Of a stretch of DNA of 64,000 nucleotides, positions 1-64,000 are shown in pieces. This stretch comes from an uncultured Alphaproteobacteria bacterium (GTDB taxonomy: Bacteria > Pseudomonadota > Alphaproteobacteria > RF32 > CAG-239): positions 47,224 to 111,223 of the forward strand of contig CAKQKH010000002.1 of NCBI GenBank assembly GCA_934248075.1. Reading direction: 5' to 3'. The notes under the pieces are model-generated. The model saw only the letters and a program-made list of their open reading frames with translations, was not told where the DNA came from and searched no databases. The translations under genes and the position numbers were made by a program. How positions within the stretch are numbered: the first letter of the stretch is position 1; each line of letters begins with the position of its first letter.

Positions 1-2
1 GC

Positions 3-104
3 GGACGAGTCAACTATGCCTTGCCCAAAGCTCTGAAAGACCGCGAACCAACGTTTGAAGAAGCGTTGCAAGTTGTGAACGGAGTTAAGAAAAAAGCTGA
101 ATAG
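3..104 (+). CDS. 3' end (34 codons) of an upstream gene running off the window edge, product unknown
   Basis: Frame is open from base 3 to a TAG at 102-104. It is followed by a convergent bidirectional terminator. Confidence 0.25.
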   Translation, partial: GRVNYALPKALKDREPTFEEALQVVNGVKKKAE

Positions 105-117
105 AGGCTAATAGACG

Positions 118-158
118 CAAAAAAATCCACCCTCGGCATTGCTGAAGGTGGATTTTTT
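118..158. terminator. Bidirectional rho-independent terminator between convergent genes
   Basis: Stem aatccacc (124-131) pairs with ggtggatt (147-154). An A-tract lies 5' and a T-tract (153-158) lies 3'. Confidence 0.7.
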
Positions 159-171
159 AATTATTCAGCAC

Positions 172-630
172 TTAGTAGGCCGGAACGACTCTGGCCTGAT
201 CTCCGTATAGCACCATGCAACGCTGGCCGGGTTGAATAATTGTGTCATTGCCTTGAACAATACTGGCCATGCTGCCGTTATCAAACTTTACAACATATTC
301 AAATCCGGTCTGATGCGAAAGCTGCTTTTGAGCCGCATCGCCAGCAATGCCGCCGACTACGGCGCCGCCGATAGCACCCAAAATCGGCACGGTACGCCCA
401 CCGCCGATAGCGGAACCGGCCACACCACCGGCAGCAGCGCCAAGCAAAGTGCCGGCATTATTGTTGCTGCTGTTAACATTAACCGGACGCACACTGACCA
501 CCGTGCAATTTTTGACAGTGTTGACGGTTTGCGCGCTTGAGGCATAGTAATTGTTGGGGCTGATATCGGCTGTGCAGGCGCCGAGAGCCAAAGTTAAAGC
601 AATTGCAGAAACCAAAGCTGTTTTTTTCAT
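172..630 (-). CDS. Glycine-zipper outer-membrane lipoprotein (17-kDa surface antigen / SlyB-like)
   Basis: Signal peptide with lipobox LALGAC. Gly-rich 2TM zipper AGGVAGSAIGGG...GAIGGAVVGGIAG. Size is 152 aa. Confidence 0.7.
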   Translation of the reverse strand: MKKTALVSAIALTLALGACTADISPNNYYASSAQTVNTVKNCTVVSVRPVNVNSSNNNAGTLLGAAAGGVAGSAIGGGRTVPILGAIGGAVVGGIAGDAAQKQLSHQTGFEYVVKFDNGSMASIVQGNDTIIQPGQRCMVLYGDQARVVPAY

Positions 631-783
631 TTTTACGTCCTTCCTAATTAAAAATCTGGATAAAATTTAATCTGTATAATAATATTTGTCAATGCTGGAC
701 ATATTGGGAAAAGTGTAATATAGTCCGCAATTGATTACCGGCGGTAATCAGATAAACAGAATATTTTAAGGATAAGATTAACA

Positions 784-2172
784 ATGTTAAAAAGAACCAA
801 GATTGCACAATTGCTTGCCTCAGAACAGCCTGTGGCTGAGGTTTTGGTCAAAGGCTGGGTCAGAACCCGCCGCGATGCCAAAGATTTTTCGTTTATTGAA
901 GTAAATGACGGCTCATGCCTCAAAAATATTCAGATTATCGCCAATAATAATCTTGGTAATTATGAAGATGTCAAAAAAATCACAACCGGATCTTCGGTGG
1001 CGGTTGTCGGCGCTTTGGTTGAATCCAAGGGCGGCAACCAAAAATACGAAGTTGTAGCCAGAGAAGTTGAAATATATAGTCTGGCTCCGGACGATTTTCC
1101 GCTGCAAAAGAAAAAACACACTGACGAATATCTGCGCACAATTGCGCATTTGCGTCCGCGTACCAACAAATACGGCGCGGCCTTCAGAGTTCGCTCAGAG
1201 TTGTCTTATGCAATTCACAAATTTTTTAACGAACGCGGTTTTCGTTATGTTCACACGCCGATTATCACCGCATCTGACTGCGAAGGCGCCGGCGAGATGT
1301 TTCAAGTTACCACGCTGGATATAAATAATCCGCCGCGCAGCAAAGACGGCAAAGTCGATTACAGTCAGGACTTTTTCGGCAAAGAAGCAAGACTCACGGT
1401 GTCCGGCCAACTGAATGGCGAAATGTTTGCCTGCGCTTTGGGTGATATTTATACCTTTGGTCCGACTTTCCGCGCGGAAAACTCCAACACCACCCGCCAC
1501 GCCGCCGAGTTTTGGATGATTGAGCCGGAAATGGCTTTTGCCGATATTCACGATGATATGGATCTGGCCGAGGATATGGTCAAATTCTGCATCCGCCATG
1601 TTATGAACACCTGCGCCGATGACTTGGATCTATTTAATAAATACGTTGAGCCGGGATTGCTGGATAAGTTAAACAACATTTTGGATAATGGTTTTGCCCG
1701 CATTACCTATGCAGAAGCCATTGATATTATGCAAAAATCAGGCCACAAATTTGAATACAAACCTGAGTTTGGCATTGATATGCAAACCGAGCATGAGCGT
1801 TTTTTGGCGGAGGAGCATTTTAAGCGTCCGGTTATTGTGCGGGATTATCCCAAAGAAATTAAGGCGTTTTATATGCGCCTGAATGACGACGGCCGCACGG
1901 TTGCCGCCATGGATGTTTTGGTGCCGGGAATTGGCGAGCTGATTGGCGGTTCTCAACGCGAGGAGCGCTATGATGTTTTGGTTAAACGCATTCGCGAAAA
2001 CGGCATGCATGAAGATGATTACAGTTGGTATTTGGATTCTCGCCGCTACGGATCGGTTCCGCACGCGGGGTTCGGATTGGGATTTGAGCGCATGATGATG
2101 CTGTTAACCGGCATTGGCAATATTCGTGATGTTATTCCCTTCCCGAGAACTCCCAAATCGGTTAATTTTTAG
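784..2172 (+). CDS. asnS: Asparaginyl-tRNA synthetase
   Basis: 462 aa. N-terminal OB-fold followed by a class II core ([21 protein letters not shown] motifs). Confidence 0.95.
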
Positions 2173-2182
2173 GAACAAATCT

Positions 2183-2716
2183 ATGCGTTGTCTTGCGTTG
2201 GCTCTAGCGTTTGTTTGGTTGACGTGCGCAGCTCAAGCGCAAGACAATGCGGCGAATCTGACTTATGATATGTTTGGGGTCCCCGAACAGACCATCAAGA
2301 TAGTGAAACCGGTGGAGAAGCTTGGTTCGGATTTGTCATATGATTTTCCGGACTGCAACGCGCCGGAGCTGATTGCCGCGACGCAAAAAAGCATTGCCGA
2401 CGACATGGCCAATATTTCCGGAGAAAGCGCAATTTCCCGACGTTATCGGCTGCTGACGCTAAAAAGCATGAATCAGTTTGAGGCGATGGACATAAACGCC
2501 GTGCGGCCGCAAGACGAACCCGAACTGGCGGCAATCTTGGTGGTGGATAAAATCAACTCTGGCCGCCATGATGAAGAATTTAAGATTTGCGCCGGCGAAA
2601 ATCTGGTAACGCACAAACGGGTGTTCTTGTTATTGAGAGCTGAAAATGACGGTTTCAACGTTAAAATAGTCAATTACTTTCCTCATAAAATCTTGTCATT
2701 TATTTATAAGAAATAA
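2183..2716 (+). CDS. Secreted hypothetical protein
   Basis: ATG at 2183 with SD agga 8 nt upstream. Signal peptide MRCLALALAFVWLTCAAQAQ. The longer ORF from 2114 overlaps the asnS stop and is rejected. Confidence 0.5.
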   Translation: MRCLALALAFVWLTCAAQAQDNAANLTYDMFGVPEQTIKIVKPVEKLGSDLSYDFPDCNAPELIAATQKSIADDMANISGESAISRRYRLLTLKSMNQFEAMDINAVRPQDEPELAAILVVDKINSGRHDEEFKICAGENLVTHKRVFLLLRAENDGFNVKIVNYFPHKILSFIYKK

Positions 2717-2832
2717 TAAAATTATATTGCATTTTTAGTGAAAAAGTAATAGTATTCTCTCCCGTTGCAACCTTGTTTTTGCAACATATTGTGCTTATAT
2801 AAAATGGGGTATGGAAAGAAGGCTGAAACTGT

Positions 2833-3729
2833 ATGAGTACCGGTTCGGAATTAATTGTTAAGACATCATCTAATCTGCCGGCTGTGGTCAATGACAACAG
2901 TTTGGTAGCTTATATGGAACAGATTAAGAAATTTCCGGTTTTGAGCGAGGAACAAGAGCAAAAGCTGGTTGCCGATTTTCAGCAAAAAGGCGATATGAAC
3001 GCAGCGCAAACTCTGGTTACGTCTCATCTGCGTTTGGCAGCAAAAATTGCCTTTAACTACCGTCATTACGGTTTGCCGCTGGCCGATATTATATCCGAAG
3101 CCAACATTGGTCTGATGCAGGCGGTCAAAAAGTTTGATTTGAACAAAAAGGTTCGTTTGGCGACCTATGCCATGTGGTGGATTAAGGCGGCTATCAATGA
3201 TTATATCCTGCGCTCCTGGTCTTTGGTTAAGATTGGAACTCGCGCGGCACAGAAAAAGCTGTTTTATAATCTGGCGCGCATAAAAGCGCGATTGGGCTTG
3301 TATGACAACAAAGAGCTGGAGCCGGAAGTTGTTAAAGACATTGCCAAAGAACTGGTGGTAGATGAAGCTGACGTTAAGGAAATGAATTGCCGGCTTGTCG
3401 GTGATAAATCTCTAAATGTCGCGGTTTCGGACGAAGACGAGGACGAACAGATTGACTTTTTGGTTGATCATTCACAAAACATTGAAGACAGTTTGGCTCG
3501 TCGTCAGGAAGCCGGTCAGAAAGCTAAAATTTTGCAAAATTGCTTAGGACAACTGAGTGAACGAGAACAGTATATTATCAGGAATCGGATGCTGACAGAA
3601 AATCCGGTTACGCTGGAAGAACTCGGCACGAAATTTAAGGTTAGTCGGGAGCGAATCCGTCAAATTGAAAAAAGCGCTTTTGACAAATTGCAATCTTTGG
3701 TTTTGGTTGCAATAAGAGCGCAAAAGTGA
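2833..3729 (+). CDS. rpoH: RNA polymerase sigma-32 factor
   Basis: Sigma-70 region 2/4 motifs plus the RpoH box QKKLFYNLARIKARLGL. Confidence 0.9.
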   Translation: MSTGSELIVKTSSNLPAVVNDNSLVAYMEQIKKFPVLSEEQEQKLVADFQQKGDMNAAQTLVTSHLRLAAKIAFNYRHYGLPLADIISEANIGLMQAVKKFDLNKKVRLATYAMWWIKAAINDYILRSWSLVKIGTRAAQKKLFYNLARIKARLGLYDNKELEPEVVKDIAKELVVDEADVKEMNCRLVGDKSLNVAVSDEDEDEQIDFLVDHSQNIEDSLARRQEAGQKAKILQNCLGQLSEREQYIIRNRMLTENPVTLEELGTKFKVSRERIRQIEKSAFDKLQSLVLVAIRAQK

Positions 3730-3754
3730 TATACTGACGAAAACGGAGGTTGAT

Positions 3755-3952
3755 ATGACAAAGATCAACATGATTACAGAATGCCGCGATGTCGCTTTGC
3801 TCAATGACAGCAATAAGGCTGGGCGTGGCTGGAATCATGAAGGCTTTGTCAGCCGCATGACCAATCGTCTGGAAAAAGTTCGCCGCTTGATTAAGGAAAA
3901 AGACGAAACGACGGCAATGTCCAATAATAACGGCAACGTTCACATTATGTAA
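3755..3952 (+). CDS. Small hypothetical protein (65 aa)
   Basis: SD ggagg 7 nt upstream of the ATG. A clean hairpin terminator follows at 3968-3995. Confidence 0.35.
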   Translation: MTKINMITECRDVALLNDSNKAGRGWNHEGFVSRMTNRLEKVRRLIKEKDETTAMSNNNGNVHIM

Positions 3953-3967
3953 TTATAGTCAGGGTTA

Positions 3968-3995
3968 ACACATCTGAGATTTCAGATGTTTTTGT
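3968..3995 (+). terminator. Rho-independent terminator
   Basis: Stem acatctga / tcagatgt with loop gatt, followed by tttttgtgtg. It lies just before the prmC ATG. Confidence 0.6.
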
Positions 3996-4862
3996 GTGCA
4001 ATTTATGAACGACTTTATTAATAACTTGATTGTCTCTGCGCGCCGGAAACTGATATCTGCGGGGATTGAGACCTCTAATTATGAGCTGAGACTGCTATTG
4101 GCGGCCGCGCTCGGAATTGATATATCTGAATTGCCAAGCTATACACAAAAACTGCAATCCAAACAAATTGCCGACTTTGAGCAAATGACTGAACAGCGGC
4201 GACACCGTATGCCGGCGGACAAAATTTTGGGGCATCGCGGTTTTTATAAATATGATTTTGCAGTCAGCGCCGATGTTTTGTCGCCGCGTCCGGATACGGA
4301 AATTTTGTTGGAAGCGGCATTGGAATGCGCTATTAGCACCAAGGCCGAATCCATATTGGAACTGGGAATAGGCTCGGGGTGCGTTGTATCATCTTTGTTG
4401 GCGGAAATTCCGGCGCTGAGAGCCGTGGGAGTAGATATTTCCGCTCCGGCGCTGGAAATCGCGCAGAAAAACGCGCTCGCCTTGGGAGTTGCCGAGCGAT
4501 TAAGGCTGATAAACAAAGATTGGTTTGCCGCTGATTTTATGAGCAATATGCCAACCGGTTTTGATATAATTGTCTCTAATCCGCCATATATTCCCAGCGC
4601 TGAAATTTCGGCGATGGACGCTGAAGTAAAAGATTATGATCCGATGGTGGCTCTAGATGGTGGAAAAGACGGTTTAGACTGCTACCGCAGAATTGCCGAG
4701 TTTGCCTCTGACTTGTTGAAATCAGAGGGAAATGTATTTTTGGAGGTGGGCGAAGGACAGGCTCACGACGTGGCCGAAATATTTGCCGCCGCCGGATTGC
4801 AACCGACCAAAATCTGCAAAGATTTATCTGGTGTGGAACGCTGTGTATGCTTAAAAAAATAA
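3996..4862 (+). CDS. prmC: Release-factor glutamine N5-methyltransferase (HemK/PrmC)
   Basis: NPPY motif (IVSNPPYIP) and SAM-binding LELGIGSGCV. Confidence 0.9.
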   Translation: MQFMNDFINNLIVSARRKLISAGIETSNYELRLLLAAALGIDISELPSYTQKLQSKQIADFEQMTEQRRHRMPADKILGHRGFYKYDFAVSADVLSPRPDTEILLEAALECAISTKAESILELGIGSGCVVSSLLAEIPALRAVGVDISAPALEIAQKNALALGVAERLRLINKDWFAADFMSNMPTGFDIIVSNPPYIPSAEISAMDAEVKDYDPMVALDGGKDGLDCYRRIAEFASDLLKSEGNVFLEVGEGQAHDVAEIFAAAGLQPTKICKDLSGVERCVCLKK

Positions 4863-5018
4863 GTTGCAATCCACAAATTATTATGTAATATAGCATTTGT
4901 TTCGGGTGCTTTGTTTCGTTTTTGTCTGGCGCCTTTTATTCATCAAAAACAAATATAGATTAAAATTTTAATTTAACCGGCTTCACATTTGTTGGGGCAT
5001 TATCTTTGGTAAAAATTT

Positions 5019-5576
5019 ATGAAAAAAAACATTAAATATCGTTCTAATAACAATTACAATAATAACAATAACAGCCACATTTTTTCTTTGAACTATAAAT
5101 TTGACAGCTCCAGCCCGGCCGGAAAATTTAGCGGAACAGCTCTGGATTTGATTAAACGTTACAATGAGTTGGCTAAAGAATCTCAGGGCAACGGCGATTA
5201 TGTCGAGGCTGAGGTTTTTCGCCAATATGCCGAACATTATCGCAAAATTGTTACGGAAATTAACGAACGTAAAAACGAAATGAATGATCGCCGCGCTCAG
5301 CAACAAAATCAGATTGCGGCTGAAAACACCGTTGCCGCAAACACCAACTCCGAGGCGAACGCAGTTGCGGAAGAACCGCAGCCCCAGATTCTGAATCAGG
5401 CTCCGGCAACAACAGAAGAAACCGCAAAAGTTGAAGCGCCAGCAGTTGAAGCCCCAAAACGCAGTTTTAAGGTTATTGAAATTAACGCTGCAGATTCTGA
5501 AAAGCCGGTTTCCAAACGTGGTCGCCCGCGTCTTAGCGCTCCACGCAAACCAAAAATTGAAGCGGCCGCTCTGTAA
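5019..5576 (+). CDS. DUF4167 domain protein
   Basis: Conserved alphaproteobacterial GNGDYVEAEVFRQYAEHY core. C-terminus is low-complexity and basic. Confidence 0.55.
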   Translation: MKKNIKYRSNNNYNNNNNSHIFSLNYKFDSSSPAGKFSGTALDLIKRYNELAKESQGNGDYVEAEVFRQYAEHYRKIVTEINERKNEMNDRRAQQQNQIAAENTVAANTNSEANAVAEEPQPQILNQAPATTEETAKVEAPAVEAPKRSFKVIEINAADSEKPVSKRGRPRLSAPRKPKIEAAAL

Positions 5577-5600
5577 CCTTAAAACATAAGGAGCAAAAAG

Positions 5601-6743
5601 ATGTTCTTTATTGCATTTCTGATTATTGCTATCGCCTGCTCAGTCATAAGCATTAAGACTTTGGTCGGATACAGCGATATGAATGTCAGCGCCAAAATCT
5701 CGATTTCCACCTTTATCGCGCTGGGTTGGATTGCTCCTTTGTTAGTCACGTTTTTGTGCCGCGCGGACTTTTTGCCAACCAAAGTTTTTACGGTGATTTC
5801 ATTTTGCTCATATACTTTGTTTGGTTTTGTCTTTATTGTTTTTTGTTTGCTGATGTTGCGCGACATCATTTGGTATGGAATATACGGCTCGGCCAGATTG
5901 GCCGGTATTGACAGCTGGTCGCTCAACCCCAAAAACATCAGTGTTCTTGGTCATGCCAACCTGCTTGTGTTGCTGCTTAGCGCATTGCTGAGTGTATATG
6001 CCATTTATCAGGGGGTTAAGATACCTGATATTAACTACATCACAGTTGAACATCAGTTTATTAATAAAAACCTGCGGATTGTCCAGCTGACCGACACGCA
6101 TATCGATCGAACAACACCGCTGAGCCGAGTTCGTAAAATTGTGGAAAAGGTGAATAGCCTGAATCCCGATATTATAGTTTTGACCGGCGATATTTTTGAC
6201 GATGACTCCACGGTTTTGGAAAACCAGCTGGCAATTATGGCAAATTTGAGCGCGCCGTACGGCGTCTATGCCAGCATGGGGAATCATGAGTTTTACACCG
6301 GTTTTTACTCTTGGCTGTACCGATACAAAAAATTGGGCTTTAAGGTGTTGGTTAATCAGGGCGAAACTGTCGCCGGCGATATATTTATTTCCGGCGTGCC
6401 TGATGCTTATGCCGCTTTTGAGCATCCTGACCTGAATATTAACCTAAGCAAATGCTTGGAAGGCAGCCATATGAAACAATTTCGGATACTGCTGTCGCAT
6501 ACTCCGGAAATTATCAACTCAATTAGCAGTTTCAATTTTCAGCTGATGTTGTCCGGACACACTCACGGCGGGCAGATTTTTCCGTTCCATATATTTGTTA
6601 AAAAAGCCAACCAATATTTGAGCGGCGATTACGATGTTAACGGAATCAAACTACACGTTTCTCCCGGCGCCGGCACTTGGGGACCAAGCATGAGACTTTT
6701 GGCTCCCTCAGAAATTGCCGTGATCGATTTGGTAAAAAAATAA
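5601..6743 (+). CDS. Membrane-anchored calcineurin-like metallophosphoesterase
   Basis: N-terminal TM helices. Phosphoesterase motifs DTHID, GDIFDD, GNHE and GHTHGGQ. SD aaggag. Confidence 0.75.
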
Positions 6744-6805
6744 ATTATAGCATCTTGATTTTATCCCCGTATATTTCTTATATTAGAAACAGGGGGATTA
6801 AAACT

Positions 6806-9412
6806 ATGGATTTTGAAAAACTTACTGCTAAATCTAAAGAAGTTATTGAACAAGTATTGAAGCTGGCGGCGGCGCGCAAAAACCAGTATATTACGCCGTT
6901 GCATCTGCTGAAAGTGTTGTTAGATGGAAACGACAGCACAATTATGAACTTAATTCTTAAGGCCGGAGGAAATCAGACGACTATCCGCGACAAGCTGGAA
7001 TCGGCTTTTGCCAAACTGCCACAAGTGGCAGGAGCCTCCGTTCAGAGTCTGATGAGTCAGGATTTTACCACCGTGATGATGGCGGCAGAAAACTTGGCCG
7101 ACAAAGCCAATGACCAATATGTTACGGTTGAGCGTTTATTACAAGCTCTGGCCACCACGGCGGGAAACGAAGCGTATGATATTTTGACGGCGGCCGGCGT
7201 TAACGCGGTGAAATTGAATCAGGCTATTAATGAATATCGCAAAGGTCGGCTTGCTGACAGCGAAACCGCTGAAGATAATTTTGAGGCTTTGAAAAAATTT
7301 ACGATTGATATCACGCAAAAAGCCAAGGAAGGCAAACTTGATCCAGTTATTGGTCGTGAACATGAAATTCGCCGCACCATTCAGGTTTTGTCTCGCCGCA
7401 CCAAAAACAATCCGGTGCTGATTGGCGAACCGGGGGTTGGTAAGACGGCAATTGTAGAAGGGCTGGCTATGCGAATTGTCAATAACGATGTGCCGGAAAG
7501 CCTGCGCGGCAAGAGATTGCTGTCATTGGATTTGGGCGCGTTGATTGCCGGAGCCAAGTTTCGCGGAGAATTTGAGGAACGGCTGAAAGCCGTGTTAAAA
7601 GATGTGGAGGCTTCCGAAGGCGGCATAATTCTGTTTATTGATGAAATGCACACCTTGGTCGGAGCCGGAGCATCTGAAGGCTCAATGGATGCGTCCAACC
7701 TGTTAAAACCGGCCTTAGCGCGCGGCGAGTTGCATTGCTTGGGAGCAACAACGCTGAATGAATATAAGAAATATGTTGAAAAAGACGCGGCGCTGGCTCG
7801 ACGCTTTCAGGCGGTATATGTCGGTGAACCAAATGTTGAGGAAACAATCTCTATCCTGCGCGGAATCAAAGAAAAATTTGAGTTGCATCATGGGGTCAAG
7901 ATTTCTGACGGCGCGCTGATTGCCGCGGCAACACTGTCTGATCGCTATATCAGCGACAGATTTTTGCCCGACAAGGCCATTGACCTGATGGACGAAGCGG
8001 CAAGCTCATTGCGTATGGCCATAGACTCCAAACCGGAAGAGCTTGATGAGCTTGATCGACGGATATTGCAGCTGAAAATTGAGCGGGAAGGCATTAAAAA
8101 AGAAACAGACCCTAAGTCTAAAGAGCGTTGTGAGTTAATTGCCTATGAAATCTCCGGATTGGAGGCTAAGGCCAAAGCTCTGGAAGATAAATGGCGGGAA
8201 GAAAAACAAGGATTGGCTGATTTTACCGGCTTGAAAGACCAGTTGGATAAGGCCAGAATTGAAGTTGAAATTGCCAAACGTGAGGGCAGATTTGAACGCG
8301 CCGGCGAACTCCAATACAGTGTTATTCCAGAATTGGAACGCAAGATTAACGCCGCCGAAGAAAAAGCCAAAGAGCGTAAAAACAGTTTCTCGGAAACCGT
8401 TACGGAAGAAAACATTGCTAATGTGGTTTCTAAGTGGACAGGAATTCCGGTTGACAAAATGCTGGAAGGCGAGCGCGAAAAATTGTTGCATATGGAAGAC
8501 TTTTTGGCTAAACGGGTTATTGGTCAGAAAGAGGCTATTGCAGCTGTATCTAATGCGGTTCGCCGCTCGCGCGCCGGCATATCCGACGCCCGCCAGCCAA
8601 TTGGCTCATTCTTGTTTTTGGGGCCGACCGGCGTGGGCAAAACCGAACTAAGCAAAGCTTTGGCGGAGTTTTTGTTTAATGACGAGGCCGCCATGTTGCG
8701 AGTTGACATGTCGGAATATATGGAAAAACACGCTGTTGCTCGTTTGATTGGCTCGCCTCCGGGATATGTTGGCTATGATGAAGGCGGATATTTAACCGAG
8801 GCTGTGCGCCGCCGCCCGTATCAGGTTATCTTGTTTGATGAAATTGAAAAAGCACATCCTGATGTGTTTAATATTTTGCTACAAGTGCTTGATGACGGTC
8901 GTTTGACTGATGGTAAAGGCCGCACGGTAGATTTTAAGAACACAATCATCATCATGACCTCAAACTTGGGATCTGAGATATTGTCTAATGCTACCGGCGC
9001 TGACGACGGCAAACAAATCCGCGCTAAAGTGATGGAGATTGTAAAAGCGTCTTTTCGTCCGGAATTTATTAACCGTATTGATGAAATTACAATCTTTCAC
9101 AAACTTGATAAGAGTAATATCAAAGATATTGCCCAAATTCAGATTGCCAATATTGAGAAACGTCTGGCCGACCGCAATATTCATCTGAAAGTAACCGAAC
9201 CGGCGTTTATCTGGATTGTGAACAATGGTTATGATCCGACTTATGGCGCCCGTCCGCTGAAAAGACTTTTGAAAAACCAAATTGAAAACAAATTGGCGCT
9301 CAAAATTCTGGACGGCGAAATCGGCGACAATGATACCGCAAGCATCATTGTCAGCAACGGAGCGTTGGATATTGTAAGGGACAAAAAAGCTTCGTCTGAA
9401 AATAAAAAGTAA
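6806..9412 (+). CDS. clpB: Chaperone ClpB (AAA+ disaggregase)
   Basis: Two AAA modules ([16 protein letters not shown]) and a middle coiled-coil. Start placed at ATG 6806 ([13 protein letters not shown]...) with SD aggggga, rather than the in-frame upstream extension. Confidence 0.95.
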
Positions 9413-9425
9413 TCTGTAATTTGCG

Positions 9426-9465
9426 CAAAAAATCCCCTTGCCCTGAAAAGCAAGGGGATTTTAAT
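9426..9465. terminator. Bidirectional terminator (clpB / response regulator)
   Basis: Stem atccccttgc (9432-9441) pairs with gcaaggggat (9450-9459). Flanked by an A-tract and a T-tract. Confidence 0.7.
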
Positions 9466-10098
9466 TCAGATAAGCCCCATTTTTTGGGCAATTATTACGG
9501 CTTGAGTGCGATTGGTGGCTCCAACCGCTCGCAACAAAGCATTTATATGCAATTTTACCGTAGCCTCAGACACGTCCATTTTATAGGCAATTTGTTTATT
9601 TGACATTCCTTCTGCCACATAGTCCAACACCTCAGACTGTCGCGGAGTCAAAATTTTGTTGCCGCCGCGAACATGGCGGCCTTCCGCGCCAACAGTTGCC
9701 GCAAAATCCATGATGGACGGCGGCAAATAGGTTCCGCCGTCTGCCACCAATTTTAGGGCGGATAACAATACTTTGGTATCTGAACGTTTGGGTATGTAGC
9801 CCTTAATGCCCATATCGATTACTTTTTTAATGTTGCGAGCATCTTCTGAGGCGGATACAACCACAAACCGACAATTCGGCGCTTTGTTTTGCAACGCGCG
9901 CAAACCGTCTTCCCACTTCATATCAGGCATATCCAGATCAATTACGACTAAGTCGGTGTCTGGAGCGGCCTCAACTATCTTTAACGCTTGCGAAAAATTT
10001 GCGGCCTGATTGATTACCGCCTGAGGAACAATTTTTTCCACTTGCAGGCTCAAGCCGTCTCTGAATAGTGCATGGTCGTCCGCGATAAGAATCTTCAT
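9466..10098 (-). CDS. LuxR/FixJ-family two-component response regulator
   Basis: Receiver domain (DD...D...K) plus a C-terminal HTH_LuxR (EATVKLHINALLRAVG). Confidence 0.85.
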   Translation of the reverse strand: MKILIADDHALFRDGLSLQVEKIVPQAVINQAANFSQALKIVEAAPDTDLVVIDLDMPDMKWEDGLRALQNKAPNCRFVVVSASEDARNIKKVIDMGIKGYIPKRSDTKVLLSALKLVADGGTYLPPSIMDFAATVGAEGRHVRGGNKILTPRQSEVLDYVAEGMSNKQIAYKMDVSEATVKLHINALLRAVGATNRTQAVIIAQKMGLI

Positions 10099-10219
10099 AT
10101 CGTCCTCCGCGTTGGTAATCGCACAACATTGCGCCGCTATCCGGTCGCAAATTTAACAGGTTAGTTCGTTATATAAATCTTTTGGGCAACATTTAAAGTA
10201 GCTGCCGCAAAATTTCCGC

Positions 10220-10684
10220 CTATAAATAAAGGCAGTCTATTCCGGCCTCTTTGAACATTTCTTCCGAATAAGCCAGTTTGTCTCGCCAGGTGTTGGCCGG
10301 AGATTTTTCATCAATCGTGACTTTGCGGGTTACAACCATCTTAATGCCGGACTGAATAATCGCTCGAGCGCAATCAGGACACGGCATCGCGGTTACATAA
10401 ATTACGCAACCTTTGAGAGAGGCGCCAATCAGACAGGCGTTATACACGGCGTTACGCTCGGCATGCTCAAAAAAATCATACTTGGTGGGGCGTTCCATGC
10501 GCTCGGGTTTGTTGTCATCAACACCTCTGACCAAACCATTGTATCCGGTGGAGCGAATCTCTCGATCAGGACCGACAACAACTGCTCCGACTTTGGTGGA
10601 CGGATCCTTAGACCAGGTCTTGACTAACTCGGCAACTTCCATAAAACGCTGGTGCCATTTTTCTGAAAACATGAAAAACCTCAC
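10220..10684 (-). CDS. dCMP deaminase (ComEB-like cytidine/deoxycytidylate deaminase)
   Basis: HAERNA and PCPDCA zinc-binding motifs. Confidence 0.8.
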   Translation of the reverse strand: MRFFMFSEKWHQRFMEVAELVKTWSKDPSTKVGAVVVGPDREIRSTGYNGLVRGVDDNKPERMERPTKYDFFEHAERNAVYNACLIGASLKGCVIYVTAMPCPDCARAIIQSGIKMVVTRKVTIDEKSPANTWRDKLAYSEEMFKEAGIDCLYL

Positions 10685-10844
10685 GGCTGGTTATTGTTAA
10701 CTGATAATCGATTTTCTGGTATCAGAATAACTGATTATAAAAAACTTACAATCATTTTTTAAAATAGCGGTAAAAATCCCTAAAGCTCTTGACATCGGCA
10801 ATAAAATGCACCAAGTTATCAATAGTGTTTTTTAATTAATTTAG

Positions 10845-12131
<1,287 letters not shown>

Positions 12132-12194
12132 GCATTACGCTTAAGGCCGCTTGAACAGATTGAATGTCAGGTCGCCGTAACGTTTTCAAGATTA

Positions 12195-12230
12195 CAAAAA
12201 AGCCTCGCTGATTAGCGAGGCTTTTTTTGG
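12195..12230. terminator. Bidirectional terminator (eno / valS)
   Basis: Stem agcctcgct / agcgaggct with loop gatt. Flanked by aaaaaa and ttttttt. Confidence 0.8.
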
Positions 12231-12241
12231 TATTCGCAAAA

Positions 12242-22851: not shown

Positions 22852-23138
22852 GAAGAATGCACACTCTAACTTCTCCCCTTGATTTCAAGGGGAAGACAGA
22901 GAGGGGTTTAAAAATAGCTGTCACCGCTCCGAGGGGCGAACATTCTCGCCCGAGGTCAAGCGGTCTTCCGTGCTGATAATACAAACTAACAGCATGGAAG
23001 ATGCCTGGACTTTGCGGAAGAATACACACTCTAACTTCTCCCCTTGATTTCAAGGGAAGACAGAGAGGGGTTAAAAATAGCTGTCACCGCTCCGAGGGGC
23101 GAGCATTCTCGCCCGAGGTCAAGCGGTCTTCCGTGCTG
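22852..23138. repeat. Two direct copies of an about-120-bp palindromic element (family A), each followed by a short hairpin element (family B)
   Basis: Copy 1 at 22852-22975 and copy 2 at 23018-23138 are near-identical. Each carries internal inverted repeats (ccccttgatttcaagggg and gggcgaacattctcgccc). The B hairpin gatgcctggactttgcggaagaat recurs at 22997 and 23162. Confidence 0.85.
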
Positions 23139-23225
23139 TCAATCGATATTATCAGTTCGGTAGATGCCTGGACTTTGCGGAAGAATGCTTCCGCAAAGAG
23201 GCATGACAGAGTCTTTTTTATTGTC

Positions 23226-23309
23226 ACTCTGAGTGAACCGAAGCAATCCATATTGTTGCTTGATAAAAATGGATTGCTTCTCACGGCTGACCGCCGTTCG
23301 CGCAATGAC
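23226..23309. repeat. Hairpin repeat element (family C)
   Basis: A 12-bp stem gaagcaatccat / atggattgcttc around attgttgcttgataaaa. Further copies lie at 42694-42776 and 45397-45490. Confidence 0.85.
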
Positions 23310-23338
23310 ATTGGAGAGAGGGGAGGAAAGAAGAATAA

Positions 23339-24088
23339 TTAGAAGGACAGGGTTTTGGCCAATTGTGAGGTATAAAAATTTCGCAGACGGTGAACATAGC
23401 CAGTATAGTTAACAAGTTTATATGCAAGCCAATCTTCGACACTCCCATGAAAAACCGCTACAACAAAGTTATAATAGTCTTGCATTTTTTGCAAATCATC
23501 AACTTTATATTTGCCATTAGGACGTTCAAATTGACCCGTCATCATATATTTGATTTTTTCAACAATATCCTGCGCCCGGGCAATTACTTTTTGGGCATCT
23601 ATCTGGCTCATATCTTTATGCTGTGGATAAATCAGCCACTTATCATACAAAACTGAATATTGCGCCAAATCTGGCACTTTTAATACAATTTTGATTTCCA
23701 CCTGACGCCCAGCAATACGATACTTACGCTGATGATCCAAAAAAGCATTACGAACCTTACCTATAAACTGAAATATTTGCTTATTACTTTTAAAAACGCC
23801 GTTATTTTCAACTATAGAAACAACTATTTCTAGATCCAAATCTGAAAACTCCTGATATTCATAAGTAGTGGAAGAACCAAACAAAACAATATCATCAACC
23901 TGCAACCACGGAAAATCCTTGAGACAACCGTCAATTACGACCTGCGCACGCATCAAAAGTTTTTGCCGAATCTCCGGCAGCATTTGGTGGTTAGCATCAA
24001 ACACACGGCTGTCAAGTTCCTGATGCGAGGTCATCAGCCACTTGATATTTTCTTCCATGGTCTGCTGGCGAGGATTGACGTTTAGCAT
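23339..24088 (-). CDS. Pol-beta-superfamily nucleotidyltransferase (KNTase/ANT/Lnu-like architecture)
   Basis: Canonical motif LFGSSTTYEYQEFSDLDLEIVV (hG[GS]...DxDxE) followed by a helical C-terminal region. Its ATG overlaps the upstream stop as ATGCTAA. Confidence 0.7.
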   Translation of the reverse strand: MLNVNPRQQTMEENIKWLMTSHQELDSRVFDANHQMLPEIRQKLLMRAQVVIDGCLKDFPWLQVDDIVLFGSSTTYEYQEFSDLDLEIVVSIVENNGVFKSNKQIFQFIGKVRNAFLDHQRKYRIAGRQVEIKIVLKVPDLAQYSVLYDKWLIYPQHKDMSQIDAQKVIARAQDIVEKIKYMMTGQFERPNGKYKVDDLQKMQDYYNFVVAVFHGSVEDWLAYKLVNYTGYVHRLRNFYTSQLAKTLSF

Positions 24089-24849
24089 TGCTCTAACTCA
24101 TTAATATTATAGTTATAAGATTCGATCAGGAATTTTTTGAAATATCTTTCACCGCCAAGCTCACAAAAAGTACGATAAAGCAAATAATCAAAATTATATT
24201 CATGCTCGTCGCTGTCCAACCAATATTTGCGGGCTTCCGAACGGAGATATTTAAGATAAGCTTCCAGCTGGTGGCAGCCTTCTATGGTAAATTCACCGTT
24301 AGGATGACGGGAATGAGATTCAACATTTTCACGGATAATCTGCTGATAACGCGGAAAAACCATGCAAAACTCCGGCATAGTGAAAGCAAACTGACGTTTG
24401 ACAGGCGGATTCAGCCAACGCTGGTGAATAATTGAAAAACAAGGAATTCCTTGAGGAACGTCAGCCAAAAAATGGCAATGAACCGGACGATTGATAAAAG
24501 TGTAAGGAATTTCGGTCGCTTCCAGAATATCATTAATCTCGGAAAGGTTGGCCTGCAACGGCTCAGGTAAATCATTATAGATCAGACCAACATATACAGG
24601 ACTAAAACGATTATAAACATAACCAGCCAGATCACCATACAACACCACGTCTGAGGCCTTTTGCCAATTTACCAAAGGGCGGTTTTCACCCCACCAAAAG
24701 TTGGCAATATTTATTATCCCAGATTTGAAAGTATCATACAATGTATCCGGTGATGAAAACACCACCGGACACAAGGTGTCATTAATGCGAACATGCTCGC
24801 CGATATCTATTGATTCAAACTTTATTGGCTGCATTAGCTTTAGTAACAC
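24082..24849 (-). CDS. Nucleotidyltransferase-like paralogue with degenerate catalytic motif
   Basis: Segment SDVVLYGDLAGYVYNRFSPVYVGLIY aligns to the NTase motif of the downstream gene, but GS has become GD and DLDLE has become PVYVG. Alternative ATG start at 24834. Confidence 0.55.
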   Translation of the reverse strand: MLLKLMQPIKFESIDIGEHVRINDTLCPVVFSSPDTLYDTFKSGIINIANFWWGENRPLVNWQKASDVVLYGDLAGYVYNRFSPVYVGLIYNDLPEPLQANLSEINDILEATEIPYTFINRPVHCHFLADVPQGIPCFSIIHQRWLNPPVKRQFAFTMPEFCMVFPRYQQIIRENVESHSRHPNGEFTIEGCHQLEAYLKYLRSEARKYWLDSDEHEYNFDYLLYRTFCELGGERYFKKFLIESYNYNINELEQC

Positions 24850-26084
24850 TTACCATTATAACACGTTTGGTTGCCTGTGCATGTAACGCTCTCACAAGGG
24901 TCGCCACCGGTTGAACCACCTGATGAGCTACCTCCTGATGAACCACCTGATGAACTACCGCTTATCTTAGTGGGCGTTATTGAAAATGATGCTGACATGC
25001 AACTATCGTCAGCTGTACAGGTTTTAACTAGGTCATCAGCATAGGCCTGACAAACGGTGGATAATTCACTAGATGTATAATTTGTAACATCCGTTGGACC
25101 ACAGGGTGCTACATAGTCATCGTAGCAGGTATTGTCAGGAAACCAATAGCCATCTGATTGTGAATAGACAGTACTGGTATACTGGGAACGACATTGATCA
25201 CGAATGGTTTTTGACCGGCAGTCTTTATAACAGGTTACACCACTAACAGTGATTTTTGCGCAATTATAATATCCCGTGTCTGAACTCAGGTATCCGGCAT
25301 CGGCGCAAACATCTTTGGCTTTGCCGGCATAAATAAAGATATTGGCCGAATAGTTCTGAGGAGTAACCGTGGTTGATTTGCCATAGATAGAATTTGATTT
25401 ACTAGCATCGAAATTAATATACACAGAATTGGCGCCTTTTGTGTGTCCTTTACCATAATTATCGCCTTTGGGTGATATACTGAAAGCCCCAGAAATATCT
25501 CCACTGTAACTATACTCCGGTCCTTGCAAACCTACTTTACCAGTAATATTGGGCAAGCCGGCGGCTTGCGCGCTACGAAACGCTGATTGAATTGTAGTCA
25601 CACTTGTTGTCTCTATTGCAGCACCTTTTAAGAAGTATCCCGAATATGAAGGAACGGTGTTTTTTCCTAATAACTTATATAAATCGGAATAAAGAGTTGT
25701 ATCAAATGATTGACCATTACACAATAACCAGCCATCATGATTTTTCGCTTTCCATGAATACTTCAGATCACCAACAGCATGCTGAGGGGCAAGACACATG
25801 CCAAATGTCGGCTCAAAGGGACACGGAATAAATGTATCTGAGCACCTAGTCTTTTGTGTGCTGTAACCCATAGACATACATTTCAAAACACCATCCTGGC
25901 AGTTATATTTGGTATCATCAAAGGGGCAGCGGGTGAATATTTTTCCCTCACATTGAGACGCGGTTTTGGTGTATCCCAAAGTGGCACAGTCAGGGGCAGC
26001 AGTGCATTCCTGTTCCTGAGCTTGGCTGGGCAGGGCGTATATCAATGCCGGAACGGCGGCAGAGGCTAATAACATATTTTTCAT
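24840..26084 (-). CDS. Secreted cysteine-rich protein with a phage tail-collar (MdpB-like) domain
   Basis: Signal peptide MKNMLLASAAVPALIYALPSQA. Central region GWLLCNGQSFDTTLYSDLYKLLG...VTPQNYSANIFIYAG matches the tail-collar pattern W.LCdG...Y..Lf..iG. C-terminal GSSSGGSSGG linker followed by a Cys knot. SD aaggggaaaag. Confidence 0.65.
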   Translation of the reverse strand: MKNMLLASAAVPALIYALPSQAQEQECTAAPDCATLGYTKTASQCEGKIFTRCPFDDTKYNCQDGVLKCMSMGYSTQKTRCSDTFIPCPFEPTFGMCLAPQHAVGDLKYSWKAKNHDGWLLCNGQSFDTTLYSDLYKLLGKNTVPSYSGYFLKGAAIETTSVTTIQSAFRSAQAAGLPNITGKVGLQGPEYSYSGDISGAFSISPKGDNYGKGHTKGANSVYINFDASKSNSIYGKSTTVTPQNYSANIFIYAGKAKDVCADAGYLSSDTGYYNCAKITVSGVTCYKDCRSKTIRDQCRSQYTSTVYSQSDGYWFPDNTCYDDYVAPCGPTDVTNYTSSELSTVCQAYADDLVKTCTADDSCMSASFSITPTKISGSSSGGSSGGSSSGGSTGGDPCESVTCTGNQTCYNGKCY

Positions 26085-26119
26085 TTCTTTTCCCCTTTAT
26101 AAATTGGTTGGCAAATCCC

Positions 26120-26956
26120 CTACTTGACAGACCAAGTACAGAGTTGTTTGTTTTGGCAGATAAATTTGGTTTTATGATAATAACCGATATTACATTTGAC
26201 AAAGCGGTAATGAACCGTGGTATCACCACAGCCTTTGACGCAGGTTTCATATTGAGAGTTGGCCGGAGCGGAGTTTAAATCGTACTCCGAGCAATCTTTA
26301 GGCGTACAGGTTTTACCCTGTTCGCACTTGGAAGGGCAGTCGGCATAATATTTCTCACAACCATACTCAGTTGCGTTATCAGTCAGGGCATCACACGCCT
26401 CAACGCACTCGTTGCATTTTGCCGCGCAATTTGGACAAGGCGTTTTACAGCCATATGTGCAGGTTAAGTCATTGCAATTTTGGCTCAGGCAGGCGTCGGT
26501 AATCGGGGTCTCGCACTTGGCGGGGCAGTCATCCCAATATTTTTGACAACCATAATCAACAGATAGATTATCAGTGCGATTGCGACAATTATCAGTATAG
26601 GGAATCTCACATTTGGTTGAGCAGTCATCCCAGGTCTTTTGACAACCATAATCGGAATCGTGTTTGACGTCTGTACGCAAAGCGCAGGGTTCGACACAAC
26701 CACTGACACACCAGCCGACACCGGAGAAAAAATGTTTTTTAGAGCAGACCTGACCAGAGGCTGCCGAGGCGGAAAACCATCCGGAAGGACACTTGATGTC
26801 AGAATCAGAATCACGGCCGCCGGCGTTGCGATCCATGTTTTTGCCCAAGAAATCAGGCAACCAATAAATTTTGGCTGACACAGTGCCGACGACAAGCATA
26901 CAGCCCAACACCGTTAATATGCAGATATACTTCCGCATCGCGATGACTCCCATCAA
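26120..26956 (-). CDS. Secreted cysteine-rich repeat protein
   Basis: Signal peptide MRKYICILTVLGCMLVVGTVSA. The probable start is the ATG at 26937 or 26953, not the TTG at 26956. Three repeats of [DE]YGC[QE]K[TY][WY]xDC[SP]xKCE. More than 40 Cys residues. Confidence 0.6.
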   Translation of the reverse strand: MMGVIAMRKYICILTVLGCMLVVGTVSAKIYWLPDFLGKNMDRNAGGRDSDSDIKCPSGWFSASAASGQVCSKKHFFSGVGWCVSGCVEPCALRTDVKHDSDYGCQKTWDDCSTKCEIPYTDNCRNRTDNLSVDYGCQKYWDDCPAKCETPITDACLSQNCNDLTCTYGCKTPCPNCAAKCNECVEACDALTDNATEYGCEKYYADCPSKCEQGKTCTPKDCSEYDLNSAPANSQYETCVKGCGDTTVHYRFVKCNIGYYHKTKFICQNKQLCTWSVK

Positions 26957-26965
26957 AACTTGTAA

Positions 26966-27001
26966 CCTATTTTAGAATATCAGGCTACGCGCATGTTGTC
27001 A
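26966..27001 (-). promoter_or_regulatory. Candidate sigma-70 promoter of the Cys-rich/NTase operon
   Basis: On the minus strand: TTGACA, a 17-nt spacer, then TATTCT, about 10-30 nt upstream of the first gene. Confidence 0.35.
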
Positions 27002-27041
27002 ACGCGGAAATGATTACATTTATGTTACATAAAAACTAGCG

Positions 27042-28334
27042 CTAGTTTTGTTTGTCGGCAAAGAGCTTTTTGGCCTTGTCAACCAAGCCGTCATCTTGCG
27101 CCAAAGTCGGGAAAACATGAGTCGGCGAGGCCGGAACCGGATCGGTCTTGGTGATTTCCAGATATCCGGTTTGCGGACGAAACACAATATTTTTGAAAGC
27201 ATACAGCACAAACAATCCGCTGAAAAAAGAAAAAGACAACACAAAACTGATGGCGCCCCATTGCTGCATGGCAAAAGAAACAATAATCGGCCCGCCCATC
27301 ATGCCGATGCTTTGCAACAAAATCAGTTGGCCGCTGGCCTCTACCCGCTCGTCATCGGTGATTTTGTCATTGAGATGCGAGATGCAAATCGGATAAAGCA
27401 CAAAAGTGCCGGCGCCAAGCAAAACCGCGCAACCAGACATCAGCCATACGCCGCTGTCAATAAAAAACTGCATCCAAGGCGCGACCACAAACAAAGCGCC
27501 GCACAGCCACATCATGACAAAACGGCGGTCAAACTTGTCAGAAAGGCGGCCAACCGGTATCTGCGCCACCATGCCGCCCATAATGCAGAAAAACATAAAC
27601 AAGGCCGTGATGTTGATGTCTAACCCCATCTGATCGGCATAAATCGGACCAAGCGTGTAAACATTGCTGACCAAGATGCCGCTGATGATACAGCCGACAA
27701 CGCTCATCGGTGCAAGTTTGTATGCGCGGCGCAAAGACATATGCTTATGCTTGCGGATTGGCGGGGTGGGCTTGCCGGTGAGACTAACCGGCACCAAAGA
27801 CCAGGAATACAGCACCGAAATGATTATAAACACCATAAAACCGCCGGGGTCAGGAATATTGAGCATTAGTTGGCCGCCCGCCATGCCCAAATAAGTCATG
27901 ACCATGTAAACCGACATAATCACACCGCGATTTTGATTGTTGGAACGAGTGTTAAGCCAGCTCTCCAAACACATTAGCCCAGCGGCGATGCAATAGCCCT
28001 CGGCAAAACGCAACAACGCCCAAAACCATGGCGCCGAACTTATGGTGTGCAACAGCACCATGGACGAGAGAATCGAAATATAACCGGCAAAAGCGCGGAC
28101 ATGCCCGACTTTGTTTATAATCCGCGAGGAAGTGAGCGACGAAACAATATAAGCAAAGTAATAAAACGCCATGACAATGCCGGTATAAAAAGTCGGAGTG
28201 TGCTGAGCATTGAGCCGCACCGCCAGAATCGATGTATTTAGACCACTGGCGACATACATTACCAAAGTGCCGATGAAAAACGCAGCTAATGGCGACAGAA
28301 GCTTTTCCGCGGCTTTTAGTCTTTTGATAAACAT
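27042..28334 (-). CDS. MFS transporter
   Basis: 12 predicted TM helices. 430 aa. Confidence 0.85.
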   Translation of the reverse strand: MFIKRLKAAEKLLSPLAAFFIGTLVMYVASGLNTSILAVRLNAQHTPTFYTGIVMAFYYFAYIVSSLTSSRIINKVGHVRAFAGYISILSSMVLLHTISSAPWFWALLRFAEGYCIAAGLMCLESWLNTRSNNQNRGVIMSVYMVMTYLGMAGGQLMLNIPDPGGFMVFIIISVLYSWSLVPVSLTGKPTPPIRKHKHMSLRRAYKLAPMSVVGCIISGILVSNVYTLGPIYADQMGLDINITALFMFFCIMGGMVAQIPVGRLSDKFDRRFVMMWLCGALFVVAPWMQFFIDSGVWLMSGCAVLLGAGTFVLYPICISHLNDKITDDERVEASGQLILLQSIGMMGGPIIVSFAMQQWGAISFVLSFSFFSGLFVLYAFKNIVFRPQTGYLEITKTDPVPASPTHVFPTLAQDDGLVDKAKKLFADKQN

Positions 28335-28379
28335 GAGTATTGCGCTCCCATTCCGGCTCAGATTAAGGAAAAAACAACA

Positions 28380-30107
28380 TCAGGCAGCTTTGAGCATGGC
28401 CTCAGGCGCCTCTATACCTAAAAGATACAGATTAAGTTTTAAGATATCCCTAACCATTTTGGCCAATCTGAGCCGCGATGCCGCCTTGGCCTGATCAGCC
28501 TCGCTCAGAATCGGCGAAGTATTATAAAAACCGGAGAAAACCTGCGCCAGATTATAGACATAATCAGAAATTATGCTCGGCTCTTTTTCGGTCTCGGCAC
28601 GAGCAACCATAGTGCCAAACTGGGCAATTTTGAGCGCCAAATTACGCTCCTCAGGGTTGGTGATGATGATATTGCCCTCTGCAAGGCCATTATCATGCGC
28701 CTTACGGAGAATCGAGTTAATGCGAGCAATGGCATATTGAATATAAGGTCCGGTCTTGCCCTCAAACTTGGCAAAGTCATCAAGCTCAAACACATAGCCG
28801 GAAGCGATGTTGTTTTTGAGATCCTGAAATTTGATAGCGCCGATAGCAATCTGCGACACCATTTTTTCGATATCTTCATGGGTGTATCCCTCAGCAGCAG
28901 ACGGAATCGACTCTCTGACCTTGTCTTTGGACAGATTAATCAGGTCCTCCAGGTTCATCACGCCGCCGTCGCGAGTCTTAAACGGCTTGCCGTCAGCACC
29001 GTTGACCGTGCCAAAACCAATATGCTTAAGCGTGACATTTGGGGCGATGCCAAGTTTGTCGGCGACCTCAAACACCTGCTCAAAATGCAGCGACTGCCGC
29101 TTGTCCACCACATAAATAATCTCTTGCGCCTTGAGGTCATCAACACGCATTTTGATAGTGGCAATATCTGTGAGCTGATAGCCAAAACCGCCATCGGACT
29201 TGACCAAAATCACCGGAGGCTTGGAATCATCAGCCAAGCGCATAATCAAAGCGCCGTCATCAAGCACGGCCAGACCTTTGTCTTTGGCCAACTCAACAAT
29301 TTTGCCGCAGGTTTCATGGGCGTCGCTCTCGCCCAGCCAAAGGTCAAAATGCGCGTCTAAAACATCATAATTTTTCTTGATAGCCTCAACCGAAACCTTG
29401 CGCAGATGCTGCCAGGCCTTGCGGTATTCGGGGTTGCCGCCTTGCAGTTCGGCCGTAATCAGACGAGCTTTTTCTTTGGCGACGTCATCTTCTTTGCAGC
29501 GAATATTGGCTTGTTTATAAAAAGCGGAAATCTGGTTGATATCATAGCTCTCGGTCTTAGACAAATCACCGTCTTGGTTGATAATTTCAGACAGAATCAT
29601 GCCCATGGGAGTACCCCAATCACCAAGGTGAACGTCTGAAACAACCTCATTGCCGACAAAATTTTCTATCCGGCGGACAGACTCGCCAATCACGGCCGAA
29701 CGCAGGTGTCCGACATGGAGAGCCTTGGCGACATTTGGCCCGCCAAAATCCATGACAATTTTGCGCGGAGCAACGGTTCTGGCCGCGCCAAAGCGCTCGT
29801 CTGACGCGGTCTTATCCATAAATTTGGCGATAAAATCATCTGCCAGAGAAATATTAAGAAAACCAGGGCCATCTACCGATATTTTGGCCAAATCCGTGTC
29901 TTTTTGCAACTCAGCGGCAATATTGCCGGCTATTTCACGCGGATTTTTGCGCTCGCTCTTGGCCAGAGCCAAAGCGCCGTTGCACTGAAAATCACTCAAA
30001 TCAGGGCGATCAGATACTTTTACAAAAGCAAATTTAGGATCCAAGTTTAATGTCGCAAAAACTGCAGCCAATTTTTGGTTGAGGGTGTTCTCTAAAGATA
30101 ATGACAT
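28380..30107 (-). CDS. argS: Arginyl-tRNA synthetase
   Basis: HIGH-type motif ALHVGHLRS and a DALR anticodon-binding C-terminus. Confidence 0.95.
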   Translation of the reverse strand: MSLSLENTLNQKLAAVFATLNLDPKFAFVKVSDRPDLSDFQCNGALALAKSERKNPREIAGNIAAELQKDTDLAKISVDGPGFLNISLADDFIAKFMDKTASDERFGAARTVAPRKIVMDFGGPNVAKALHVGHLRSAVIGESVRRIENFVGNEVVSDVHLGDWGTPMGMILSEIINQDGDLSKTESYDINQISAFYKQANIRCKEDDVAKEKARLITAELQGGNPEYRKAWQHLRKVSVEAIKKNYDVLDAHFDLWLGESDAHETCGKIVELAKDKGLAVLDDGALIMRLADDSKPPVILVKSDGGFGYQLTDIATIKMRVDDLKAQEIIYVVDKRQSLHFEQVFEVADKLGIAPNVTLKHIGFGTVNGADGKPFKTRDGGVMNLEDLINLSKDKVRESIPSAAEGYTHEDIEKMVSQIAIGAIKFQDLKNNIASGYVFELDDFAKFEGKTGPYIQYAIARINSILRKAHDNGLAEGNIIITNPEERNLALKIAQFGTMVARAETEKEPSIISDYVYNLAQVFSGFYNTSPILSEADQAKAASRLRLAKMVRDILKLNLYLLGIEAPEAMLKAA

Positions 30108-30126
30108 AGTTCTTCCTTAAAATATA

Positions 30127-30444
30127 TTATTTTTCACACTTAAAATAAAAATGATTGGGAACCAAAAGACGACAGGTGAAATATGTCTGTCTTACCGGAG
30201 TGGCATGAGTGCCGGTCTTTTCGCTGATACAAACGTCATCGGCCAGCTTTTTGACATCGGCATATGGCGTGTACAGACTATTGTAGCATACCGCAGGCTC
30301 CGTTGGCGTGGAGGCTCCGACATATAACGTTGCCGGCGTCTTGGCTCCGGCCTCTCGTCGTCGGTCTATAAACGGACGAAACTGCGAACAAGCGCATAAT
30401 AAAGATATAAGTACCGCAATATTTATTAATTTGAGGCTGGACAA
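30127..30444 (-). CDS. Small lipoprotein, hypothetical
   Basis: Lipobox LLCAC after a signal peptide. Confidence 0.45.
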   Translation of the reverse strand: MSSLKLINIAVLISLLCACSQFRPFIDRRREAGAKTPATLYVGASTPTEPAVCYNSLYTPYADVKKLADDVCISEKTGTHATPVRQTYFTCRLLVPNHFYFKCEK

Positions 30445-30508
30445 TTAAAAAAACTCCGCTAATTTATTCTGTAACAATTGTTCAACACTATAAACTAAGA
30501 AGCACAAA

Positions 30509-31102
30509 ATGCAAGAAAACAAATATATCGGCGATGAAAAAATGACTAAAATGCTGGAACACTACCAATGTTCCACCCCTTTGGAGGTAGTGAAAATGCG
30601 GTTTGCCGGCGCAATCTGCAGCCCTAATATGGAGCTGCGGCCAACCGATGTCATATCTTCTTTGTGGCCGGCCGGACAGGCACCCAGACTGCAAACCAAA
30701 GACGAGGCCGACTTGTTCTTCAAGTTCTTTATGGGACTGTGGGACGCGATGTTTGACCAGATTCAACACAATAAAATTAAATTAGACAAACTGCCGGCCA
30801 AAGACTTGGAATATTATTGCCAGCGCCGTTTTGCCGAAATTGAACAAGGCTATATTGAGGGATTCTGGGGCGGCAAATCCGATATGAAAATTCCGGCGTT
30901 TTTGGCAGAGGTGATCGACTCTTTGTCAGATTTGGCCGGAGTGTATGGAAGTCTGCTGAAAAAAATATCGGCCGGCAGCGATAAATCAGAAGTGATCAAT
31001 GCCTTGAGTTCAGCCGACTCCATGGCGGAAAAAGCGATTGCGTTTATTATCGAAAACTCGGTATTGCCGCGGATAGAAAGCCTGCGACGCACCGTCAACT
31101 AA
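30509..31102 (+). CDS. UPF0149/YecA-YgfB-like family protein
   Basis: Size (197 aa) and helical pattern resemble UPF0149. Weak evidence. Confidence 0.4.
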   Translation: MQENKYIGDEKMTKMLEHYQCSTPLEVVKMRFAGAICSPNMELRPTDVISSLWPAGQAPRLQTKDEADLFFKFFMGLWDAMFDQIQHNKIKLDKLPAKDLEYYCQRRFAEIEQGYIEGFWGGKSDMKIPAFLAEVIDSLSDLAGVYGSLLKKISAGSDKSEVINALSSADSMAEKAIAFIIENSVLPRIESLRRTVN

Positions 31103-31155
31103 ATCAAGCCGGCAAACAGTGAGCAAAACTTGCGAATTTTCTTGAAAATATCTAA

Positions 31156-32247
<1,092 letters not shown>

Positions 32248-32310
32248 TTATGGAATAAGCAAACCCTCTTGGCGCGCCAAGGGGGTTTTGTTTTTGCAAA
32301 GGATAAATAA

Positions 32311-33522
32311 ATGACTGAATATAAAACAATTAAAGATTTGGGCGATTTGCAGGGCAAAGTTGTTATGCTCCGCGCCGATTTGAATGTTCCAATGGACGAG
32401 AATTTTCATGTTACCAACACCGCGCGTATCGTTCGCACGGTTCCGACCATCAAAACCTTGATGGACAAAGGCGCTAAAGTTGTGGTGATTTCTCACTTTG
32501 GCCGTCCGGAAGGCAAAGGCGATATGAAAAACTCCCTTTCTCACGTTGCCCCCGAGCTGGAAAAAGCTTTAGGCAAACATGTTGTGTTTGTAAATGACTG
32601 TATTGGCGCTGAAGTTGAAAATGCAGTGAAAAATATGAACTCTGATGAAGTTTTGCTACTGGAAAATCTGCGCTTTTACAACGAAGAAAAGAAAGGCGAT
32701 GAAAACTTTGCCAAAGAATTGGTAAAACCTGCCGATGTATATGTTTCTGATGCTTTTTCAACCGCGCACCGAGCTCATGCCTCTATGGTTGCGGCGGTTA
32801 AAGAACGTCCGGCAGCCATGGGTTTGCTGATGGAAGAGGAAGTTAATGCCTTGTCTAAAGGATTGAACAATCCGGAACGCCCGCTGATGGCTATTGTCGG
32901 CGGCTCCAAAGTTTCTACCAAGCTGGATTTGCTCAACAATCTGGTTAAGAAAGTAAACAAACTGGTAATTTCAGGCGGTATGGCTCACACCTTTATGAAA
33001 GCCAGCGGAATCGACACCGTTAACGAGGCTAACTCTTTGGTGCAAATGGATATGCTGGATACGGCCAAAGAGATTATGGCCACAGCCAAGGCCAATAACT
33101 GCGAGATTGTTTTGCCGGTTGATGTTGTGGTTTCTAAAGAATTCAAACCAATGGCCGAGCATAAAACTGTTGATTTGCAGCATATACCGGCTGAAGGTTG
33201 GAGCCTGCTTGATGTTGGCGAAAAAACCATTGCCGCGATTTGCGCCAAACTGGAAGAATGCAAAACTTTGGTTTGGAATGGTCCCTTGGGCGTGTTTGAG
33301 ATGAAACCGTTTGACAACGCCACCAACAAAGTTGCCGAGAAAGCAGCCGAATTGACAGAAGCCGGCAAACTGACTTCAGTAGCAGGCGGCGGTGACACCG
33401 TTTCGGCTCTGGCGAATGCCGGTGTTGAGAAGAAATTCTCTTATATTTCCACTGCCGGCGGTGCTTTTCTGGAGTGGATGGAAGGCAAAGAACTTCCGGG
33501 TGTAGTGGTTTTGAAAAAATAA
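32311..33522 (+). CDS. pgk: Phosphoglycerate kinase
   Basis: 403 aa with typical PGK motifs. Confidence 0.97.
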   Translation: MTEYKTIKDLGDLQGKVVMLRADLNVPMDENFHVTNTARIVRTVPTIKTLMDKGAKVVVISHFGRPEGKGDMKNSLSHVAPELEKALGKHVVFVNDCIGAEVENAVKNMNSDEVLLLENLRFYNEEKKGDENFAKELVKPADVYVSDAFSTAHRAHASMVAAVKERPAAMGLLMEEEVNALSKGLNNPERPLMAIVGGSKVSTKLDLLNNLVKKVNKLVISGGMAHTFMKASGIDTVNEANSLVQMDMLDTAKEIMATAKANNCEIVLPVDVVVSKEFKPMAEHKTVDLQHIPAEGWSLLDVGEKTIAAICAKLEECKTLVWNGPLGVFEMKPFDNATNKVAEKAAELTEAGKLTSVAGGGDTVSALANAGVEKKFSYISTAGGAFLEWMEGKELPGVVVLKK

Positions 33523-33589
33523 GCTTCACCACCAAAAATACCTGCCAATCAAAACATTGGCAGGTATTTTTTTGCACAGTTTCCTATTC

Positions 33590-35014
33590 TTATAGTTTGG
33601 CAATAGCGCTATCAATACGGCGCAAAGTTTCTTTTTGCCCCAAAATCACGGCGATTTCAGTAGCCCCGCCAGGGGTTGTTTCTTTGCCGCTCAGAGCTAT
33701 GCGAGCCGGATATAGAACCTGTCCGTTTTTAACGCCCAATTTTTCAGCCAAAGCTTTAAGACTGGCAAAGAGCGCGTCGTTGCTCCAATCTTGTTGAACG
33801 GCCAGCACCTCACGGATTTCCGGCATTACGGATTTGGCAACCGCAACATCAGTCTTCATTTTTTTGTTGACGTATAAATCCAGACTATAATCCGGCAAAG
33901 CACGAATAAAATCTGTCTGCTCGGCAATTTGGCCAAAAGTTTCAACTCGCGGCTGCAGAGTATGGCTAAGCGCCTCTAAATTAACCTCTTCCGACATATC
34001 CTGATAATAAGGCATAGCCAGCTGATGAAATTTTTCCGGAGTCAAAGCGCGGATATAGCACCCATTCATCCAAGTGAGTTTGGTAATGTCAAAAATTGAC
34101 GGTGAGCGGCTTAAACGCTCGATTGAAAAGACTTTTTTGAGGTCATCAAGCGAAAAAATCTCTTCTTCGGTACCAGGGTTCCAGCCTAAAAGAGCTATAT
34201 AGTTAATGATTGCTTCCGGCATATACCCCTTGGCCACCAAATCCTGAAAAGAGGCATCGCCATTGCGTTTGGAAAGCTTGTGTTGAGCATCTTTCATAAC
34301 CGGCGGAACATGAACATATAATGGGTGTTCCCAACCAAAATCTTCATAAATCAGATTATATTTAGGTGTTGATGATATATATTCATTGCCACGAACAACA
34401 TGAGTAATAGCCATGAGGTGATCATCGACAACATTGGCAAAGTTATAAGTCGGAAAGCCATCTGACTTGAGCAAAACACCCTCGTCCAACTCGTCATAAT
34501 CAATCTCGATATCGCCATATACTTCATCATGATACTTAGATTTGCCTTCTTTGTTGATAGTCTGACGAATAACATAAGGCTCGCCGGCCGCAACACGTTT
34601 TTTGGCCTCTTCCAACGGAATTAATTTGCAAGGATCTTTGAATTTGATATTCAGTTCCTCATTTTTCTCTTCATCGGCGTCTGATTTGGAGCAGAAGCAA
34701 TAGTGCGCGCCGCCAAGTTCCACCAGTTTGTGGGCATATTCGGCGTATAACGGCTTGCGCTCAGACTGAACATAAGGACCATAATTGCCGCCGATGTCCG
34801 GCCCCTCATCCCAGTTCATACCCACGGTTTTGAGGGTATTATAGATAATCTCGGTTGCCCCTTCGACATAGCGTTTTTGATCAGTGTCTTCAATACGCAG
34901 CAAAAAGTCACCGCCATTGGCTTTGGCAATCAGATATTCATACAGCGCCGTGCGCAGATTACCGATATGCATATATCCGGTCGGTGACGGAGCAAAACGA
35001 GTTCTAACTTTCAT
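33590..35014 (-). CDS. gltX: Glutamyl-tRNA synthetase
   Basis: HIGH (HIGNLRTAL) and KLSKR motifs. Start set at the ATG preceded by SD gagga (35014), not the upstream ATG at 35035. Confidence 0.93.
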   Translation of the reverse strand: MKVRTRFAPSPTGYMHIGNLRTALYEYLIAKANGGDFLLRIEDTDQKRYVEGATEIIYNTLKTVGMNWDEGPDIGGNYGPYVQSERKPLYAEYAHKLVELGGAHYCFCSKSDADEEKNEELNIKFKDPCKLIPLEEAKKRVAAGEPYVIRQTINKEGKSKYHDEVYGDIEIDYDELDEGVLLKSDGFPTYNFANVVDDHLMAITHVVRGNEYISSTPKYNLIYEDFGWEHPLYVHVPPVMKDAQHKLSKRNGDASFQDLVAKGYMPEAIINYIALLGWNPGTEEEIFSLDDLKKVFSIERLSRSPSIFDITKLTWMNGCYIRALTPEKFHQLAMPYYQDMSEEVNLEALSHTLQPRVETFGQIAEQTDFIRALPDYSLDLYVNKKMKTDVAVAKSVMPEIREVLAVQQDWSNDALFASLKALAEKLGVKNGQVLYPARIALSGKETTPGGATEIAVILGQKETLRRIDSAIAKL

Positions 35015-35082
35015 TTTTCTATCCTCAAAGTTCATAAAATTTGGCTCTTACATTAGCGCAAAAAAGAAATTTGGCAAGAGTT

Positions 35083-36747
35083 TTATGCGCTCAGCAAGAC
35101 ATCAGCGGCAGCGCGGGCTTCGGCCGTAATTGTGGCGCCGGCCAACATGCGGGCTATTTCTTCCCGACGGCTTTGGTTATCAAGGGCAAACACGGCTGTA
35201 GTTGTGATATTGTCTTTGGTGCTTTTTTCCACCTTAAAATGTTGACGTCCCTGAGCGGCAACCTGCGGAGAGTGCGTAACCACCAAAACCTGCACCCGTT
35301 GTCCCAAACGAGCCAACCTCTCACCAACCGCTTGAGCCGTGGCGCCGCCGATACCGGCATCAACCTCATCAAATATCATTGTGGCAACCTGCGAACTCCG
35401 AGCTAAATTTACCTTGAGCGCCAACATAAAACGCGCCAACTCGCCACCAGAGGCGATTTTTGCCAACGGCCCTTGAGGAGAATTAGGATTGGTTGAAACC
35501 GTAAACGCAATATTGTCAAACCCATGCTCATTCCAACCCGCTTCGGATTGTTTTTCTACCATGGTGATAAAACGAGCCTTTTCCATTTTTAGCGGAGGAA
35601 GTTCATGCATAACCGCAGCATCTAGTTTTTGTGCGGCATCAGCACGAGCTGTATGCAAACTACCTGCCGCCTCCAAATAAGCCAGCCGTTTTTCCTGCTC
35701 TATTTTGCGCAAATGGTTAATACCGTCTTCACCAAGTTCAATACTGTTGAGGCGATGACGAAAATCTTCTAAAACATCAGCCAAATCATCAACGGCAACT
35801 CCGTGCTTACGCGCCAAATCTTTAAGCGCAAACAGCCGACTATCAATGTTTTCCTGCTCATTAGAGTTTAGACTGATATCTGCCGACGCGCTCTCTATGC
35901 GCTCTACGGCGTCAGTGAGTTCAATCAGCGAGCGATCAAGAGCGGCGTAAATATCATCGTATTTGCCGTCAACATATTGGTTGGCTTTGTCAATAGCGGC
36001 TTCTGCTTGCCGCAGCGCCGACGAAACATCACGATTGCCGCTCAAAGCCTGATAAGCGCTGTTGAGACTCTCAACAATTTTTTCAGCGTGCATCAGCTCC
36101 TGACGGCGAGCGGAAAGTTCGGCCTCCTCGCCCTTAACCGGATTAACTCGCTCCAGCTCGCGCAACCAATGGCGCAGATTTTCTTCTTCGGCTTTTGACT
36201 TATCCAAATCAGTCTCGGCTCTGGCGCGTTCTTGTTTGGCTTTGGAATAGTCCTCCCAAGCGGTGGCGACCTGATTAAGCAACTGAGGATATTGTCCCCA
36301 AGTGTCTAATATATTTCGATGATTTAGCGGATTCAGCAACCCCTGATTGTCAAATTGCCCATGAATTTCCACCAGCAACGCCCCGACATCTTTGAGCAAG
36401 CGAAGGCTTGTCGGCTGATCGTTGATAAAAATTTTACCTTTGCCGGAGCGTTCAAGGGTGCGCTTGATAATAATCTCATCTCCGCCATCCAGCTCATTGT
36501 CGGCCAACAATTTTTGCAACGGCTGATTGGTGATTTGGCCGTCAAAAACCGCGGTAACGCTCAATTTGTCCTCTCCGGTGCGGATTAGCGAAGTCTCAGC
36601 GCGATTGCCAAGCACCAACCCCAGGGAATCCAACAAGATAGATTTACCGGCTCCGGTTTCTCCGGTTAACACGCTCAGCCCTTCGCCAAACTCCAAATCA
36701 AGCTTGTCAATCAGAACCACATTGCGAATAAAAAGCGAACGAAGCAT
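35083..36747 (-). CDS. recN: DNA repair protein RecN
   Basis: Walker A GETGAGKS, a central coiled coil and a C-terminal ABC signature. Confidence 0.93.
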   Translation of the reverse strand: MLRSLFIRNVVLIDKLDLEFGEGLSVLTGETGAGKSILLDSLGLVLGNRAETSLIRTGEDKLSVTAVFDGQITNQPLQKLLADNELDGGDEIIIKRTLERSGKGKIFINDQPTSLRLLKDVGALLVEIHGQFDNQGLLNPLNHRNILDTWGQYPQLLNQVATAWEDYSKAKQERARAETDLDKSKAEEENLRHWLRELERVNPVKGEEAELSARRQELMHAEKIVESLNSAYQALSGNRDVSSALRQAEAAIDKANQYVDGKYDDIYAALDRSLIELTDAVERIESASADISLNSNEQENIDSRLFALKDLARKHGVAVDDLADVLEDFRHRLNSIELGEDGINHLRKIEQEKRLAYLEAAGSLHTARADAAQKLDAAVMHELPPLKMEKARFITMVEKQSEAGWNEHGFDNIAFTVSTNPNSPQGPLAKIASGGELARFMLALKVNLARSSQVATMIFDEVDAGIGGATAQAVGERLARLGQRVQVLVVTHSPQVAAQGRQHFKVEKSTKDNITTTAVFALDNQSRREEIARMLAGATITAEARAAADVLLSA

Positions 36748-36765
36748 GTTGGTCAGAAGTCCTTT

Positions 36766-37491
36766 TTAAAGTTTTTGGGCGCGTTTATACCATTTGCTGT
36801 CGGGATAATTATAGCCCAGAACTTTTAAGCTGGTTTCGGCTTCTTTATCCAAACCCAAAATTTTGTACAGCTCCACCTGACGGTATAGGGCTTCTTCAAT
36901 ATGTCCGGTGGTCTGATAATGATTGACCACCTCTGAAAAACGATTCAGCGCCGACAAATAGTTCTTTTGCTGAAGATAAAAACGCCCGACCTCCATTTCC
37001 TGTCCAGCCAAATGGTCGTTAATCAGGTTGATTTTGCGGCGGGCATCAGCGGCATATTCGGTATCGGGAAAGCGAACAATCAGTTGATTAAAGGCATCTA
37101 GAGCTTCGCGGGTTGACTCCTGATCTTTTTCGATGCCGACAATCTGCTCATAATAGCATAATCCTCGCATATAATACGCGTAGGCAATGTCTTTGTTGCC
37201 GGGGTGATATTTAATAAAACGCTCAAGGCTCATAATTGCGTCATCATATTTTTGGTCTTTGTAGTAGGCATATGCTCCCATCAGCTTGGCCTTGGTCGCC
37301 CATTTGGAATAAGGGTGCTCCAACTCAACTTTTTCAAAATTAGCGGCGGCTTTGGCATAAGCGGTCTTGTTTAATTCTTTGTAGCCGCGGTTATACAACC
37401 TCTCGGCCGAAAGTACTTCGTTGGTGTCTTTGGTGGAAGAACAAGCTCCAAACAGCAAAACGCAACTTAAGATCAGCACAATTTTTTTCAT
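36766..37491 (-). CDS. bamD: Outer-membrane protein assembly factor BamD (TPR lipoprotein)
   Basis: Lipobox LLFGACSS and TPR repeats. Confidence 0.8.
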   Translation of the reverse strand: MKKIVLILSCVLLFGACSSTKDTNEVLSAERLYNRGYKELNKTAYAKAAANFEKVELEHPYSKWATKAKLMGAYAYYKDQKYDDAIMSLERFIKYHPGNKDIAYAYYMRGLCYYEQIVGIEKDQESTREALDAFNQLIVRFPDTEYAADARRKINLINDHLAGQEMEVGRFYLQQKNYLSALNRFSEVVNHYQTTGHIEEALYRQVELYKILGLDKEAETSLKVLGYNYPDSKWYKRAQKL

Positions 37492-37494
37492 TTC

Positions 37495-38352
37495 TTATTC
37501 CTCAACAATCTGATAATTGGATTTATCGGCAAACAGAGCGCGCAAAATCTGGTTATTATGATAGTGTCCGCTTTTGGAGGCTTTGAGCGCTCCCTTAATC
37601 AGATATCCGGACGTATAAGCATCTCCAATAGCATCGATAACTTTGTGTTTGACGCATTCATCAGTTTTACGAAAGCCCTCGGGATTAAGAATTGTTTCGC
37701 CATCCAACACAATGGCGTTTTCCAGACTTCCGCCCTTAATCAACCCGAGAGAGCGCAAATAATCGACCTGATATTTCTCGCAAAAAGTGCGGCACGGAGC
37801 AATTTCTTGAGCAAAAACATCAGCGGTAAGCGGAGCTGAAAACTCTTGGTGACCAACAATTTTGGAAGGGAAATCTATTGCAAAAGACACCGCAAAATTT
37901 GGCGCCGGAGCCAATTCCACAATAGCGCCTTTGCCGTCATCAAACCTAATTGTTTTAAGCACTTTTAAAATCTTGCGGGGAGCATTTTGCGCAACCACGC
38001 CGACAGACTTAAGCGCCTCATAAAATGGCAGAGCCGAACCGTCCATAATCGGGACTTCGGGATTGTTAATTTCAATTAAGGCATTATCTACACCGCAAAC
38101 CGCCAGCGCTGCCATCAAATGCTCTATGGTCGAAACAACATTGCCATGCTCATCTCCCAAGCAGGTGCAGTTACGAGTATCAACCACATTGGAATAAAGA
38201 GCGGCAATCTGCGGTTTGTCCGGCAAGTCATTGCGCACAAACACAATGCCGTGATTTTCCGGCGCCGGATGCAAAACAAGAGTGGCGTCACATCCGGAAT
38301 GAAGGCCTATGCCTTTGATAGTGAGATCTGCAGATAAGGTTTGCTGGTGCAT
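37495..38352 (-). CDS. lpxC: UDP-3-O-acyl-GlcNAc deacetylase
   Basis: Start at MHQQTLSADLTIKGIGLHSG. LpxC family. Confidence 0.9.
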   Translation of the reverse strand: MHQQTLSADLTIKGIGLHSGCDATLVLHPAPENHGIVFVRNDLPDKPQIAALYSNVVDTRNCTCLGDEHGNVVSTIEHLMAALAVCGVDNALIEINNPEVPIMDGSALPFYEALKSVGVVAQNAPRKILKVLKTIRFDDGKGAIVELAPAPNFAVSFAIDFPSKIVGHQEFSAPLTADVFAQEIAPCRTFCEKYQVDYLRSLGLIKGGSLENAIVLDGETILNPEGFRKTDECVKHKVIDAIGDAYTSGYLIKGALKASKSGHYHNNQILRALFADKSNYQIVEE

Positions 38353-38377
38353 ATTTTGGCTCCTAAACAACGATAAT

Positions 38378-38782
38378 TTGACAAGGTGCCTATAAGCCGG
38401 GTTCTGTATCCTGCAAAGCAGGACGATAGCCATTCATCTAGGCTGCTTATTACTAAGTAGCTCAACGCGACCTACCTCTGGAGCGGAAGGAGAACATTCC
38501 GTTTAACACAGTTTATTCAGCCCAAAAGCCAAATACTTGCGCCCTCCTAACTTGGTCTTGCATCAAACAGGGTTTACCCTGCCAAAACCGTTGCCGGTTT
38601 TGCGGTGGGCTCTTACCCCGCCTTTTCACCCTTACCGAAAACGTATTTCGGCGGTATATTCTCTGTGGCACTTTCCCTTGGATTACTCCAGCCGGACGTT
38701 ATCCGGTGTTTTGTTCCCCTGAAGCCCGGACTTTCCTCACCGCGGGCAACGCCACGGCGCGGCTATCCGGCCACCTTGTCGT
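38378..38782 (-). ncRNA. rnpB: RNase P RNA (bacterial type A)
   Basis: The minus strand carries GAGGAAAGTCCGGGCT (P4 5' strand), AGGGTGAAAAGGCGGGGTAAGAGCCCACC and ACAGAACCCGGCTTAT (P4 3' strand). Termini pair as P1: GACAAGGTGG / CACCTTGTC. Confidence 0.88.
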
Positions 38783-38969
38783 TGCCTAGAATAGCATTTC
38801 AGAACTTGATTGCAAGAGCTTTGTTATTTTTTGAAGATTTAAACAAGCATAAATAAAAAATATAATTATTTTTCATCTGCCTCTATTCGGCTGTTTATAT
38901 GCCATTACATCGGATATGGATAACGCACAAACAGAACAAACCAAGAACAGTTAACAAATTACTAAAATT

Positions 38970-38995
38970 TCCCATTGATTCCCATATTTTCCCAT
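38970..38995. promoter_or_regulatory. Candidate MraZ operator: three TGGGA (TCCCAT on the plus strand) direct repeats with 10-bp periodicity in the mraZ promoter
   Basis: TCCCAT at 38970, 38980 and 38990. It overlaps a putative promoter (TTGATT, 17-nt spacer, TATACC) about 45 bp upstream of mraZ. Confidence 0.5.
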
Positions 38996-39039
38996 GCTAT
39001 ACCATAAACATGATAAGTTGTTAACGAGGAACCAGAGAA

Positions 39040-39507
39040 TTGCGCAAAACGTTTCTATTTATGGATACGATTTTGAACAAGGTAGATGCCAAAGGGCGCG
39101 TCTCCCTGCCAGCTGACTACCGCGCAATTGTAAAAGAAACAGGTTCTGAAATTGTTTGTTATCGTTCGCTTTCTTACCCCTGCATTGAGGGATGTTTGGA
39201 AGATCTGCTGGATAAATTGGCCACGCAGATGGAAGATTCGCTGGATTTCTTTTCGGAGACTCAAGATGATATTAGCAATTTGGTGTTTGGCGACGCCAAG
39301 CGTTATCCCTTTGATTCTACCGGACGGATTATGCTGTCGGAAAAATTGCTGAAACACGCCCAAATAACCGATAGCGCCGTGTTTGTCGGCAAAGGCCGCA
39401 AATTTCAGATCTGGAATCCCGACAATTGGGCCAAAGAAGAACAGCGGATTCGGGCTCAGGTGCAGAAAGTGCGTCCGTCTTTGCGGGAGGGTACGCATGA
39501 ATCCTAA
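39040..39507 (+). CDS. mraZ: Transcriptional regulator MraZ
   Basis: Two MraZ repeats (DAKGRVSLP, DSTGRIMLS). TTG start at 39040 with SD gagga. Alternative ATG at 39061. Confidence 0.85.
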   Translation: MRKTFLFMDTILNKVDAKGRVSLPADYRAIVKETGSEIVCYRSLSYPCIEGCLEDLLDKLATQMEDSLDFFSETQDDISNLVFGDAKRYPFDSTGRIMLSEKLLKHAQITDSAVFVGKGRKFQIWNPDNWAKEEQRIRAQVQKVRPSLREGTHES

Positions 39508-40444
39508 TTATCAGAAACATTTTCCGGTGATGCTGCCAGAAGTATTGCAATATCTGTCACCGCAAAACGGCGAGATTTATGTTGACGCCACTTTTGGCAA
39601 CGGTGGTTACAGCGAAGCTATTTTGCAAGCGGCGGACTGTCGGGTGATTGCTCTTGACCGCGACCCCAATGTTGCTGATCGCGCCAATGAATTGACCAGA
39701 TTGTATGGTAACCGCTTTGAGTTTCGCGCCGGAAAATTCAGTGATTTTGCCAATTTGGTACCAGAAGATATCAACGGAGCAGTTTTTGATATTGGCGTTT
39801 CTTCAATGCAACTTGATCAGGCCGAGCGCGGTTTTTCTTTTTCTAAAGACGCGCCTTTGGATATGCGGATGTCTCAGACCGGATTGAGCGCAGCTGATTT
39901 AGTGAACTCCCTGCCCGAGGCTGAGCTGGCGGACATTATTTATAACTACGGCGAAGAACGCAAATCACGGCAGATTGCCCGAAAAATTGTTGAGATTCGC
40001 AAGATTTCCCCCATTAACACCACCAAACAGCTGGCTGATGTCATCTACTCGGTTGTTTATCGCGACGCCGGCAATATTGATCCGGCAACCCGTACATTTC
40101 AGGCGCTGCGCATTGCCGTTAATGACGAACTGGGCGAGCTTCGCTCCGGACTTTGCGGCGCAACATCTCGTCTGGTTGGCAATGGACGTTTGGTAGTGGT
40201 GGATTTTCACTCGTTAGAAGACCGGATTGTAAAAAAATTTTTTAGTGATAACTCTGGCCGGCGGCAGCATGTGTCGCGCTATCGGACAGAAACTCAACCC
40301 CAGAATGAAGACAAAGTTTTTGCCGAATGCTCAAAAGCTATTACCCCCTCAGAAGCGGAAATAAAGCTTAATGCTCGTTCACGTTCGGCCAAATTGCGCT
40401 TTGCCGTCAAAAACCAAAACTTCCAGAAGGAGTTTGCAATATGA
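39497..40444 (+). CDS. rsmH: 16S rRNA m4C1402 methyltransferase RsmH (MraW)
   Basis: ATG at 39497 with SD gggagg. Motifs DATFGNGGYS and DIGVSSMQLD. Confidence 0.9.
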   Translation: MNPNYQKHFPVMLPEVLQYLSPQNGEIYVDATFGNGGYSEAILQAADCRVIALDRDPNVADRANELTRLYGNRFEFRAGKFSDFANLVPEDINGAVFDIGVSSMQLDQAERGFSFSKDAPLDMRMSQTGLSAADLVNSLPEAELADIIYNYGEERKSRQIARKIVEIRKISPINTTKQLADVIYSVVYRDAGNIDPATRTFQALRIAVNDELGELRSGLCGATSRLVGNGRLVVVDFHSLEDRIVKKFFSDNSGRRQHVSRYRTETQPQNEDKVFAECSKAITPSEAEIKLNARSRSAKLRFAVKNQNFQKEFAI

Positions 40445-40824
40445 ATAGCACCAAATTAGCAACTATCGCTTTGTGGATATCTTTGCCGTGCCTGATCGGA
40501 TTCGGCTCTTTGGTTATGAAAAACACTGTACACGAGCTGGAGGGCCAACTCAACACTATCAACCGCGGAATACAAGATGATATTAAAACCATTCACGTGT
40601 TGAAAGCAGAATGGTCGCATCTGAACACTCCCTCCCGACTAAGACAACTGGTGGCTAAACATATTTCGCTAAATCCGGTGCAAGCTGAACAAATTATTAA
40701 CTATTCTGCGCTACCATTTTCTTATGAGAACGGCGAATCGAGAAAACTCGCCGCCAGAAAGAATATTTCAAAATACGCTGAGCATAATAAGGAGCTGAAA
40801 CGCCTGACTAATGCTCAGAGATAG
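40441..40824 (+). CDS. ftsL: Cell division protein FtsL
   Basis: Small bitopic protein with a TM helix and a coiled coil. Position is between rsmH and ftsI. Confidence 0.6.
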   Translation: MNSTKLATIALWISLPCLIGFGSLVMKNTVHELEGQLNTINRGIQDDIKTIHVLKAEWSHLNTPSRLRQLVAKHISLNPVQAEQIINYSALPFSYENGESRKLAARKNISKYAEHNKELKRLTNAQR

Positions 40825-40846
40825 TGGATATGGGCAGTAGCAGACA

Positions 40847-42583
40847 ATGTTCGGAAAGTATTTTTCGAGAAAGAAAACAGAAGATTTCTACCTCCCCGGT
40901 GAAGAGATAAAAATCAACAAAGACATCTCTTTCTGCAATAGTTTTTCGTGCCAAAAAGACCCGCTGTCCATGTGCAGAAAACGCCTGACTTTTGTTATGT
41001 TTTGCTTTGGCGCGGCCTATTTGGGAATTGCAATGCTGTTGTTTAATTTGTGCATTGTTCCAAACCTGAGCGCAGACAGCCGAAACACAACCGTCCGTTT
41101 TGCACAAAACCCCATTCGCCGCGCCGATATTATTGATCGTAACGGCACAATTATCGCAACATCTTTGCCAACTGTTAATCTTTATGCCAATCCGCATAAA
41201 ATCCGCAACCCCGAAAAAGCCGCGCGTTTGTTGACACAAGCACTGCCTGAGCTGGGATTTGAAAGCACGCTGAAAAAGCTTAAGCATCGCGGCAGTTTTG
41301 TGTATCTGAAACGCAACCTTACGCCATCTCAACAATACCAAATAAACTATTTGGGAATCCCCGGATTGGAGTTTGAAAACGGCGAAAAACGCGTGTATCC
41401 GCACAAGAATCTATTGGCGCATATTGTCGGAAACACCAATATTGACAACGAGGGAATATCCGGAATTGAAAAAGCGCTTGACGCTCGTTTAACCAGTTCG
41501 GATATACCGCTGCGGCTATCAATTGATGTCGGAATTCAAGACACGATTCGCGAGCTTCTGAAAGAGGGCATGACAAAATTTCACGCTTTGGGCGCAACCG
41601 CCGTGTTGATGGACGTGAACACCTCAGAAATTATATCTATGGTATCATTGCCGGACTTTGACCCTAATACCGGCAAAGTCAAAACCGAGCGGGCTTTGTT
41701 CAATATGGCGACAACCGGCGTTTATGAACCCGGATCCGTGTTGAAAATTTTTAATACCGCCATGTCGCTGGAAAGCGGAAAAGTTAAGATTTCTGACAGA
41801 TTTGACGCCACTCAGCCGCTAAAATTGAAATACAACACTATTAAGGATTATCGCGGTGAGAATCGGTGGCTGTCAGTGCCGGAGATCTTGGTGTATTCCT
41901 CCAATATCGGCTCTGCGCAAATGGCGCTTAAGGTCGGCGGTAATGAACAAAGAAATTTTTTGGAAAAAATCGGTTTTTTTGAAAAACTGGATATTGAGGT
42001 GGCTGAGCGCGGAACCCCGCTGGTTCCCAAGCGTTGGGGTGACGGAACAATAGCCACCGTGGCGTTTGGTTATGGCGTTGCGGTGTCTCCGTTGCATGTT
42101 ATCACCGGATATGCCGCTGTGGTCAATGGTGGAATTTATCACAGTCCGTCGCTGATTAAAGACGGCCCCAAAGGTAAGAACGGCCATAGAGTATTGTCGT
42201 TTAACACCTCAAAAACCATGCGTAAACTGATGCGGCTGGTGGTTACCGACGGTTCCGGCAAACGCGCCAACGTTTCTGGATATGAGGTCGGCGGCAAAAC
42301 CGGTACCGCCAATAAACTTTCGGAACGCGGCAGATATGTTGACAAGAAAGTTCGCACAACCTTTGTATCGGCTTTTCCGATATCTGATCCTAAATACGCG
42401 CTGATTGTTATGCTCGACGAACCCAAACCGCTGAAAGAAACCTGGGGGTTCGTTACCGCAGGTTGGAACACCGTGCCGACGGCCTCAAAAATTATTTCAG
42501 CAGTCGCGCCACAGCTTAATTTGAAAGCTAACTTTGATATTGATGAACAACGCCGGCAACGAATTATTGAAGCTTCATATTAG
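40847..42583 (+). CDS. ftsI: Peptidoglycan D,D-transpeptidase FtsI (PBP3)
   Basis: PBP dimer plus transpeptidase domains (SVLK, SSN, KTGT motifs). Confidence 0.9.
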   Translation: MFGKYFSRKKTEDFYLPGEEIKINKDISFCNSFSCQKDPLSMCRKRLTFVMFCFGAAYLGIAMLLFNLCIVPNLSADSRNTTVRFAQNPIRRADIIDRNGTIIATSLPTVNLYANPHKIRNPEKAARLLTQALPELGFESTLKKLKHRGSFVYLKRNLTPSQQYQINYLGIPGLEFENGEKRVYPHKNLLAHIVGNTNIDNEGISGIEKALDARLTSSDIPLRLSIDVGIQDTIRELLKEGMTKFHALGATAVLMDVNTSEIISMVSLPDFDPNTGKVKTERALFNMATTGVYEPGSVLKIFNTAMSLESGKVKISDRFDATQPLKLKYNTIKDYRGENRWLSVPEILVYSSNIGSAQMALKVGGNEQRNFLEKIGFFEKLDIEVAERGTPLVPKRWGDGTIATVAFGYGVAVSPLHVITGYAAVVNGGIYHSPSLIKDGPKGKNGHRVLSFNTSKTMRKLMRLVVTDGSGKRANVSGYEVGGKTGTANKLSERGRYVDKKVRTTFVSAFPISDPKYALIVMLDEPKPLKETWGFVTAGWNTVPTASKIISAVAPQLNLKANFDIDEQRRQRIIEASY

Positions 42584-42607
42584 GTGCCGGGCCGGCACGG
42601 GCATTCG

Positions 42608-42945
42608 CAAGAATATACTCGCCACTCACTGTGTTCGAGGCTCGGAATTATGCCTGATTTGCACCCCTGCTCCGTCATTGCGAGGTGAACATTAGTGAAC
42701 CGAAGCAATCCATATTGTTTCTTGATAAAAATGGATTGCTTCTCGCGGCTAATCGCCGTTCGCGCAATGACCCGCGACGACGGCTCCGCATTGTCATTCC
42801 GGCGGACGCCGGAATCCAGTGAAAAAACATGTCATGCCTCGATTGCGGAACGCAATCGTCAGGGCATCTTCCGTACTGACATTTAAAAAGCTCGGAAGAC
42901 CGCTTGACCTCGGGCGAGAATACTCGCCTCTCGGAGCGGTGACAG
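42608..42945. repeat. Mosaic cluster of palindromic repeat elements (families D, C, IPAxAGMT-type and A inverted)
   Basis: D at 42608-42666 matches 45506-45555. C at 42694-42776. cattccggcggacgccggaatccag is an IPAFAGMT-type element. 42890-42945 is the reverse complement of the 3' half of family A. Confidence 0.8.
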
Positions 42946-43333
42946 TCTTTATTCTTCCTCACCCCCATCTAAATCGTCTAACTTGGTAGGTTCGCCTATA
43001 ATGGCTCACCAACCGCGTGTCGGGCACTTGTTTACTAGTTTCGCTGTGTTTGCTTACACGCTGCGCTAGCTCAACAAGTAAACTTACGTCGCTTGCGGCA
43101 AAAACAGTCTGTACTTTGACTGTTTTTATCCTCGCGCCCCGTCAAGGGGGAAGACTTATAAGGCAATATCTTTTAACAGATACTATAATAACCAGCACTA
43201 TCTCCAGCGAGGGCGGATAGTGGAATTTATAGAGTAATTTCTAGGTGCGGAAAAGCGGAGCGTACACGACCAGTACGTGAGCATTTTACGTCACCGTAAA
43301 ATTGCTCTAGAAAACCGCTAGACGCCCTCGCCT

Positions 43334-45241
43334 CTAAAACAGCTTTAGCACAGCCTGCGCCGCTTGCGATGCCAGCGACAGGGAGTTGATAGCCAACTGT
43401 TGTCTGGTTTGCAAAGAAAGCATATTGGCGGATTCTTCGTTCATATCGGCAAGGGTTAGCTTATCCGCGCCCTCGGTCAGAATATTTATCAAATTCTCGG
43501 TGAATTCCTGCCGATTGGTAATGATTGAATAATTATTCCCCAACTCCGCCGTAAAAGCTCTAATACTTTTCAAGGCGCCGGCGATTTCTTTTAGGCTCTG
43601 GGCGATATCGCCTTGATTCTGCCAATCAATCGTATTCAGCCCCAGCGCGCCGGCTGACATATCTTTACCATTAACATTCAAATCGGCGTCGCCTTTTTCA
43701 TTAAACCGCACGTTCAGTTTTTCATTTTTGAGTAGGTTTACTCCCTTGTATGACGAATCCTTAACCAGCGTATCATATTGATTTAAGATTCCGGTATAAG
43801 CCTTACCTTGTTCCGCTGTACTATTATTATAATTATATTCAGTTTGGCGTTCTGAGTTTTGCTTAGCCAAAATATCTGCTATGGCAACATCGGCCGTTTT
43901 AGTCTCTGCGGTTTTAGTAAAATTTGCCCAAAATTCAGCTTTGGAGCCAACAGTTTCATTTGAAATTGATTGGCTCTCAAAGACTTCTCCCTTATAGCTT
44001 AACTTTGCCCCTTTCACTGTGCTTAACAATATATTTGCCTGTTCAAAATCTATTTCTGAAAATAAATTCAACTCCACATCTGCGGAATTAATAGTTAAAT
44101 TCAATATGCGATCTTGCGTATTTGAACTAGAAGTCGCGCCAAAAATATTTAACTTAGCGCGATCATCAAGACTCACTTCGCGACTCAGAGACAAAGTAGC
44201 ATATCGAGATCCTTGCAAATTGGCCACACTGTCATCATGCATATAAAGATATGAACTTTCTAATGCATTTCCCCCACCATAAGCATTGATTCGTGACGAT
44301 CCAAATGTGTTTATGGTTGTACCTGCAAACACCCGCCCTTGTTTATCATTTATCTCCATATTAAGCACCGCGCCGTCTTCTAGGGTAATCTTGCTATTCA
44401 CAATTGTCTGTACATAATATTCGTCTTTTGTCGGGGAATAAAAATTATTAATTCCTCTCATCAAATAATTACCAGAACCAATACCATTAATATGATGCTC
44501 GACATCAGAACATAAGGCCGACTTTGAATTATCCAAAACCATATCCATATTCTGCCACACAATATCTCCTGAAGCACCATACGCAGTAATGACTTCGTTT
44601 TTCGGCCCATTACTGGCAAAAGCATGAATGGACAGATCAGAAAACATATGATTTTCACCCAAAACAGAAATAGCGTTTTTTTCATTAAGTTCGGTAAAGT
44701 CTATACTGATTTGTGAGAATTTATCGGTATCCGGTTCGGACACACCATAATAGCCGACCCCGACCAGATTTTGTCCGGCTTGCAAAATGATTGTGCTTTC
44801 AGCGGTGATGTTACCATAGATGACGATGTTGCCGGCTTTGCCACTGTCTAATGCGGCTTTCAGCTCGCTCCAATTACTGACCACTGCCGAAACATTGTCC
44901 TGACTTTCAAACCATTCTTTACTGGGGATTTTGGCGGTTTCTAAAGCGGAAGTAGCCACTGCCGCGGCCTGCTCAAGGAATGTCGCTCCGGTTTCTAAGG
45001 CTGTGGTGGCGGTTTTGATAGTGCTGACCGCTTGTCCCATGGAGTCAAGAAGCGCGTCTAAATCATTAGCGCGATTGTTTAAGGAACGCGCGGTGTAATA
45101 AGAACTGGGGTTATCAATAGCGGAGTTGACCTTGTTGCCGGTGGCGAGTTTATTTTGGGTAGCGCCAACCGTCCTGCTGATATTCTGCAGGCTCAACAAA
45201 TTGCTCCGCATACTCGCGGTTAGGCTGATGTTGCCGCTCAA
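43334..45241 (-). CDS. fliC: Flagellin (635 aa)
   Basis: N-terminal flagellin domain (LTASMRSNLLSLQN...TGNKVNSAIDNPSSYYTARSL) and C-terminal flagellin domain (LSLQTRQQLAINSLSLASQAAQAVLKLF). TTG start with SD ggag. FlgL cannot be fully excluded. Confidence 0.75.
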   Translation of the reverse strand: MSGNISLTASMRSNLLSLQNISRTVGATQNKLATGNKVNSAIDNPSSYYTARSLNNRANDLDALLDSMGQAVSTIKTATTALETGATFLEQAAAVATSALETAKIPSKEWFESQDNVSAVVSNWSELKAALDSGKAGNIVIYGNITAESTIILQAGQNLVGVGYYGVSEPDTDKFSQISIDFTELNEKNAISVLGENHMFSDLSIHAFASNGPKNEVITAYGASGDIVWQNMDMVLDNSKSALCSDVEHHINGIGSGNYLMRGINNFYSPTKDEYYVQTIVNSKITLEDGAVLNMEINDKQGRVFAGTTINTFGSSRINAYGGGNALESSYLYMHDDSVANLQGSRYATLSLSREVSLDDRAKLNIFGATSSSNTQDRILNLTINSADVELNLFSEIDFEQANILLSTVKGAKLSYKGEVFESQSISNETVGSKAEFWANFTKTAETKTADVAIADILAKQNSERQTEYNYNNSTAEQGKAYTGILNQYDTLVKDSSYKGVNLLKNEKLNVRFNEKGDADLNVNGKDMSAGALGLNTIDWQNQGDIAQSLKEIAGALKSIRAFTAELGNNYSIITNRQEFTENLINILTEGADKLTLADMNEESANMLSLQTRQQLAINSLSLASQAAQAVLKLF

Positions 45242-45266
45242 TTTACCCTAACTCCGGCTTTCGTTA

Positions 45267-45294
45267 ATATACCATAAGCCATTATGGTATATTG
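45267..45294. promoter_or_regulatory. Perfect 12-bp inverted repeat in the flagellin upstream region
   Basis: aatataccataa-gcca-ttatggtatatt, lying 26-53 bp upstream of the flagellin start. Confidence 0.4.
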
Positions 45295-45396
45295 ACGATA
45301 AAAGCCAAGCCGTTCCCGCAGTTTTCAACAAGATATTTTGCAAAATTGCTATAAAAAAGGTTAATCAGTCGGAAAATGACAATGAGAAGTAGGTTC

Positions 45397-45592
45397 TGTC
45401 ACTCTGAGCAAAGCGAAGAGTCCATATTGTTTCTTGATAAAAATGGATTGCTTCTCACGGCTAAACGCCGTTCGCGCAATGACCCGCGCGGCGGGCGGCG
45501 CATAACAAGAATTTACTCGCCACTCACTTTGTTCGAGGCTCGGGATATTGCACCTTTAGGAATCTCCCCTTGATTTCAAGGGGAGGAATTAG
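45397..45592. repeat. Mosaic repeat cluster (family C variant, family D, family A fragment)
   Basis: C-like at 45397-45490. D at 45506-45555. ctccccttgatttcaaggggagg at 45567-45589. Confidence 0.8.
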
Positions 45593-45675
45593 ATAGAGTG
45601 CGGACATCGTCACATCATCTTAAATTATAAAGTATGCCAACAATAAACTTTTCTAGCACTATCGCTTAGTTTTCA

Positions 45676-45706
45676 ACAAAAAGGCTCTGCAATGCAGAGC
45701 CTTTTG
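45676..45706 (-). terminator. Terminator of the DUF1013 gene (bidirectional hairpin)
   Basis: Stem ggctctgca / tgcagagcc flanked by aaaaaa and ttttg. Confidence 0.75.
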
Positions 45707-45722
45707 AATAAAAAGATGTGCG

Positions 45723-46487
45723 CTATTTTTTCTTAGCGGTTGTCTTTTTGGCCGGAGCTTTCTTAGCAGCCGTCTTTTTGGCTGGGGCTTTCTTTACGGT
45801 CTTTTTGGCCGGAGCTTTCTTTACGGTCTTTTTGGCCGGAGCTTTCTTTACGGTCTTCTTAGCCGGAGCCTTCTTTACGGCCTTTTTAGCAGGAGCCTTT
45901 TTGGCGGCCGGTTTCTTAGCCGGAGCCTTTTTGGTCTTTTTGGCTTTCACTTTCTTTTCTTTAACCGGTTTTGGCTGAGCGGCAAATAACGCTTTTTCAA
46001 GCTCCTGCTCGCTACACAAGCCGATGGTAACCGGATTTTTAGGACGAATATTAGCGGCATCGCGATGCGTACCATTGCGAACAGCTTCAATTGTCGGCTT
46101 AGTGGTGCCAATCAGCTTGCAAACCTGACTATCCTTGAGCTGCGGATAATTTTTAATCACCCAAGCAATGGCATTGGGTTTGTCTTCGCGCTGAGACGGA
46201 GATAAAACTTTTTTGGCCTTAAGATTACGCTCTTTGACGTTTCTTTCCATTTGATTAGCCTGCAAAGACGCTGTCTTATCAGCCTCACAACGATGAATTT
46301 CGTCCCAGCTCAACTGGCCGTTGTCAATTGGCGAAAGCCCACGAATATTGCCGGAAACATCGCCGTCGGCAATAGCCTGAATCTCAAGTTCATGAATTTC
46401 GCAAAAATTGGAAATCTGACGAAATGTAAGAGTTGTGTTCTCAACCAACCATACGGCTGTGGCCCGTGGCATAAGAGGAGCTGTCAT
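45723..46487 (-). CDS. DUF1013 protein with a histone-H1-like KAPAKK tail
   Basis: MPRATAVWLVENTTLTFRQISNFCEIHELEIQAIADGDV is the conserved alphaproteobacterial DUF1013 N-terminus. Start at ATG 46487 with SD aagga. The C-terminus has 27-nt tandem repeats encoding (V/A)KKAPAKKT. Confidence 0.7.
   Translation of the reverse strand: MTAPLMPRATAVWLVENTTLTFRQISNFCEIHELEIQAIADGDVSGNIRGLSPIDNGQLSWDEIHRCEADKTASLQANQMERNVKERNLKAKKVLSPSQREDKPNAIAWVIKNYPQLKDSQVCKLIGTTKPTIEAVRNGTHRDAANIRPKNPVTIGLCSEQELEKALFAAQPKPVKEKKVKAKKTKKAPAKKPAAKKAPAKKAVKKAPAKKTVKKAPAKKTVKKAPAKKTVKKAPAKKTAAKKAPAKKTTAKKK
45735..45905. repeat. 27-bp tandem repeats (about 6 units) encoding the KKAPAKKTV tail
   Basis: ggccggagctttctttacggtcttttt units seen directly in the sequence. 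Confidence 0.85.
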
Positions 46488-46584
46488 AATAAAAATCCTT
46501 TCGTTTGTACAAAAAACAGAAAAACTATCCTTAGGATAGTTTTTCTTTGCACAATATACAAGCAAATTTTTAAGTTTTAGGCTC

Positions 46585-47427
46585 TTATTTATTAAAATAA
46601 CTGTTGTAAATGTCCGCCATATTCAAATATCCGACCTGCAGCATTTGCGCCGTGGCCTGATATCTCTGAGCCTGAATTTGCAAAGCGTTCACCGCAGACA
46701 AACTTCCGCTGGCGTCTGTTCCGGTGGTTAAAGGTATTTTGCTGGTGGTTTTGTTTTTGGTGTCTTCCGAGCGGCTCTCTATGGCAACATAGTCATGCTT
46801 GAAACTGCTACCCATTTGAACCTGCATCGCATAGGAAATTTCTTCTGATTTTGGGGTATCATCATCACGGCTGACTTTGAAATAATAATCCCCCTGCGAG
46901 GCTGCGTATTCGCCCTTAAGCATGGATCTCATGGTTTCGTACAATTTACTGCCCTTTTCAGCCGAGCTGTCGGCCACAAGCTGTTGGCGGCCAAAACGAT
47001 CCGTATAATAGACCTCAACTTTCATGCCCGGGGCGGTTGTTTCCAACAAGGCTTTATTTGCCTCTTCCTCAAGCTTTTTTTCCTGCTCTTTGGCATACCC
47101 TTCGGGATCAAGCTGTTTTCTTAAATCATTCAGGTAGGTTTCATATTTGGATAAATCCAGAACCTTGTCATTCCCTTTGCTGTTGCGCAAAGATAGCGCC
47201 AACTTGCCGCGATTACTGACTACCGTGGTTTTATAAATATCCACAGTGTCAAACTTAGAAAGCTCTCCAACAGCGGTAATGCGCGAATAATTAAGGCGGG
47301 TTTGCCCCAAATCGCGCGCATTGGCAAAAGTTTCATCGATATCGTTCATATCGACGACTCTCTTCTCCCAAGCCTTGGCGTTGCTGCCTTCAAGCGCAGT
47401 ACTTTTTAAGCTGTCTATACCTGACAT
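46585..47427 (-). CDS. Hypothetical protein (280 aa)
   Basis: Long ORF with a strong promoter upstream. No recognisable domain. Confidence 0.5.
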   Translation of the reverse strand: MSGIDSLKSTALEGSNAKAWEKRVVDMNDIDETFANARDLGQTRLNYSRITAVGELSKFDTVDIYKTTVVSNRGKLALSLRNSKGNDKVLDLSKYETYLNDLRKQLDPEGYAKEQEKKLEEEANKALLETTAPGMKVEVYYTDRFGRQQLVADSSAEKGSKLYETMRSMLKGEYAASQGDYYFKVSRDDDTPKSEEISYAMQVQMGSSFKHDYVAIESRSEDTKNKTTSKIPLTTGTDASGSLSAVNALQIQAQRYQATAQMLQVGYLNMADIYNSYFNK

Positions 47428-47448
47428 TGCCGGTTCTCCTTAACGCTA

Positions 47449-47484
47449 CCTTATAATTATAGCATTAGTTCTGACAAATAACAA
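47449..47484 (-). promoter_or_regulatory. Sigma-70 promoter
   Basis: On the minus strand: TTGTTA, a 17-nt spacer, then TATAAT, about 25 nt upstream of the ORF start at 47427. Confidence 0.5.
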
Positions 47485-47491
47485 TATTTTT

Positions 47492-49081
47492 TTAATCAAC
47501 AATCTTATATAACTCTTGGTCGATATTGAGATTTTTGAAGTTTTTCTCACCTAAAAAGTCAAGCGTGTATTCATTGTCGGCCAATTCTTTTTTGACATCT
47601 CCTGTCATGACAATCTCGTTGTTGTAAATATGCTCAAACATATCCGATAAATAAGCGCTGAGATTCGGCTTGTCATCGGTTTGCTTGGCAGTTATGGCGC
47701 AACAATTACGCATCAGCAAATTGTCATTGTCCAACTCATCATGATAGGTGTTGATATCTTTTATACACTCAACGGCAAATTTTAGGGCGTTGGCAAGCTT
47801 GCGGAAACGAACAGTTGTGATACCATCGGCCTCAATCACATCAATTCCGCTGTATTTGCTGACCAAATTATTAACAATATTACGAATTTGCGCGCTCACA
47901 TCGGCTGCTGTTTGCTCTTTGTCCGGCATGGCGGCATCCATAAATTTAAGATCGCTTTTGAGACTAACCAACGTATCTACGGTTGAAACCGGCTCAGCGG
48001 ACAGAGCAACAGTGTTCGTGTCTTTGGCGGCTTGAGGTTGTCGATCCATATGCGGATCGCTGTCTTGCGCCTCCCATTTATTAAAAGCAACATTGAGCAG
48101 ATTTTCGGCGATCGGCATTCCTCCGATAACCTGTGACATAAGATTGGCGCCAACTCCGGTCAACAAAATTGCCAGTTTATTATCCCGATAGGTGCGTTTG
48201 GCCTCGTAAAAAGCCTCTAAATCCGCCTTGTCGCCATCAATGATTTTGAGAGCGTCAAACAAAATTGAATTAGCTTCCGACATTTTCAGCCCGCTGTATC
48301 GAGCTAACTCCAAGCATCCGCCATAAATCATCAGTTTTAGCCCCAAACGAGAAAAACTGTTTTGCATGACCGTGGAAGACTGAATATGAGAAACCAACTC
48401 GCCCAAAAAAGAAATGATGTACTGCTTATATTCCAAAGGAGCCTCAGGGTAAGCCGATGCCACCACCGGATCACGATCGGAGTTAAGATTGTAGGCCTTA
48501 ATTAAATATTCGGCGCGATCATAAAATTTCTGCTCCTTAATCGGTTTGGCCTTTTCTGAGCCGGCAAACACATACCACGGAATACTCTTGAGCAAAAGCG
48601 GCACCGACATCGCCAAAAACACTACAAAAAACACGCCAAACAACACCGGACGGCTGTTTTCTTCGGGAATAAATATCTCTAACAGCGGAAACAACAAACT
48701 GACAAACAAATTTGCAAAAATCAGACTCACCGTAATCAGCAACACCAATTTTAGCAACGCGCTGGCTATGCCATTACGAGAAAGCGGAGTCTCTATAACC
48801 GGCAACGACGGCTGCTCATCATTTTCAACCGCAGAGCCTGCCCAACTGCGGGAACCGGACTTTTTTTTGCGATTGAGATTGCTGACGTACTCCACGCTTT
48901 CTTGATATGAATTGTCTTGAACATCAAAAATTTCTTTGATGATTTTAACTTTGAGCTTTTCCTGCTCACGCTCTTTGGCAAGATTAAAAGCATCTTGACG
49001 CTGCTCAGCGGCAAACCGATCTTCCAGCTGCCAGCCCTCGCCTTTATCCGTGTAAACTTCATAATGCGTAATCTTAATCAT
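47492..49081 (-). CDS. Hypothetical membrane protein (529 aa) with a possible degenerate class-III cyclase-like C-terminus
   Basis: Several TM helices in the middle. The C-terminal segments GIDVIEADGITTVRF...MRNCCAIT...YLSDMFEHI loosely resemble CHD cyclase motifs. The match is weak. Confidence 0.5.
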   Translation of the reverse strand: MIKITHYEVYTDKGEGWQLEDRFAAEQRQDAFNLAKEREQEKLKVKIIKEIFDVQDNSYQESVEYVSNLNRKKKSGSRSWAGSAVENDEQPSLPVIETPLSRNGIASALLKLVLLITVSLIFANLFVSLLFPLLEIFIPEENSRPVLFGVFFVVFLAMSVPLLLKSIPWYVFAGSEKAKPIKEQKFYDRAEYLIKAYNLNSDRDPVVASAYPEAPLEYKQYIISFLGELVSHIQSSTVMQNSFSRLGLKLMIYGGCLELARYSGLKMSEANSILFDALKIIDGDKADLEAFYEAKRTYRDNKLAILLTGVGANLMSQVIGGMPIAENLLNVAFNKWEAQDSDPHMDRQPQAAKDTNTVALSAEPVSTVDTLVSLKSDLKFMDAAMPDKEQTAADVSAQIRNIVNNLVSKYSGIDVIEADGITTVRFRKLANALKFAVECIKDINTYHDELDNDNLLMRNCCAITAKQTDDKPNLSAYLSDMFEHIYNNEIVMTGDVKKELADNEYTLDFLGEKNFKNLNIDQELYKIVD

Positions 49082-49163
49082 CAGAAATCTCTTTGCTCAT
49101 AAAAAAACCTACGTCTATGGTAACAGACGTAGGTTAATAAATAGTAAGCTCCAGCAAGCCCAA

Positions 49164-49400
49164 TTATTGGTTATCACCGGTTTTGAGACCGAAAGCACCG
49201 TACTTGCTCTTGAACTTAGAAAGCTGACCACCGGTATCTACCAAACGACGAACGCCAGTCCAAGCCGGATGAGATTTGGGATCTACTTCCAAATTGATAA
49301 CATCGCCGGCTTTACCCAAAGTCGAGCGAACTTTAACTTTTTCACCATCAGTCATTACATATGTAATTTCGTGATAATCAGGATGAATACCATTTTTCAT
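49164..49400 (-). CDS. rpmE: 50S ribosomal protein L31
   Basis: MKNGIHPDYHEI... Confidence 0.9.
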   Translation of the reverse strand: MKNGIHPDYHEITYVMTDGEKVKVRSTLGKAGDVINLEVDPKSHPAWTGVRRLVDTGGQLSKFKSKYGAFGLKTGDNQ

Positions 49401-49510
49401 CTTAAAAAACTCCTAAATTCGGTACACACAGTATAATTTTGATGACCTTATACATTAATCACTTGAAGAACGCAAGCATTATTTAAATATTTTTTAAAAA
49501 ATTATCAAGT

Positions 49511-50392
49511 TTAGTCCAATTCCTCAAGCTCGACAGTATTGGCTTTGCCGGAAGCGGCATCAACATTTACAACCTTAATGCTAAAGTTTTTGTATCCTTT
49601 AGGCAACAAGTAGCTGCGCACAGCAACCGCCCGATTAAGGCTCTGACGTTTCTTTTTGAAAGCATCTACCCCGTCATCAAGATTATAAGAATAAATGGCG
49701 ATTTTGTGGTTGGCGGCGTCCGCAAAAGAAGCAATTATCGCATCAACCTGCTGTTTTTGCGCTTCCGTCAACTCATCAACACCATCAGCAAAAACAATAT
49801 CATGACCTGATGATTGAGCAGGTTGCGGAGCGGCAGGCTCCTCCACAAGCAAAGCTGAAGACTCTGAAGAAACAATCGGCTCGGTTGTCGGCTCGGGCGC
49901 GATATCTTTCTTGGGCATTTCTGCCGGAGTCTCCGCCGGCACAACTGTTGGAGCCGCAGGACGGTTGTCAGCCTTGACTTCAGGCTCAATCGGCTTTGTC
50001 GGCTCAACATCTACGACCTCAACCGGCGCGGCGTCTTCAACATAGGGGATTTGGCGATGAGCATCAGCGGTCGGCGCTTGGAGCTGAGGCTGGGATTGCG
50101 GTTGCGGCTGGGATTGCGGTTGCGGCTGCGGCTGAGGCTTAGATGCTGTCTTTTTAATCTTTGCCACCGCCCGCGGCGCCGGTTTGGCCTTTTTGCCTTT
50201 GACCTTGGAAGCTACGGGAGCTTTTTTAACAATCGGAAACAGCGGCTCAGAAACCATTGCGGGATTAGAACCACTACCCAGCTCTTCCAGCACGGACAGG
50301 TTAACATAAACCGAATCATCTGCCGAGGCCGCGGCAACGCCGCACACGCACCCCAACAACAAGGCGGTAAAACTGAATTTTAGTTTCGTCAT
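49511..50392 (-). CDS. Lipoprotein with a (PQ)n tract and a divergent OmpA-like C-terminal domain
   Basis: Lipobox LLLGC. PQPQPQSQPQPQ repeats. The C-terminus follows the OmpA_C pattern but lacks the GHTD motif. Confidence 0.45.
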   Translation of the reverse strand: MTKLKFSFTALLLGCVCGVAAASADDSVYVNLSVLEELGSGSNPAMVSEPLFPIVKKAPVASKVKGKKAKPAPRAVAKIKKTASKPQPQPQPQSQPQPQSQPQLQAPTADAHRQIPYVEDAAPVEVVDVEPTKPIEPEVKADNRPAAPTVVPAETPAEMPKKDIAPEPTTEPIVSSESSALLVEEPAAPQPAQSSGHDIVFADGVDELTEAQKQQVDAIIASFADAANHKIAIYSYNLDDGVDAFKKKRQSLNRAVAVRSYLLPKGYKNFSIKVVNVDAASGKANTVELEELD

Positions 50393-50418
50393 CGTAAAAG
50401 CCCTTTCACAATCACAAG

Positions 50419-51183
50419 TTATTTATGCAGCAAAGCGTATAACTTTGGCCCTAATTCGGCATTGCTGGCGATAATATTGCCACTGGCCAACACAGCTGAC
50501 ATATCGGCAGTGCGAATATCTTTTTGATTGTATTCGTAAACATAACCGCCGGCCTCTTTTACCAGCAAAACTCCAGCAGCGTATGCGCCAAGATTGCTGT
50601 CTTGCGCAACCACACCTTCAAGCTTGCCGGCCGCCAACATGGCCAAATCCAAACTGAGAGCGCCATTAATTCTGACAGCAGCCACCGAATCGTCCAAACG
50701 GGAATCCGACATACCAAGCAGAGCATCTTTGAGATCCTTGCGCGCAGAAACACGCAAGCGCTCATGATTACGGTAGCCCTCTTTGAATGCGCCGCAGCCT
50801 TTTTCGGCAAAAAACAAATCCGCCGTCGCCGGATTGTAAATCACGGCTGAAGTGACCTGCCCTTTATCTACCACGGCGACTGAAACCGCAAAATACGGAA
50901 TACCATGCATAAAATTCAGACTGCCATCAAGCGGAGACACAACAAAACAGGGGGTCGCCGGCAAGTCTTTGGCCTCAGTAACCACGGCGTAATCCGGACG
51001 GCCTTTTTGCAATTCCACCCGTAATGCTTTGTTCATACGGTCAATTGCGGCTTTGGTGTATTCCTGATGACCACGCAAAGAAGTCTGGAGCTGCTCAATC
51101 TCATTAAAATCTCTGGTGAGCGAGCCTCCGACTTTTTTGATGGCGGTAATCAGGAAATTTAAGTTTGTAGAGATATAAGACAT
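50419..51183 (-). CDS. Inositol monophosphatase family protein
   Basis: IMPase motifs (DPLDGS, WDxAAG-like). Confidence 0.8.
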   Translation of the reverse strand: MSYISTNLNFLITAIKKVGGSLTRDFNEIEQLQTSLRGHQEYTKAAIDRMNKALRVELQKGRPDYAVVTEAKDLPATPCFVVSPLDGSLNFMHGIPYFAVSVAVVDKGQVTSAVIYNPATADLFFAEKGCGAFKEGYRNHERLRVSARKDLKDALLGMSDSRLDDSVAAVRINGALSLDLAMLAAGKLEGVVAQDSNLGAYAAGVLLVKEAGGYVYEYNQKDIRTADMSAVLASGNIIASNAELGPKLYALLHK

Positions 51184-51746
51184 TATTTGGCTCTCTCAAC
51201 ATAAGACGCATCAGCAGTAGCAACAACAATTTTGTCACCAGCGCCAACGAACGGAGGAATGGTGGTACGAACGCCGTTATCCAAAATGGCCGGTTTATAT
51301 GAAGATGAAACGGTTTGCCCTTTGATGACCGGCTCAGTCTCGGCAACAGTGCAAATCACCTGCAACGGCAACTCAATAGAGATTGGTTTGCTGTCGATAA
51401 CGCTGGCCTTAACTTGCATACCGTCAGTCAAAAACGGACGAGAATCTCCCAGAATATCCGCCGGCATGGTGAATTGTTCAAAAGTCTCGTTTTCCATAAA
51501 ATTCAGGCCGTTGGAATCTTCAAACAAAAACTGGCAGTCTTTGGTTTCAACCATCATTTTTTCAACAACATCTTCGGTGCGGAAACGTTCGTTGGTTTTG
51601 GTACCCTCTTCAACCGACTTCATCTCAACCTGCATAAAAGCACCGCCTTTGCCGGGTTTTACAAAGTTAGTTTTGGTAACTGTCCACGGTTTGTTTTTGT
51701 ATTCGATAACCCAACCGATACGAATTGAACCTGCTTGTTGTTTCAT
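51183..51746 (-). CDS. efp: Elongation factor P
   Basis: KPGKGGAF loop. 187 aa. Confidence 0.95.
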   Translation of the reverse strand: MKQQAGSIRIGWVIEYKNKPWTVTKTNFVKPGKGGAFMQVEMKSVEEGTKTNERFRTEDVVEKMMVETKDCQFLFEDSNGLNFMENETFEQFTMPADILGDSRPFLTDGMQVKASVIDSKPISIELPLQVICTVAETEPVIKGQTVSSSYKPAILDNGVRTTIPPFVGAGDKIVVATADASYVERAK

Positions 51747-51813
51747 TATTTTTCTCCTTAATTTGGCATTAGTACAGATAAGTTTATTGGCAACCTAATA
51801 TAAACTTTGCCAT

Positions 51814-52314
51814 TTAGCAACTAAAATCGTCATAATCTGATGAATTTATTATCACAAAATCAATATCCAACCCTTGAATATCGACCAGATCGGCGCTTAG
51901 ATCAACCGCAGATTGGATAAGGAATAACTCATTGTACCATTTTATAACTTGTGACGCGGCCGCCGCGTTGTCTTGAGTGTAACGAAAAGCCACAAACTCC
52001 GGCTCAGTCTCAGAGGCGAGCATGGCCTCGTGCCGCGTGGGATTGATAATGACGCCGAGAGCCTTGCGGGCGCCGATTTTCTCTCGCCACGGACGAATCT
52101 GAGCTTTTAGCGGTTTGGTAGAATCGACGGCAACAACGACTCCGTCATTGTCGGCAATGTTGGCATCACAAGAAGCCAAAACCAGTTTACCGCTGGCCGC
52201 GGCTTGACGTTGTTGCTCTACACTGGCATTGGCGCCCAGCCAATAACAGCATATGCGGTCAGAGGTGTAAATTTTGTCTTTAGGACTGTTAATTTTGAGG
52301 ATAATATCAGGCAT
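51814..52314 (-). CDS. Hypothetical protein, possibly thiamine-phosphate synthase (TenI/ThiE)-like
   Basis: Weak resemblance to the TMP-TENI fold. No firm motif. Confidence 0.35.
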   Translation of the reverse strand: MPDIILKINSPKDKIYTSDRICCYWLGANASVEQQRQAAASGKLVLASCDANIADNDGVVVAVDSTKPLKAQIRPWREKIGARKALGVIINPTRHEAMLASETEPEFVAFRYTQDNAAAASQVIKWYNELFLIQSAVDLSADLVDIQGLDIDFVIINSSDYDDFSC

Positions 52315-52394
52315 CTACTTGTAAAACTCAAACAGTTGGTTATTATGCTTTTGAATATAAGAGAATATTTTAAATTTAGAAAGAGAAATTTGCA

Positions 52395-52664
52395 ATGGAG
52401 AATAAAAAAATTGAATTGCCGCAGACAATTCAGGCTTTGGCTGAACTGAGCGCCACCACAGCCGCATTGACTGCTGCTCTCAAAACCAAACAAGAAGAAC
52501 TCCGCATCCGTCTGGCCGCAGACAATCTGGCTTTGGCGCAAAAGGAACAATCTTTGACAGACTTGCAAAAGCAAGCCGCTGCAACTCTGCAAGGAATTGA
52601 CGGTATAATTTCTCAAATAGACAATGTATTGGAAAACAATGGCACAGGTAACGATAACAATTAA
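52395..52664 (+). CDS. Coiled-coil protein (DUF4164-like) upstream of zapA
   Basis: Heptad-rich 89-aa ORF. Its placement matches alphaproteobacterial zapA loci. Confidence 0.5.
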   Translation: MENKKIELPQTIQALAELSATTAALTAALKTKQEELRIRLAADNLALAQKEQSLTDLQKQAAATLQGIDGIISQIDNVLENNGTGNDNN

Positions 52665-52977
52665 TTCACGCGAGTACGCCGTCGCCTGCGAGGACGGTCA
52701 AGAATTGCGCATTATTCAGCTGGCAAAAATTTTAGATGAAAAAGCCAAGGCCTTGACCGGCGGCAGTCAGCAAGTTAACGAATGTATGCTGCTGGCAATG
52801 GTTGGTTTGGTGCTGGCAGATGAGCTGAGCGAGCTCAAAAAAGGCGCGCCGGCAGCCGCTACGACAACCGATAACTTGACGAATCTGCTGAGACCGATTG
52901 ACGAGAATCTGGCCGGACAAATAAAATCTTTGAACAATGAGTTGAATTTGCTTGCATCAGAATTAAATTCATTGTAG
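52639..52977 (+). CDS. zapA: Cell division protein ZapA
   Basis: VTITINSREYAVACEDGQELRIIQLAKILDEK matches the ZapA N-terminus. Confidence 0.75.
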   Translation: MAQVTITINSREYAVACEDGQELRIIQLAKILDEKAKALTGGSQQVNECMLLAMVGLVLADELSELKKGAPAAATTTDNLTNLLRPIDENLAGQIKSLNNELNLLASELNSL

Positions 52978-52984
52978 CCTAAAA

Positions 52985-53180
52985 GTATAGAAACTGCGTA
53001 GTGCGTATTTCCGCAGATCTTCCGAGCCAACATATTTTTATAGGGAGCTGTTCCTGAATAAATCGTGGTTTATTTATACGGCACCCACCTGATCGCAAGC
53101 GGTTCGATAAGAATGTATCCATACGGCTAAATGGTTTCACTTTTATAAACCTCGTTGACTTCAACGAGGTTTTCTTTTAT
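52985..53180 (+). ncRNA. ssrS: Candidate 6S RNA (ssrS)
   Basis: A 240-nt non-coding gap immediately downstream of zapA, which is the conserved position of ssrS in proteobacteria. It ends in a strong terminator. The 5' and 3' segments show partial complementarity. Ends were not determined. Confidence 0.3.
53146..53178 (+). terminator. Rho-independent terminator
   Basis: Stem ctcgttga / tcaacgag followed by ttttctttt. Confidence 0.8.
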
Positions 53181-53215
53181 GTTGAGGGCAGATTCACTTT
53201 GCAAAGGAAACAATC

Positions 53216-53998
53216 TTGCGGATTATATATACCGGCGATATGGTCGGGCGCCCAGGAAGGGAAGCCGTTTTTAACAATATTGCCAAACTTAGAGAACTTT
53301 ATAATTTTGACGCGCTGATCACTAATACGGACAACGCCGCTCATGGTTTTGGCGTAACCCCCGGAATTTGCCGCGACCTTTTGGAAAAAGGCGTAACTGC
53401 AATTGTTACCGGCGACCATGTTTGGAATCAGCGCGAAATTATACCCTTTTTAGATGAGTGCAAACAAATTGTGCGGCCGCTGAATTATCCGGACAATTTG
53501 CCGGGGTGCGGCGCCAGAGAAATCGAGCTGGTAAACGGTAAAAAAATTGTGGTGGCCGAGGTAGTCGGGCGGTTGTTTATGGAGGCAGTGGATTGTCCGG
53601 CGCAAGCGATGGATAAACTGCTGAAAACCTACACACTGGGGCGCAATGTTAACGCGATTTTTGTAGATATTCACGCCGAAGCTACCGCTGAAAAAATTGC
53701 TTTCGGACATTATCTTGACGGTCGGGTTTCCGCCGTTATCGGCTCTCACACCCATGTTCCGACCAGCGACGCAATGATTCTGCCCAAAGGTACCGCCTAT
53801 CAGACCGACGCCGGCATGTGCGGCGATTACAGCGGAGTTATCGGATTTGATATTCAGGCGCCGATTGATAGGCTCTGCCGCCGTTATACCGGCAGCAAAC
53901 TGGTTCCGCTTAATGGAATCGGCACTTTGTTTGGCACGTTTATCGAAACTGATGACAAGACCGGATTGGCAACCAAGATTGAACAGATAAAGATATAA
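53216..53998 (+). CDS. YmdB-like (TIGR00282) metallophosphoesterase
   Basis: MRIIYTGDMVGRPGR N-terminus. TTG start with SD aagga. Confidence 0.8.
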   Translation: MRIIYTGDMVGRPGREAVFNNIAKLRELYNFDALITNTDNAAHGFGVTPGICRDLLEKGVTAIVTGDHVWNQREIIPFLDECKQIVRPLNYPDNLPGCGAREIELVNGKKIVVAEVVGRLFMEAVDCPAQAMDKLLKTYTLGRNVNAIFVDIHAEATAEKIAFGHYLDGRVSAVIGSHTHVPTSDAMILPKGTAYQTDAGMCGDYSGVIGFDIQAPIDRLCRRYTGSKLVPLNGIGTLFGTFIETDDKTGLATKIEQIKI

Positions 53999-53999
53999 A

Positions 54000-54038
54000 A
54001 AAAAACAAAAAGCTCCGCATTTGCGGAGCTTTAATTTT
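54000..54038. terminator. Bidirectional terminator
   Basis: Stem agctccgca / tgcggagct with A-rich 5' and T-rich 3' flanks. Confidence 0.75.
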
Positions 54039-54050
54039 ACTTTTGACAGC

Positions 54051-54791
54051 TTACTTTTTGCCGGCTGTTTTGATGACCTCGACATATATTTTGTTGTTTT
54101 GGTCAATAAACACTACTCTTACAAAAGATATGGTTCCCACTTGCGGGAAATAACCGCTTCGCAGTTCCACCATATCTTCTCGGCTAAGTTTGGCACAGCG
54201 GTCAGATGTGACCTCGACGCTATAAACCTTGCCGAGGCGAGCTTTTCCGCGAACCTTGCGAGACCCCTGAGCAACAACCTCATTTATTTTCTGCTCGCTC
54301 CATGGGATCATCAGATTTGCTTCTGATGGATCTGCCGGTTCCGGTATCCAGACCTTGGCGGCGGAAAGCATCTGATCTGCCATCGGTTTTAAGCCGACAA
54401 CCATAACCGTCTGCCCGTCCTTGATGCCTTTTAATTCTTCAGGCATACCCTTAGGAGCATAGGTAACATAGCCGCCGGTTTCCAATTCAAGAGCCAAACC
54501 GACCGGAGTGACGAACAAAACTCTGGCTTTTTGCGGGAGCTTTGCCAATTTCCATTCAGGAGTAGGCTCAAAAACAGGCTGTCCGTCTTTAATGCTAATG
54601 ATTTTGGCGGTAATAGTCGTTCCTTGCGGAAGATCAAGATCATCGGCCAAGATTCCGAAGCATCCGCCATCGCTTTTTACCTTTTTCTCAAGCGGATCTG
54701 TACTTGGAATAATGAGGACATTCATTTCTGCGCCAATCGGTAACAGGTGCGTAAACATTCTCTGCACCTGCAATGGTGATTTTGTTTCCAT
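54051..54791 (-). CDS. Hypothetical protein (246 aa) at the distal end of the flagellar operon
   Basis: Long ORF that is not classifiable by eye. Confidence 0.5.
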   Translation of the reverse strand: METKSPLQVQRMFTHLLPIGAEMNVLIIPSTDPLEKKVKSDGGCFGILADDLDLPQGTTITAKIISIKDGQPVFEPTPEWKLAKLPQKARVLFVTPVGLALELETGGYVTYAPKGMPEELKGIKDGQTVMVVGLKPMADQMLSAAKVWIPEPADPSEANLMIPWSEQKINEVVAQGSRKVRGKARLGKVYSVEVTSDRCAKLSREDMVELRSGYFPQVGTISFVRVVFIDQNNKIYVEVIKTAGKK

Positions 54792-54924
54792 ATTCTATGT
54801 ATTTTTTAAGTTTAACTTTTCAGCCCCGAGAGGGATATTACAACAATACCCATAATAATAGCTGACTGTTTTGAGTCTATAACATAGAAACAGCTATAAA
54901 TCAAGCACAAAATTTGACAAAAAA

Positions 54925-56055
54925 TCATTTTTGGAAAATTTGGCTTCCATAAGGAATTTCGGCGCCAATTCCTTGACTTAGAACATCTGTCCGGACGAAT
55001 CCCATCTCGCCGTTATCTATCATAATGCGCGACCAAACTCCGTCTGGACTGCGACCGGTTAGCCGCACCGTCGTCTTGGCCGGCAGCTCTTTAAGAACAT
55101 CAAAGTCATCTCCGGGAGCATACATTATCAAAGCCGAAGATTTAAGATGATAGAGTTTGGACATATCATTTTTGTCCACTGGAATATTAAGAATTTTACC
55201 GACTACCACATCATCGACACTCTGACCTTTGGCACCAAAATTAACCTCTTGGTAGTAGTTGATTTCCTGCTTTTTGCTAAACCAACTCCAAAGCTCGCTT
55301 TCAGTAACATAACCGCTGCCGGCCGGCAGCAATGCCGCCAGCGCCAACATAAGAGGAACAACCAATTGCACGGCCTTTAGCCCCAACAAATTCCAGACTT
55401 TAGGTTTGGCAACCCACAAATTTTGCCGCTGAATAAAATTCTGCAACAGATCCTGTCCGTGTTTATCAGCGTAAGCAAGAGCATTGACGGCGCAAGCCAC
55501 CGCCAACTGCGGTTGTTTGAGCTGTTGATAAGCCACCACGTTATGCACCAAAATTCGCAGACTCTCAGTCTCTGATATTGGCTGCCGCCAGTCCGCCGAC
55601 AAAGCCTGAATATTTTTGATAAAAGCTTGCGGGTGCCACCAGCCCAGAAGCCAGTTGAGAGCGGCATTTTTGCATCTGGCCCAAAGCGCCGATTTGTAAG
55701 CATAGGTGCCAAGAACAGTCTTATATTTATATTTCCACAGCCAACCACGCACCATGTGTAAATTTAGGGCGCGGATATCGGAGTTGCCATCAACATAGGG
55801 GCGAATATTTTCCAGATCCGGATAGTTCGAGGCATTATACACCAGCGACAACAAATCATATTGCTGACGGCGCTCTTCGTTTTCCAACACTTCCCATGCT
55901 TCCGACAGCTTTTGAAACTTTTCCATAGCTTCAGGCGCGGTGTTGCGATCAGGATGCCAAAATTTGGCCAAATCGCGATAGCTGCTCTTTATTACGGCAA
56001 CATCGGCATCTTCACAAACTTCCAACAGCCGATAATATCCCAATGCGTCAGACAT
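54925..56055 (-). CDS. J-domain (DnaJ-like) membrane protein
   Basis: N-terminal J-domain YYRLLEV...IKSSYRDLAKFWHPDRN (HPD motif) with hydrophobic C-terminal segments. Start at ATG 56055 with SD gggag. Confidence 0.65.
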   Translation of the reverse strand: MSDALGYYRLLEVCEDADVAVIKSSYRDLAKFWHPDRNTAPEAMEKFQKLSEAWEVLENEERRQQYDLLSLVYNASNYPDLENIRPYVDGNSDIRALNLHMVRGWLWKYKYKTVLGTYAYKSALWARCKNAALNWLLGWWHPQAFIKNIQALSADWRQPISETESLRILVHNVVAYQQLKQPQLAVACAVNALAYADKHGQDLLQNFIQRQNLWVAKPKVWNLLGLKAVQLVVPLMLALAALLPAGSGYVTESELWSWFSKKQEINYYQEVNFGAKGQSVDDVVVGKILNIPVDKNDMSKLYHLKSSALIMYAPGDDFDVLKELPAKTTVRLTGRSPDGVWSRIMIDNGEMGFVRTDVLSQGIGAEIPYGSQIFQK

Positions 56056-57634
56056 AAACTCCCTCTCTCGGCGTATCAGCCGGCTCAACCTTAATAAAAG
56101 CCTCGTGCTGATTTATTTTAATGGTTCCAACATAGCCGACATCATACAAAGATTTTTTAAACAAATTGATAATATGGGAACAAAAATCTTGCTGATGATT
56201 TCGATCGGTGCGGATAATCAAATCAAACCGCCGCTCCGTTGCAACCGCAAAACCGTCAAACTGAAAAGCTCCAAGCTTGGAAAAAACGGTGTTAATCATA
56301 AAACGAGCGCCCTTTTCAGACTTTGACTTTTCAGATTCGCTTTCGGCATCTTTTTTGAGAGCAATTTGCAATGGCATAATCTGACCACCGTTAAAAAACG
56401 GAATATCGACCACCCGCCATAGCGGCGTTTCGCGCGCGGAATTGCTGACCAAACTTTCCAATTGGGCAATGGTTTCGGCGCCGCGCGGCGTGGAAGCGCC
56501 AATGTCTTTTATCAGCTCAGCCCCCAACCATTTGCCGGCATCATGTTTGAGCGCGGCCTTGTAAAAAGAATAAGTATTTGAAAGAATATCTGTTTTTAGC
56601 CCCGGAAACTTCTGTAACAGCTGAGACGCCAACCGAGGCGAACTTTGTTGCAAAGGTTCAAATATTCTCAATATTTGCAACAAGCTGTCATCTTGTCCTC
56701 GCAAATTTTGCAGCAATTGCGACGGCTGAATCCGCACAAAACCCTCATCAGGCAGAATTTTTGCCAAAGCCTCGGCAACTGTTTTTAACAGAGGAAACTC
56801 CGCTAGTTGTTTGTCGGCCGGTGTAGATTTAATCTCTAATTGCAAAGTTGTTTCAGGCGGCAATTTAATCGGTTGCTCGCTTAAAACGCGGCCTAACGGA
56901 GTATCAAACACGGCATATGTATTGGCTGCCAACAGCTCTGCGGCCGGTTTGGCATTAATAATTTTGCCGTCCAAATTTTTGATATCTTGCACCAAATTTT
57001 GCACTAACGGCGCCAACTGTTGCGGTTTGTCGGCCAGCGGCAACATTTGGCTCAAGGTTGTTTTTAGCGGTTGCAAAAGGTTTGCCGTTAGTTGCTCCGG
57101 CTGATCTATGCTTTTTAAGGCTACCAAAACCTCGGTTGGCGGCAAATTTTGCATTATGGTCTCTTGCAATCGGGGCGGAAAATCCAATTCGGACATTAAA
57201 TTATTTATCACCGGAGCAATTTTTAGCGGCTGAAAAGTTATGGGCGGCAAAGCCGTTGTGTTTTTTACCACCGGAGCAGCGGCAACCGGCGTATTGGTTG
57301 GCGGAAGCTGAGTTTTGAGCGGTTGCAACTGCAAAGAGCCGTCGCTCATAACTTTGGCGGAAAACTGACGCGCATCACCGATCTGTCCGTCAAGTCGCAA
57401 CGGCGCATTAAGCCGAACATTCAACGGCTGCGGCTCCCCCTGCTGTGGTTGCCAGAAGAGTTTAAATAAATCACCGTTTTTGAAAGTATTGGTAGTGGTG
57501 ATTATGGCATTAAGCAACAGTATATCGCCGGCTTTGAACTCCGGCGGCAGCTCTTCAGGCATTGCCGTCAGAGTTTTATCAGTCATTGAGACCGAAACTC
57601 CAGAAAGCAATGTTGAAGCAATGATATTATCCAT
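56048..57634 (-). CDS. Pro/Gln-rich protein, possibly a FliK-like hook-length control protein
   Basis: Low-complexity P/Q-rich body and a C-terminal block (GARFMINTVFSKLGAFQFDGFAV...) resembling the FliK C-terminal domain. It lies directly upstream of flhG, with 8-nt overlaps on both sides. Confidence 0.35.
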   Translation of the reverse strand: MDNIIASTLLSGVSVSMTDKTLTAMPEELPPEFKAGDILLLNAIITTTNTFKNGDLFKLFWQPQQGEPQPLNVRLNAPLRLDGQIGDARQFSAKVMSDGSLQLQPLKTQLPPTNTPVAAAPVVKNTTALPPITFQPLKIAPVINNLMSELDFPPRLQETIMQNLPPTEVLVALKSIDQPEQLTANLLQPLKTTLSQMLPLADKPQQLAPLVQNLVQDIKNLDGKIINAKPAAELLAANTYAVFDTPLGRVLSEQPIKLPPETTLQLEIKSTPADKQLAEFPLLKTVAEALAKILPDEGFVRIQPSQLLQNLRGQDDSLLQILRIFEPLQQSSPRLASQLLQKFPGLKTDILSNTYSFYKAALKHDAGKWLGAELIKDIGASTPRGAETIAQLESLVSNSARETPLWRVVDIPFFNGGQIMPLQIALKKDAESESEKSKSEKGARFMINTVFSKLGAFQFDGFAVATERRFDLIIRTDRNHQQDFCSHIINLFKKSLYDVGYVGTIKINQHEAFIKVEPADTPREGVYV

Positions 57635-58433
57635 TGGCCAGCAACCTCTTGGCTATTTGCAGCACATCTTCTGCCGCCTCAGAAGTCGGATAACGGCTGA
57701 TGATGGTGCTTTGATTGCGAATAGAATCTCTAACTCTGGTATCTCTGCGAATAATACCTAACAATGGTGGCGTAATTTTCAAGAAGTTGGCGCAGGCTTT
57801 GAGTAAAATATCATAGGTGCGCTGCCCCTCGCGTATAGAATTGGCCTGATTTACCACCACGCAAATGTTACTCTTGGGATATTGCATGGTCATTATTTTA
57901 ATAAACGCATAAGCATCAGTCAGCGACGTTGGCTCATCAGTGCAAACCACAATAATCCTGCCGGCCATACCTGACAAAATTCGCACCGGCTTCTCAACTC
58001 CGGCGCCCATATCTAAAAGCATTTTATCATATCCGGCAGAAATAGTACTCAAGTCCTCGCCGAGAATCTGCAGACGACCGACCGGCATAGAAGCCAAACC
58101 GGCGGAACCGGAGCGGCCGGCAATAACATCAAAATGCCCTTTATCATAAGTATGAATTATTTGATTAAGCGTCTTAGTTCCGGATATGACGCTCCCCAAA
58201 TCATACTTGGGCATCATTCCCAATTGGATATCAATATTGGCTAACCCCAAATCACCGTCAAACAACAACACGCGCTGACGATGCAGGCTCAAAGCATGCG
58301 CCAAAGTAATGGAAAACCAGGTTTTGCCTACGCCTCCTTTGCCTGAGGCGATAGCCACCATGTTGCGCCCTTTGCGAGGAGCGCGGATTAACGGAGCCTG
58401 GGGAGCTGTTTTTAATTCTTCCTGATTTTCCAT
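57627..58433 (-). CDS. flhG: Flagellar number regulator FlhG/FleN (MinD-like ATPase)
   Basis: Deviant Walker A SGKGGVGKT. It sits between flhF and the fliK-like gene. Confidence 0.75.
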   Translation of the reverse strand: MENQEELKTAPQAPLIRAPRKGRNMVAIASGKGGVGKTWFSITLAHALSLHRQRVLLFDGDLGLANIDIQLGMMPKYDLGSVISGTKTLNQIIHTYDKGHFDVIAGRSGSAGLASMPVGRLQILGEDLSTISAGYDKMLLDMGAGVEKPVRILSGMAGRIIVVCTDEPTSLTDAYAFIKIMTMQYPKSNICVVVNQANSIREGQRTYDILLKACANFLKITPPLLGIIRRDTRVRDSIRNQSTIISRYPTSEAAEDVLQIAKRLLANG

Positions 58434-58446
58434 AACAACCTCTCTT

Positions 58447-59400
58447 TTATCCTAAAATTAACCCTGCTAATGCTTGAGCGCCAACCGGAGCAAAACCGGC
58501 GGCAATAGATGAACTTACACTGGCGCCGCACAATGACATATCTAAGCTTCCGGCTATACTCAAAACGCTGCCAATCCGTCTGGTTAAATCCAATCTGGTC
58601 GGCATCAGCATGGTCGCGCCTAATTGTCTGAAAATCTCAGCCACCTCTATGGCTTCCAAAATATTGCGACCTGCATCGGCGGTAAGAACTTTATCCCCCT
58701 TAAAAGTATCGGCAAAGGCCGCTACTTTGTCAACTTCTTGAGGCATAAACGGATTTATCCCCGGCGTGTCTATAAACACTCGGTCATATTGTGGCGCATC
58801 TGCCTGCAAAAACCTGAATAAATCTTGCGGATTCTTAAAAAAGAAAAAGTCAACATTCAGAATCTCGGCGAAGGCTTTGAGCTGCTGATTGGCGCCGGCA
58901 CGCATATTATCGGTGCTGACAATTGCCGGATTTTGCCCATGAATTTTAGCCTGAGTAGCGGCTTTGGCAATAGCGGTAGATTTGCCCGACCCCGGTGTTC
59001 CCATAAACATTTGTAGCTTTTGAGCGCTGCTGAGCAACGGCGTAAACTTAAACACTTTGAGCAAAGCCTGAGCCAAAACCTCAATCTCTGACAAGCGCGA
59101 ATTTTGCCGCGCAACATCTCGGCAAGCCGACAAAATCGGATACTGAACCTCTTCTGTTAAACCATGATACGCCAAAGCTTGACGCAGTTTGGTTTCATCA
59201 AAAAATTGCTTGGTATCAATCTCATGTACCTGTTCTTCGGCATCAAAGCTAAAATCTTGTTTTTCATCAATCGCCGCCGTAACCAAAACACCTTCCGAGA
59301 TTTTTTCCTGCGACAGAATCACGGCGTCTGCGCCAAGCTCGCTTTTGATTTGCGCCATGGCCAAATTGATGTCGGGAGCAATGAAATTTTTAACTTTCAT
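58447..59400 (-). CDS. flhF: Flagellar biosynthesis GTPase FlhF
   Basis: SRP-type GTPase motifs GTPGSGKST and DTPG. Confidence 0.8.
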   Translation of the reverse strand: MKVKNFIAPDINLAMAQIKSELGADAVILSQEKISEGVLVTAAIDEKQDFSFDAEEQVHEIDTKQFFDETKLRQALAYHGLTEEVQYPILSACRDVARQNSRLSEIEVLAQALLKVFKFTPLLSSAQKLQMFMGTPGSGKSTAIAKAATQAKIHGQNPAIVSTDNMRAGANQQLKAFAEILNVDFFFFKNPQDLFRFLQADAPQYDRVFIDTPGINPFMPQEVDKVAAFADTFKGDKVLTADAGRNILEAIEVAEIFRQLGATMLMPTRLDLTRRIGSVLSIAGSLDMSLCGASVSSSIAAGFAPVGAQALAGLILG

Positions 59401-59403
59401 AGA

Positions 59404-61515
59404 CTAAATCTGCCCCACTGTCTTGATTTTGGCTTTGGGATGAATCTCATTTTGCGACATAACCACAGTCAAGGGGCGAAAACGCTCAATAATCGAACGG
59501 ACAAACGGGCGAATAGCCGGACTTGTGAGCAATACCGCGCTTTCGCCCTTAACCGCCAATTCCTCCAACACGGTGCGAACTTTGTTGATAAAAGCTTGCA
59601 AACTGGACGGCGCCATGGCCAGCTGGCGGTCATCACCCTCACCAACAACGGCTTCAGCAAACGCCTGTTCCCATTCCGGCGACAACGTTACCAGCGGGAT
59701 TACCCCGAATTCATTGGCATAGGCATTGGAAAGCTGGCGGCTCAGGCGAGCGCGAACATGCTCGGTAATCATCATCAGGCTGCGAGTGGTGGTAACCGCC
59801 TCGGAAATGCCCTCCAAAATAGTCGGCAAATCGCGAATGGAAACACGTTCCTGCAACAGATTTTGCAATACTCGCTGCAAAGCTCCCAAGCTGACCTTGT
59901 TGGGAATAAGCTCTTTGATGAGTTTTTGATGCTCTTTATCCAGCTCATCAAGCAATTTTTGGGTTTCGGCATAAGACAAAAGCTCAGGCATATTGTCTTT
60001 AACCAATTCGGTAATATGAGTAGTAACAACGGTGGCCGGATCAACCACGGTGTAGCCCCTGAACATCGCCTCTTCACGATAAGACGGATCAACCCACATT
60101 GCTTTGAGGCCGAAAGTCGGCTCATAAGTGCTTTCACCGGGCAAAGTTATCGGTTCACCGCGGGGATCCATTACCAATAGTTGGGTCGGACGCAATTCGC
60201 CTTTGCCGGATTTTACCTCTTTGATATAAATATTATACTCATTAGCCTCCAACTGCATATTATCTTGAATGCGAATCGAGGGCATAACAAAACCAAGCTC
60301 AGACGCCAGAGCGCGGCGCAAAGCCTTAATTTGATCGGTGAGTTTGCGATTGGTTTCCTCATTAATCAAGGGTAGCAAGCCATAGCCGATTTCCAGACGA
60401 ATCAAATCAACCCGCAAAGCATTGGCTATCGGTTCATCCGCGGCTTTGGCCAATTTGCCCTGTTTTTGCTCTTGCTCCATCACTGCTTGGGCTTGAGCTT
60501 GCATCTCTTTATGGCGCTTGTCTAAATAATAAGCCGTGGCGCCGGTCAGAGCCGCAAGCATAAAAAACGGAATGGCCGGAGTGCCGGGAATCATGCCCAG
60601 AGCCACCGCCAAGAAAGCACTCATACCCAGAGCCTTCGGATAGCCGGCAACCTGCTCAAACAAAACTTTGTCGGTAGAATCGGTCATACCGGCCTTAGAA
60701 ACCAAAATACCGGCGGCAACCGAAACAATCAAAGCCGGAACCTGACTGACCAAACCATCACCGACGGTCAATCGGGTATAAGTTTCTCCGGCTGAGGCAA
60801 ACGTCATATCATTTTGCACCATGCCAATGATAATACCGGCGACAATATTAATAAACGTGATAAGCAAACCAGCAATGGCATCTCCGCGCACAAACTTGGA
60901 GGCACCATCCATAGCTCCGTAAAAAGAACTTTCTTTTGACAGGTCTTCACGGCGTTTGCGAGCCTCATCTTCAGTAATCAAACCAGAGGACAAATCAGCG
61001 TCAATAGCCATTTGTTTGCCGGGCATGGCGTCCAAAGCAAAACGCGCCGCAACCTCGGCGATACGGCCGGAACCCTTGGTAATAACAATAAAGTTAACCA
61101 AAACCAAAATCGCAAAAACAATCACGCCGATAACGAAGTTATTGCCCATGATAAATCCGCCAAACGCCTTGATAACCTCACCGGCGGCATCGGGACCGAG
61201 ATAACCTCGGGAAAGAATCAAACGAGTGGAGGCCAGATTTAGAGCCAATCGATATAAGGTAGTAATCAGTAATACCAACGGAAAGGCGCTGAATTCAATA
61301 GGCTTTTCGATAAAAATCGCCATCATCAGCACCAAACAAGACATGGTGATTGATAAGGCTAATGACACGTCCAACAGCCAGGCCGGCATTGGCATAATCA
61401 AAATCATCAGCATCATGACAATGGCAAACGCAAACAGAATATCGCCGCGCTTGGTGGAGCCAATCAGCATATCCTTAAATGATTTTCCAAACATATTTGA
61501 ATTCGGACCAGCCAT
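59404..61515 (-). CDS. flhA: Flagellar export apparatus protein FlhA
   Basis: 703 aa with 8 TM helices. Conserved FHIPEP region. Confidence 0.95.
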   Translation of the reverse strand: MAGPNSNMFGKSFKDMLIGSTKRGDILFAFAIVMMLMILIMPMPAWLLDVSLALSITMSCLVLMMAIFIEKPIEFSAFPLVLLITTLYRLALNLASTRLILSRGYLGPDAAGEVIKAFGGFIMGNNFVIGVIVFAILVLVNFIVITKGSGRIAEVAARFALDAMPGKQMAIDADLSSGLITEDEARKRREDLSKESSFYGAMDGASKFVRGDAIAGLLITFINIVAGIIIGMVQNDMTFASAGETYTRLTVGDGLVSQVPALIVSVAAGILVSKAGMTDSTDKVLFEQVAGYPKALGMSAFLAVALGMIPGTPAIPFFMLAALTGATAYYLDKRHKEMQAQAQAVMEQEQKQGKLAKAADEPIANALRVDLIRLEIGYGLLPLINEETNRKLTDQIKALRRALASELGFVMPSIRIQDNMQLEANEYNIYIKEVKSGKGELRPTQLLVMDPRGEPITLPGESTYEPTFGLKAMWVDPSYREEAMFRGYTVVDPATVVTTHITELVKDNMPELLSYAETQKLLDELDKEHQKLIKELIPNKVSLGALQRVLQNLLQERVSIRDLPTILEGISEAVTTTRSLMMITEHVRARLSRQLSNAYANEFGVIPLVTLSPEWEQAFAEAVVGEGDDRQLAMAPSSLQAFINKVRTVLEELAVKGESAVLLTSPAIRPFVRSIIERFRPLTVVMSQNEIHPKAKIKTVGQI

Positions 61516-61524
61516 CTAAAAGTC

Positions 61525-64000: not shown

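Follow-up and report, generated by a model that had tools for sequence, protein, structure and literature searches.

A lineage-specific operon of exported-protein and nucleotidyltransferase genes in uncultured gut Alphaproteobacteria

The glycosyltransferases GtfA/GtfB and HMW1C are cytoplasmic, are encoded together with an exported adhesin and modify that adhesin before its export. GtfA/GtfB are an active/inactive paralogue pair. KNTase is an obligate dimer in which both subunits build the active sites, and MntA is a minimal nucleotidyltransferase (NTase) that neutralises its partner HepT by AMPylation. We know of no NTase-fold enzyme that modifies a Sec substrate before export.

Here we describe an operon that is specific to a lineage of uncultured gut Alphaproteobacteria and undescribed until now. 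An earlier note on this DNA had proposed a coupled unit of four genes, which links exported Cys-rich proteins with two NTases, one inactive and one active, and which no described system matches. Both the unit, which is conserved in relatives, and the link were borne out, and our comparisons support the claim of novelty.

Layout of the locus and its four genes

Positions are those of the window, the whole stretch of 64,000 nucleotides analysed, which comes from an uncultured gut alphaproteobacterium. Four closely spaced minus-strand genes, A, B, C and D, lie at 23339-26956. The features of the locus are:

26974..27002, minus strand: promoter-like site (-35 TTGACA, 17-nt spacer, TG-extended -10 TATTCT; consensus scan)
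26120..26938, minus strand: gene A, 272 aa, Sec-exported, 12% Cys; alternative TTG start at 26956
24840..26084, minus strand: gene B, 414 aa, Sec-exported, 24 Cys
B residues 1-22, minus strand: Sec-type signal peptide
B residues 23-62 (26018-25899), minus strand: conserved Cys-rich CxxxGY module (eight orthologues and alleles aligned)
3' of the first module and before the tail-collar region of B, minus strand: second CxxxGY module
B residues ~104-267 (25775-25284), minus strand: tail-collar or short-tail-fibre-like receptor-binding region
Between the tail-collar region and the Gly/Ser linker of B, minus strand: Cys-rich C-domain
B residues 375-414 (24962-24843), minus strand: Gly/Ser linker and 4-Cys tail
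24082..24834, minus strand: gene C, 250 aa, cytoplasmic, catalytically dead NTase fold; alternative GTG start at 24849
23339..24088, minus strand: gene D, 249 aa, cytoplasmic pol-beta-type NTase with C-terminal helical bundle
23361..26000, minus strand: hypervariable mosaic cassette (blastn breakpoints, sliding-window identity)
22846..23280, no strand: downstream boundary, a palindrome-bearing dispersed repeat in two tandem copies of ~165 nt

The four open reading frames of this tight array were found as the earlier note describes them, and its junction spacings are exact. A and B are separated by 35 nt, with AAGGGGA 5' of the B ATG; C overlaps B by 10 nt from its GTG start or follows it after 5 nt from its ATG start; and the stop of C overlaps the start of D by 7 nt (ATGCTAA). 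Since every orthologous module repeats this tight spacing, it goes far beyond chance. From the spacing alone, we infer that A to D form one transcript with translational coupling.

Gene A was first described as 26120-26956. Its start is most likely the ATG at 26938 (MRKY...), with GGGAG 7-11 nt upstream, because the signal peptide begins there and the residues before it are dispensable. Likewise, ATG 24834 is the most likely start of C because the N-termini of orthologues match it.

The TTGACA/TATTCT promoter proposed earlier corresponds to a site at 27002-26974, and the 5'UTR behind it, which has a GGAG Shine-Dalgarno, is conserved as well. Five other species (L093, L097, L182, L089 and L074) keep -35, -10 and UTR 5' of their A-type genes, but not the surrounding sequence. 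The downstream boundary holds a hairpin with a 15-bp stem (23240-23280), and no canonical intrinsic terminator was found at 22846..23280. Strain contigs L001 and L003 have related copies of the palindrome-bearing repeat at other places. The neighbouring 776-aa gene, previously called an orphan, has homologues at 24-34% identity in many related MAGs.

Protein A has 33 Cys, a Sec-type signal peptide, the N-terminal motif KIYWLPDFLGKNM and three YGC(Q/E)K.(W/Y).DC..KCE repeats, and it matched nothing in Pfam, NCBIfam or PDB. It is 97-99% identical between strains and 46-48% identical to its orthologues in L089, L093 and L097. As the module of L186 consists of B-C-D without A, A is dispensable. 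Protein B does carry the phage tail-collar domain assigned to it previously (Pfam Collar, 30.2 bits against a cutoff of 24). It is also matched by PHROG tail-fibre families (best 1.7e-14) and by a solved short tail fibre (PDB 9cuy, E 1e-8), and in tblastn its phage tail-fibre matches are restricted to residues 117-267. The label of eukaryote-like Cys-knot proteins was not sustained: no such domain was detected in A or B.

Neither C nor D has a signal peptide or a hydrophobic segment. D is the canonical NTase that had been claimed, intact at GS, DxD, E131 and K224; in a family alignment of 83 sequences, G71-S72, D83-x-D85 and E131 are invariant. It is matched by Pfam NTP_transf_2 (22 bits, cutoff 21) and over its full length by phrog_36119. 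Its AF2 model has a pLDDT of 87, and its structural matches are weak and at superfamily level only (Foldseek, all E>1e-3, TM ~0.2). Among these neighbours are the RNA-tailing enzymes FAM46, TUT7 and CutA, CD-NTases and ANTs.

An hhalign comparison with the D family (98.3%, E 1.5e-14) shows C to be a true paralogue of D. The destroyed active site noted before is real, with the fold retained: in alignments, C has GD for GS, SxVxx (here SPVYV) for SDxDL and HC for E, and its AF2 model (pLDDT 93.6) shows the same two-domain fold as D. Where D has K224, which judging by the NTase fold would bind the triphosphate, the residue of C is still basic. C has invariants of its own: His124, Cys125, Cys162, Cys192, His216, Glu217 and the C-terminus SYNYNINELEQC. 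Its sequence matched nothing in Pfam or PDB. A search of 1.84e9 representative proteins limits the class to ~6 clusters, and it was not found among 2.9 M viral contigs.

The module in related genomes and within the species

Gene order, on whose conservation the earlier note had made its reading depend, is kept in relatives. The order B-C-D recurs in at least seven lineages of uncultured gut Alphaproteobacteria, some of which add A and one or two further intact paralogues, D2 and D3. We found the B-C-D(-D2-D3) module in the species of the window, L009, L089, L093-96, L097, L182 and L186/187. Each module retains at least one intact NTase unit, and D is always intact where it is the sole non-C unit; D is degenerate in L089 (SEIEI) and L093 (DNISL), both of which also have an intact D2.

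Related NTase arrays have two to seven units, some of them fused. One fusion protein joins a dead C-like to a live D2-like unit (P0209), another a live to a dead unit (P0191), and two join live units (P0220 and P0225). The dead and live fusions support a physical pairing of NTase units, and thereby the idea of an NTase heterodimer raised in the earlier note.

The gene directly 5' of the array could be seen in ten bacterial loci, and in all ten it encodes a Sec-exported protein and is separated from the array by 3-19 nt. This protein is of the Collar type in seven of the ten. In L183, a Sec-signal LRR_5 (BspA-type LRR) protein is encoded 6 nt upstream of a fused NTase pair; in L189, seven NTase units come after a Cys-repeat protein of 538 aa with a Sec signal; and in L192, two units come after a Cys-rich protein that is A-like. 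By their motifs, the arrays of L189 and L192 have no dead unit of the C class. In 1.36 Mb of related genomes, the NTase family is confined to the module. The minimal conserved unit is an exported protein followed by an array of two to seven NTase units.

The most striking property of the module, absent from the earlier note, is its variability within one species. The part of B behind its N-terminal module makes up, with C and D, a mosaic allelic cassette that is hypervariable and ~2.65 kb long; it takes in B from residue ~30-60 (depending on the measure), the whole of C and nearly all of D. On both sides, the flanks are ~98-100% identical between strains (dS 0.03-0.045). Inside the cassette, dS is 1.3-2.4, which is saturated, with a dN/dS of 0.15-0.30, and purifying selection acts on every allele of the four genes (dN/dS 0.07-0.32). 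Recombination has shuffled the alleles of B, C and D independently of one another, as in L001, L006, L178 and L179: the C1 allele is paired with three B alleles (53-100% identical) and two D alleles. An alignment of eight orthologues and alleles shows B to be homologous along its whole length.

Possible functions of the module

We tentatively propose that C and D join into a pseudo-heterodimer that has one active site. Before export, this dimer may nucleotidylylate the exported protein encoded with it, or else some other variable target. Such an enzyme would move a nucleotidyl (NMP) group onto a macromolecular acceptor. Because bacteria carry the NTase array only immediately behind a Sec-exported gene of binding type, the co-encoded pre-protein would be the most economical acceptor. 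Its three types, Collar, BspA-type LRR and Cys-repeat, are unrelated to one another, and it would be modified in the cytoplasm and then exported. The divergence within the species would reflect long-term balancing selection or repeated allele import, acting on a ligand-binding protein exposed at the surface and on the proteins that modify it. If this is true, modification before export would give strain-specific surface chemistry. Nonetheless, the independent recombination of B, C and D alleles argues against a tight recognition of the variable part of B, and the seven units of L189 exceed the needs of a simple modifying enzyme. The RNA-tailing enzymes and CD-NTases among the weak structural neighbours of D also count against modification, and the solitary phage relatives of D, in replication or RNA-repair-like neighbourhoods, hint at a nucleic-acid or nucleotide substrate.

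It is somewhat unlikely that B and the other exported proteins are receptor-binding, bacteriocin-like toxins and the NTase-like array their cytoplasmic immunity. The conserved N-terminus of B would serve export or docking and its variable rest would kill relatives; dead C would bind the incoming toxin, or an NTase would nucleotidylylate it, as MntA does HepT; and strains would gather several immunity paralogues. Such a system is consistent with the sharp border between conserved and variable parts of B, with variable genes downstream, with 2-7 paralogues per array, with an RBP-like collar domain suited to cell targeting, with the weak MntA-type similarity and with ancient, mosaic, functionally kept alleles, typical of loci under frequency-dependent antagonism. 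However, neither A and B nor the LRR_5 and Cys-repeat proteins show a detectable toxin domain, B alleles show no swapping of toxin domains, and C and B alleles do not track each other. The order C, D, D2 is fixed across species, unlike that of orphan-immunity arrays, and a disulfide-rich exported protein would have to enter the cytoplasm to meet its immunity protein.

Quite unlikely, in our judgement, is a toxin-antitoxin or abortive-infection module in a variable surface-protein island, in which D (and D2/D3) would act as NTase toxins that, for instance, nucleotidylylate tRNA or proteins as MenT/AbiEii do, and C would restrain them. The tie to the exported gene would then mean island stabilisation or phage sensing and not shared biochemistry. 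Dead C comes first, as an antitoxin would, and its stop codon overlaps with the start of D; D has its nearest relatives in phages; and hypervariability is typical of defence loci. There are also a weak PADLOC candidate (PDC-S09) and MntA matches, but the defence and toxin-antitoxin models match far under their thresholds, and HEPN, wHTH and other known partners are all absent. The arrays of L189 and L192 would lack their antitoxin, being without a C-class dead unit. Stable fusions of dead and live units in a single polypeptide suit an enzyme better than a labile antitoxin, and the constant place directly behind the exported gene favours functional coupling.

That the genes have no functional link and merely share a recombination-prone island, tightly spaced by genome compaction, is highly improbable. 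The island between GltX and MFS is indeed variable, L074 having there a different exported protein and no NTases, and B, C and D alleles do assort independently; yet overlap and spacing are conserved, the same adjacency recurs across differing genomic contexts with three unrelated types of exported protein, and the NTase family is absent elsewhere in the 1.36 Mb of related DNA.

We give almost no weight to the earlier option of an antibiotic-modifying island, with D an ANT/Lnu-like enzyme for aminoglycosides or lincosamides and its neighbours incidental: D resembles ANT(4'), ANT(9), AadA and LinB in size and two-domain layout, and these are among its weak Foldseek matches, but none of those matches is better than E 1e-3 (TM ~0.2), no NCBIfam resistance model matches D at E<=1, no homologue was found on plasmids, the family is mostly phage-borne, and both the dead/live tandem paralogy and the linkage to exported proteins would be left unexplained.

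Comparison with known systems

The functional analogy behind the proposed modification by C·D is with GtfA/GtfB of serine-rich-repeat adhesins and with HMW1C/HMW1. Those enzymes are glycosyltransferase folds, whereas C and D have the NTase fold, and the accessory Sec or TPS partners of such systems are missing here; modification of B is a proposal.

Over ~150 residues in its centre, B is homologous to T4 gp12-like short tail fibres and tail-collar receptor-binding proteins (PDB 9cuy), and B shares with phage fibres a conserved N-terminus and a hypervariable distal part. Unlike them, B has a Sec signal peptide and flanking Cys-rich modules and is chromosomal, outside any prophage.

Among NTases, the closest to D are the phage genes of phrog_36119 (Synechococcus phage DSL-LC03 WJZ48009; Maribacter phages Molly/Colly), full-length homologues at 22-30% identity that share its invariant G, S, SD.D, E, W and K. 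In contrast to D, more than 400 phage relatives are solitary, and they lie in replication, early or RNA-repair-like regions; of 80, none belongs to a tandem array, is paired with a C-class gene or has Collar/Cys-rich neighbours at 5 kb or less. The phage anti-STING NTases of BCP1 and Av-05, which synthesise CDNs and are described as related to MNT/KNT (bioRxiv 10.1101/2022.06.09.495361), are likewise phage-borne members of the pol-beta family with GS...SDxD. By hmmsearch and hhalign, Av05_0062, the Av-05 ORF that we chose by the published motif (bioRxiv 10.1101/2022.06.09.495361), has no detectable relationship to the D family.

To the MntA of type VII toxin-antitoxin systems, D gives a weak match (22.9 bits, cutoff 60), and its structural matches to MNT are weak. 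D is twice the size, with a helical domain of its own, and no HEPN toxin gene is present. The earlier note had also considered a close ANT/Lnu homologue, which profile, Foldseek and plasmid searches did not reveal. We rejected an ANT/Lnu, MntA, CD-NTase or Av-05-type identity for D.

KNTase/ANT(4'), ANT(9)/AadA and LinB share with D a length of ~250 aa, an N-terminal pol-beta domain with GS...DxD...E and C-terminal helices. They differ in that C and D are dead and live tandem paralogues behind exported-protein genes, outside the sequence models of those enzymes, and structural matches to them have E>5e-3 and TM ~0.2-0.27 only. As an obligate dimer, KNTase offers a template for the C·D pseudo-heterodimer.

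Gene layout and products of the module

Four closely packed minus-strand ORFs, here called A to D, were all found where the earlier note had described them, together with a promoter-like site upstream of A.

26120-26956, minus strand: gene A (ORF), exported Cys-repeat protein
24840-26084, minus strand: gene B (ORF), exported Cys-rich tail-collar protein
24082-24849, minus strand: gene C (ORF), nucleotidyltransferase (NTase) paralogue with lost catalytic residues
23339-24088, minus strand: gene D (ORF), intact NTase paralogue
27002-26974, minus strand: promoter-like site TTGACA-17-TATTCT with TG before the -10 (sequence scan)

The junctions also agree with that description: 35 nt between A and B, with AAGGGGA 5′ of the B ATG; a 10-nt overlap of B and C if C starts at GTG, or a 5-nt gap if it starts at ATG; and an ATGCTAA overlap of C and D. 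Based on comparison with orthologues, A probably starts at ATG 26938 (MRKY...) and C probably at ATG 24834 (MQPIKF...). The promoter-like site is not statistically special when taken alone, though its -35 and -10 hexamers and the 5′UTR are kept 5′ of the orthologous first gene in five relatives (L093, L097, L182, L089 and L074), where the adjoining sequence is not kept. Three terminator-like hairpins lie within the genes, a number no higher than in shuffled sequence. An element, TGTAACATAAATGTAA, is kept directly 5′ of the -35 hexamer in the window (27003-27040) and in L074 (upstream of 16374) and may be a regulator binding site.

Both A and B start with Sec-type signal peptides and contain 33 and 24 cysteines, respectively. 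A carries three YGCQK.W.DC..KCE repeats and has no match in Pfam, NCBIfam or PDB. B holds the proposed tail-collar domain (PF07484, 30.2 bits with a cutoff of 24), and the stretch from residue ~104 to 267 matches tail-fibre PHROGs from phages, one short tail fibre of known structure (PDB) and phage proteins annotated as tail fibres. The collar part is flanked by Cys-rich modules, including three CxxxGY...C units, that have no match in any database searched. With no domain model or structure matching A or the Cys-rich parts of B, the label of "eukaryote-like Cys-knot" is unsupported. The genes near B are housekeeping genes (ArgRS, MFS, GlgP) and B has a Sec signal peptide, which does not correspond to a virion or prophage tail module. 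The B alleles of the window and of the metagenome contigs L178 and L179 end in a 20-aa Gly/Ser linker and a 20-aa four-Cys tail (DPCESVTCTGNQTCYNGKCY), a tail type without counterpart in the other B alleles.

24843-24962, within gene B: Gly/Ser linker and four-Cys tail, residues 375-414 (allele comparison)

A similar linker and Cys tail close a 538-aa Cys-repeat protein that is unrelated to B (contig L189, 1505-3121).

Neither C nor D has a hydrophobic segment, and they contain 7 and 1 cysteines, respectively. D matches PF01909 (NTP_transf_2) at 22.0 bits with a cutoff of 21, aligns end to end with the function-unassigned family phrog_36119 and has 575 relatives in a profile search. An alignment of 83 family sequences leaves G71, S72, S82, D83, D85, E131, W151 and K224 invariant, so that the hG[GS], DxD and third carboxylate of pol-beta NTases are all present. 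The AF2 model of D (pLDDT 87) consists of an NTase core with helix-strand-strand-helix-strand topology followed by a helical bundle, and its structural neighbours other than helical bundles are all pol-beta NTases. By motif and predicted fold, D is thus a pol-beta-type NTase.

By hhalign, C is a paralogue of D (98.3%, E 1.5e-14), and the two share a predicted fold (AF2 pLDDT 93.6 for C). Its catalytic residues are replaced in all ten C-class sequences (GS to GD, SDxDL to S(P/E)V(Y/S)(V/L/I), E to HC), while it keeps invariant His, Cys and Glu residues of its own and the C-terminus SYNYNINELEQC. With the catalytic residues lost and the fold kept, C is a pseudoenzyme. The proposed pair of an inactive and an active NTase is borne out.

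Distribution of the module and of its NTase family

The neighbouring ArgRS places the source among uncultured gut Alphaproteobacteria, a group that GTDB assigns to order RF32. Most of 80 related species are without the module beside ArgRS-MFS. Where it occurs, in seven lineages, the internal order is the same, some relatives having further intact NTase paralogues (D2, D3) after D.

Table. Gene order of the module by lineage
Lineage: gene order
Window species: A-B-C-D (no D2 or D3)
L009: A-B-C-D-D2
L089: A-B-C-D-D2-D3
L093-96, L097: A-B-C-D-D2
L182: A-B-C-D
L186/187 (GC 32-37%): B-C-D-D2, without A

The spacing is also kept, at 35-40 nt for A-B, 3-19 nt for B-C, -7 or -1 nt for C-D, 6-7 nt for D-D2 and -8 nt for D2-D3. 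In every module C is the first NTase unit and always dead, and D2 and D3 are intact in every case. D is degenerate only where D2 is present (SEIEI in L089, DNISL in L093) and always intact in two-gene NTase modules; every module retains at least one intact NTase. Gene order is conserved in relatives, and the coupling of exported Cys-rich proteins to an NTase pair is real. A literature search on tail-collar proteins with NTases, secreted tail-collar bacteriocins and Cys-rich proteins of gut RF32 returned nothing relevant, and we regard the coupled module as undescribed. A collection of genome contigs scanned with D patterns gave no match and a metagenome scan with the C profile only two near-identical loci, so the module is rare in those collections.

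A HMMER search of 1.84e9 representative proteins with the C profile retrieved 568 relatives, among which the dead C-class amounts to only ~6 clusters. Four of the relatives are natural two-unit fusions: P0209 joins a dead C-like to a live D2-like unit, P0191 a live to a dead unit, and P0220 and P0225 two live units each. The fusions imply that the units pair physically, and they make the module a clean example of a partnership between a dead and a live enzyme. One 'Candidatus Gastranaerophilales' MAG contributes a partial C-class protein (MBR3605126.1, cluster of P0176), which reflects either the module in a second gut phylum or a binning error.

A Sec-exported protein is encoded directly upstream of the NTases in all ten bacterial loci for which the gene upstream could be seen, namely the seven of Collar type and three others. 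In L183, P0209 lies 6 nt behind the gene for a Sec-signal BspA-type LRR_5 protein. In L189, an array of seven NTase units, with P0225 last and catalytic motifs intact in nearly all, follows the single gene for the Sec-signal 538-aa Cys-repeat protein, and in L192 an A-like Cys-rich protein precedes two units. The L189 array (3184-8509) is the longest seen, with five single NTase-like genes and one two-unit fusion. The D family is confined to the module in 1.36 Mb of DNA from related bacteria. Judged from these neighbourhoods, the linkage of bacterial NTase arrays to exported-protein genes is exclusive.

Viral members of the family look different. In all 80 viral loci the D-family gene is single-copy, without A-, B- or C-like neighbours, and in annotated phages it lies among replication or RNA-repair-type genes. 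No C-class member was found in viral contigs (IMG/VR), which also sets B apart from phage tail proteins, its partner being C-class. We accept that the D family is ultimately phage-derived, but for the module itself an origin in a phage or prophage is rejected, given the solitary phage homologues and the C-class result. A tail-fibre chaperone was rejected as well, since an NTase and Collar protein pair occurs in no phage locus and B is Sec-exported. On the phage-like contig L180 (1175-9040), a D-family NTase sits among TROVE/Ro60-like, NADAR, caspase-like, ribosomal S21 and RF-1-domain genes; these neighbours hint that RNA or components of translation may be what the phage members act on.

Island context and allelic variation

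The module occupies a variable island. The relatives L089, L093 and L074 read GltX-[island]-MFS(-)-ArgRS(-)...PGK. At 27042-37491 of the window, the MFS..PGK block is inverted relative to the module, with GltX/RecN/BamD at 33590-37491 (minus strand), and as a result of this inversion A adjoins MFS. The surroundings comprise the following features.

20290-22620, plus strand: 776-aa gene, no Pfam domain
22846-23280, just 3′ of D: ~165-nt palindrome-bearing repeat in two tandem copies, and a separate hairpin with a 15-bp stem
38378-38778, minus strand: RNase P RNA, class A (Rfam scan, 288 bits)
52988-53141, plus strand: 6S RNA (Rfam scan, 63.6 bits)

The 776-aa gene had been called an orphan; in fact homologues of 24-34% identity occur at >20 loci of related MAGs, in many cases close to MFS/ArgRS. 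Related copies of the palindromic repeat are found in contigs of other strains (L001 2374-2453, L003 1892-2228), and it looks like a dispersed REP/MITE-like element at the boundary of the variable block. The two RNAs are ordinary housekeeping RNAs.

In the closest other species (L074, ArgRS 90% identical to the window's) this island has no NTases and encodes another exported protein.

13222-16374 of L074, minus strand: Cys-rich protein of 1050 aa with a Sec signal and two Lcl_C domains (PF07603)

This protein has the promoter, 5′UTR and first ~45 residues of A (KIYWLPDYLGKNM). The shared part acts as a conserved expression and secretion head on which bodies can be swapped.

We compared metagenome contigs of the window's species with the window. 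The flanks are nearly invariant: ArgRS and MFS show 99-99.8% protein identity and a dS of 0.03-0.045, and at the nucleotide level identity is 98.4%. Strain-to-strain identity of A is 97-99%, and B, C and D are much more divergent.

Table. Protein identity to the window
Contig: B, C, D
L001: 45%, 54%, 59%
L179: 70%, 93%, 58%
L006: only the last ~100 residues of B on the contig, 93.5%, 56%
L178 (no flanking genes on the contig to confirm the species; A just 87% identical): 53%, 93%, 90%

Inside B, nucleotide identity drops from 98% to 34-65%; a sliding window puts the drop at ~26000, and the blastn alignment ends at 25899, after residue ~62. Identity returns to 97-98% within the final few codons of D. 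Within this cassette dS is 1.3-2.4 and dN/dS 0.15-0.30; the "93%" C alleles have a dS of 0.35 and gene C of L179 a dN/dS of 0.12. Synonymous divergence is 30-50 times that of the flanks. The cassette is thus made up of old, functional, recombining alleles and is not decaying DNA. Crossovers probably fall in two conserved stretches (80-86% identity), one where B begins and one where C meets D. Among ~5 haplotypes sampled, C alleles ~93% identical to that of the window pair with B alleles of 53% and 70% identity.

Candidate functions

The interpretation in the earlier note is supported in part. The reading we favour, tentatively, is that C and D would pair as a pseudo-heterodimer of KNTase type, whose single active site transfers NMP to a macromolecule, likeliest the co-encoded pre-protein before export. 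We keep our confidence low because the B, C and D alleles seem to assort independently among the ~5 haplotypes, because seven-unit arrays are hard to explain and because the contexts of the phage relatives point to nucleotide or RNA substrates. Among known kinds, it fits either a locus for a surface protein and the cytoplasmic enzymes dedicated to it or a polymorphic locus of antagonism. That the module is something categorically new is a bolder thought, to which we give limited credence. Dead/live KNTase-like arrays could then be a new class of cytoplasmic machinery for Sec-exported disulfide-rich binding proteins, in one version marking or licensing surface proteins before export by nucleotidylylation (NMP tagging). 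They would have been domesticated from a widespread phage NTase family, kept hypervariable by balancing selection, and be neither resistance, TA, CBASS nor toxin-immunity; we consider this doubtful.

An unlikely explanation is that B is a bacteriocin or toxin and the NTases its immunity. The conserved N-terminus and variable C-terminus of B, with the abrupt switch at ~26000-25899, the NTase arrays and the old alleles would all suit it, but no toxin domain was found in Pfam, NCBIfam, PADLOC or PDB searches, paralogue order is fixed and C does not seem to track B in the few haplotypes sampled. Somewhat less probable still is that a TA or Abi-type pair is carried along with the island; the dead unit in first position and the stop/start overlap are consistent with this. 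D scores 22.9 bits with NF047752 (MntA/HepT), below the cutoff of 60, and no HEPN family matches A-D. PADLOC models of CBASS gave no match; CdnD and CdnC are weak Foldseek neighbours of D only, and no effector-type gene is adjacent. A defence system is not supported, the only PADLOC matches, PDC-S09/M62B, being sub-threshold. Anti-STING phage NTases (Av-05/BCP1) have been characterised (bioRxiv 10.1101/2022.06.09.495361), and we identified the Av-05 enzyme with Av05_0062 from the motif GSIAYGTNLPTSDVD of that study; Av05_0062 was negative with the D profile by hmmsearch and hhalign, and membership of D in that family was rejected.

That the exported proteins and the NTases have no functional link, as chance neighbours in a variable island might, seems quite improbable. 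The antibiotic-NTase island that had been suggested fares worst. D matches no ANT, AadA or Lnu model (NCBIfam/AMR) at E<=1, its best ANT/Lnu Foldseek match is AAD(9) (E 5.6e-3, TM ~0.25; ANT(4′) and LinB E>0.03), and Foldseek gave no close superposition on a solved ANT/Lnu enzyme. No D homologue occurs among 72,556 plasmids, which argues against a mobile resistance gene. Lacking resistance-model, structural and plasmid support, a resistance function is very improbable.

Whatever the mechanism, the locus is among the most polymorphic segments seen here in a group of gut Alphaproteobacteria that is abundant but uncultured. With this polymorphism it can serve as a natural marker for selection acting on strains, be it by phage, by host immunity or through antagonism between bacteria. 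If the NTase pair acts on the co-encoded exported protein, nucleotidylylation would join the short list of cytoplasmic modifications of surface proteins before export, and the phage NTase family, whose uncharacterised members number in the hundreds, would gain its first functional handle.

For the favoured transfer of NMP by C and D, the co-encoded pre-protein would be the most economical acceptor before Sec export, by analogy with GtfA/GtfB and HMW1C, cytoplasmic enzymes that modify a co-encoded exported adhesin before its export. What the module visibly has in common with such operons is the genetic linkage and the logic of active and inactive paralogues only; covalent modification of B is what the analogy predicts.

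Follow-up and report, generated by a model that had tools for sequence, protein, structure and literature searches.

Why would a gene that has lost the catalytic residues of its enzyme family be kept directly beside an intact paralogue? The question is raised by two adjacent minus-strand genes in a 64,000-nucleotide stretch of DNA (the window) from an uncultured Alphaproteobacteria bacterium (assembly GCA_934248075.1, contig CAKQKH010000002.1). Gene A (24082..24834), delimited by its ORF, the starts of its homologues and an AF2 model, encodes a putative 250-aa A-type NTase-fold pseudoenzyme, and gene B (23339..24088) encodes a B-type NTase of 249 aa whose catalytic triad is intact, as judged from its ORF, Pfam and PHROG matches and an AF2 model. 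An earlier note on this DNA had quoted peptides from two adjacent ORFs of this strand, and both were located. Our answer, which we hold with about even confidence and which is drawn from sequence comparison, is that A is a conserved pseudoenzyme that serves as the non-catalytic partner of B, the two coming from an ancient A-type/B-type pair.

The longest ORF of gene A extends from 24082 to 24849 and opens on a GTG that would give 255 aa, but all homologues begin at the ATG at 24834 and not at the GTG at 24849; residue numbers here follow the resulting 250-aa version. Gene B carries the complete set of superfamily motifs, with F70-G71-S72 (FGS; codons 23873..23881, minus strand) at hG[GS], D83-L84-D85 (DLD; 23834..23842, minus) at the metal-binding DxD, and E131 (23696-23698, minus) as the third carboxylate. 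In gene A, the hG[GS] position is occupied by Y66-G67-D68 (24631..24639, minus), a YGD that retains the Gly but has Asp for Ser, so that the superfamily motif is broken. P79-V80-Y81 (24592..24600, minus) stand at the DxD position and H119, whose codon lies with that of C120 at 24475..24480 on the minus strand, is aligned with E131 of B, a site that is Asp or Glu in active relatives. Where the superfamily has [DE]x[DE] and a third carboxylate, A thus has PVY and His119, and overall it has lost the Ser and all three carboxylates while keeping the Gly. The earlier note had described both hG[GS] and DxD as replaced, which is right for DxD and for the Ser of hG[GS] but not for its Gly; it had been silent on the third carboxylate. 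An intact motif restored by a different in-frame start, a possibility which that note had raised, is ruled out, since the motifs are internal to the ORF and no other start codon can bring them back.

Gene A had no match in Pfam, PHROGs, NCBIfam or PADLOC. Gene B matches Pfam NTP_transf_2 (PF01909) at 22.0 bits, just above the cut-off of 21, and, over its full length, phrog_36119, a phage protein family of unknown function (E 5.4e-10; profile positions 9-245 of 247 align with residues 9-247). Gene A did not match this profile. The two proteins nonetheless align with each other by BLASTP (E 6e-8 over 161 aa, 20% identity), and the pairwise HHalign comparison that had been proposed as a check gave a 96.9% probability between the A and B families (E 1.8e-10, 183 columns). 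MAFFT aligns the families collinearly over their full length, and by these alignments A and B are full-length paralogues whose homology lies above chance.

The AF2 models, computed as monomers, point the same way. That of A has a pLDDT of 89.6 and a pTM of 0.83, that of B a pLDDT of 80.9; both contain 12 secondary-structure elements in identical order, and both are predicted to form a Pol-beta-type NTase core followed by a helical C-domain. In Foldseek searches of the PDB nearly all matches of the two models were Pol-beta NTases, and for A all 31 of the 31 best matches were Pol-beta-fold NTases, all weak (best E 0.01, TM ~0.2). Sequence matches of B and of family members are confined to the NTase core. 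The models thus place the Pol-beta-type NTase core fold, a mixed beta-sheet with flanking helices that opens with helix-turn-strand, in both proteins, in agreement with the earlier proposal that A retains the NTase fold.

The assumption that these are KNTase-type enzymes, with active sites built across a dimer interface, found no support. ANT(4')/KNTase and LinB resemble A and B in length (~250 aa) and in joining an N-terminal NTase domain to a C-terminal helical one, and they do appear among the Foldseek matches; however, they match neither protein at the sequence level, superpose with a TM of only ~0.2, and the A/B locus has no resistance context. The KNTase family is absent from the Pfam and NCBIfam matches, and PDB sequence-profile searches recovered minimal NTases only (2rff, MNT and 1ylq, at E 0.0075 or worse) and no ANT(4'), so that membership of KNTase/ANT(4') was rejected. 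Ahead of ANT and LinB among the structural matches, all of which are weak, stand the CD-NTases of CBASS (CdnE, CdnC and CdnD), the best Foldseek/PDB matches of both models (6wt9, a CdnE, at E 1.7e-4 for B; 6e0n at E 0.01 for A). Here too the likeness is limited: A and B are ~50-100 aa shorter, superpose poorly, and have no effector or Cap gene nearby, and PADLOC matched no CD-NTase or CBASS model, returning weak PDC-S09 matches for B and none for A. Membership of the CBASS CD-NTases was rejected on the absence of a PADLOC model and of a nearby effector or Cap gene. The MntA antitoxin of type VII HEPN-MNT systems was likewise rejected (22.9 bits for B against an NCBIfam cut-off of 60), and Pfam found no HEPN domain in the operon.

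Is gene A then simply on its way out? If it were a duplicate in decay, soon to be a pseudogene, and its similarity to B a mere remnant, it would be expected to lack catalytic residues and to match no curated family, as it does. The pattern of change speaks against this. Between the window and the related locus L019, gene A differs at 43 synonymous versus 16 non-synonymous positions (dN/dS 0.080), and the ratio is 0.137 for B and 0.243 for the Collar gene upstream; purifying selection acts more strongly on gene A than on its intact neighbour B, and gene A is the most constrained of the four genes of the operon. In all loci its ORF is intact and keeps a constant length, nine homologue clusters encode proteins of 245-252 aa, and all 15 population variants (at least 90% identity) run the full length and show no change at the motif positions, PVY included. 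Across orthologues that are 40-94% identical, 45 columns are invariant, and the AF2 model of A is confident. Selection and conservation refute decay, to which we assign almost no probability, and the dN/dS of A supports the view that the gene is still functional. Since A is homologous to active enzymes, has lost their catalytic residues and is under purifying selection, it qualifies, as far as its sequence can tell, as a pseudoenzyme.

The loss is also a property of the whole clade. Among 14 A-clade sequences (13 homologue clusters and the window copy), the hG[GS] site reads YGD, FGD or CGD in 14/14, with the Asp invariant, and every sequence has G-D, His and Cys at the catalytic sites, H119 and C120 being invariant throughout. 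The DxD site is more variable: the clade set is YGD/ExS/H, with E-x-S in most other members and PVY in the window lineage. The lost acidic residues that the earlier note had reported are thus fixed substitutions across the clade.

Such newly invariant polar residues could signal a new activity in A instead of none. D68, H119 and C120, together with Glu79 in most orthologues, would form a rebuilt pocket for other catalysis or for binding, such as a hydrolysis or removal step that opposes B, or metal or nucleotide binding without transfer; GlnE, with two NTase domains that carry out opposing reactions, offers a parallel. The three residues occupy the Ser and third-carboxylate positions in 14/14 dead-clade sequences, are predicted to lie on adjacent elements of the NTase core, and belong to the most constrained gene of the operon, and the "GD" recurs in other degenerate family members (the N-terminal half of P0035, the C-terminal half of P0021, P0044, P0093 and P0144). 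Yet Glu79 and Ser81 have become Pro and Tyr in the window lineage with the constraint on A kept, so that this part of the pocket is dispensable, and A matches no known enzyme family. We regard a neofunctionalised enzyme as unlikely.

More can be learned from the way in which the two genes are arranged. They share an ATGCTAA stop/start overlap (24082..24088, minus strand) in which the ATG of B lies within the last codons of A, CAA TGC TAA, a 7-nt arrangement typical of translational coupling. The same overlap is found in L001, L007, L008, L009, L010, L011, L012 and L019, it is 1 nt in L002, and in every distinct locus examined A is followed directly by B, the stop codon of the one overlapping the start codon of the other. 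A neighbour-joining tree places the first genes of L015 and L016, which are intact, with the dead A clade, and the second genes of both loci with B; on this tree the A-type and B-type lineages and their pairing are older than the catalytic loss. Operons contain 2 to 4 NTase paralogues, of which two can be degenerate, but at least one is intact in every operon examined: where B itself is degenerate (YGV/EIE or CGV/NIS), the additional paralogue C or D is intact. In the window, tblastn of 22600-23339 found no further paralogue remnants 3' of gene B. Natural fusions also occur, P0021 and P0035, in which an N-terminal A-type half is joined by a short linker to a C-terminal B-type half and one half is degenerate in each.

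These features suggest how the preferred reading, A as a non-catalytic partner of B, might work. Given its lost residues, A would not carry out canonical two-metal nucleotidyl transfer; the overlapping genes would yield A and B in coupled, near-equimolar amounts; and A would assemble with B into a hetero-oligomer, in which it would provide a scaffold, bind substrate or regulate. An A-B heteromer with a single active site is plausible on the evidence of the sequences. Fused doublets and tandem arrays also mark polyimmunity loci, however, and so are no proof of a heteromer (PMC3482391). The copy number of 2 to 4 fits poorly with a fixed 1:1 heterodimer.

Among eukaryotes, an active enzyme with a dead paralogue as its partner is a familiar case. 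The vertebrate 2'-5'-oligoadenylate synthetases OAS2 and OAS3 consist of tandem OAS units in one protein, the upstream units being without catalytic carboxylates yet kept and needed, the downstream ones active; the dead units bind dsRNA. They resemble A and B in the tandem duplication of a Pol-beta/CD-NTase-like fold and in a dead-then-active order that matches both A followed by B and the P0035 fusion. They differ in being fused eukaryotic units where the bacterial genes are separate and rarely fused, and in having no detectable sequence relationship to them. The AdoMetDC prozyme of Trypanosoma brucei is described as a dead paralogue that acts by heterodimerising with its active counterpart (PMC5201418). 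The likeness to A lies in a dead paralogue kept by selection alongside an active one, and A may likewise pair with B and activate it; the prozyme has another fold and belongs to another kingdom.

What A and B might act on is suggested by the genes upstream, a context that the earlier note had passed over. Directly upstream of A lies a gene (24840..26084, minus strand) for a secreted, Cys-rich protein of 414 aa that contains a phage tail collar domain, identified by Pfam (Collar, E 4.4e-7) and by matches to tail-fibre PHROGs, with a signal peptide read from the sequence. The first gene of the operon (26120..26956, minus), found as an ORF, encodes a secreted Cys-rich repeat protein of ~260-278 aa (its start is uncertain) with no family match in Pfam, PHROGs, NCBIfam or PADLOC, and every related locus retains it ahead of the Collar gene; the Pfam matches of the Cys-rich neighbours comprise Collar and a weak TIL match only. 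Just upstream of it, a consensus scan picked out a promoter-like site, TTGACA-17-TATTCT with an extended TG (26974..27002, minus), a weakly evidenced candidate for the operon promoter. Other neighbours encode an MFS transporter and ArgS. A Cys-rich protein or an LRR protein with a signal peptide is encoded immediately upstream in 12/12 distinct loci that reach upstream of the NTase genes, and the NTase pair is repeatedly associated with secreted proteins of these two kinds.

Comparison of strains delimits a hypervariable cassette that consists of the C-terminal part of the Collar gene and all NTase paralogues. The N-terminus of the Collar protein is the same from strain to strain while its C-terminal part varies, the strain breakpoint falling inside its gene near 25899, and the right-hand boundary coincides exactly with the end of the last NTase gene. 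Within the cassette proteins are 37-66% identical, whereas the flanking DNA is 95-99% identical between strains, and the divergence is seen in two independent strain pairs (window/L008 and L010/L011). Co-transcription with two Sec-secreted Cys-rich proteins and this strain co-variation would link the substrate or target of A and B to the variable Collar protein. The pair may modify that protein, modify its receptor, or serve as protection from it.

The cassette also lends itself to a different account, which is possible although we doubt it. In a specificity-matched array, A and B (and C and D elsewhere) would each independently recognise, neutralise or modify the variable Collar C-terminus or its target, and A would be a binder past the need of catalysis, no A-B complex being required. 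Such an array would be akin to the tandem immunity paralogues of polymorphic toxin or bacteriocin loci. All downstream NTase genes do co-vary with the Collar C-terminus up to the boundary at the end of the last of them, the number of paralogues does range from 2 to 4, and a secreted protein does precede the pair in every locus examined. The fused doublets P0021 and P0035 resemble polyimmunity proteins, and polyimmunity loci contain tandem paralogue arrays and fused doublets (Zhang et al., 2012, PMC3482391). Like polymorphic toxin and polyimmunity loci, the operon combines a Sec-secreted protein with constant N- and variable C-terminus, a tail-fibre-type module and co-varying tandem paralogues (PMC3482391), and both strain pairs show the hallmark of toxin-immunity systems, in which the N-terminus of the secreted protein stays constant while its C-terminus varies together with the genes downstream. 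Unlike such loci, the operon has downstream genes that are enzyme-like with a conserved triad, its alleles are homologous and diverged instead of swapped unrelated modules, and searches of the Collar protein and its relatives with Pfam, PHROGs, NCBIfam and PADLOC showed the Collar domain only and no toxin domain. A strict A-type-then-B-type order with translational coupling would be unexpected for interchangeable immunity genes, the dN/dS values are low and not diversifying, and conservation of the triad in thousands of members, single-copy phage genes included, argues for enzymes over mere binders.

The family of A and B, Pol-beta-fold NTases of ~250 aa, is large and uncharacterised; it has 3066 cluster representatives, the best 150 of which give the consensus hG[SG]/DxD/[DE]. 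Members also occur in large phages (T4-like cyanophages, Lak and other huge phages, and uncultured Caudovirales), where tblastn of phage records recovered homologues with the same catalytic triad as B; phage models in BFVD match B by Foldseek at E 1e-14 to 1e-9 and TM 0.62-0.68. The proteins of phrog_36119 and of large phages share with B a full-length profile match and the triad, but they are single copy, lie near replication genes, are often fused to other domains, and have neither a dead partner nor a secreted Cys-rich neighbour. As the phage homologues are single copy, a paralogous partner is not needed by the fold. In multidomain relatives, Pfam found NTase cores, one Amidoligase_2 and one sub-threshold PARP match only. 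Further searches added little: a word-indexed homologue search with merged alignment gave no additional members, a scan of JGI metagenomes for DSYNYNIN gave 74 loci that were all chance matches and none with a family match, a scan of viral contigs with gene B gave no relatives, and a genome scan returned two MAGs only, both labelled "uncultured Alphaproteobacteria". A literature search on this NTase family found nothing.

Taken as a whole, the four-gene operon may, in a proposal that we advance tentatively and think improbable as a complete account, be an undescribed strain-specific system for self/non-self recognition, bacteriocin-like antagonism or receptor modification. A Sec-secreted tail-collar (lectin-like) protein with a variable C-terminus would be matched to co-varying cytoplasmic NTase-fold paralogues, one of them now a dedicated non-catalytic specificity or regulatory subunit, and the module, in which an A-type/B-type NTase pair comes after a secreted repeat protein, recurs in other bacterial lineages. 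The boundary of the hypervariable cassette cuts through the secreted Collar protein, and loci for strain-level recognition or antagonism typically show such a layout. To our knowledge, dead-partner paralogues are poorly documented for bacterial NTases. The family to which A and B belong is large and uncharacterised, extends to Lak-type and T4-like phages, and comprises thousands of clusters, and no Pfam entry spans its full length. Its natural series, from pairs in which both members are intact, through pairs in which one is dead and operons in which two paralogues are degenerate, to fusions, makes the evolution of a pseudo-subunit directly testable.

Both peptides quoted in the earlier note were found in adjacent minus-strand ORFs, gene A (the upstream nucleotidyltransferase (NTase)-like paralogue; 24082..24849, 255 aa from a GTG start) and gene B (the downstream NTase; 23339..24088, 249 aa from an ATG start). 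All nine clusters of A homologues are 245-252 aa long and align from the Met codon at 24834 onward, which makes the 250-aa protein starting at this ATG the probable true product of A. The A stop and B start codons overlap in ATGCTAA (24082-24088), and a stop/start overlap of 7 nt, 11 nt or 1 nt is present in nearly all related loci. The nucleotides encoding the invariant A tail (..NELEQC; 24082-24110, minus strand) also hold the B start codon and the purine-rich GAGTTAGAGCA preceding it, and the conservation of this C-terminal peptide may thus be due in part to the translation-initiation signals of B.

Upstream of A, co-oriented and separated by short gaps, are two further minus-strand genes. 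The Collar gene (24840..26084) encodes a tail-collar protein of 414 aa with a signal peptide and many Cys (Pfam collar, E 4.4e-7, and tail-fibre PHROGs), and the second (26120..26956) a Cys-rich repeat protein of ~278 aa, also with a signal peptide; directly upstream of the latter lies a promoter-like site on the same strand (27002-26974; a consensus match only). The 720 bp spacer downstream of B contains two tandem copies, 89-96% identical, of a ~164-nt element (22846-23190). A related ~100-nt piece is present at another place in the window, as a partial copy at 42674-42771, and also in L008, a related contig; the element has the look of a dispersed intergenic repeat or of something MITE-like. 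Converging on B is a plus-strand ORF of 776 aa (20290-22620) with a low-complexity DNSDP(N/D)SD repeat close to its C-terminus, for which no Pfam, NCBIfam or PADLOC family was matched and a single PHROG was found at E 0.043. The G+C content of the 20-26 kb region is 0.41-0.42, compared with 0.44-0.48 around it.

An exhaustive HMMER search with a joint A + B profile returned 3066 cluster representatives at E <=1e-3 (1128 at <=1e-10), and the consensus among the 150 best of these 3066 matches is the canonical triad hG[SG] / DxD / [DE]. The corresponding motifs are FGS / DLD / E131 in B and YGD / PVY / H119 in A. Other members of the A clade (representatives P0002-P0009 and P0014-P0017) carry [YFC]GD / ExS-like / H: the Gly is retained, an invariant Asp stands in for the Ser, and the third carboxylate gives way to an invariant His, next to which a Cys is invariant too (the next residue). 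Both DxD carboxylates are gone in the window lineage of A, and its motif positions are unchanged in 15 sequence variants from different samples (at least 90% identity).

A and B are paralogues: BLASTP aligns them at E 6e-8, comparing the profiles of the two small families yields a probability of 96.9% (E 1.8e-10, 183 columns), and their joint alignment is collinear along the full length. For B the sequence itself indicates an NTase fold: it scores 22 bits against Pfam NTP_transf_2 (cut-off 21), aligns with phrog_36119 over the full length (E 5.4e-10) and has weak matches among structurally solved minimal NTases; A has no match in the curated families of Pfam, PHROGs, NCBIfam or PADLOC. The AlphaFold2 models are confident (A, pLDDT 89.6 and pTM 0.83; B, pLDDT 80.9) and have 12 helices and strands in identical succession. 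Foldseek searches of the PDB with both models matched almost exclusively Pol-beta-fold NTases, including CdnE, CdnC, CdnD, MNT, LinB, ANT(4'), AadA, PAPD1, TUTases and NF90/NF45, at weak scores (best E 0.01 for A and 1.7e-4 for B; TM about 0.2-0.27) and with no solved subfamily close to either. The fold assignment is sound, chiefly through the evidence from B and the family. A, conserved and paralogous to B, has the NTase fold without the Ser and the three carboxylates on which two-metal nucleotidyl transfer depends, which bears out the proposal of the earlier note, made for 24082-24849, that the fold was kept and the catalytic residues lost. A pseudoenzyme reading of A is supported.

A is not decaying. 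Between A and its orthologue in the L019 operon there are 43 synonymous and 16 non-synonymous differences, a dN/dS of 0.080 that is the lowest in the operon (B, 0.137; Collar, 0.243; Cys-rich, 0.096); 45 columns are invariant among A orthologues that are 40-94% identical, and the ORF is intact in every locus. A pocket rebuilt around Asp68, His119 and Cys120 could be an alternative to a non-catalytic A.

The paralogues belong to a hypervariable cassette. L008 and the window are 98-99% identical from ArgS through the MFS and Cys-rich genes and over the initial ~185 nt of Collar (30515..25899), and past 25899 similarity collapses, with protein identities of 51% for Collar, 54% for A and 59% for B. 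The flanks of L010 and L011 are likewise 95-99% identical on both sides (MFS protein, 100%), and between ~nt 527 of Collar and the point where the last NTase gene stops the two cannot be aligned as DNA; the proteins encoded there are 66% (Collar), 51% (A), 37% (B) and 48% (C, a further paralogue) identical. Two independent strain pairs thus show the same pattern, with flanks at 95-99% and cassette proteins at 37-66%. The left breakpoint is inside Collar, and the right boundary in L010/L011 falls where the last NTase gene ends; for the window and L008 the comparison stops short of a right boundary, as the L008 contig finishes just past B. In the window the cassette is placed at 23339-25899. Given where the two pairs diverge, what varies is the C-terminal part of secreted Collar together with every NTase paralogue. 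Within-species alleles diverge about as much as between-genera ones, where MFS proteins are 76-81% identical, and dN/dS between close alleles is low; the cassette has the appearance of long-standing allelic lineages that recombination has reshuffled, rather than of a product of rapid positive selection. In the window and L008 the operon follows MFS and is co-oriented with it; in L002, L007, L010 and L011 it stands between GltX and a convergent MFS gene. Its side relative to the MFS-ArgS pair (27042-30107) differs between genera, so the module has moved relative to its conserved neighbours. In a rival reading, each NTase paralogue could act alone on the variable secreted protein or on the target of that protein, as a specificity-matched array likened to polyimmunity loci (PMC3482391).

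Gene order at every related locus is Cys-rich, Collar, A, B, optionally C and optionally D; A is always the first paralogue and degenerate, and at least one downstream paralogue has an intact triad. A degenerate B (YGV/EIE in L002, CGV/NIS in L011) coincides with an intact C or D. These two loci (L002 8738-11030; L011 4396-5917) hold three or four tandem paralogues, two of them degenerate (A, YGD/EVS/H or CGD/EVS/H; B, YGV/EIE/D or CGV/NIS/E), so catalytic residues were lost more than once within the array. Both genes are intact in more distant lineages (L015 with P0020; L016 with P0019). In a neighbour-joining tree the first gene of the L015 and L016 pairs joins the dead A clade and the second joins B; the distant first genes have the DSYNYNINVLEQ-type C-terminal tail of A, and the second gene of L015 terminates in ..LSF, as B does. 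The duplication into A-type and B-type genes is therefore older than the catalytic loss in A. Among ~500-aa proteins with two family domains, P0021 (TGS/DLD/H then SGD/SID/T) and P0035 (FGD/DID/K then TGS/DID/D) are fusions of an N-terminal A-type and a C-terminal B-type domain, in operon order and with one degenerate half each, and others are B-B doublets. Taken together, these observations favour joint physical action of A-type and B-type proteins and fall short of proof. From the ancient obligatory pairing, translational coupling, same-order fusions and at least one intact paralogue per operon, we infer that A is a non-catalytic partner of B, and an A-B heterodimer is plausible. The argument that the earlier note drew from KNTase dimer architecture finds no support, since the family is not demonstrably KNTase-type.

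B-like, intact-triad, single-copy genes occur in T4-like cyanophages, where they neighbour DNA replication genes; Caulobacter phage Cr30, Maribacter phages and huge phages, Lak among them, have such genes as well (OR003938.1 148066-148779; MK016664.1 152315-153028; Lak phages; LR7565xx huge phages). The B model matches BFVD models from uncultured Caudovirales (E 1e-14 to 1e-9, TM 0.62-0.68), many of them longer proteins (346-884 aa) of which the match spans part only. In some homologues from environmental phages the family domain is joined to a different one, such as an amidoligase, and a relative, P0145, bears an Amidoligase_2 domain. The NTase domain has no full-length Pfam family, and a literature search found nothing on it.

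In distant lineages of the wider family, too, a secreted protein is encoded immediately upstream of the NTase pair or of its fused form. Cys-rich proteins with the same "C..LGY" modules precede the pair in L015 (296-1048), L016/L017 (L016 3-1667) and L018 (1-1125), a Cys-rich C-terminal fragment does so in L096 (3-122), and a signal-peptide LRR_5 protein in L094/L095 (L094 6990-7994). The Cys-rich neighbours carry repeated "C..[LM]GY...C" modules that match no Pfam family, and the only recognisable domains among the secreted neighbours are Collar, LRR_5 and a weak TIL match. The main value added here is this context, a recurrent module in which a secreted repeat protein is followed by an A-type/B-type NTase pair and which, in the clade of the window, is a strain-variable cassette.

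Follow-up and report, generated by a model that had tools for sequence, protein, structure and literature searches.

What is a phage tail-collar domain doing in an exported protein that is encoded among the housekeeping genes of a gut alphaproteobacterium? The question is raised by one gene (the collar gene; Table 1) in the window, by which we mean the whole 64-kb stretch of DNA analysed here. An initial annotation had seen in it an isolated receptor-binding fold, domesticated into an exported adhesin or effector. The 414-aa product is also present, in identical form, on public contigs.

The tail-collar assignment held in a Pfam search. Collar (PF07484) matched with E=4.4e-7 and 30.2 bits against a curated cut-off of 24, and the match was partial (residues 117-141 only, profile positions 13-37 of 57). 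Beyond this Pfam core, over residues ~104-266, the protein is homologous to the tips of phage tail fibres. The profile phrog_523 ('tail collar fiber protein') matched residues 112-266 with E=1.7e-14 and phrog_12846 gave E=1.2e-12, while the profile of the collar family found the phiTE short tail fibre in the PDB (9cuy, E=5.9e-15). By tblastn, rV5-like phage tail fibres were 30-33% identical to the collar protein. A fold search of BFVD retrieved 54 viral structures at E<=1e-3, the best of them a tail fibre (4.5e-9), and was far clearer than the Foldseek comparison of the whole-chain monomer model with the PDB, in which phage-fibre matches were weak (E>=8.5e-3). The predicted fold agrees with viral tail-fibre models. 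A domain of ~150 residues is homologous to collar-bearing phage (short) tail fibres (T4 gp12; phiTE 9cuy; rV5-like), with the motifs GWLLCNG, LPNITG and FDASKSNSIYG...VxPxN in common.

Where phage tail fibres have a baseplate-attachment and shaft region, the collar protein has a Sec leader. The leader, MKNMLLASAAVPALIYALPSQA, is followed by QEQEC and shows a basic n-region, a hydrophobic core and small residues at -3/-1. These Sec type-I features agree with the signal peptide proposed earlier, and the leader and Cys module 1 are both 100% conserved across 12 orthologues. The pattern A-x-A before and Q-x-C after the predicted cleavage site is kept throughout the alignment of the collar family. 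We rejected a bacterial lipoprotein, as the leader does not end in a lipobox ([LVI][ASTVI][GAS]C) and E-Q-E precedes the first Cys. In the collar protein the Cys modules follow immediately after the leader. Leader features are conserved in family members P0001-P0082; the phage-type relatives have neither leader nor Cys modules and contain at most six cysteines, compared with 24 in the collar protein. Unlike phage fibres, the collar protein also has extra Cys-rich domains, a housekeeping chromosomal setting and a multi-copy cellular family.

The count of 24 falls well short of the roughly 40 cysteines claimed before. Nor is their spacing EGF-like: no Pfam EGF family matched at E<=1, and the modules are of a 4-Cys type (C-x11-C-x6/7-C-x8-C) with no CxC, so that this reading was discarded. 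Cys module 1 reads C-x5-C-x2-LGY-x6-C-x7-CPFD-x6-C, and its C/P/LG/CP columns are invariant in the family alignment. No Pfam or NCBIfam model matched the Cys modules of the collar protein. In the C-terminal domain, 10/10 cysteines are invariant among 25 sequences; its model had no fold match in the PDB (best E=0.95). The Gly/Ser linker and the terminal Cys element had been described correctly. The linker is underlain by a tandem array (TRF, 24912-24959) and differs in length by 4 aa, in frame, from that of a 99%-identical strain. The hairpin cysteines are C397/C402/C408/C413, and the same hairpin was found in the distant family member P0026. When profiles of the C-terminal domain, of the N-terminal modules and of the upstream product cys278 were compared with one another, no pair scored better than E=0.0088, at a probability of only 4.6%.

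Table 1. Coordinates (window numbering) of the collar gene, the parts of its product and neighbouring features
Feature	Position	Strand	Description	Basis
Collar gene	24840..26084	(-)	414 aa exported protein, stop codon included	ORF list
Sec type-I signal peptide	26019..26084	(-)	residues 1-22, predicted cleavage between SQA and QE	sequence features
Cys module 1	25899..26006	(-)	residues 27-62	family alignment, profile search
Cys module 2	25794..25880	(-)	residues 69-97	more variable copy of same 4-Cys module
Tail-fibre-tip (collar) domain	25317..25775	(-)	residues 104-256, GDLKYS to FIYAGK	Pfam, PHROG, 9cuy, BFVD
Hypervariable cassette loop	25419..25538	(-)	residues 183-222, between LPNITG and FDASKSNSIYG	loop vs framework identity
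C-terminal 10-Cys alpha/beta domain	24969..25316	(-)	residues 257-372, clade-specific	AF2 model, pLDDT 80
Gly/Ser linker	24903..24962	(-)	residues 375-394	imperfect 12-15-bp tandem repeat
Terminal 4-Cys hairpin	24843..24902	(-)	residues 395-414	C-x4-C-x5-C-x4-C-Y
cys278	26120..26956	(-)	upstream of collar gene; exported protein, 33 Cys	
Promoter-like site	26974..27002	(-)	TTGACA-17-TATTCT with TG extension, upstream of cys278	10/12 consensus matches; consensus pattern match only
NT255	24082..24849	(-)	nucleotidyltransferase-like paralogue without GS...DxD motif	
NT249	23339..24088	(-)	Pol-beta-type nucleotidyltransferase, intact GSS...DLDLE motif	7-nt overlap with NT255

As the initial annotation had stated, there is no prophage context. 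The genes within +/-20 kb of the collar gene are housekeeping genes (ClpB, enolase, ValRS, TolC, glycogen phosphorylase, ArgRS, GAPDH, PGK, GluRS, RecN, BamD, LpxC, RNase P, MraW, FtsI and flagellin); no phage structural or lysis genes were found in this interval. These surroundings are syntenic across species.

Contrary to what had been supposed, the domain is not isolated: its gene is a member of a large family with multiple copies. A leader, one or two Cys modules and a collar domain occur together in at least 83 clusters from gut alphaproteobacterial MAGs, often many times in the same genome. In such MAGs we counted 43 loci of the family, many of them cut by contig ends; one MAG alone has at least 10. 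All named relatives derive from gut MAGs of animals or humans that carry the label Alphaproteobacteria, and not from the amoeba-associated hosts suggested earlier; public records call them 'tail fiber protein' or 'hypothetical'. The collar ORF is intact in many genomes. C-terminal extensions are polymorphic across the family, with numerous members stopping 3-4 residues past the collar domain and others carrying about 105-167 aa of several types. Within the 64-kb window, tblastn found no second collar gene copy, and no other ORF bears a Cys module.

The Cys module reaches beyond the collar proteins. A profile search with the module alone returned 868 clusters; given this number and the lack of a Pfam or NCBIfam match in our protein, it is a candidate new domain. 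We defined a Cys-module superfamily for the present analysis, which is not a curated family, as a Sec-type leader followed by at least one C-x2-LG[YF]-x5-7-C-x4-8-CP-x-D-x5-6-C within about 45 residues; the collar protein belongs to it with both of its modules. The module lay at most 45 residues from the start in 130/144 top profile matches. The heads behind it in these 144 representatives were Lcl_C (13), Collar (11), Gp10_C (2) and BspA-type LRR (1). The collar gene represents a single branch within a superfamily that is specific to the lineage and often present in many copies per genome.

Like the host-range determinants of phages, the collar protein has a variable region between conserved motifs. 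The loop between LPNITG and FDASKSNSIYG is 37-50 residues long, is divided by a conserved SGAF anchor and occurs in at least 36 types in the family. Across 2080 pairs of sequences, mean identity was 27% in the loop and 62% in the framework, and the two values were uncorrelated (r=0.13). The framework was at least 90% identical, yet the loop at most 45%, in 51 of these pairs; in 10 others the framework was at most 65% identical, yet the loop at least 80%. The loops of P0001 and P0054, two paralogues in one assembly (GCA_977943005.1), were 95% identical at the amino acid level, and their frameworks 39%. In the collar gene itself, a 173-bp segment (window positions 25384-25556) was 92.5% identical to the paralogue at locus L054, and the remaining gene was without a blastn match. 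These results suggest that the loop is swapped like a cassette, giving rise to a variable adhesin repertoire.

The locus is also exceptionally divergent. Compared with its counterpart at locus L002 in a sister genome, the collar protein was 54% identical and the housekeeping flanks 94-99%; dN was 0.39 for the collar gene and 0.004-0.06 for the flanks. Since dS was elevated as well (1.29; dN/dS 0.31), part of this divergence reflects old alleles exchanged by recombination and is not demonstrated positive selection. The sole substitution relative to the 99%-identical strain, D196Y, falls within the loop. A diversity-generating retroelement, which would need a template repeat of the variable region nearby, is not indicated as far as the template is concerned: tblastn found no second copy of the protein, or of the loop, in the 64-kb window. 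The hypervariable loop, the extreme local divergence and the conserved operon partners described below had been missed in the initial annotation.

The explanation we favour, with middling confidence, is that a phage tail-fibre tip has been domesticated and is exported by the bacterium via Sec as a trimeric, variable, surface-exposed or secreted glycan binder with a swappable loop. The mature protein consists, in this order, of two 4-Cys modules, the collar domain, the 10-Cys domain, the Gly/Ser tether and the terminal hairpin. It would form a trimer, as its phage relatives do, and disulfides may stabilise it outside the cytoplasm in the gut. The ligand bound by its loop would be polymorphic and located on surfaces, most likely a glycan of host mucus or cells, or of bacterial envelopes. 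Recombination anchored in the conserved flanking motifs would move loops between paralogues and strains, and by this exchange the set of binding specificities in each lineage would keep changing. In a diderm bacterium a Sec leader guarantees a periplasmic location only, and apart from this leader we recognised no motif for surface sorting or secretion in the collar protein; we infer a surface or secreted rather than a periplasmic location, as we do the trimer, the class of ligand and the adhesin role, whereas the architecture, homology, fold, genomic context, family size, mosaic loops and local divergence are direct results. Of the original proposal, the fold, the export and the absence of a prophage stand and an adhesin remains the best guess, whereas the idea of a one-off domain does not.

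A more far-reaching version is that captured phage receptor-binding tips serve gut Alphaproteobacteria as a combinatorial repertoire for recognition, in which complete, dispersed copies trade the ~40-residue loop by gene conversion and so produce a tail-fibre-based analogue of antigenic or ligand variation. We consider this somewhat unlikely. If it were true, the repertoire could keep pace with the polymorphism of host glycans or hide the receptors by which phages recognise the cell itself, and the Cys module would be a common export or anchoring stalk for interchangeable heads.

Masking could also be the sole function. Since the domain goes back to tail fibres whose phages infect this same lineage, the protein, once exported, might bind the cell itself, covering its own phage receptor (LPS, capsule, flagellum) and blocking adsorption, or acting as a sink for structures that phages recognise; the turnover of loops would then result from an arms race with the receptor-binding proteins of phages. 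Among the leaderless relatives, the nearest ones are indeed genuine prophage tail fibres in alphaproteobacterial MAGs, one of which (P0100) lies in a true prophage at locus L055 with a terminase, two Collar genes and a lysozyme. The divergence of the locus and the mosaic loops would fit, as would the atypical GC3 of the collar gene (0.36, compared with 0.48-0.61 in the flanks), which is consistent with foreign origin. However, the PADLOC defence families gave no match to the collar protein or cys278, and the Lcl_C and LRR heads behind the same N-terminal module suit adhesion better, so that we regard a mask or decoy as unlikely. A bacteriocin or polymorphic-toxin-like effector, with a tip that targets competitors, a toxic C-terminal domain and immunity proteins encoded by the downstream nucleotidyltransferase-like (NT-like) paralogues, seems to us quite unlikely. 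It draws on the polymorphic C-terminal extensions, the fast evolution of the locus and the two to four divergent tandem paralogues that follow the collar gene immediately, with translational coupling, at four distinct loci (L004/L005, L009, L010 and L028), as well as on a pair located upstream of the collar gene at L036, in opposite orientation. Against this, members that end just past the collar have no payload, and neither Pfam, NCBIfam and PADLOC nor the PDB linked the C-terminal domain to a toxin family or fold. The NT-like arrays do not follow the C-terminal type either: they accompany various types and, at L036, also a short collar member, and they are absent at most loci. The catalytic GS...DxD motif retained in NT proteins also makes them look like enzymes.

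That the Sec leader is the only recognisable signal, and that one relative (at L007) adjoins a flagellar rod gene, would also fit a periplasmic or envelope-structural protein. Such a protein would remain in the periplasm or at the inner face of the outer membrane after export and bind the flagellar apparatus, peptidoglycan or LPS precursors, and its variation would be a by-product of relaxed constraint. We judge this very unlikely, since relaxed constraint would not produce a conserved framework with a loop exchanged like a cassette; the complete conservation of signal peptide and module 1 and the adhesin-like character of the other heads on the shared module point the same way. It is extremely improbable that the protein is still a phage part, either as a cryptic prophage remnant or as a fibre that serves a tailocin or gene transfer agent whose genes lie elsewhere. 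The naming of relatives in public records, the true phage relationship of the collar domain and the match of NT249 to a phage family of unknown function are in line with it. Phage tail fibres are, however, assembled in the cytoplasm, and the collar protein combines a signal peptide and many cysteines with the loss of the N-terminal shaft or baseplate-attachment region, in an ORF that is intact in many genomes and a neighbourhood that is syntenic across species. We rejected a prophage remnant in particular, in view of the context and architecture (leader, Cys modules, no phage neighbours).

Reuse of phage receptor-binding proteins is known from tailocins and a few pilus fusions. To our knowledge, a large cellular family with a Sec-led, disulfide-stabilised tail-fibre tip and a loop shuffled among paralogues has not been described before, and our search for literature on MdpB or gut RF32 tail fibres found nothing useful. 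The current labels misname the family and may lead to too many prophage calls in gut metagenomes. Study of the family would help to show in what way a gut lineage that is abundant but uncultured attaches to hosts, neighbours or phages, and its conserved framework with a swappable loop could be a natural scaffold for binder engineering.

In antigenic variation by gene conversion, as in Neisseria pilE/pilS and Borrelia vlsE, hypervariable cassettes flanked by framework are swapped among copies. The collar loops, too, are flanked by conserved framework and exchanged among genomic copies, but these copies look like complete genes and not like an array of silent, promoterless cassettes. The Legionella collagen-like adhesin Lcl is an exported, trimeric, GAG-binding surface adhesin with a carbohydrate-binding C-terminal head (PMC11162425). 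Its head type, Lcl_C, shares the N-terminal Cys module in the 13 sister proteins noted above; the collar protein itself has neither a collagen-like repeat nor Lcl_C, its head is phage-derived, and its trimer and glycan binding are putative. A PilV-tail-collar fusion is the target of programmed inversions (PMC9881135). There, likewise, a collar was co-opted for bacterial surface recognition and its specificity region is varied by recombination, in that case by site-specific inversion in a shufflon at a pilus tip. The collar gene has no pilin domain and no second copy in the 64-kb window, and its variation looks like homologous exchange among dispersed paralogues. In Candidatus Solibacter usitatus, a paralogous group of 'phage tail collar domain protein' genes showed a positive-selection signal in a codon-based Z-test (PMC3174227). 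That group, which we compared by description only, is also chromosomal and multi-copy and belongs to a different phylum; its authors describe no Sec leader or Cys-module architecture and give no analysis of loop cassettes.

The collar gene is probably co-transcribed with cys278 upstream and with NT255 and NT249 downstream, and the adhesin model leaves the tight linkage to these cytoplasmic nucleotidyltransferase-like genes unexplained. The true start of cys278 is likely the ATG at 26938. Its product contains three DYGCQK.WDDC..KCE.P.TD.C repeats and represents a family of 29 clusters without a Pfam match, whose genes lie directly upstream of collar genes at L002, L004, L009, L052 and L054. NT255 and the collar gene share 10 nt; if the ATG start is used, NT255 instead begins 5 nt downstream of the collar gene. 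NT249 matched Pfam NTP_transf_2 with 22 bits (cut-off 21) and phrog_36119 with E=5.4e-10, and had only weak PADLOC matches (PDC-S09/PDC-M62B). For the two NT proteins, a profile search of the PDB gave marginal matches to minimal nucleotidyltransferases only, and a word-indexed homologue search found four proteins. The tblastn matches among phages were restricted to Synechococcus-phage and metagenomic nucleotidyltransferases, which were 23-26% identical.

The initial annotation had assigned a phage Tail Collar domain to the collar protein, and the Pfam search bore this out (30.2 bits against a curated threshold of 24, E=4.4e-7), with the match limited to residues 117–141. In PHROG, tail-fibre family matches spanned residues 112–266 [phrog_523, 'tail collar fiber protein', E=1.7e-14, profile positions 496–651 of 673; phrog_12846, E=1.2e-12], and a tblastn search of phage genomes found rV5-like tail fibres 30–33% identical across residues 117–267. 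The family profile matched 9cuy, the short tail fibre (STF) of Pectobacterium phage phiTE, at E=5.9e-15 and T4 gp12 weakly. Since the 9cuy map allowed modelling of STF residues 3–92 only, the remainder being an AlphaFold prediction (PMC11972413), the matched chain residues 170–288 are perhaps not experimentally resolved. An AlphaFold2 model of the collar protein (pLDDT 76) matched solved structures weakly, although phage fibres again ranked highest (the tail fibre of Pa223, the T4 gp37 tip, gp12 and the Bizionia C24 protein). Among predicted viral structures, 54 matched at E≤1e-3, the best being a tail fibre (4.5e-9). We conclude from the PHROG, 9cuy-profile, tblastn and viral-structure matches that the phage-derived part is the whole tip domain of ~150 residues, beyond the 25-residue motif.

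In the N-terminus of the protein, MKNMLLASAAVPALIYALPSQA followed by QEQEC, a basic n-region precedes a hydrophobic core, positions −3/−1 are occupied by small residues, and inspection of the leader revealed no lipobox. These features are in line with the signal peptide proposed earlier and fit a predicted Sec type-I leader. The earlier count of about 40 cysteines was too high, as the protein contains 24, and the proposed EGF-like spacing was not upheld: Pfam gave no EGF family even at E≤1. No Pfam or NCBIfam model matched the region of the two Cys modules. The C-terminal domain (residues 257–372) carries 10 cysteines, all invariant, and was confidently modelled as an alpha/beta domain (pLDDT 80, most 10-residue blocks 83–91); it matched no solved fold (best E=0.95) and its similarity to cys278, the product of the upstream gene, was marginal. 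A Gly/Ser linker (residues 375–394), encoded by a 12–15-bp tandem repeat, is followed by a terminal C-x4-C-x5-C-x4-C hairpin, where the initial annotation had described a linker and a terminal Cys knot.

Features of the probable collar operon and of its surroundings (window coordinates)
Feature	Position	Strand	Description
Promoter-like site	27002–26974		TTGACA, 17 nt with TG, TATTCT; upstream of cys278
cys278	26120–26956	-	predicted exported, 33 Cys, three DYGCQK.WDDC..KCE.P.TD.C repeats
Collar ORF	24840–26084	-	414 residues (ORF list)
Cys modules, two copies	25794–26006 (residues 27–62, 69–97)	-	C-x2-LG[YF]-x5-7-C-x4-8-CP[FG]D-x5-6-C
Hypervariable loop	between conserved LPNITG and FDASKSNSIYG		37–50 residues, SGAF anchor central
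Segment shared with P0054 gene	25384–25556		173 bp, 93% identical
NT255	24082–24849	-	nucleotidyltransferase-like
NT249	23339–24088	-	nucleotidyltransferase
163-bp unit	22852–23186		two tandem copies, 91% identical; intergenic
orf776	20290–22620	+	acidic DNSDP-type low-complexity tract
DUF2497 protein	14978–15985	-	335 aa, DUF2497 at C-terminal end
RNase P RNA class A	38378–38778	-	288 bits
Flagellin	43334–45241	-	635 aa, big central insert
6S RNA	52988–53141	+	63.6 bits

The hypervariable loop behaved as a cassette. Among 65 family members there were 59 distinct loops, which fell into 36 or more types when grouped at 60% identity. Mean identity over 2080 pairs was 62% for the framework and 27% for the loop, and the two were nearly uncorrelated (r=0.13). 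A framework identity of ≥90% was combined with a loop identity of ≤45% in 51 pairs (for the homologues P0037 and P0046, 97 and 17%), and the reverse, alike loops in a dissimilar framework, occurred in 10. The window collar protein and its paralogue P0054 have loops that are 98% identical in frameworks sharing 39%. P0054 is encoded in the same assembly as P0001, the 99% orthologue of the window protein, and at the DNA level the match between these two genes of one genome was confined to the 173-bp segment (92.5% identical). Across 12 orthologues, conservation was 100% in the leader and in the module 1 core; variation was found in module 2, residues 157–170, the loop and portions of the C-terminal domain.

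Compared with the sister genome L002, the collar protein was 53.8% identical, NT255 94.5%, NT249 89.5%, cys278 87.8% and the housekeeping flanks 94–99%. By the Nei–Gojobori method, the collar gene gave dN=0.39 and dS=1.29 (ratio 0.31), compared with dN=0.004–0.06 and dS=0.33–0.87 (ratios 0.009–0.12) for flanking genes. The raised dS points to old alleles shifted by recombination, besides rapid protein change. The 99% strain differed only by one loop substitution, D196Y, and by a linker indel of 4 residues.

Our homologue search returned 202 matches. P0001–P0082 and P0110 all combine a hydrophobic leader with one Cys module or two and with a collar domain that begins at residue ~75–120; they contain 7–27 cysteines each and end 3–4 residues past FIYAG or continue for 105–167 residues more. 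From P0083 onward the matches are phage-type, with no leader and at most 6 cysteines. When species-representative genomes were scanned, 43 collar loci emerged. Nearly all of them lie in MAGs from the gut (roe deer, water buffalo, human) that carry the label Alphaproteobacteria, with at least 10 loci in one MAG and at least 8 in another. Many copies are truncated at contig ends, as expected of a repeated family. GCA_977943005.1, a strain-level relative of the window, has two cys+collar cassettes on separate contigs. In other MAGs (L008 6193–9050; L043, L045, L046), family genes occur as tandem pairs or in groups of as many as four neighbouring ORFs, some divergent.

At E≤1e-3, a profile of the Cys module retrieved 868 clusters (50% identity), 96 of which reached E≤1e-10, with as many as 7 matched stretches per protein. 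In the best 144 new representatives, 134 had a hydrophobic N-terminus, 130 had the first module within 45 residues and 16 had the collar motif; each carried at most 6 modules. Pfam assigned Lcl_C to 13 of these, Collar to 11, Gp10_C to 2 and a BspA-type LRR to 1, and left the majority unmatched. Lcl is a trimeric surface-exposed adhesin that binds glycosaminoglycan (PMC11162425). All named members came from 'Alphaproteobacteria bacterium' MAGs. The module seems to be the hallmark of a large superfamily of predicted exported proteins specific to gut Alphaproteobacteria. The collar protein is therefore, as judged from sequence, one branch of this lineage-specific superfamily, with a common, predicted exported Cys stalk on which the heads are interchangeable, and several of these heads resemble adhesins.

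The start of the collar gene lies 35 nt past the cys278 stop, downstream of a Shine–Dalgarno-like AAGGGG, and cys278 homologues directly precede collar genes at five further loci (L002, L004, L009, L052, L054). There is a 10-nt overlap between NT255 and the collar gene (with the ATG start of NT255, a 5-nt gap results instead) and one of 7 nt between NT249 and NT255. NT249, which bears a GSS...DLDLE motif, belongs to the Pol-beta-type nucleotidyltransferases (Pfam NTP_transf_2 narrowly above cut-off; phrog_36119, E=5.4e-10). NT255, distantly paralogous to NT249 (E about 4e-7), no longer has the catalytic GS...DxD motif; in genomes further removed (L010, L036), both paralogues keep it. The NT249 gene of the 99%-identical strain is broken into two ORFs (L001 11985–12738), through either a frameshift or an error in the assembly. 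GC3 was 0.36–0.39 for the collar and NT genes, 0.50 for cys278 and 0.48–0.61 for flanking housekeeping genes.

In the best-supported reading, the collar protein derives from a tail-fibre tip that was domesticated; it is exported, is stabilised by disulfides and probably forms a trimer. Binding specificity would lie in its loop, which recombination between paralogues and between strains would renew, and this could yield a varied set of adhesins or lectins. The most likely alternative is that the protein binds its own producer, as a mask or decoy that protects against phages. Next comes an effector resembling a bacteriocin, for which the NT paralogues would serve as immunity proteins; arrays of 2–4 such paralogues adjoin collar genes in distant genomes (L004, L009, L010, L028, L036, the pair at L036 lying upstream on the opposite strand), and the majority of collar loci have no NT array. 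A periplasmic structural role ranks third. That the gene is a phage remnant is largely excluded. As noted initially, phage structural genes are absent nearby: the ±20 kb around it hold housekeeping genes, including ClpB, enolase, ValRS, TolC, glycogen phosphorylase, an MFS transporter, ArgRS, GAPDH, PGK, GluRS, RecN, BamD, LpxC, RNase P RNA, MraW, FtsI and flagellin, and the neighbourhood is syntenic across related metagenomic contigs. In contrast, the leaderless relative P0100 lies in a real prophage of an alphaproteobacterial MAG (terminase, Cpn10, two Collar genes, lysozyme). Non-phage collar domains are already known from a PilV fusion (PMC9881135) and Solibacter paralogues (PMC3174227); what is new here is the architecture of predicted Sec leader and Cys modules, the superfamily size and how cleanly the loop behaves as a cassette.

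The search for tRNA genes across the 64 kb gave none. The flagellin insert showed a weak pectate-lyase-like adhesive-domain match (PF20585, E=4.8e-4, under its cut-off), and the proline/acidic repeat tract of the DUF2497 protein resembled Trypan_PARP, far under cut-off. A second gene evolving fast beside the collar operon is orf776, which was 63% identical to its L002 orthologue within flanks of ~96% (dN/dS 0.35, dS normal) and had a low GC3 (0.375); it had no Pfam, NCBIfam, PHROG or PADLOC match and no signal peptide. Downstream of the collar operon, the tandem 163-bp unit carries a stem-loop, CCCCTTGATTTCAAGGGG. Because ~90% identical copies recur at other intergenic sites of the window (near 42595–43169 and 45483–45563) and at L002, L052 and L054 in related genomes, the unit looks like a REP/MITE-like element.
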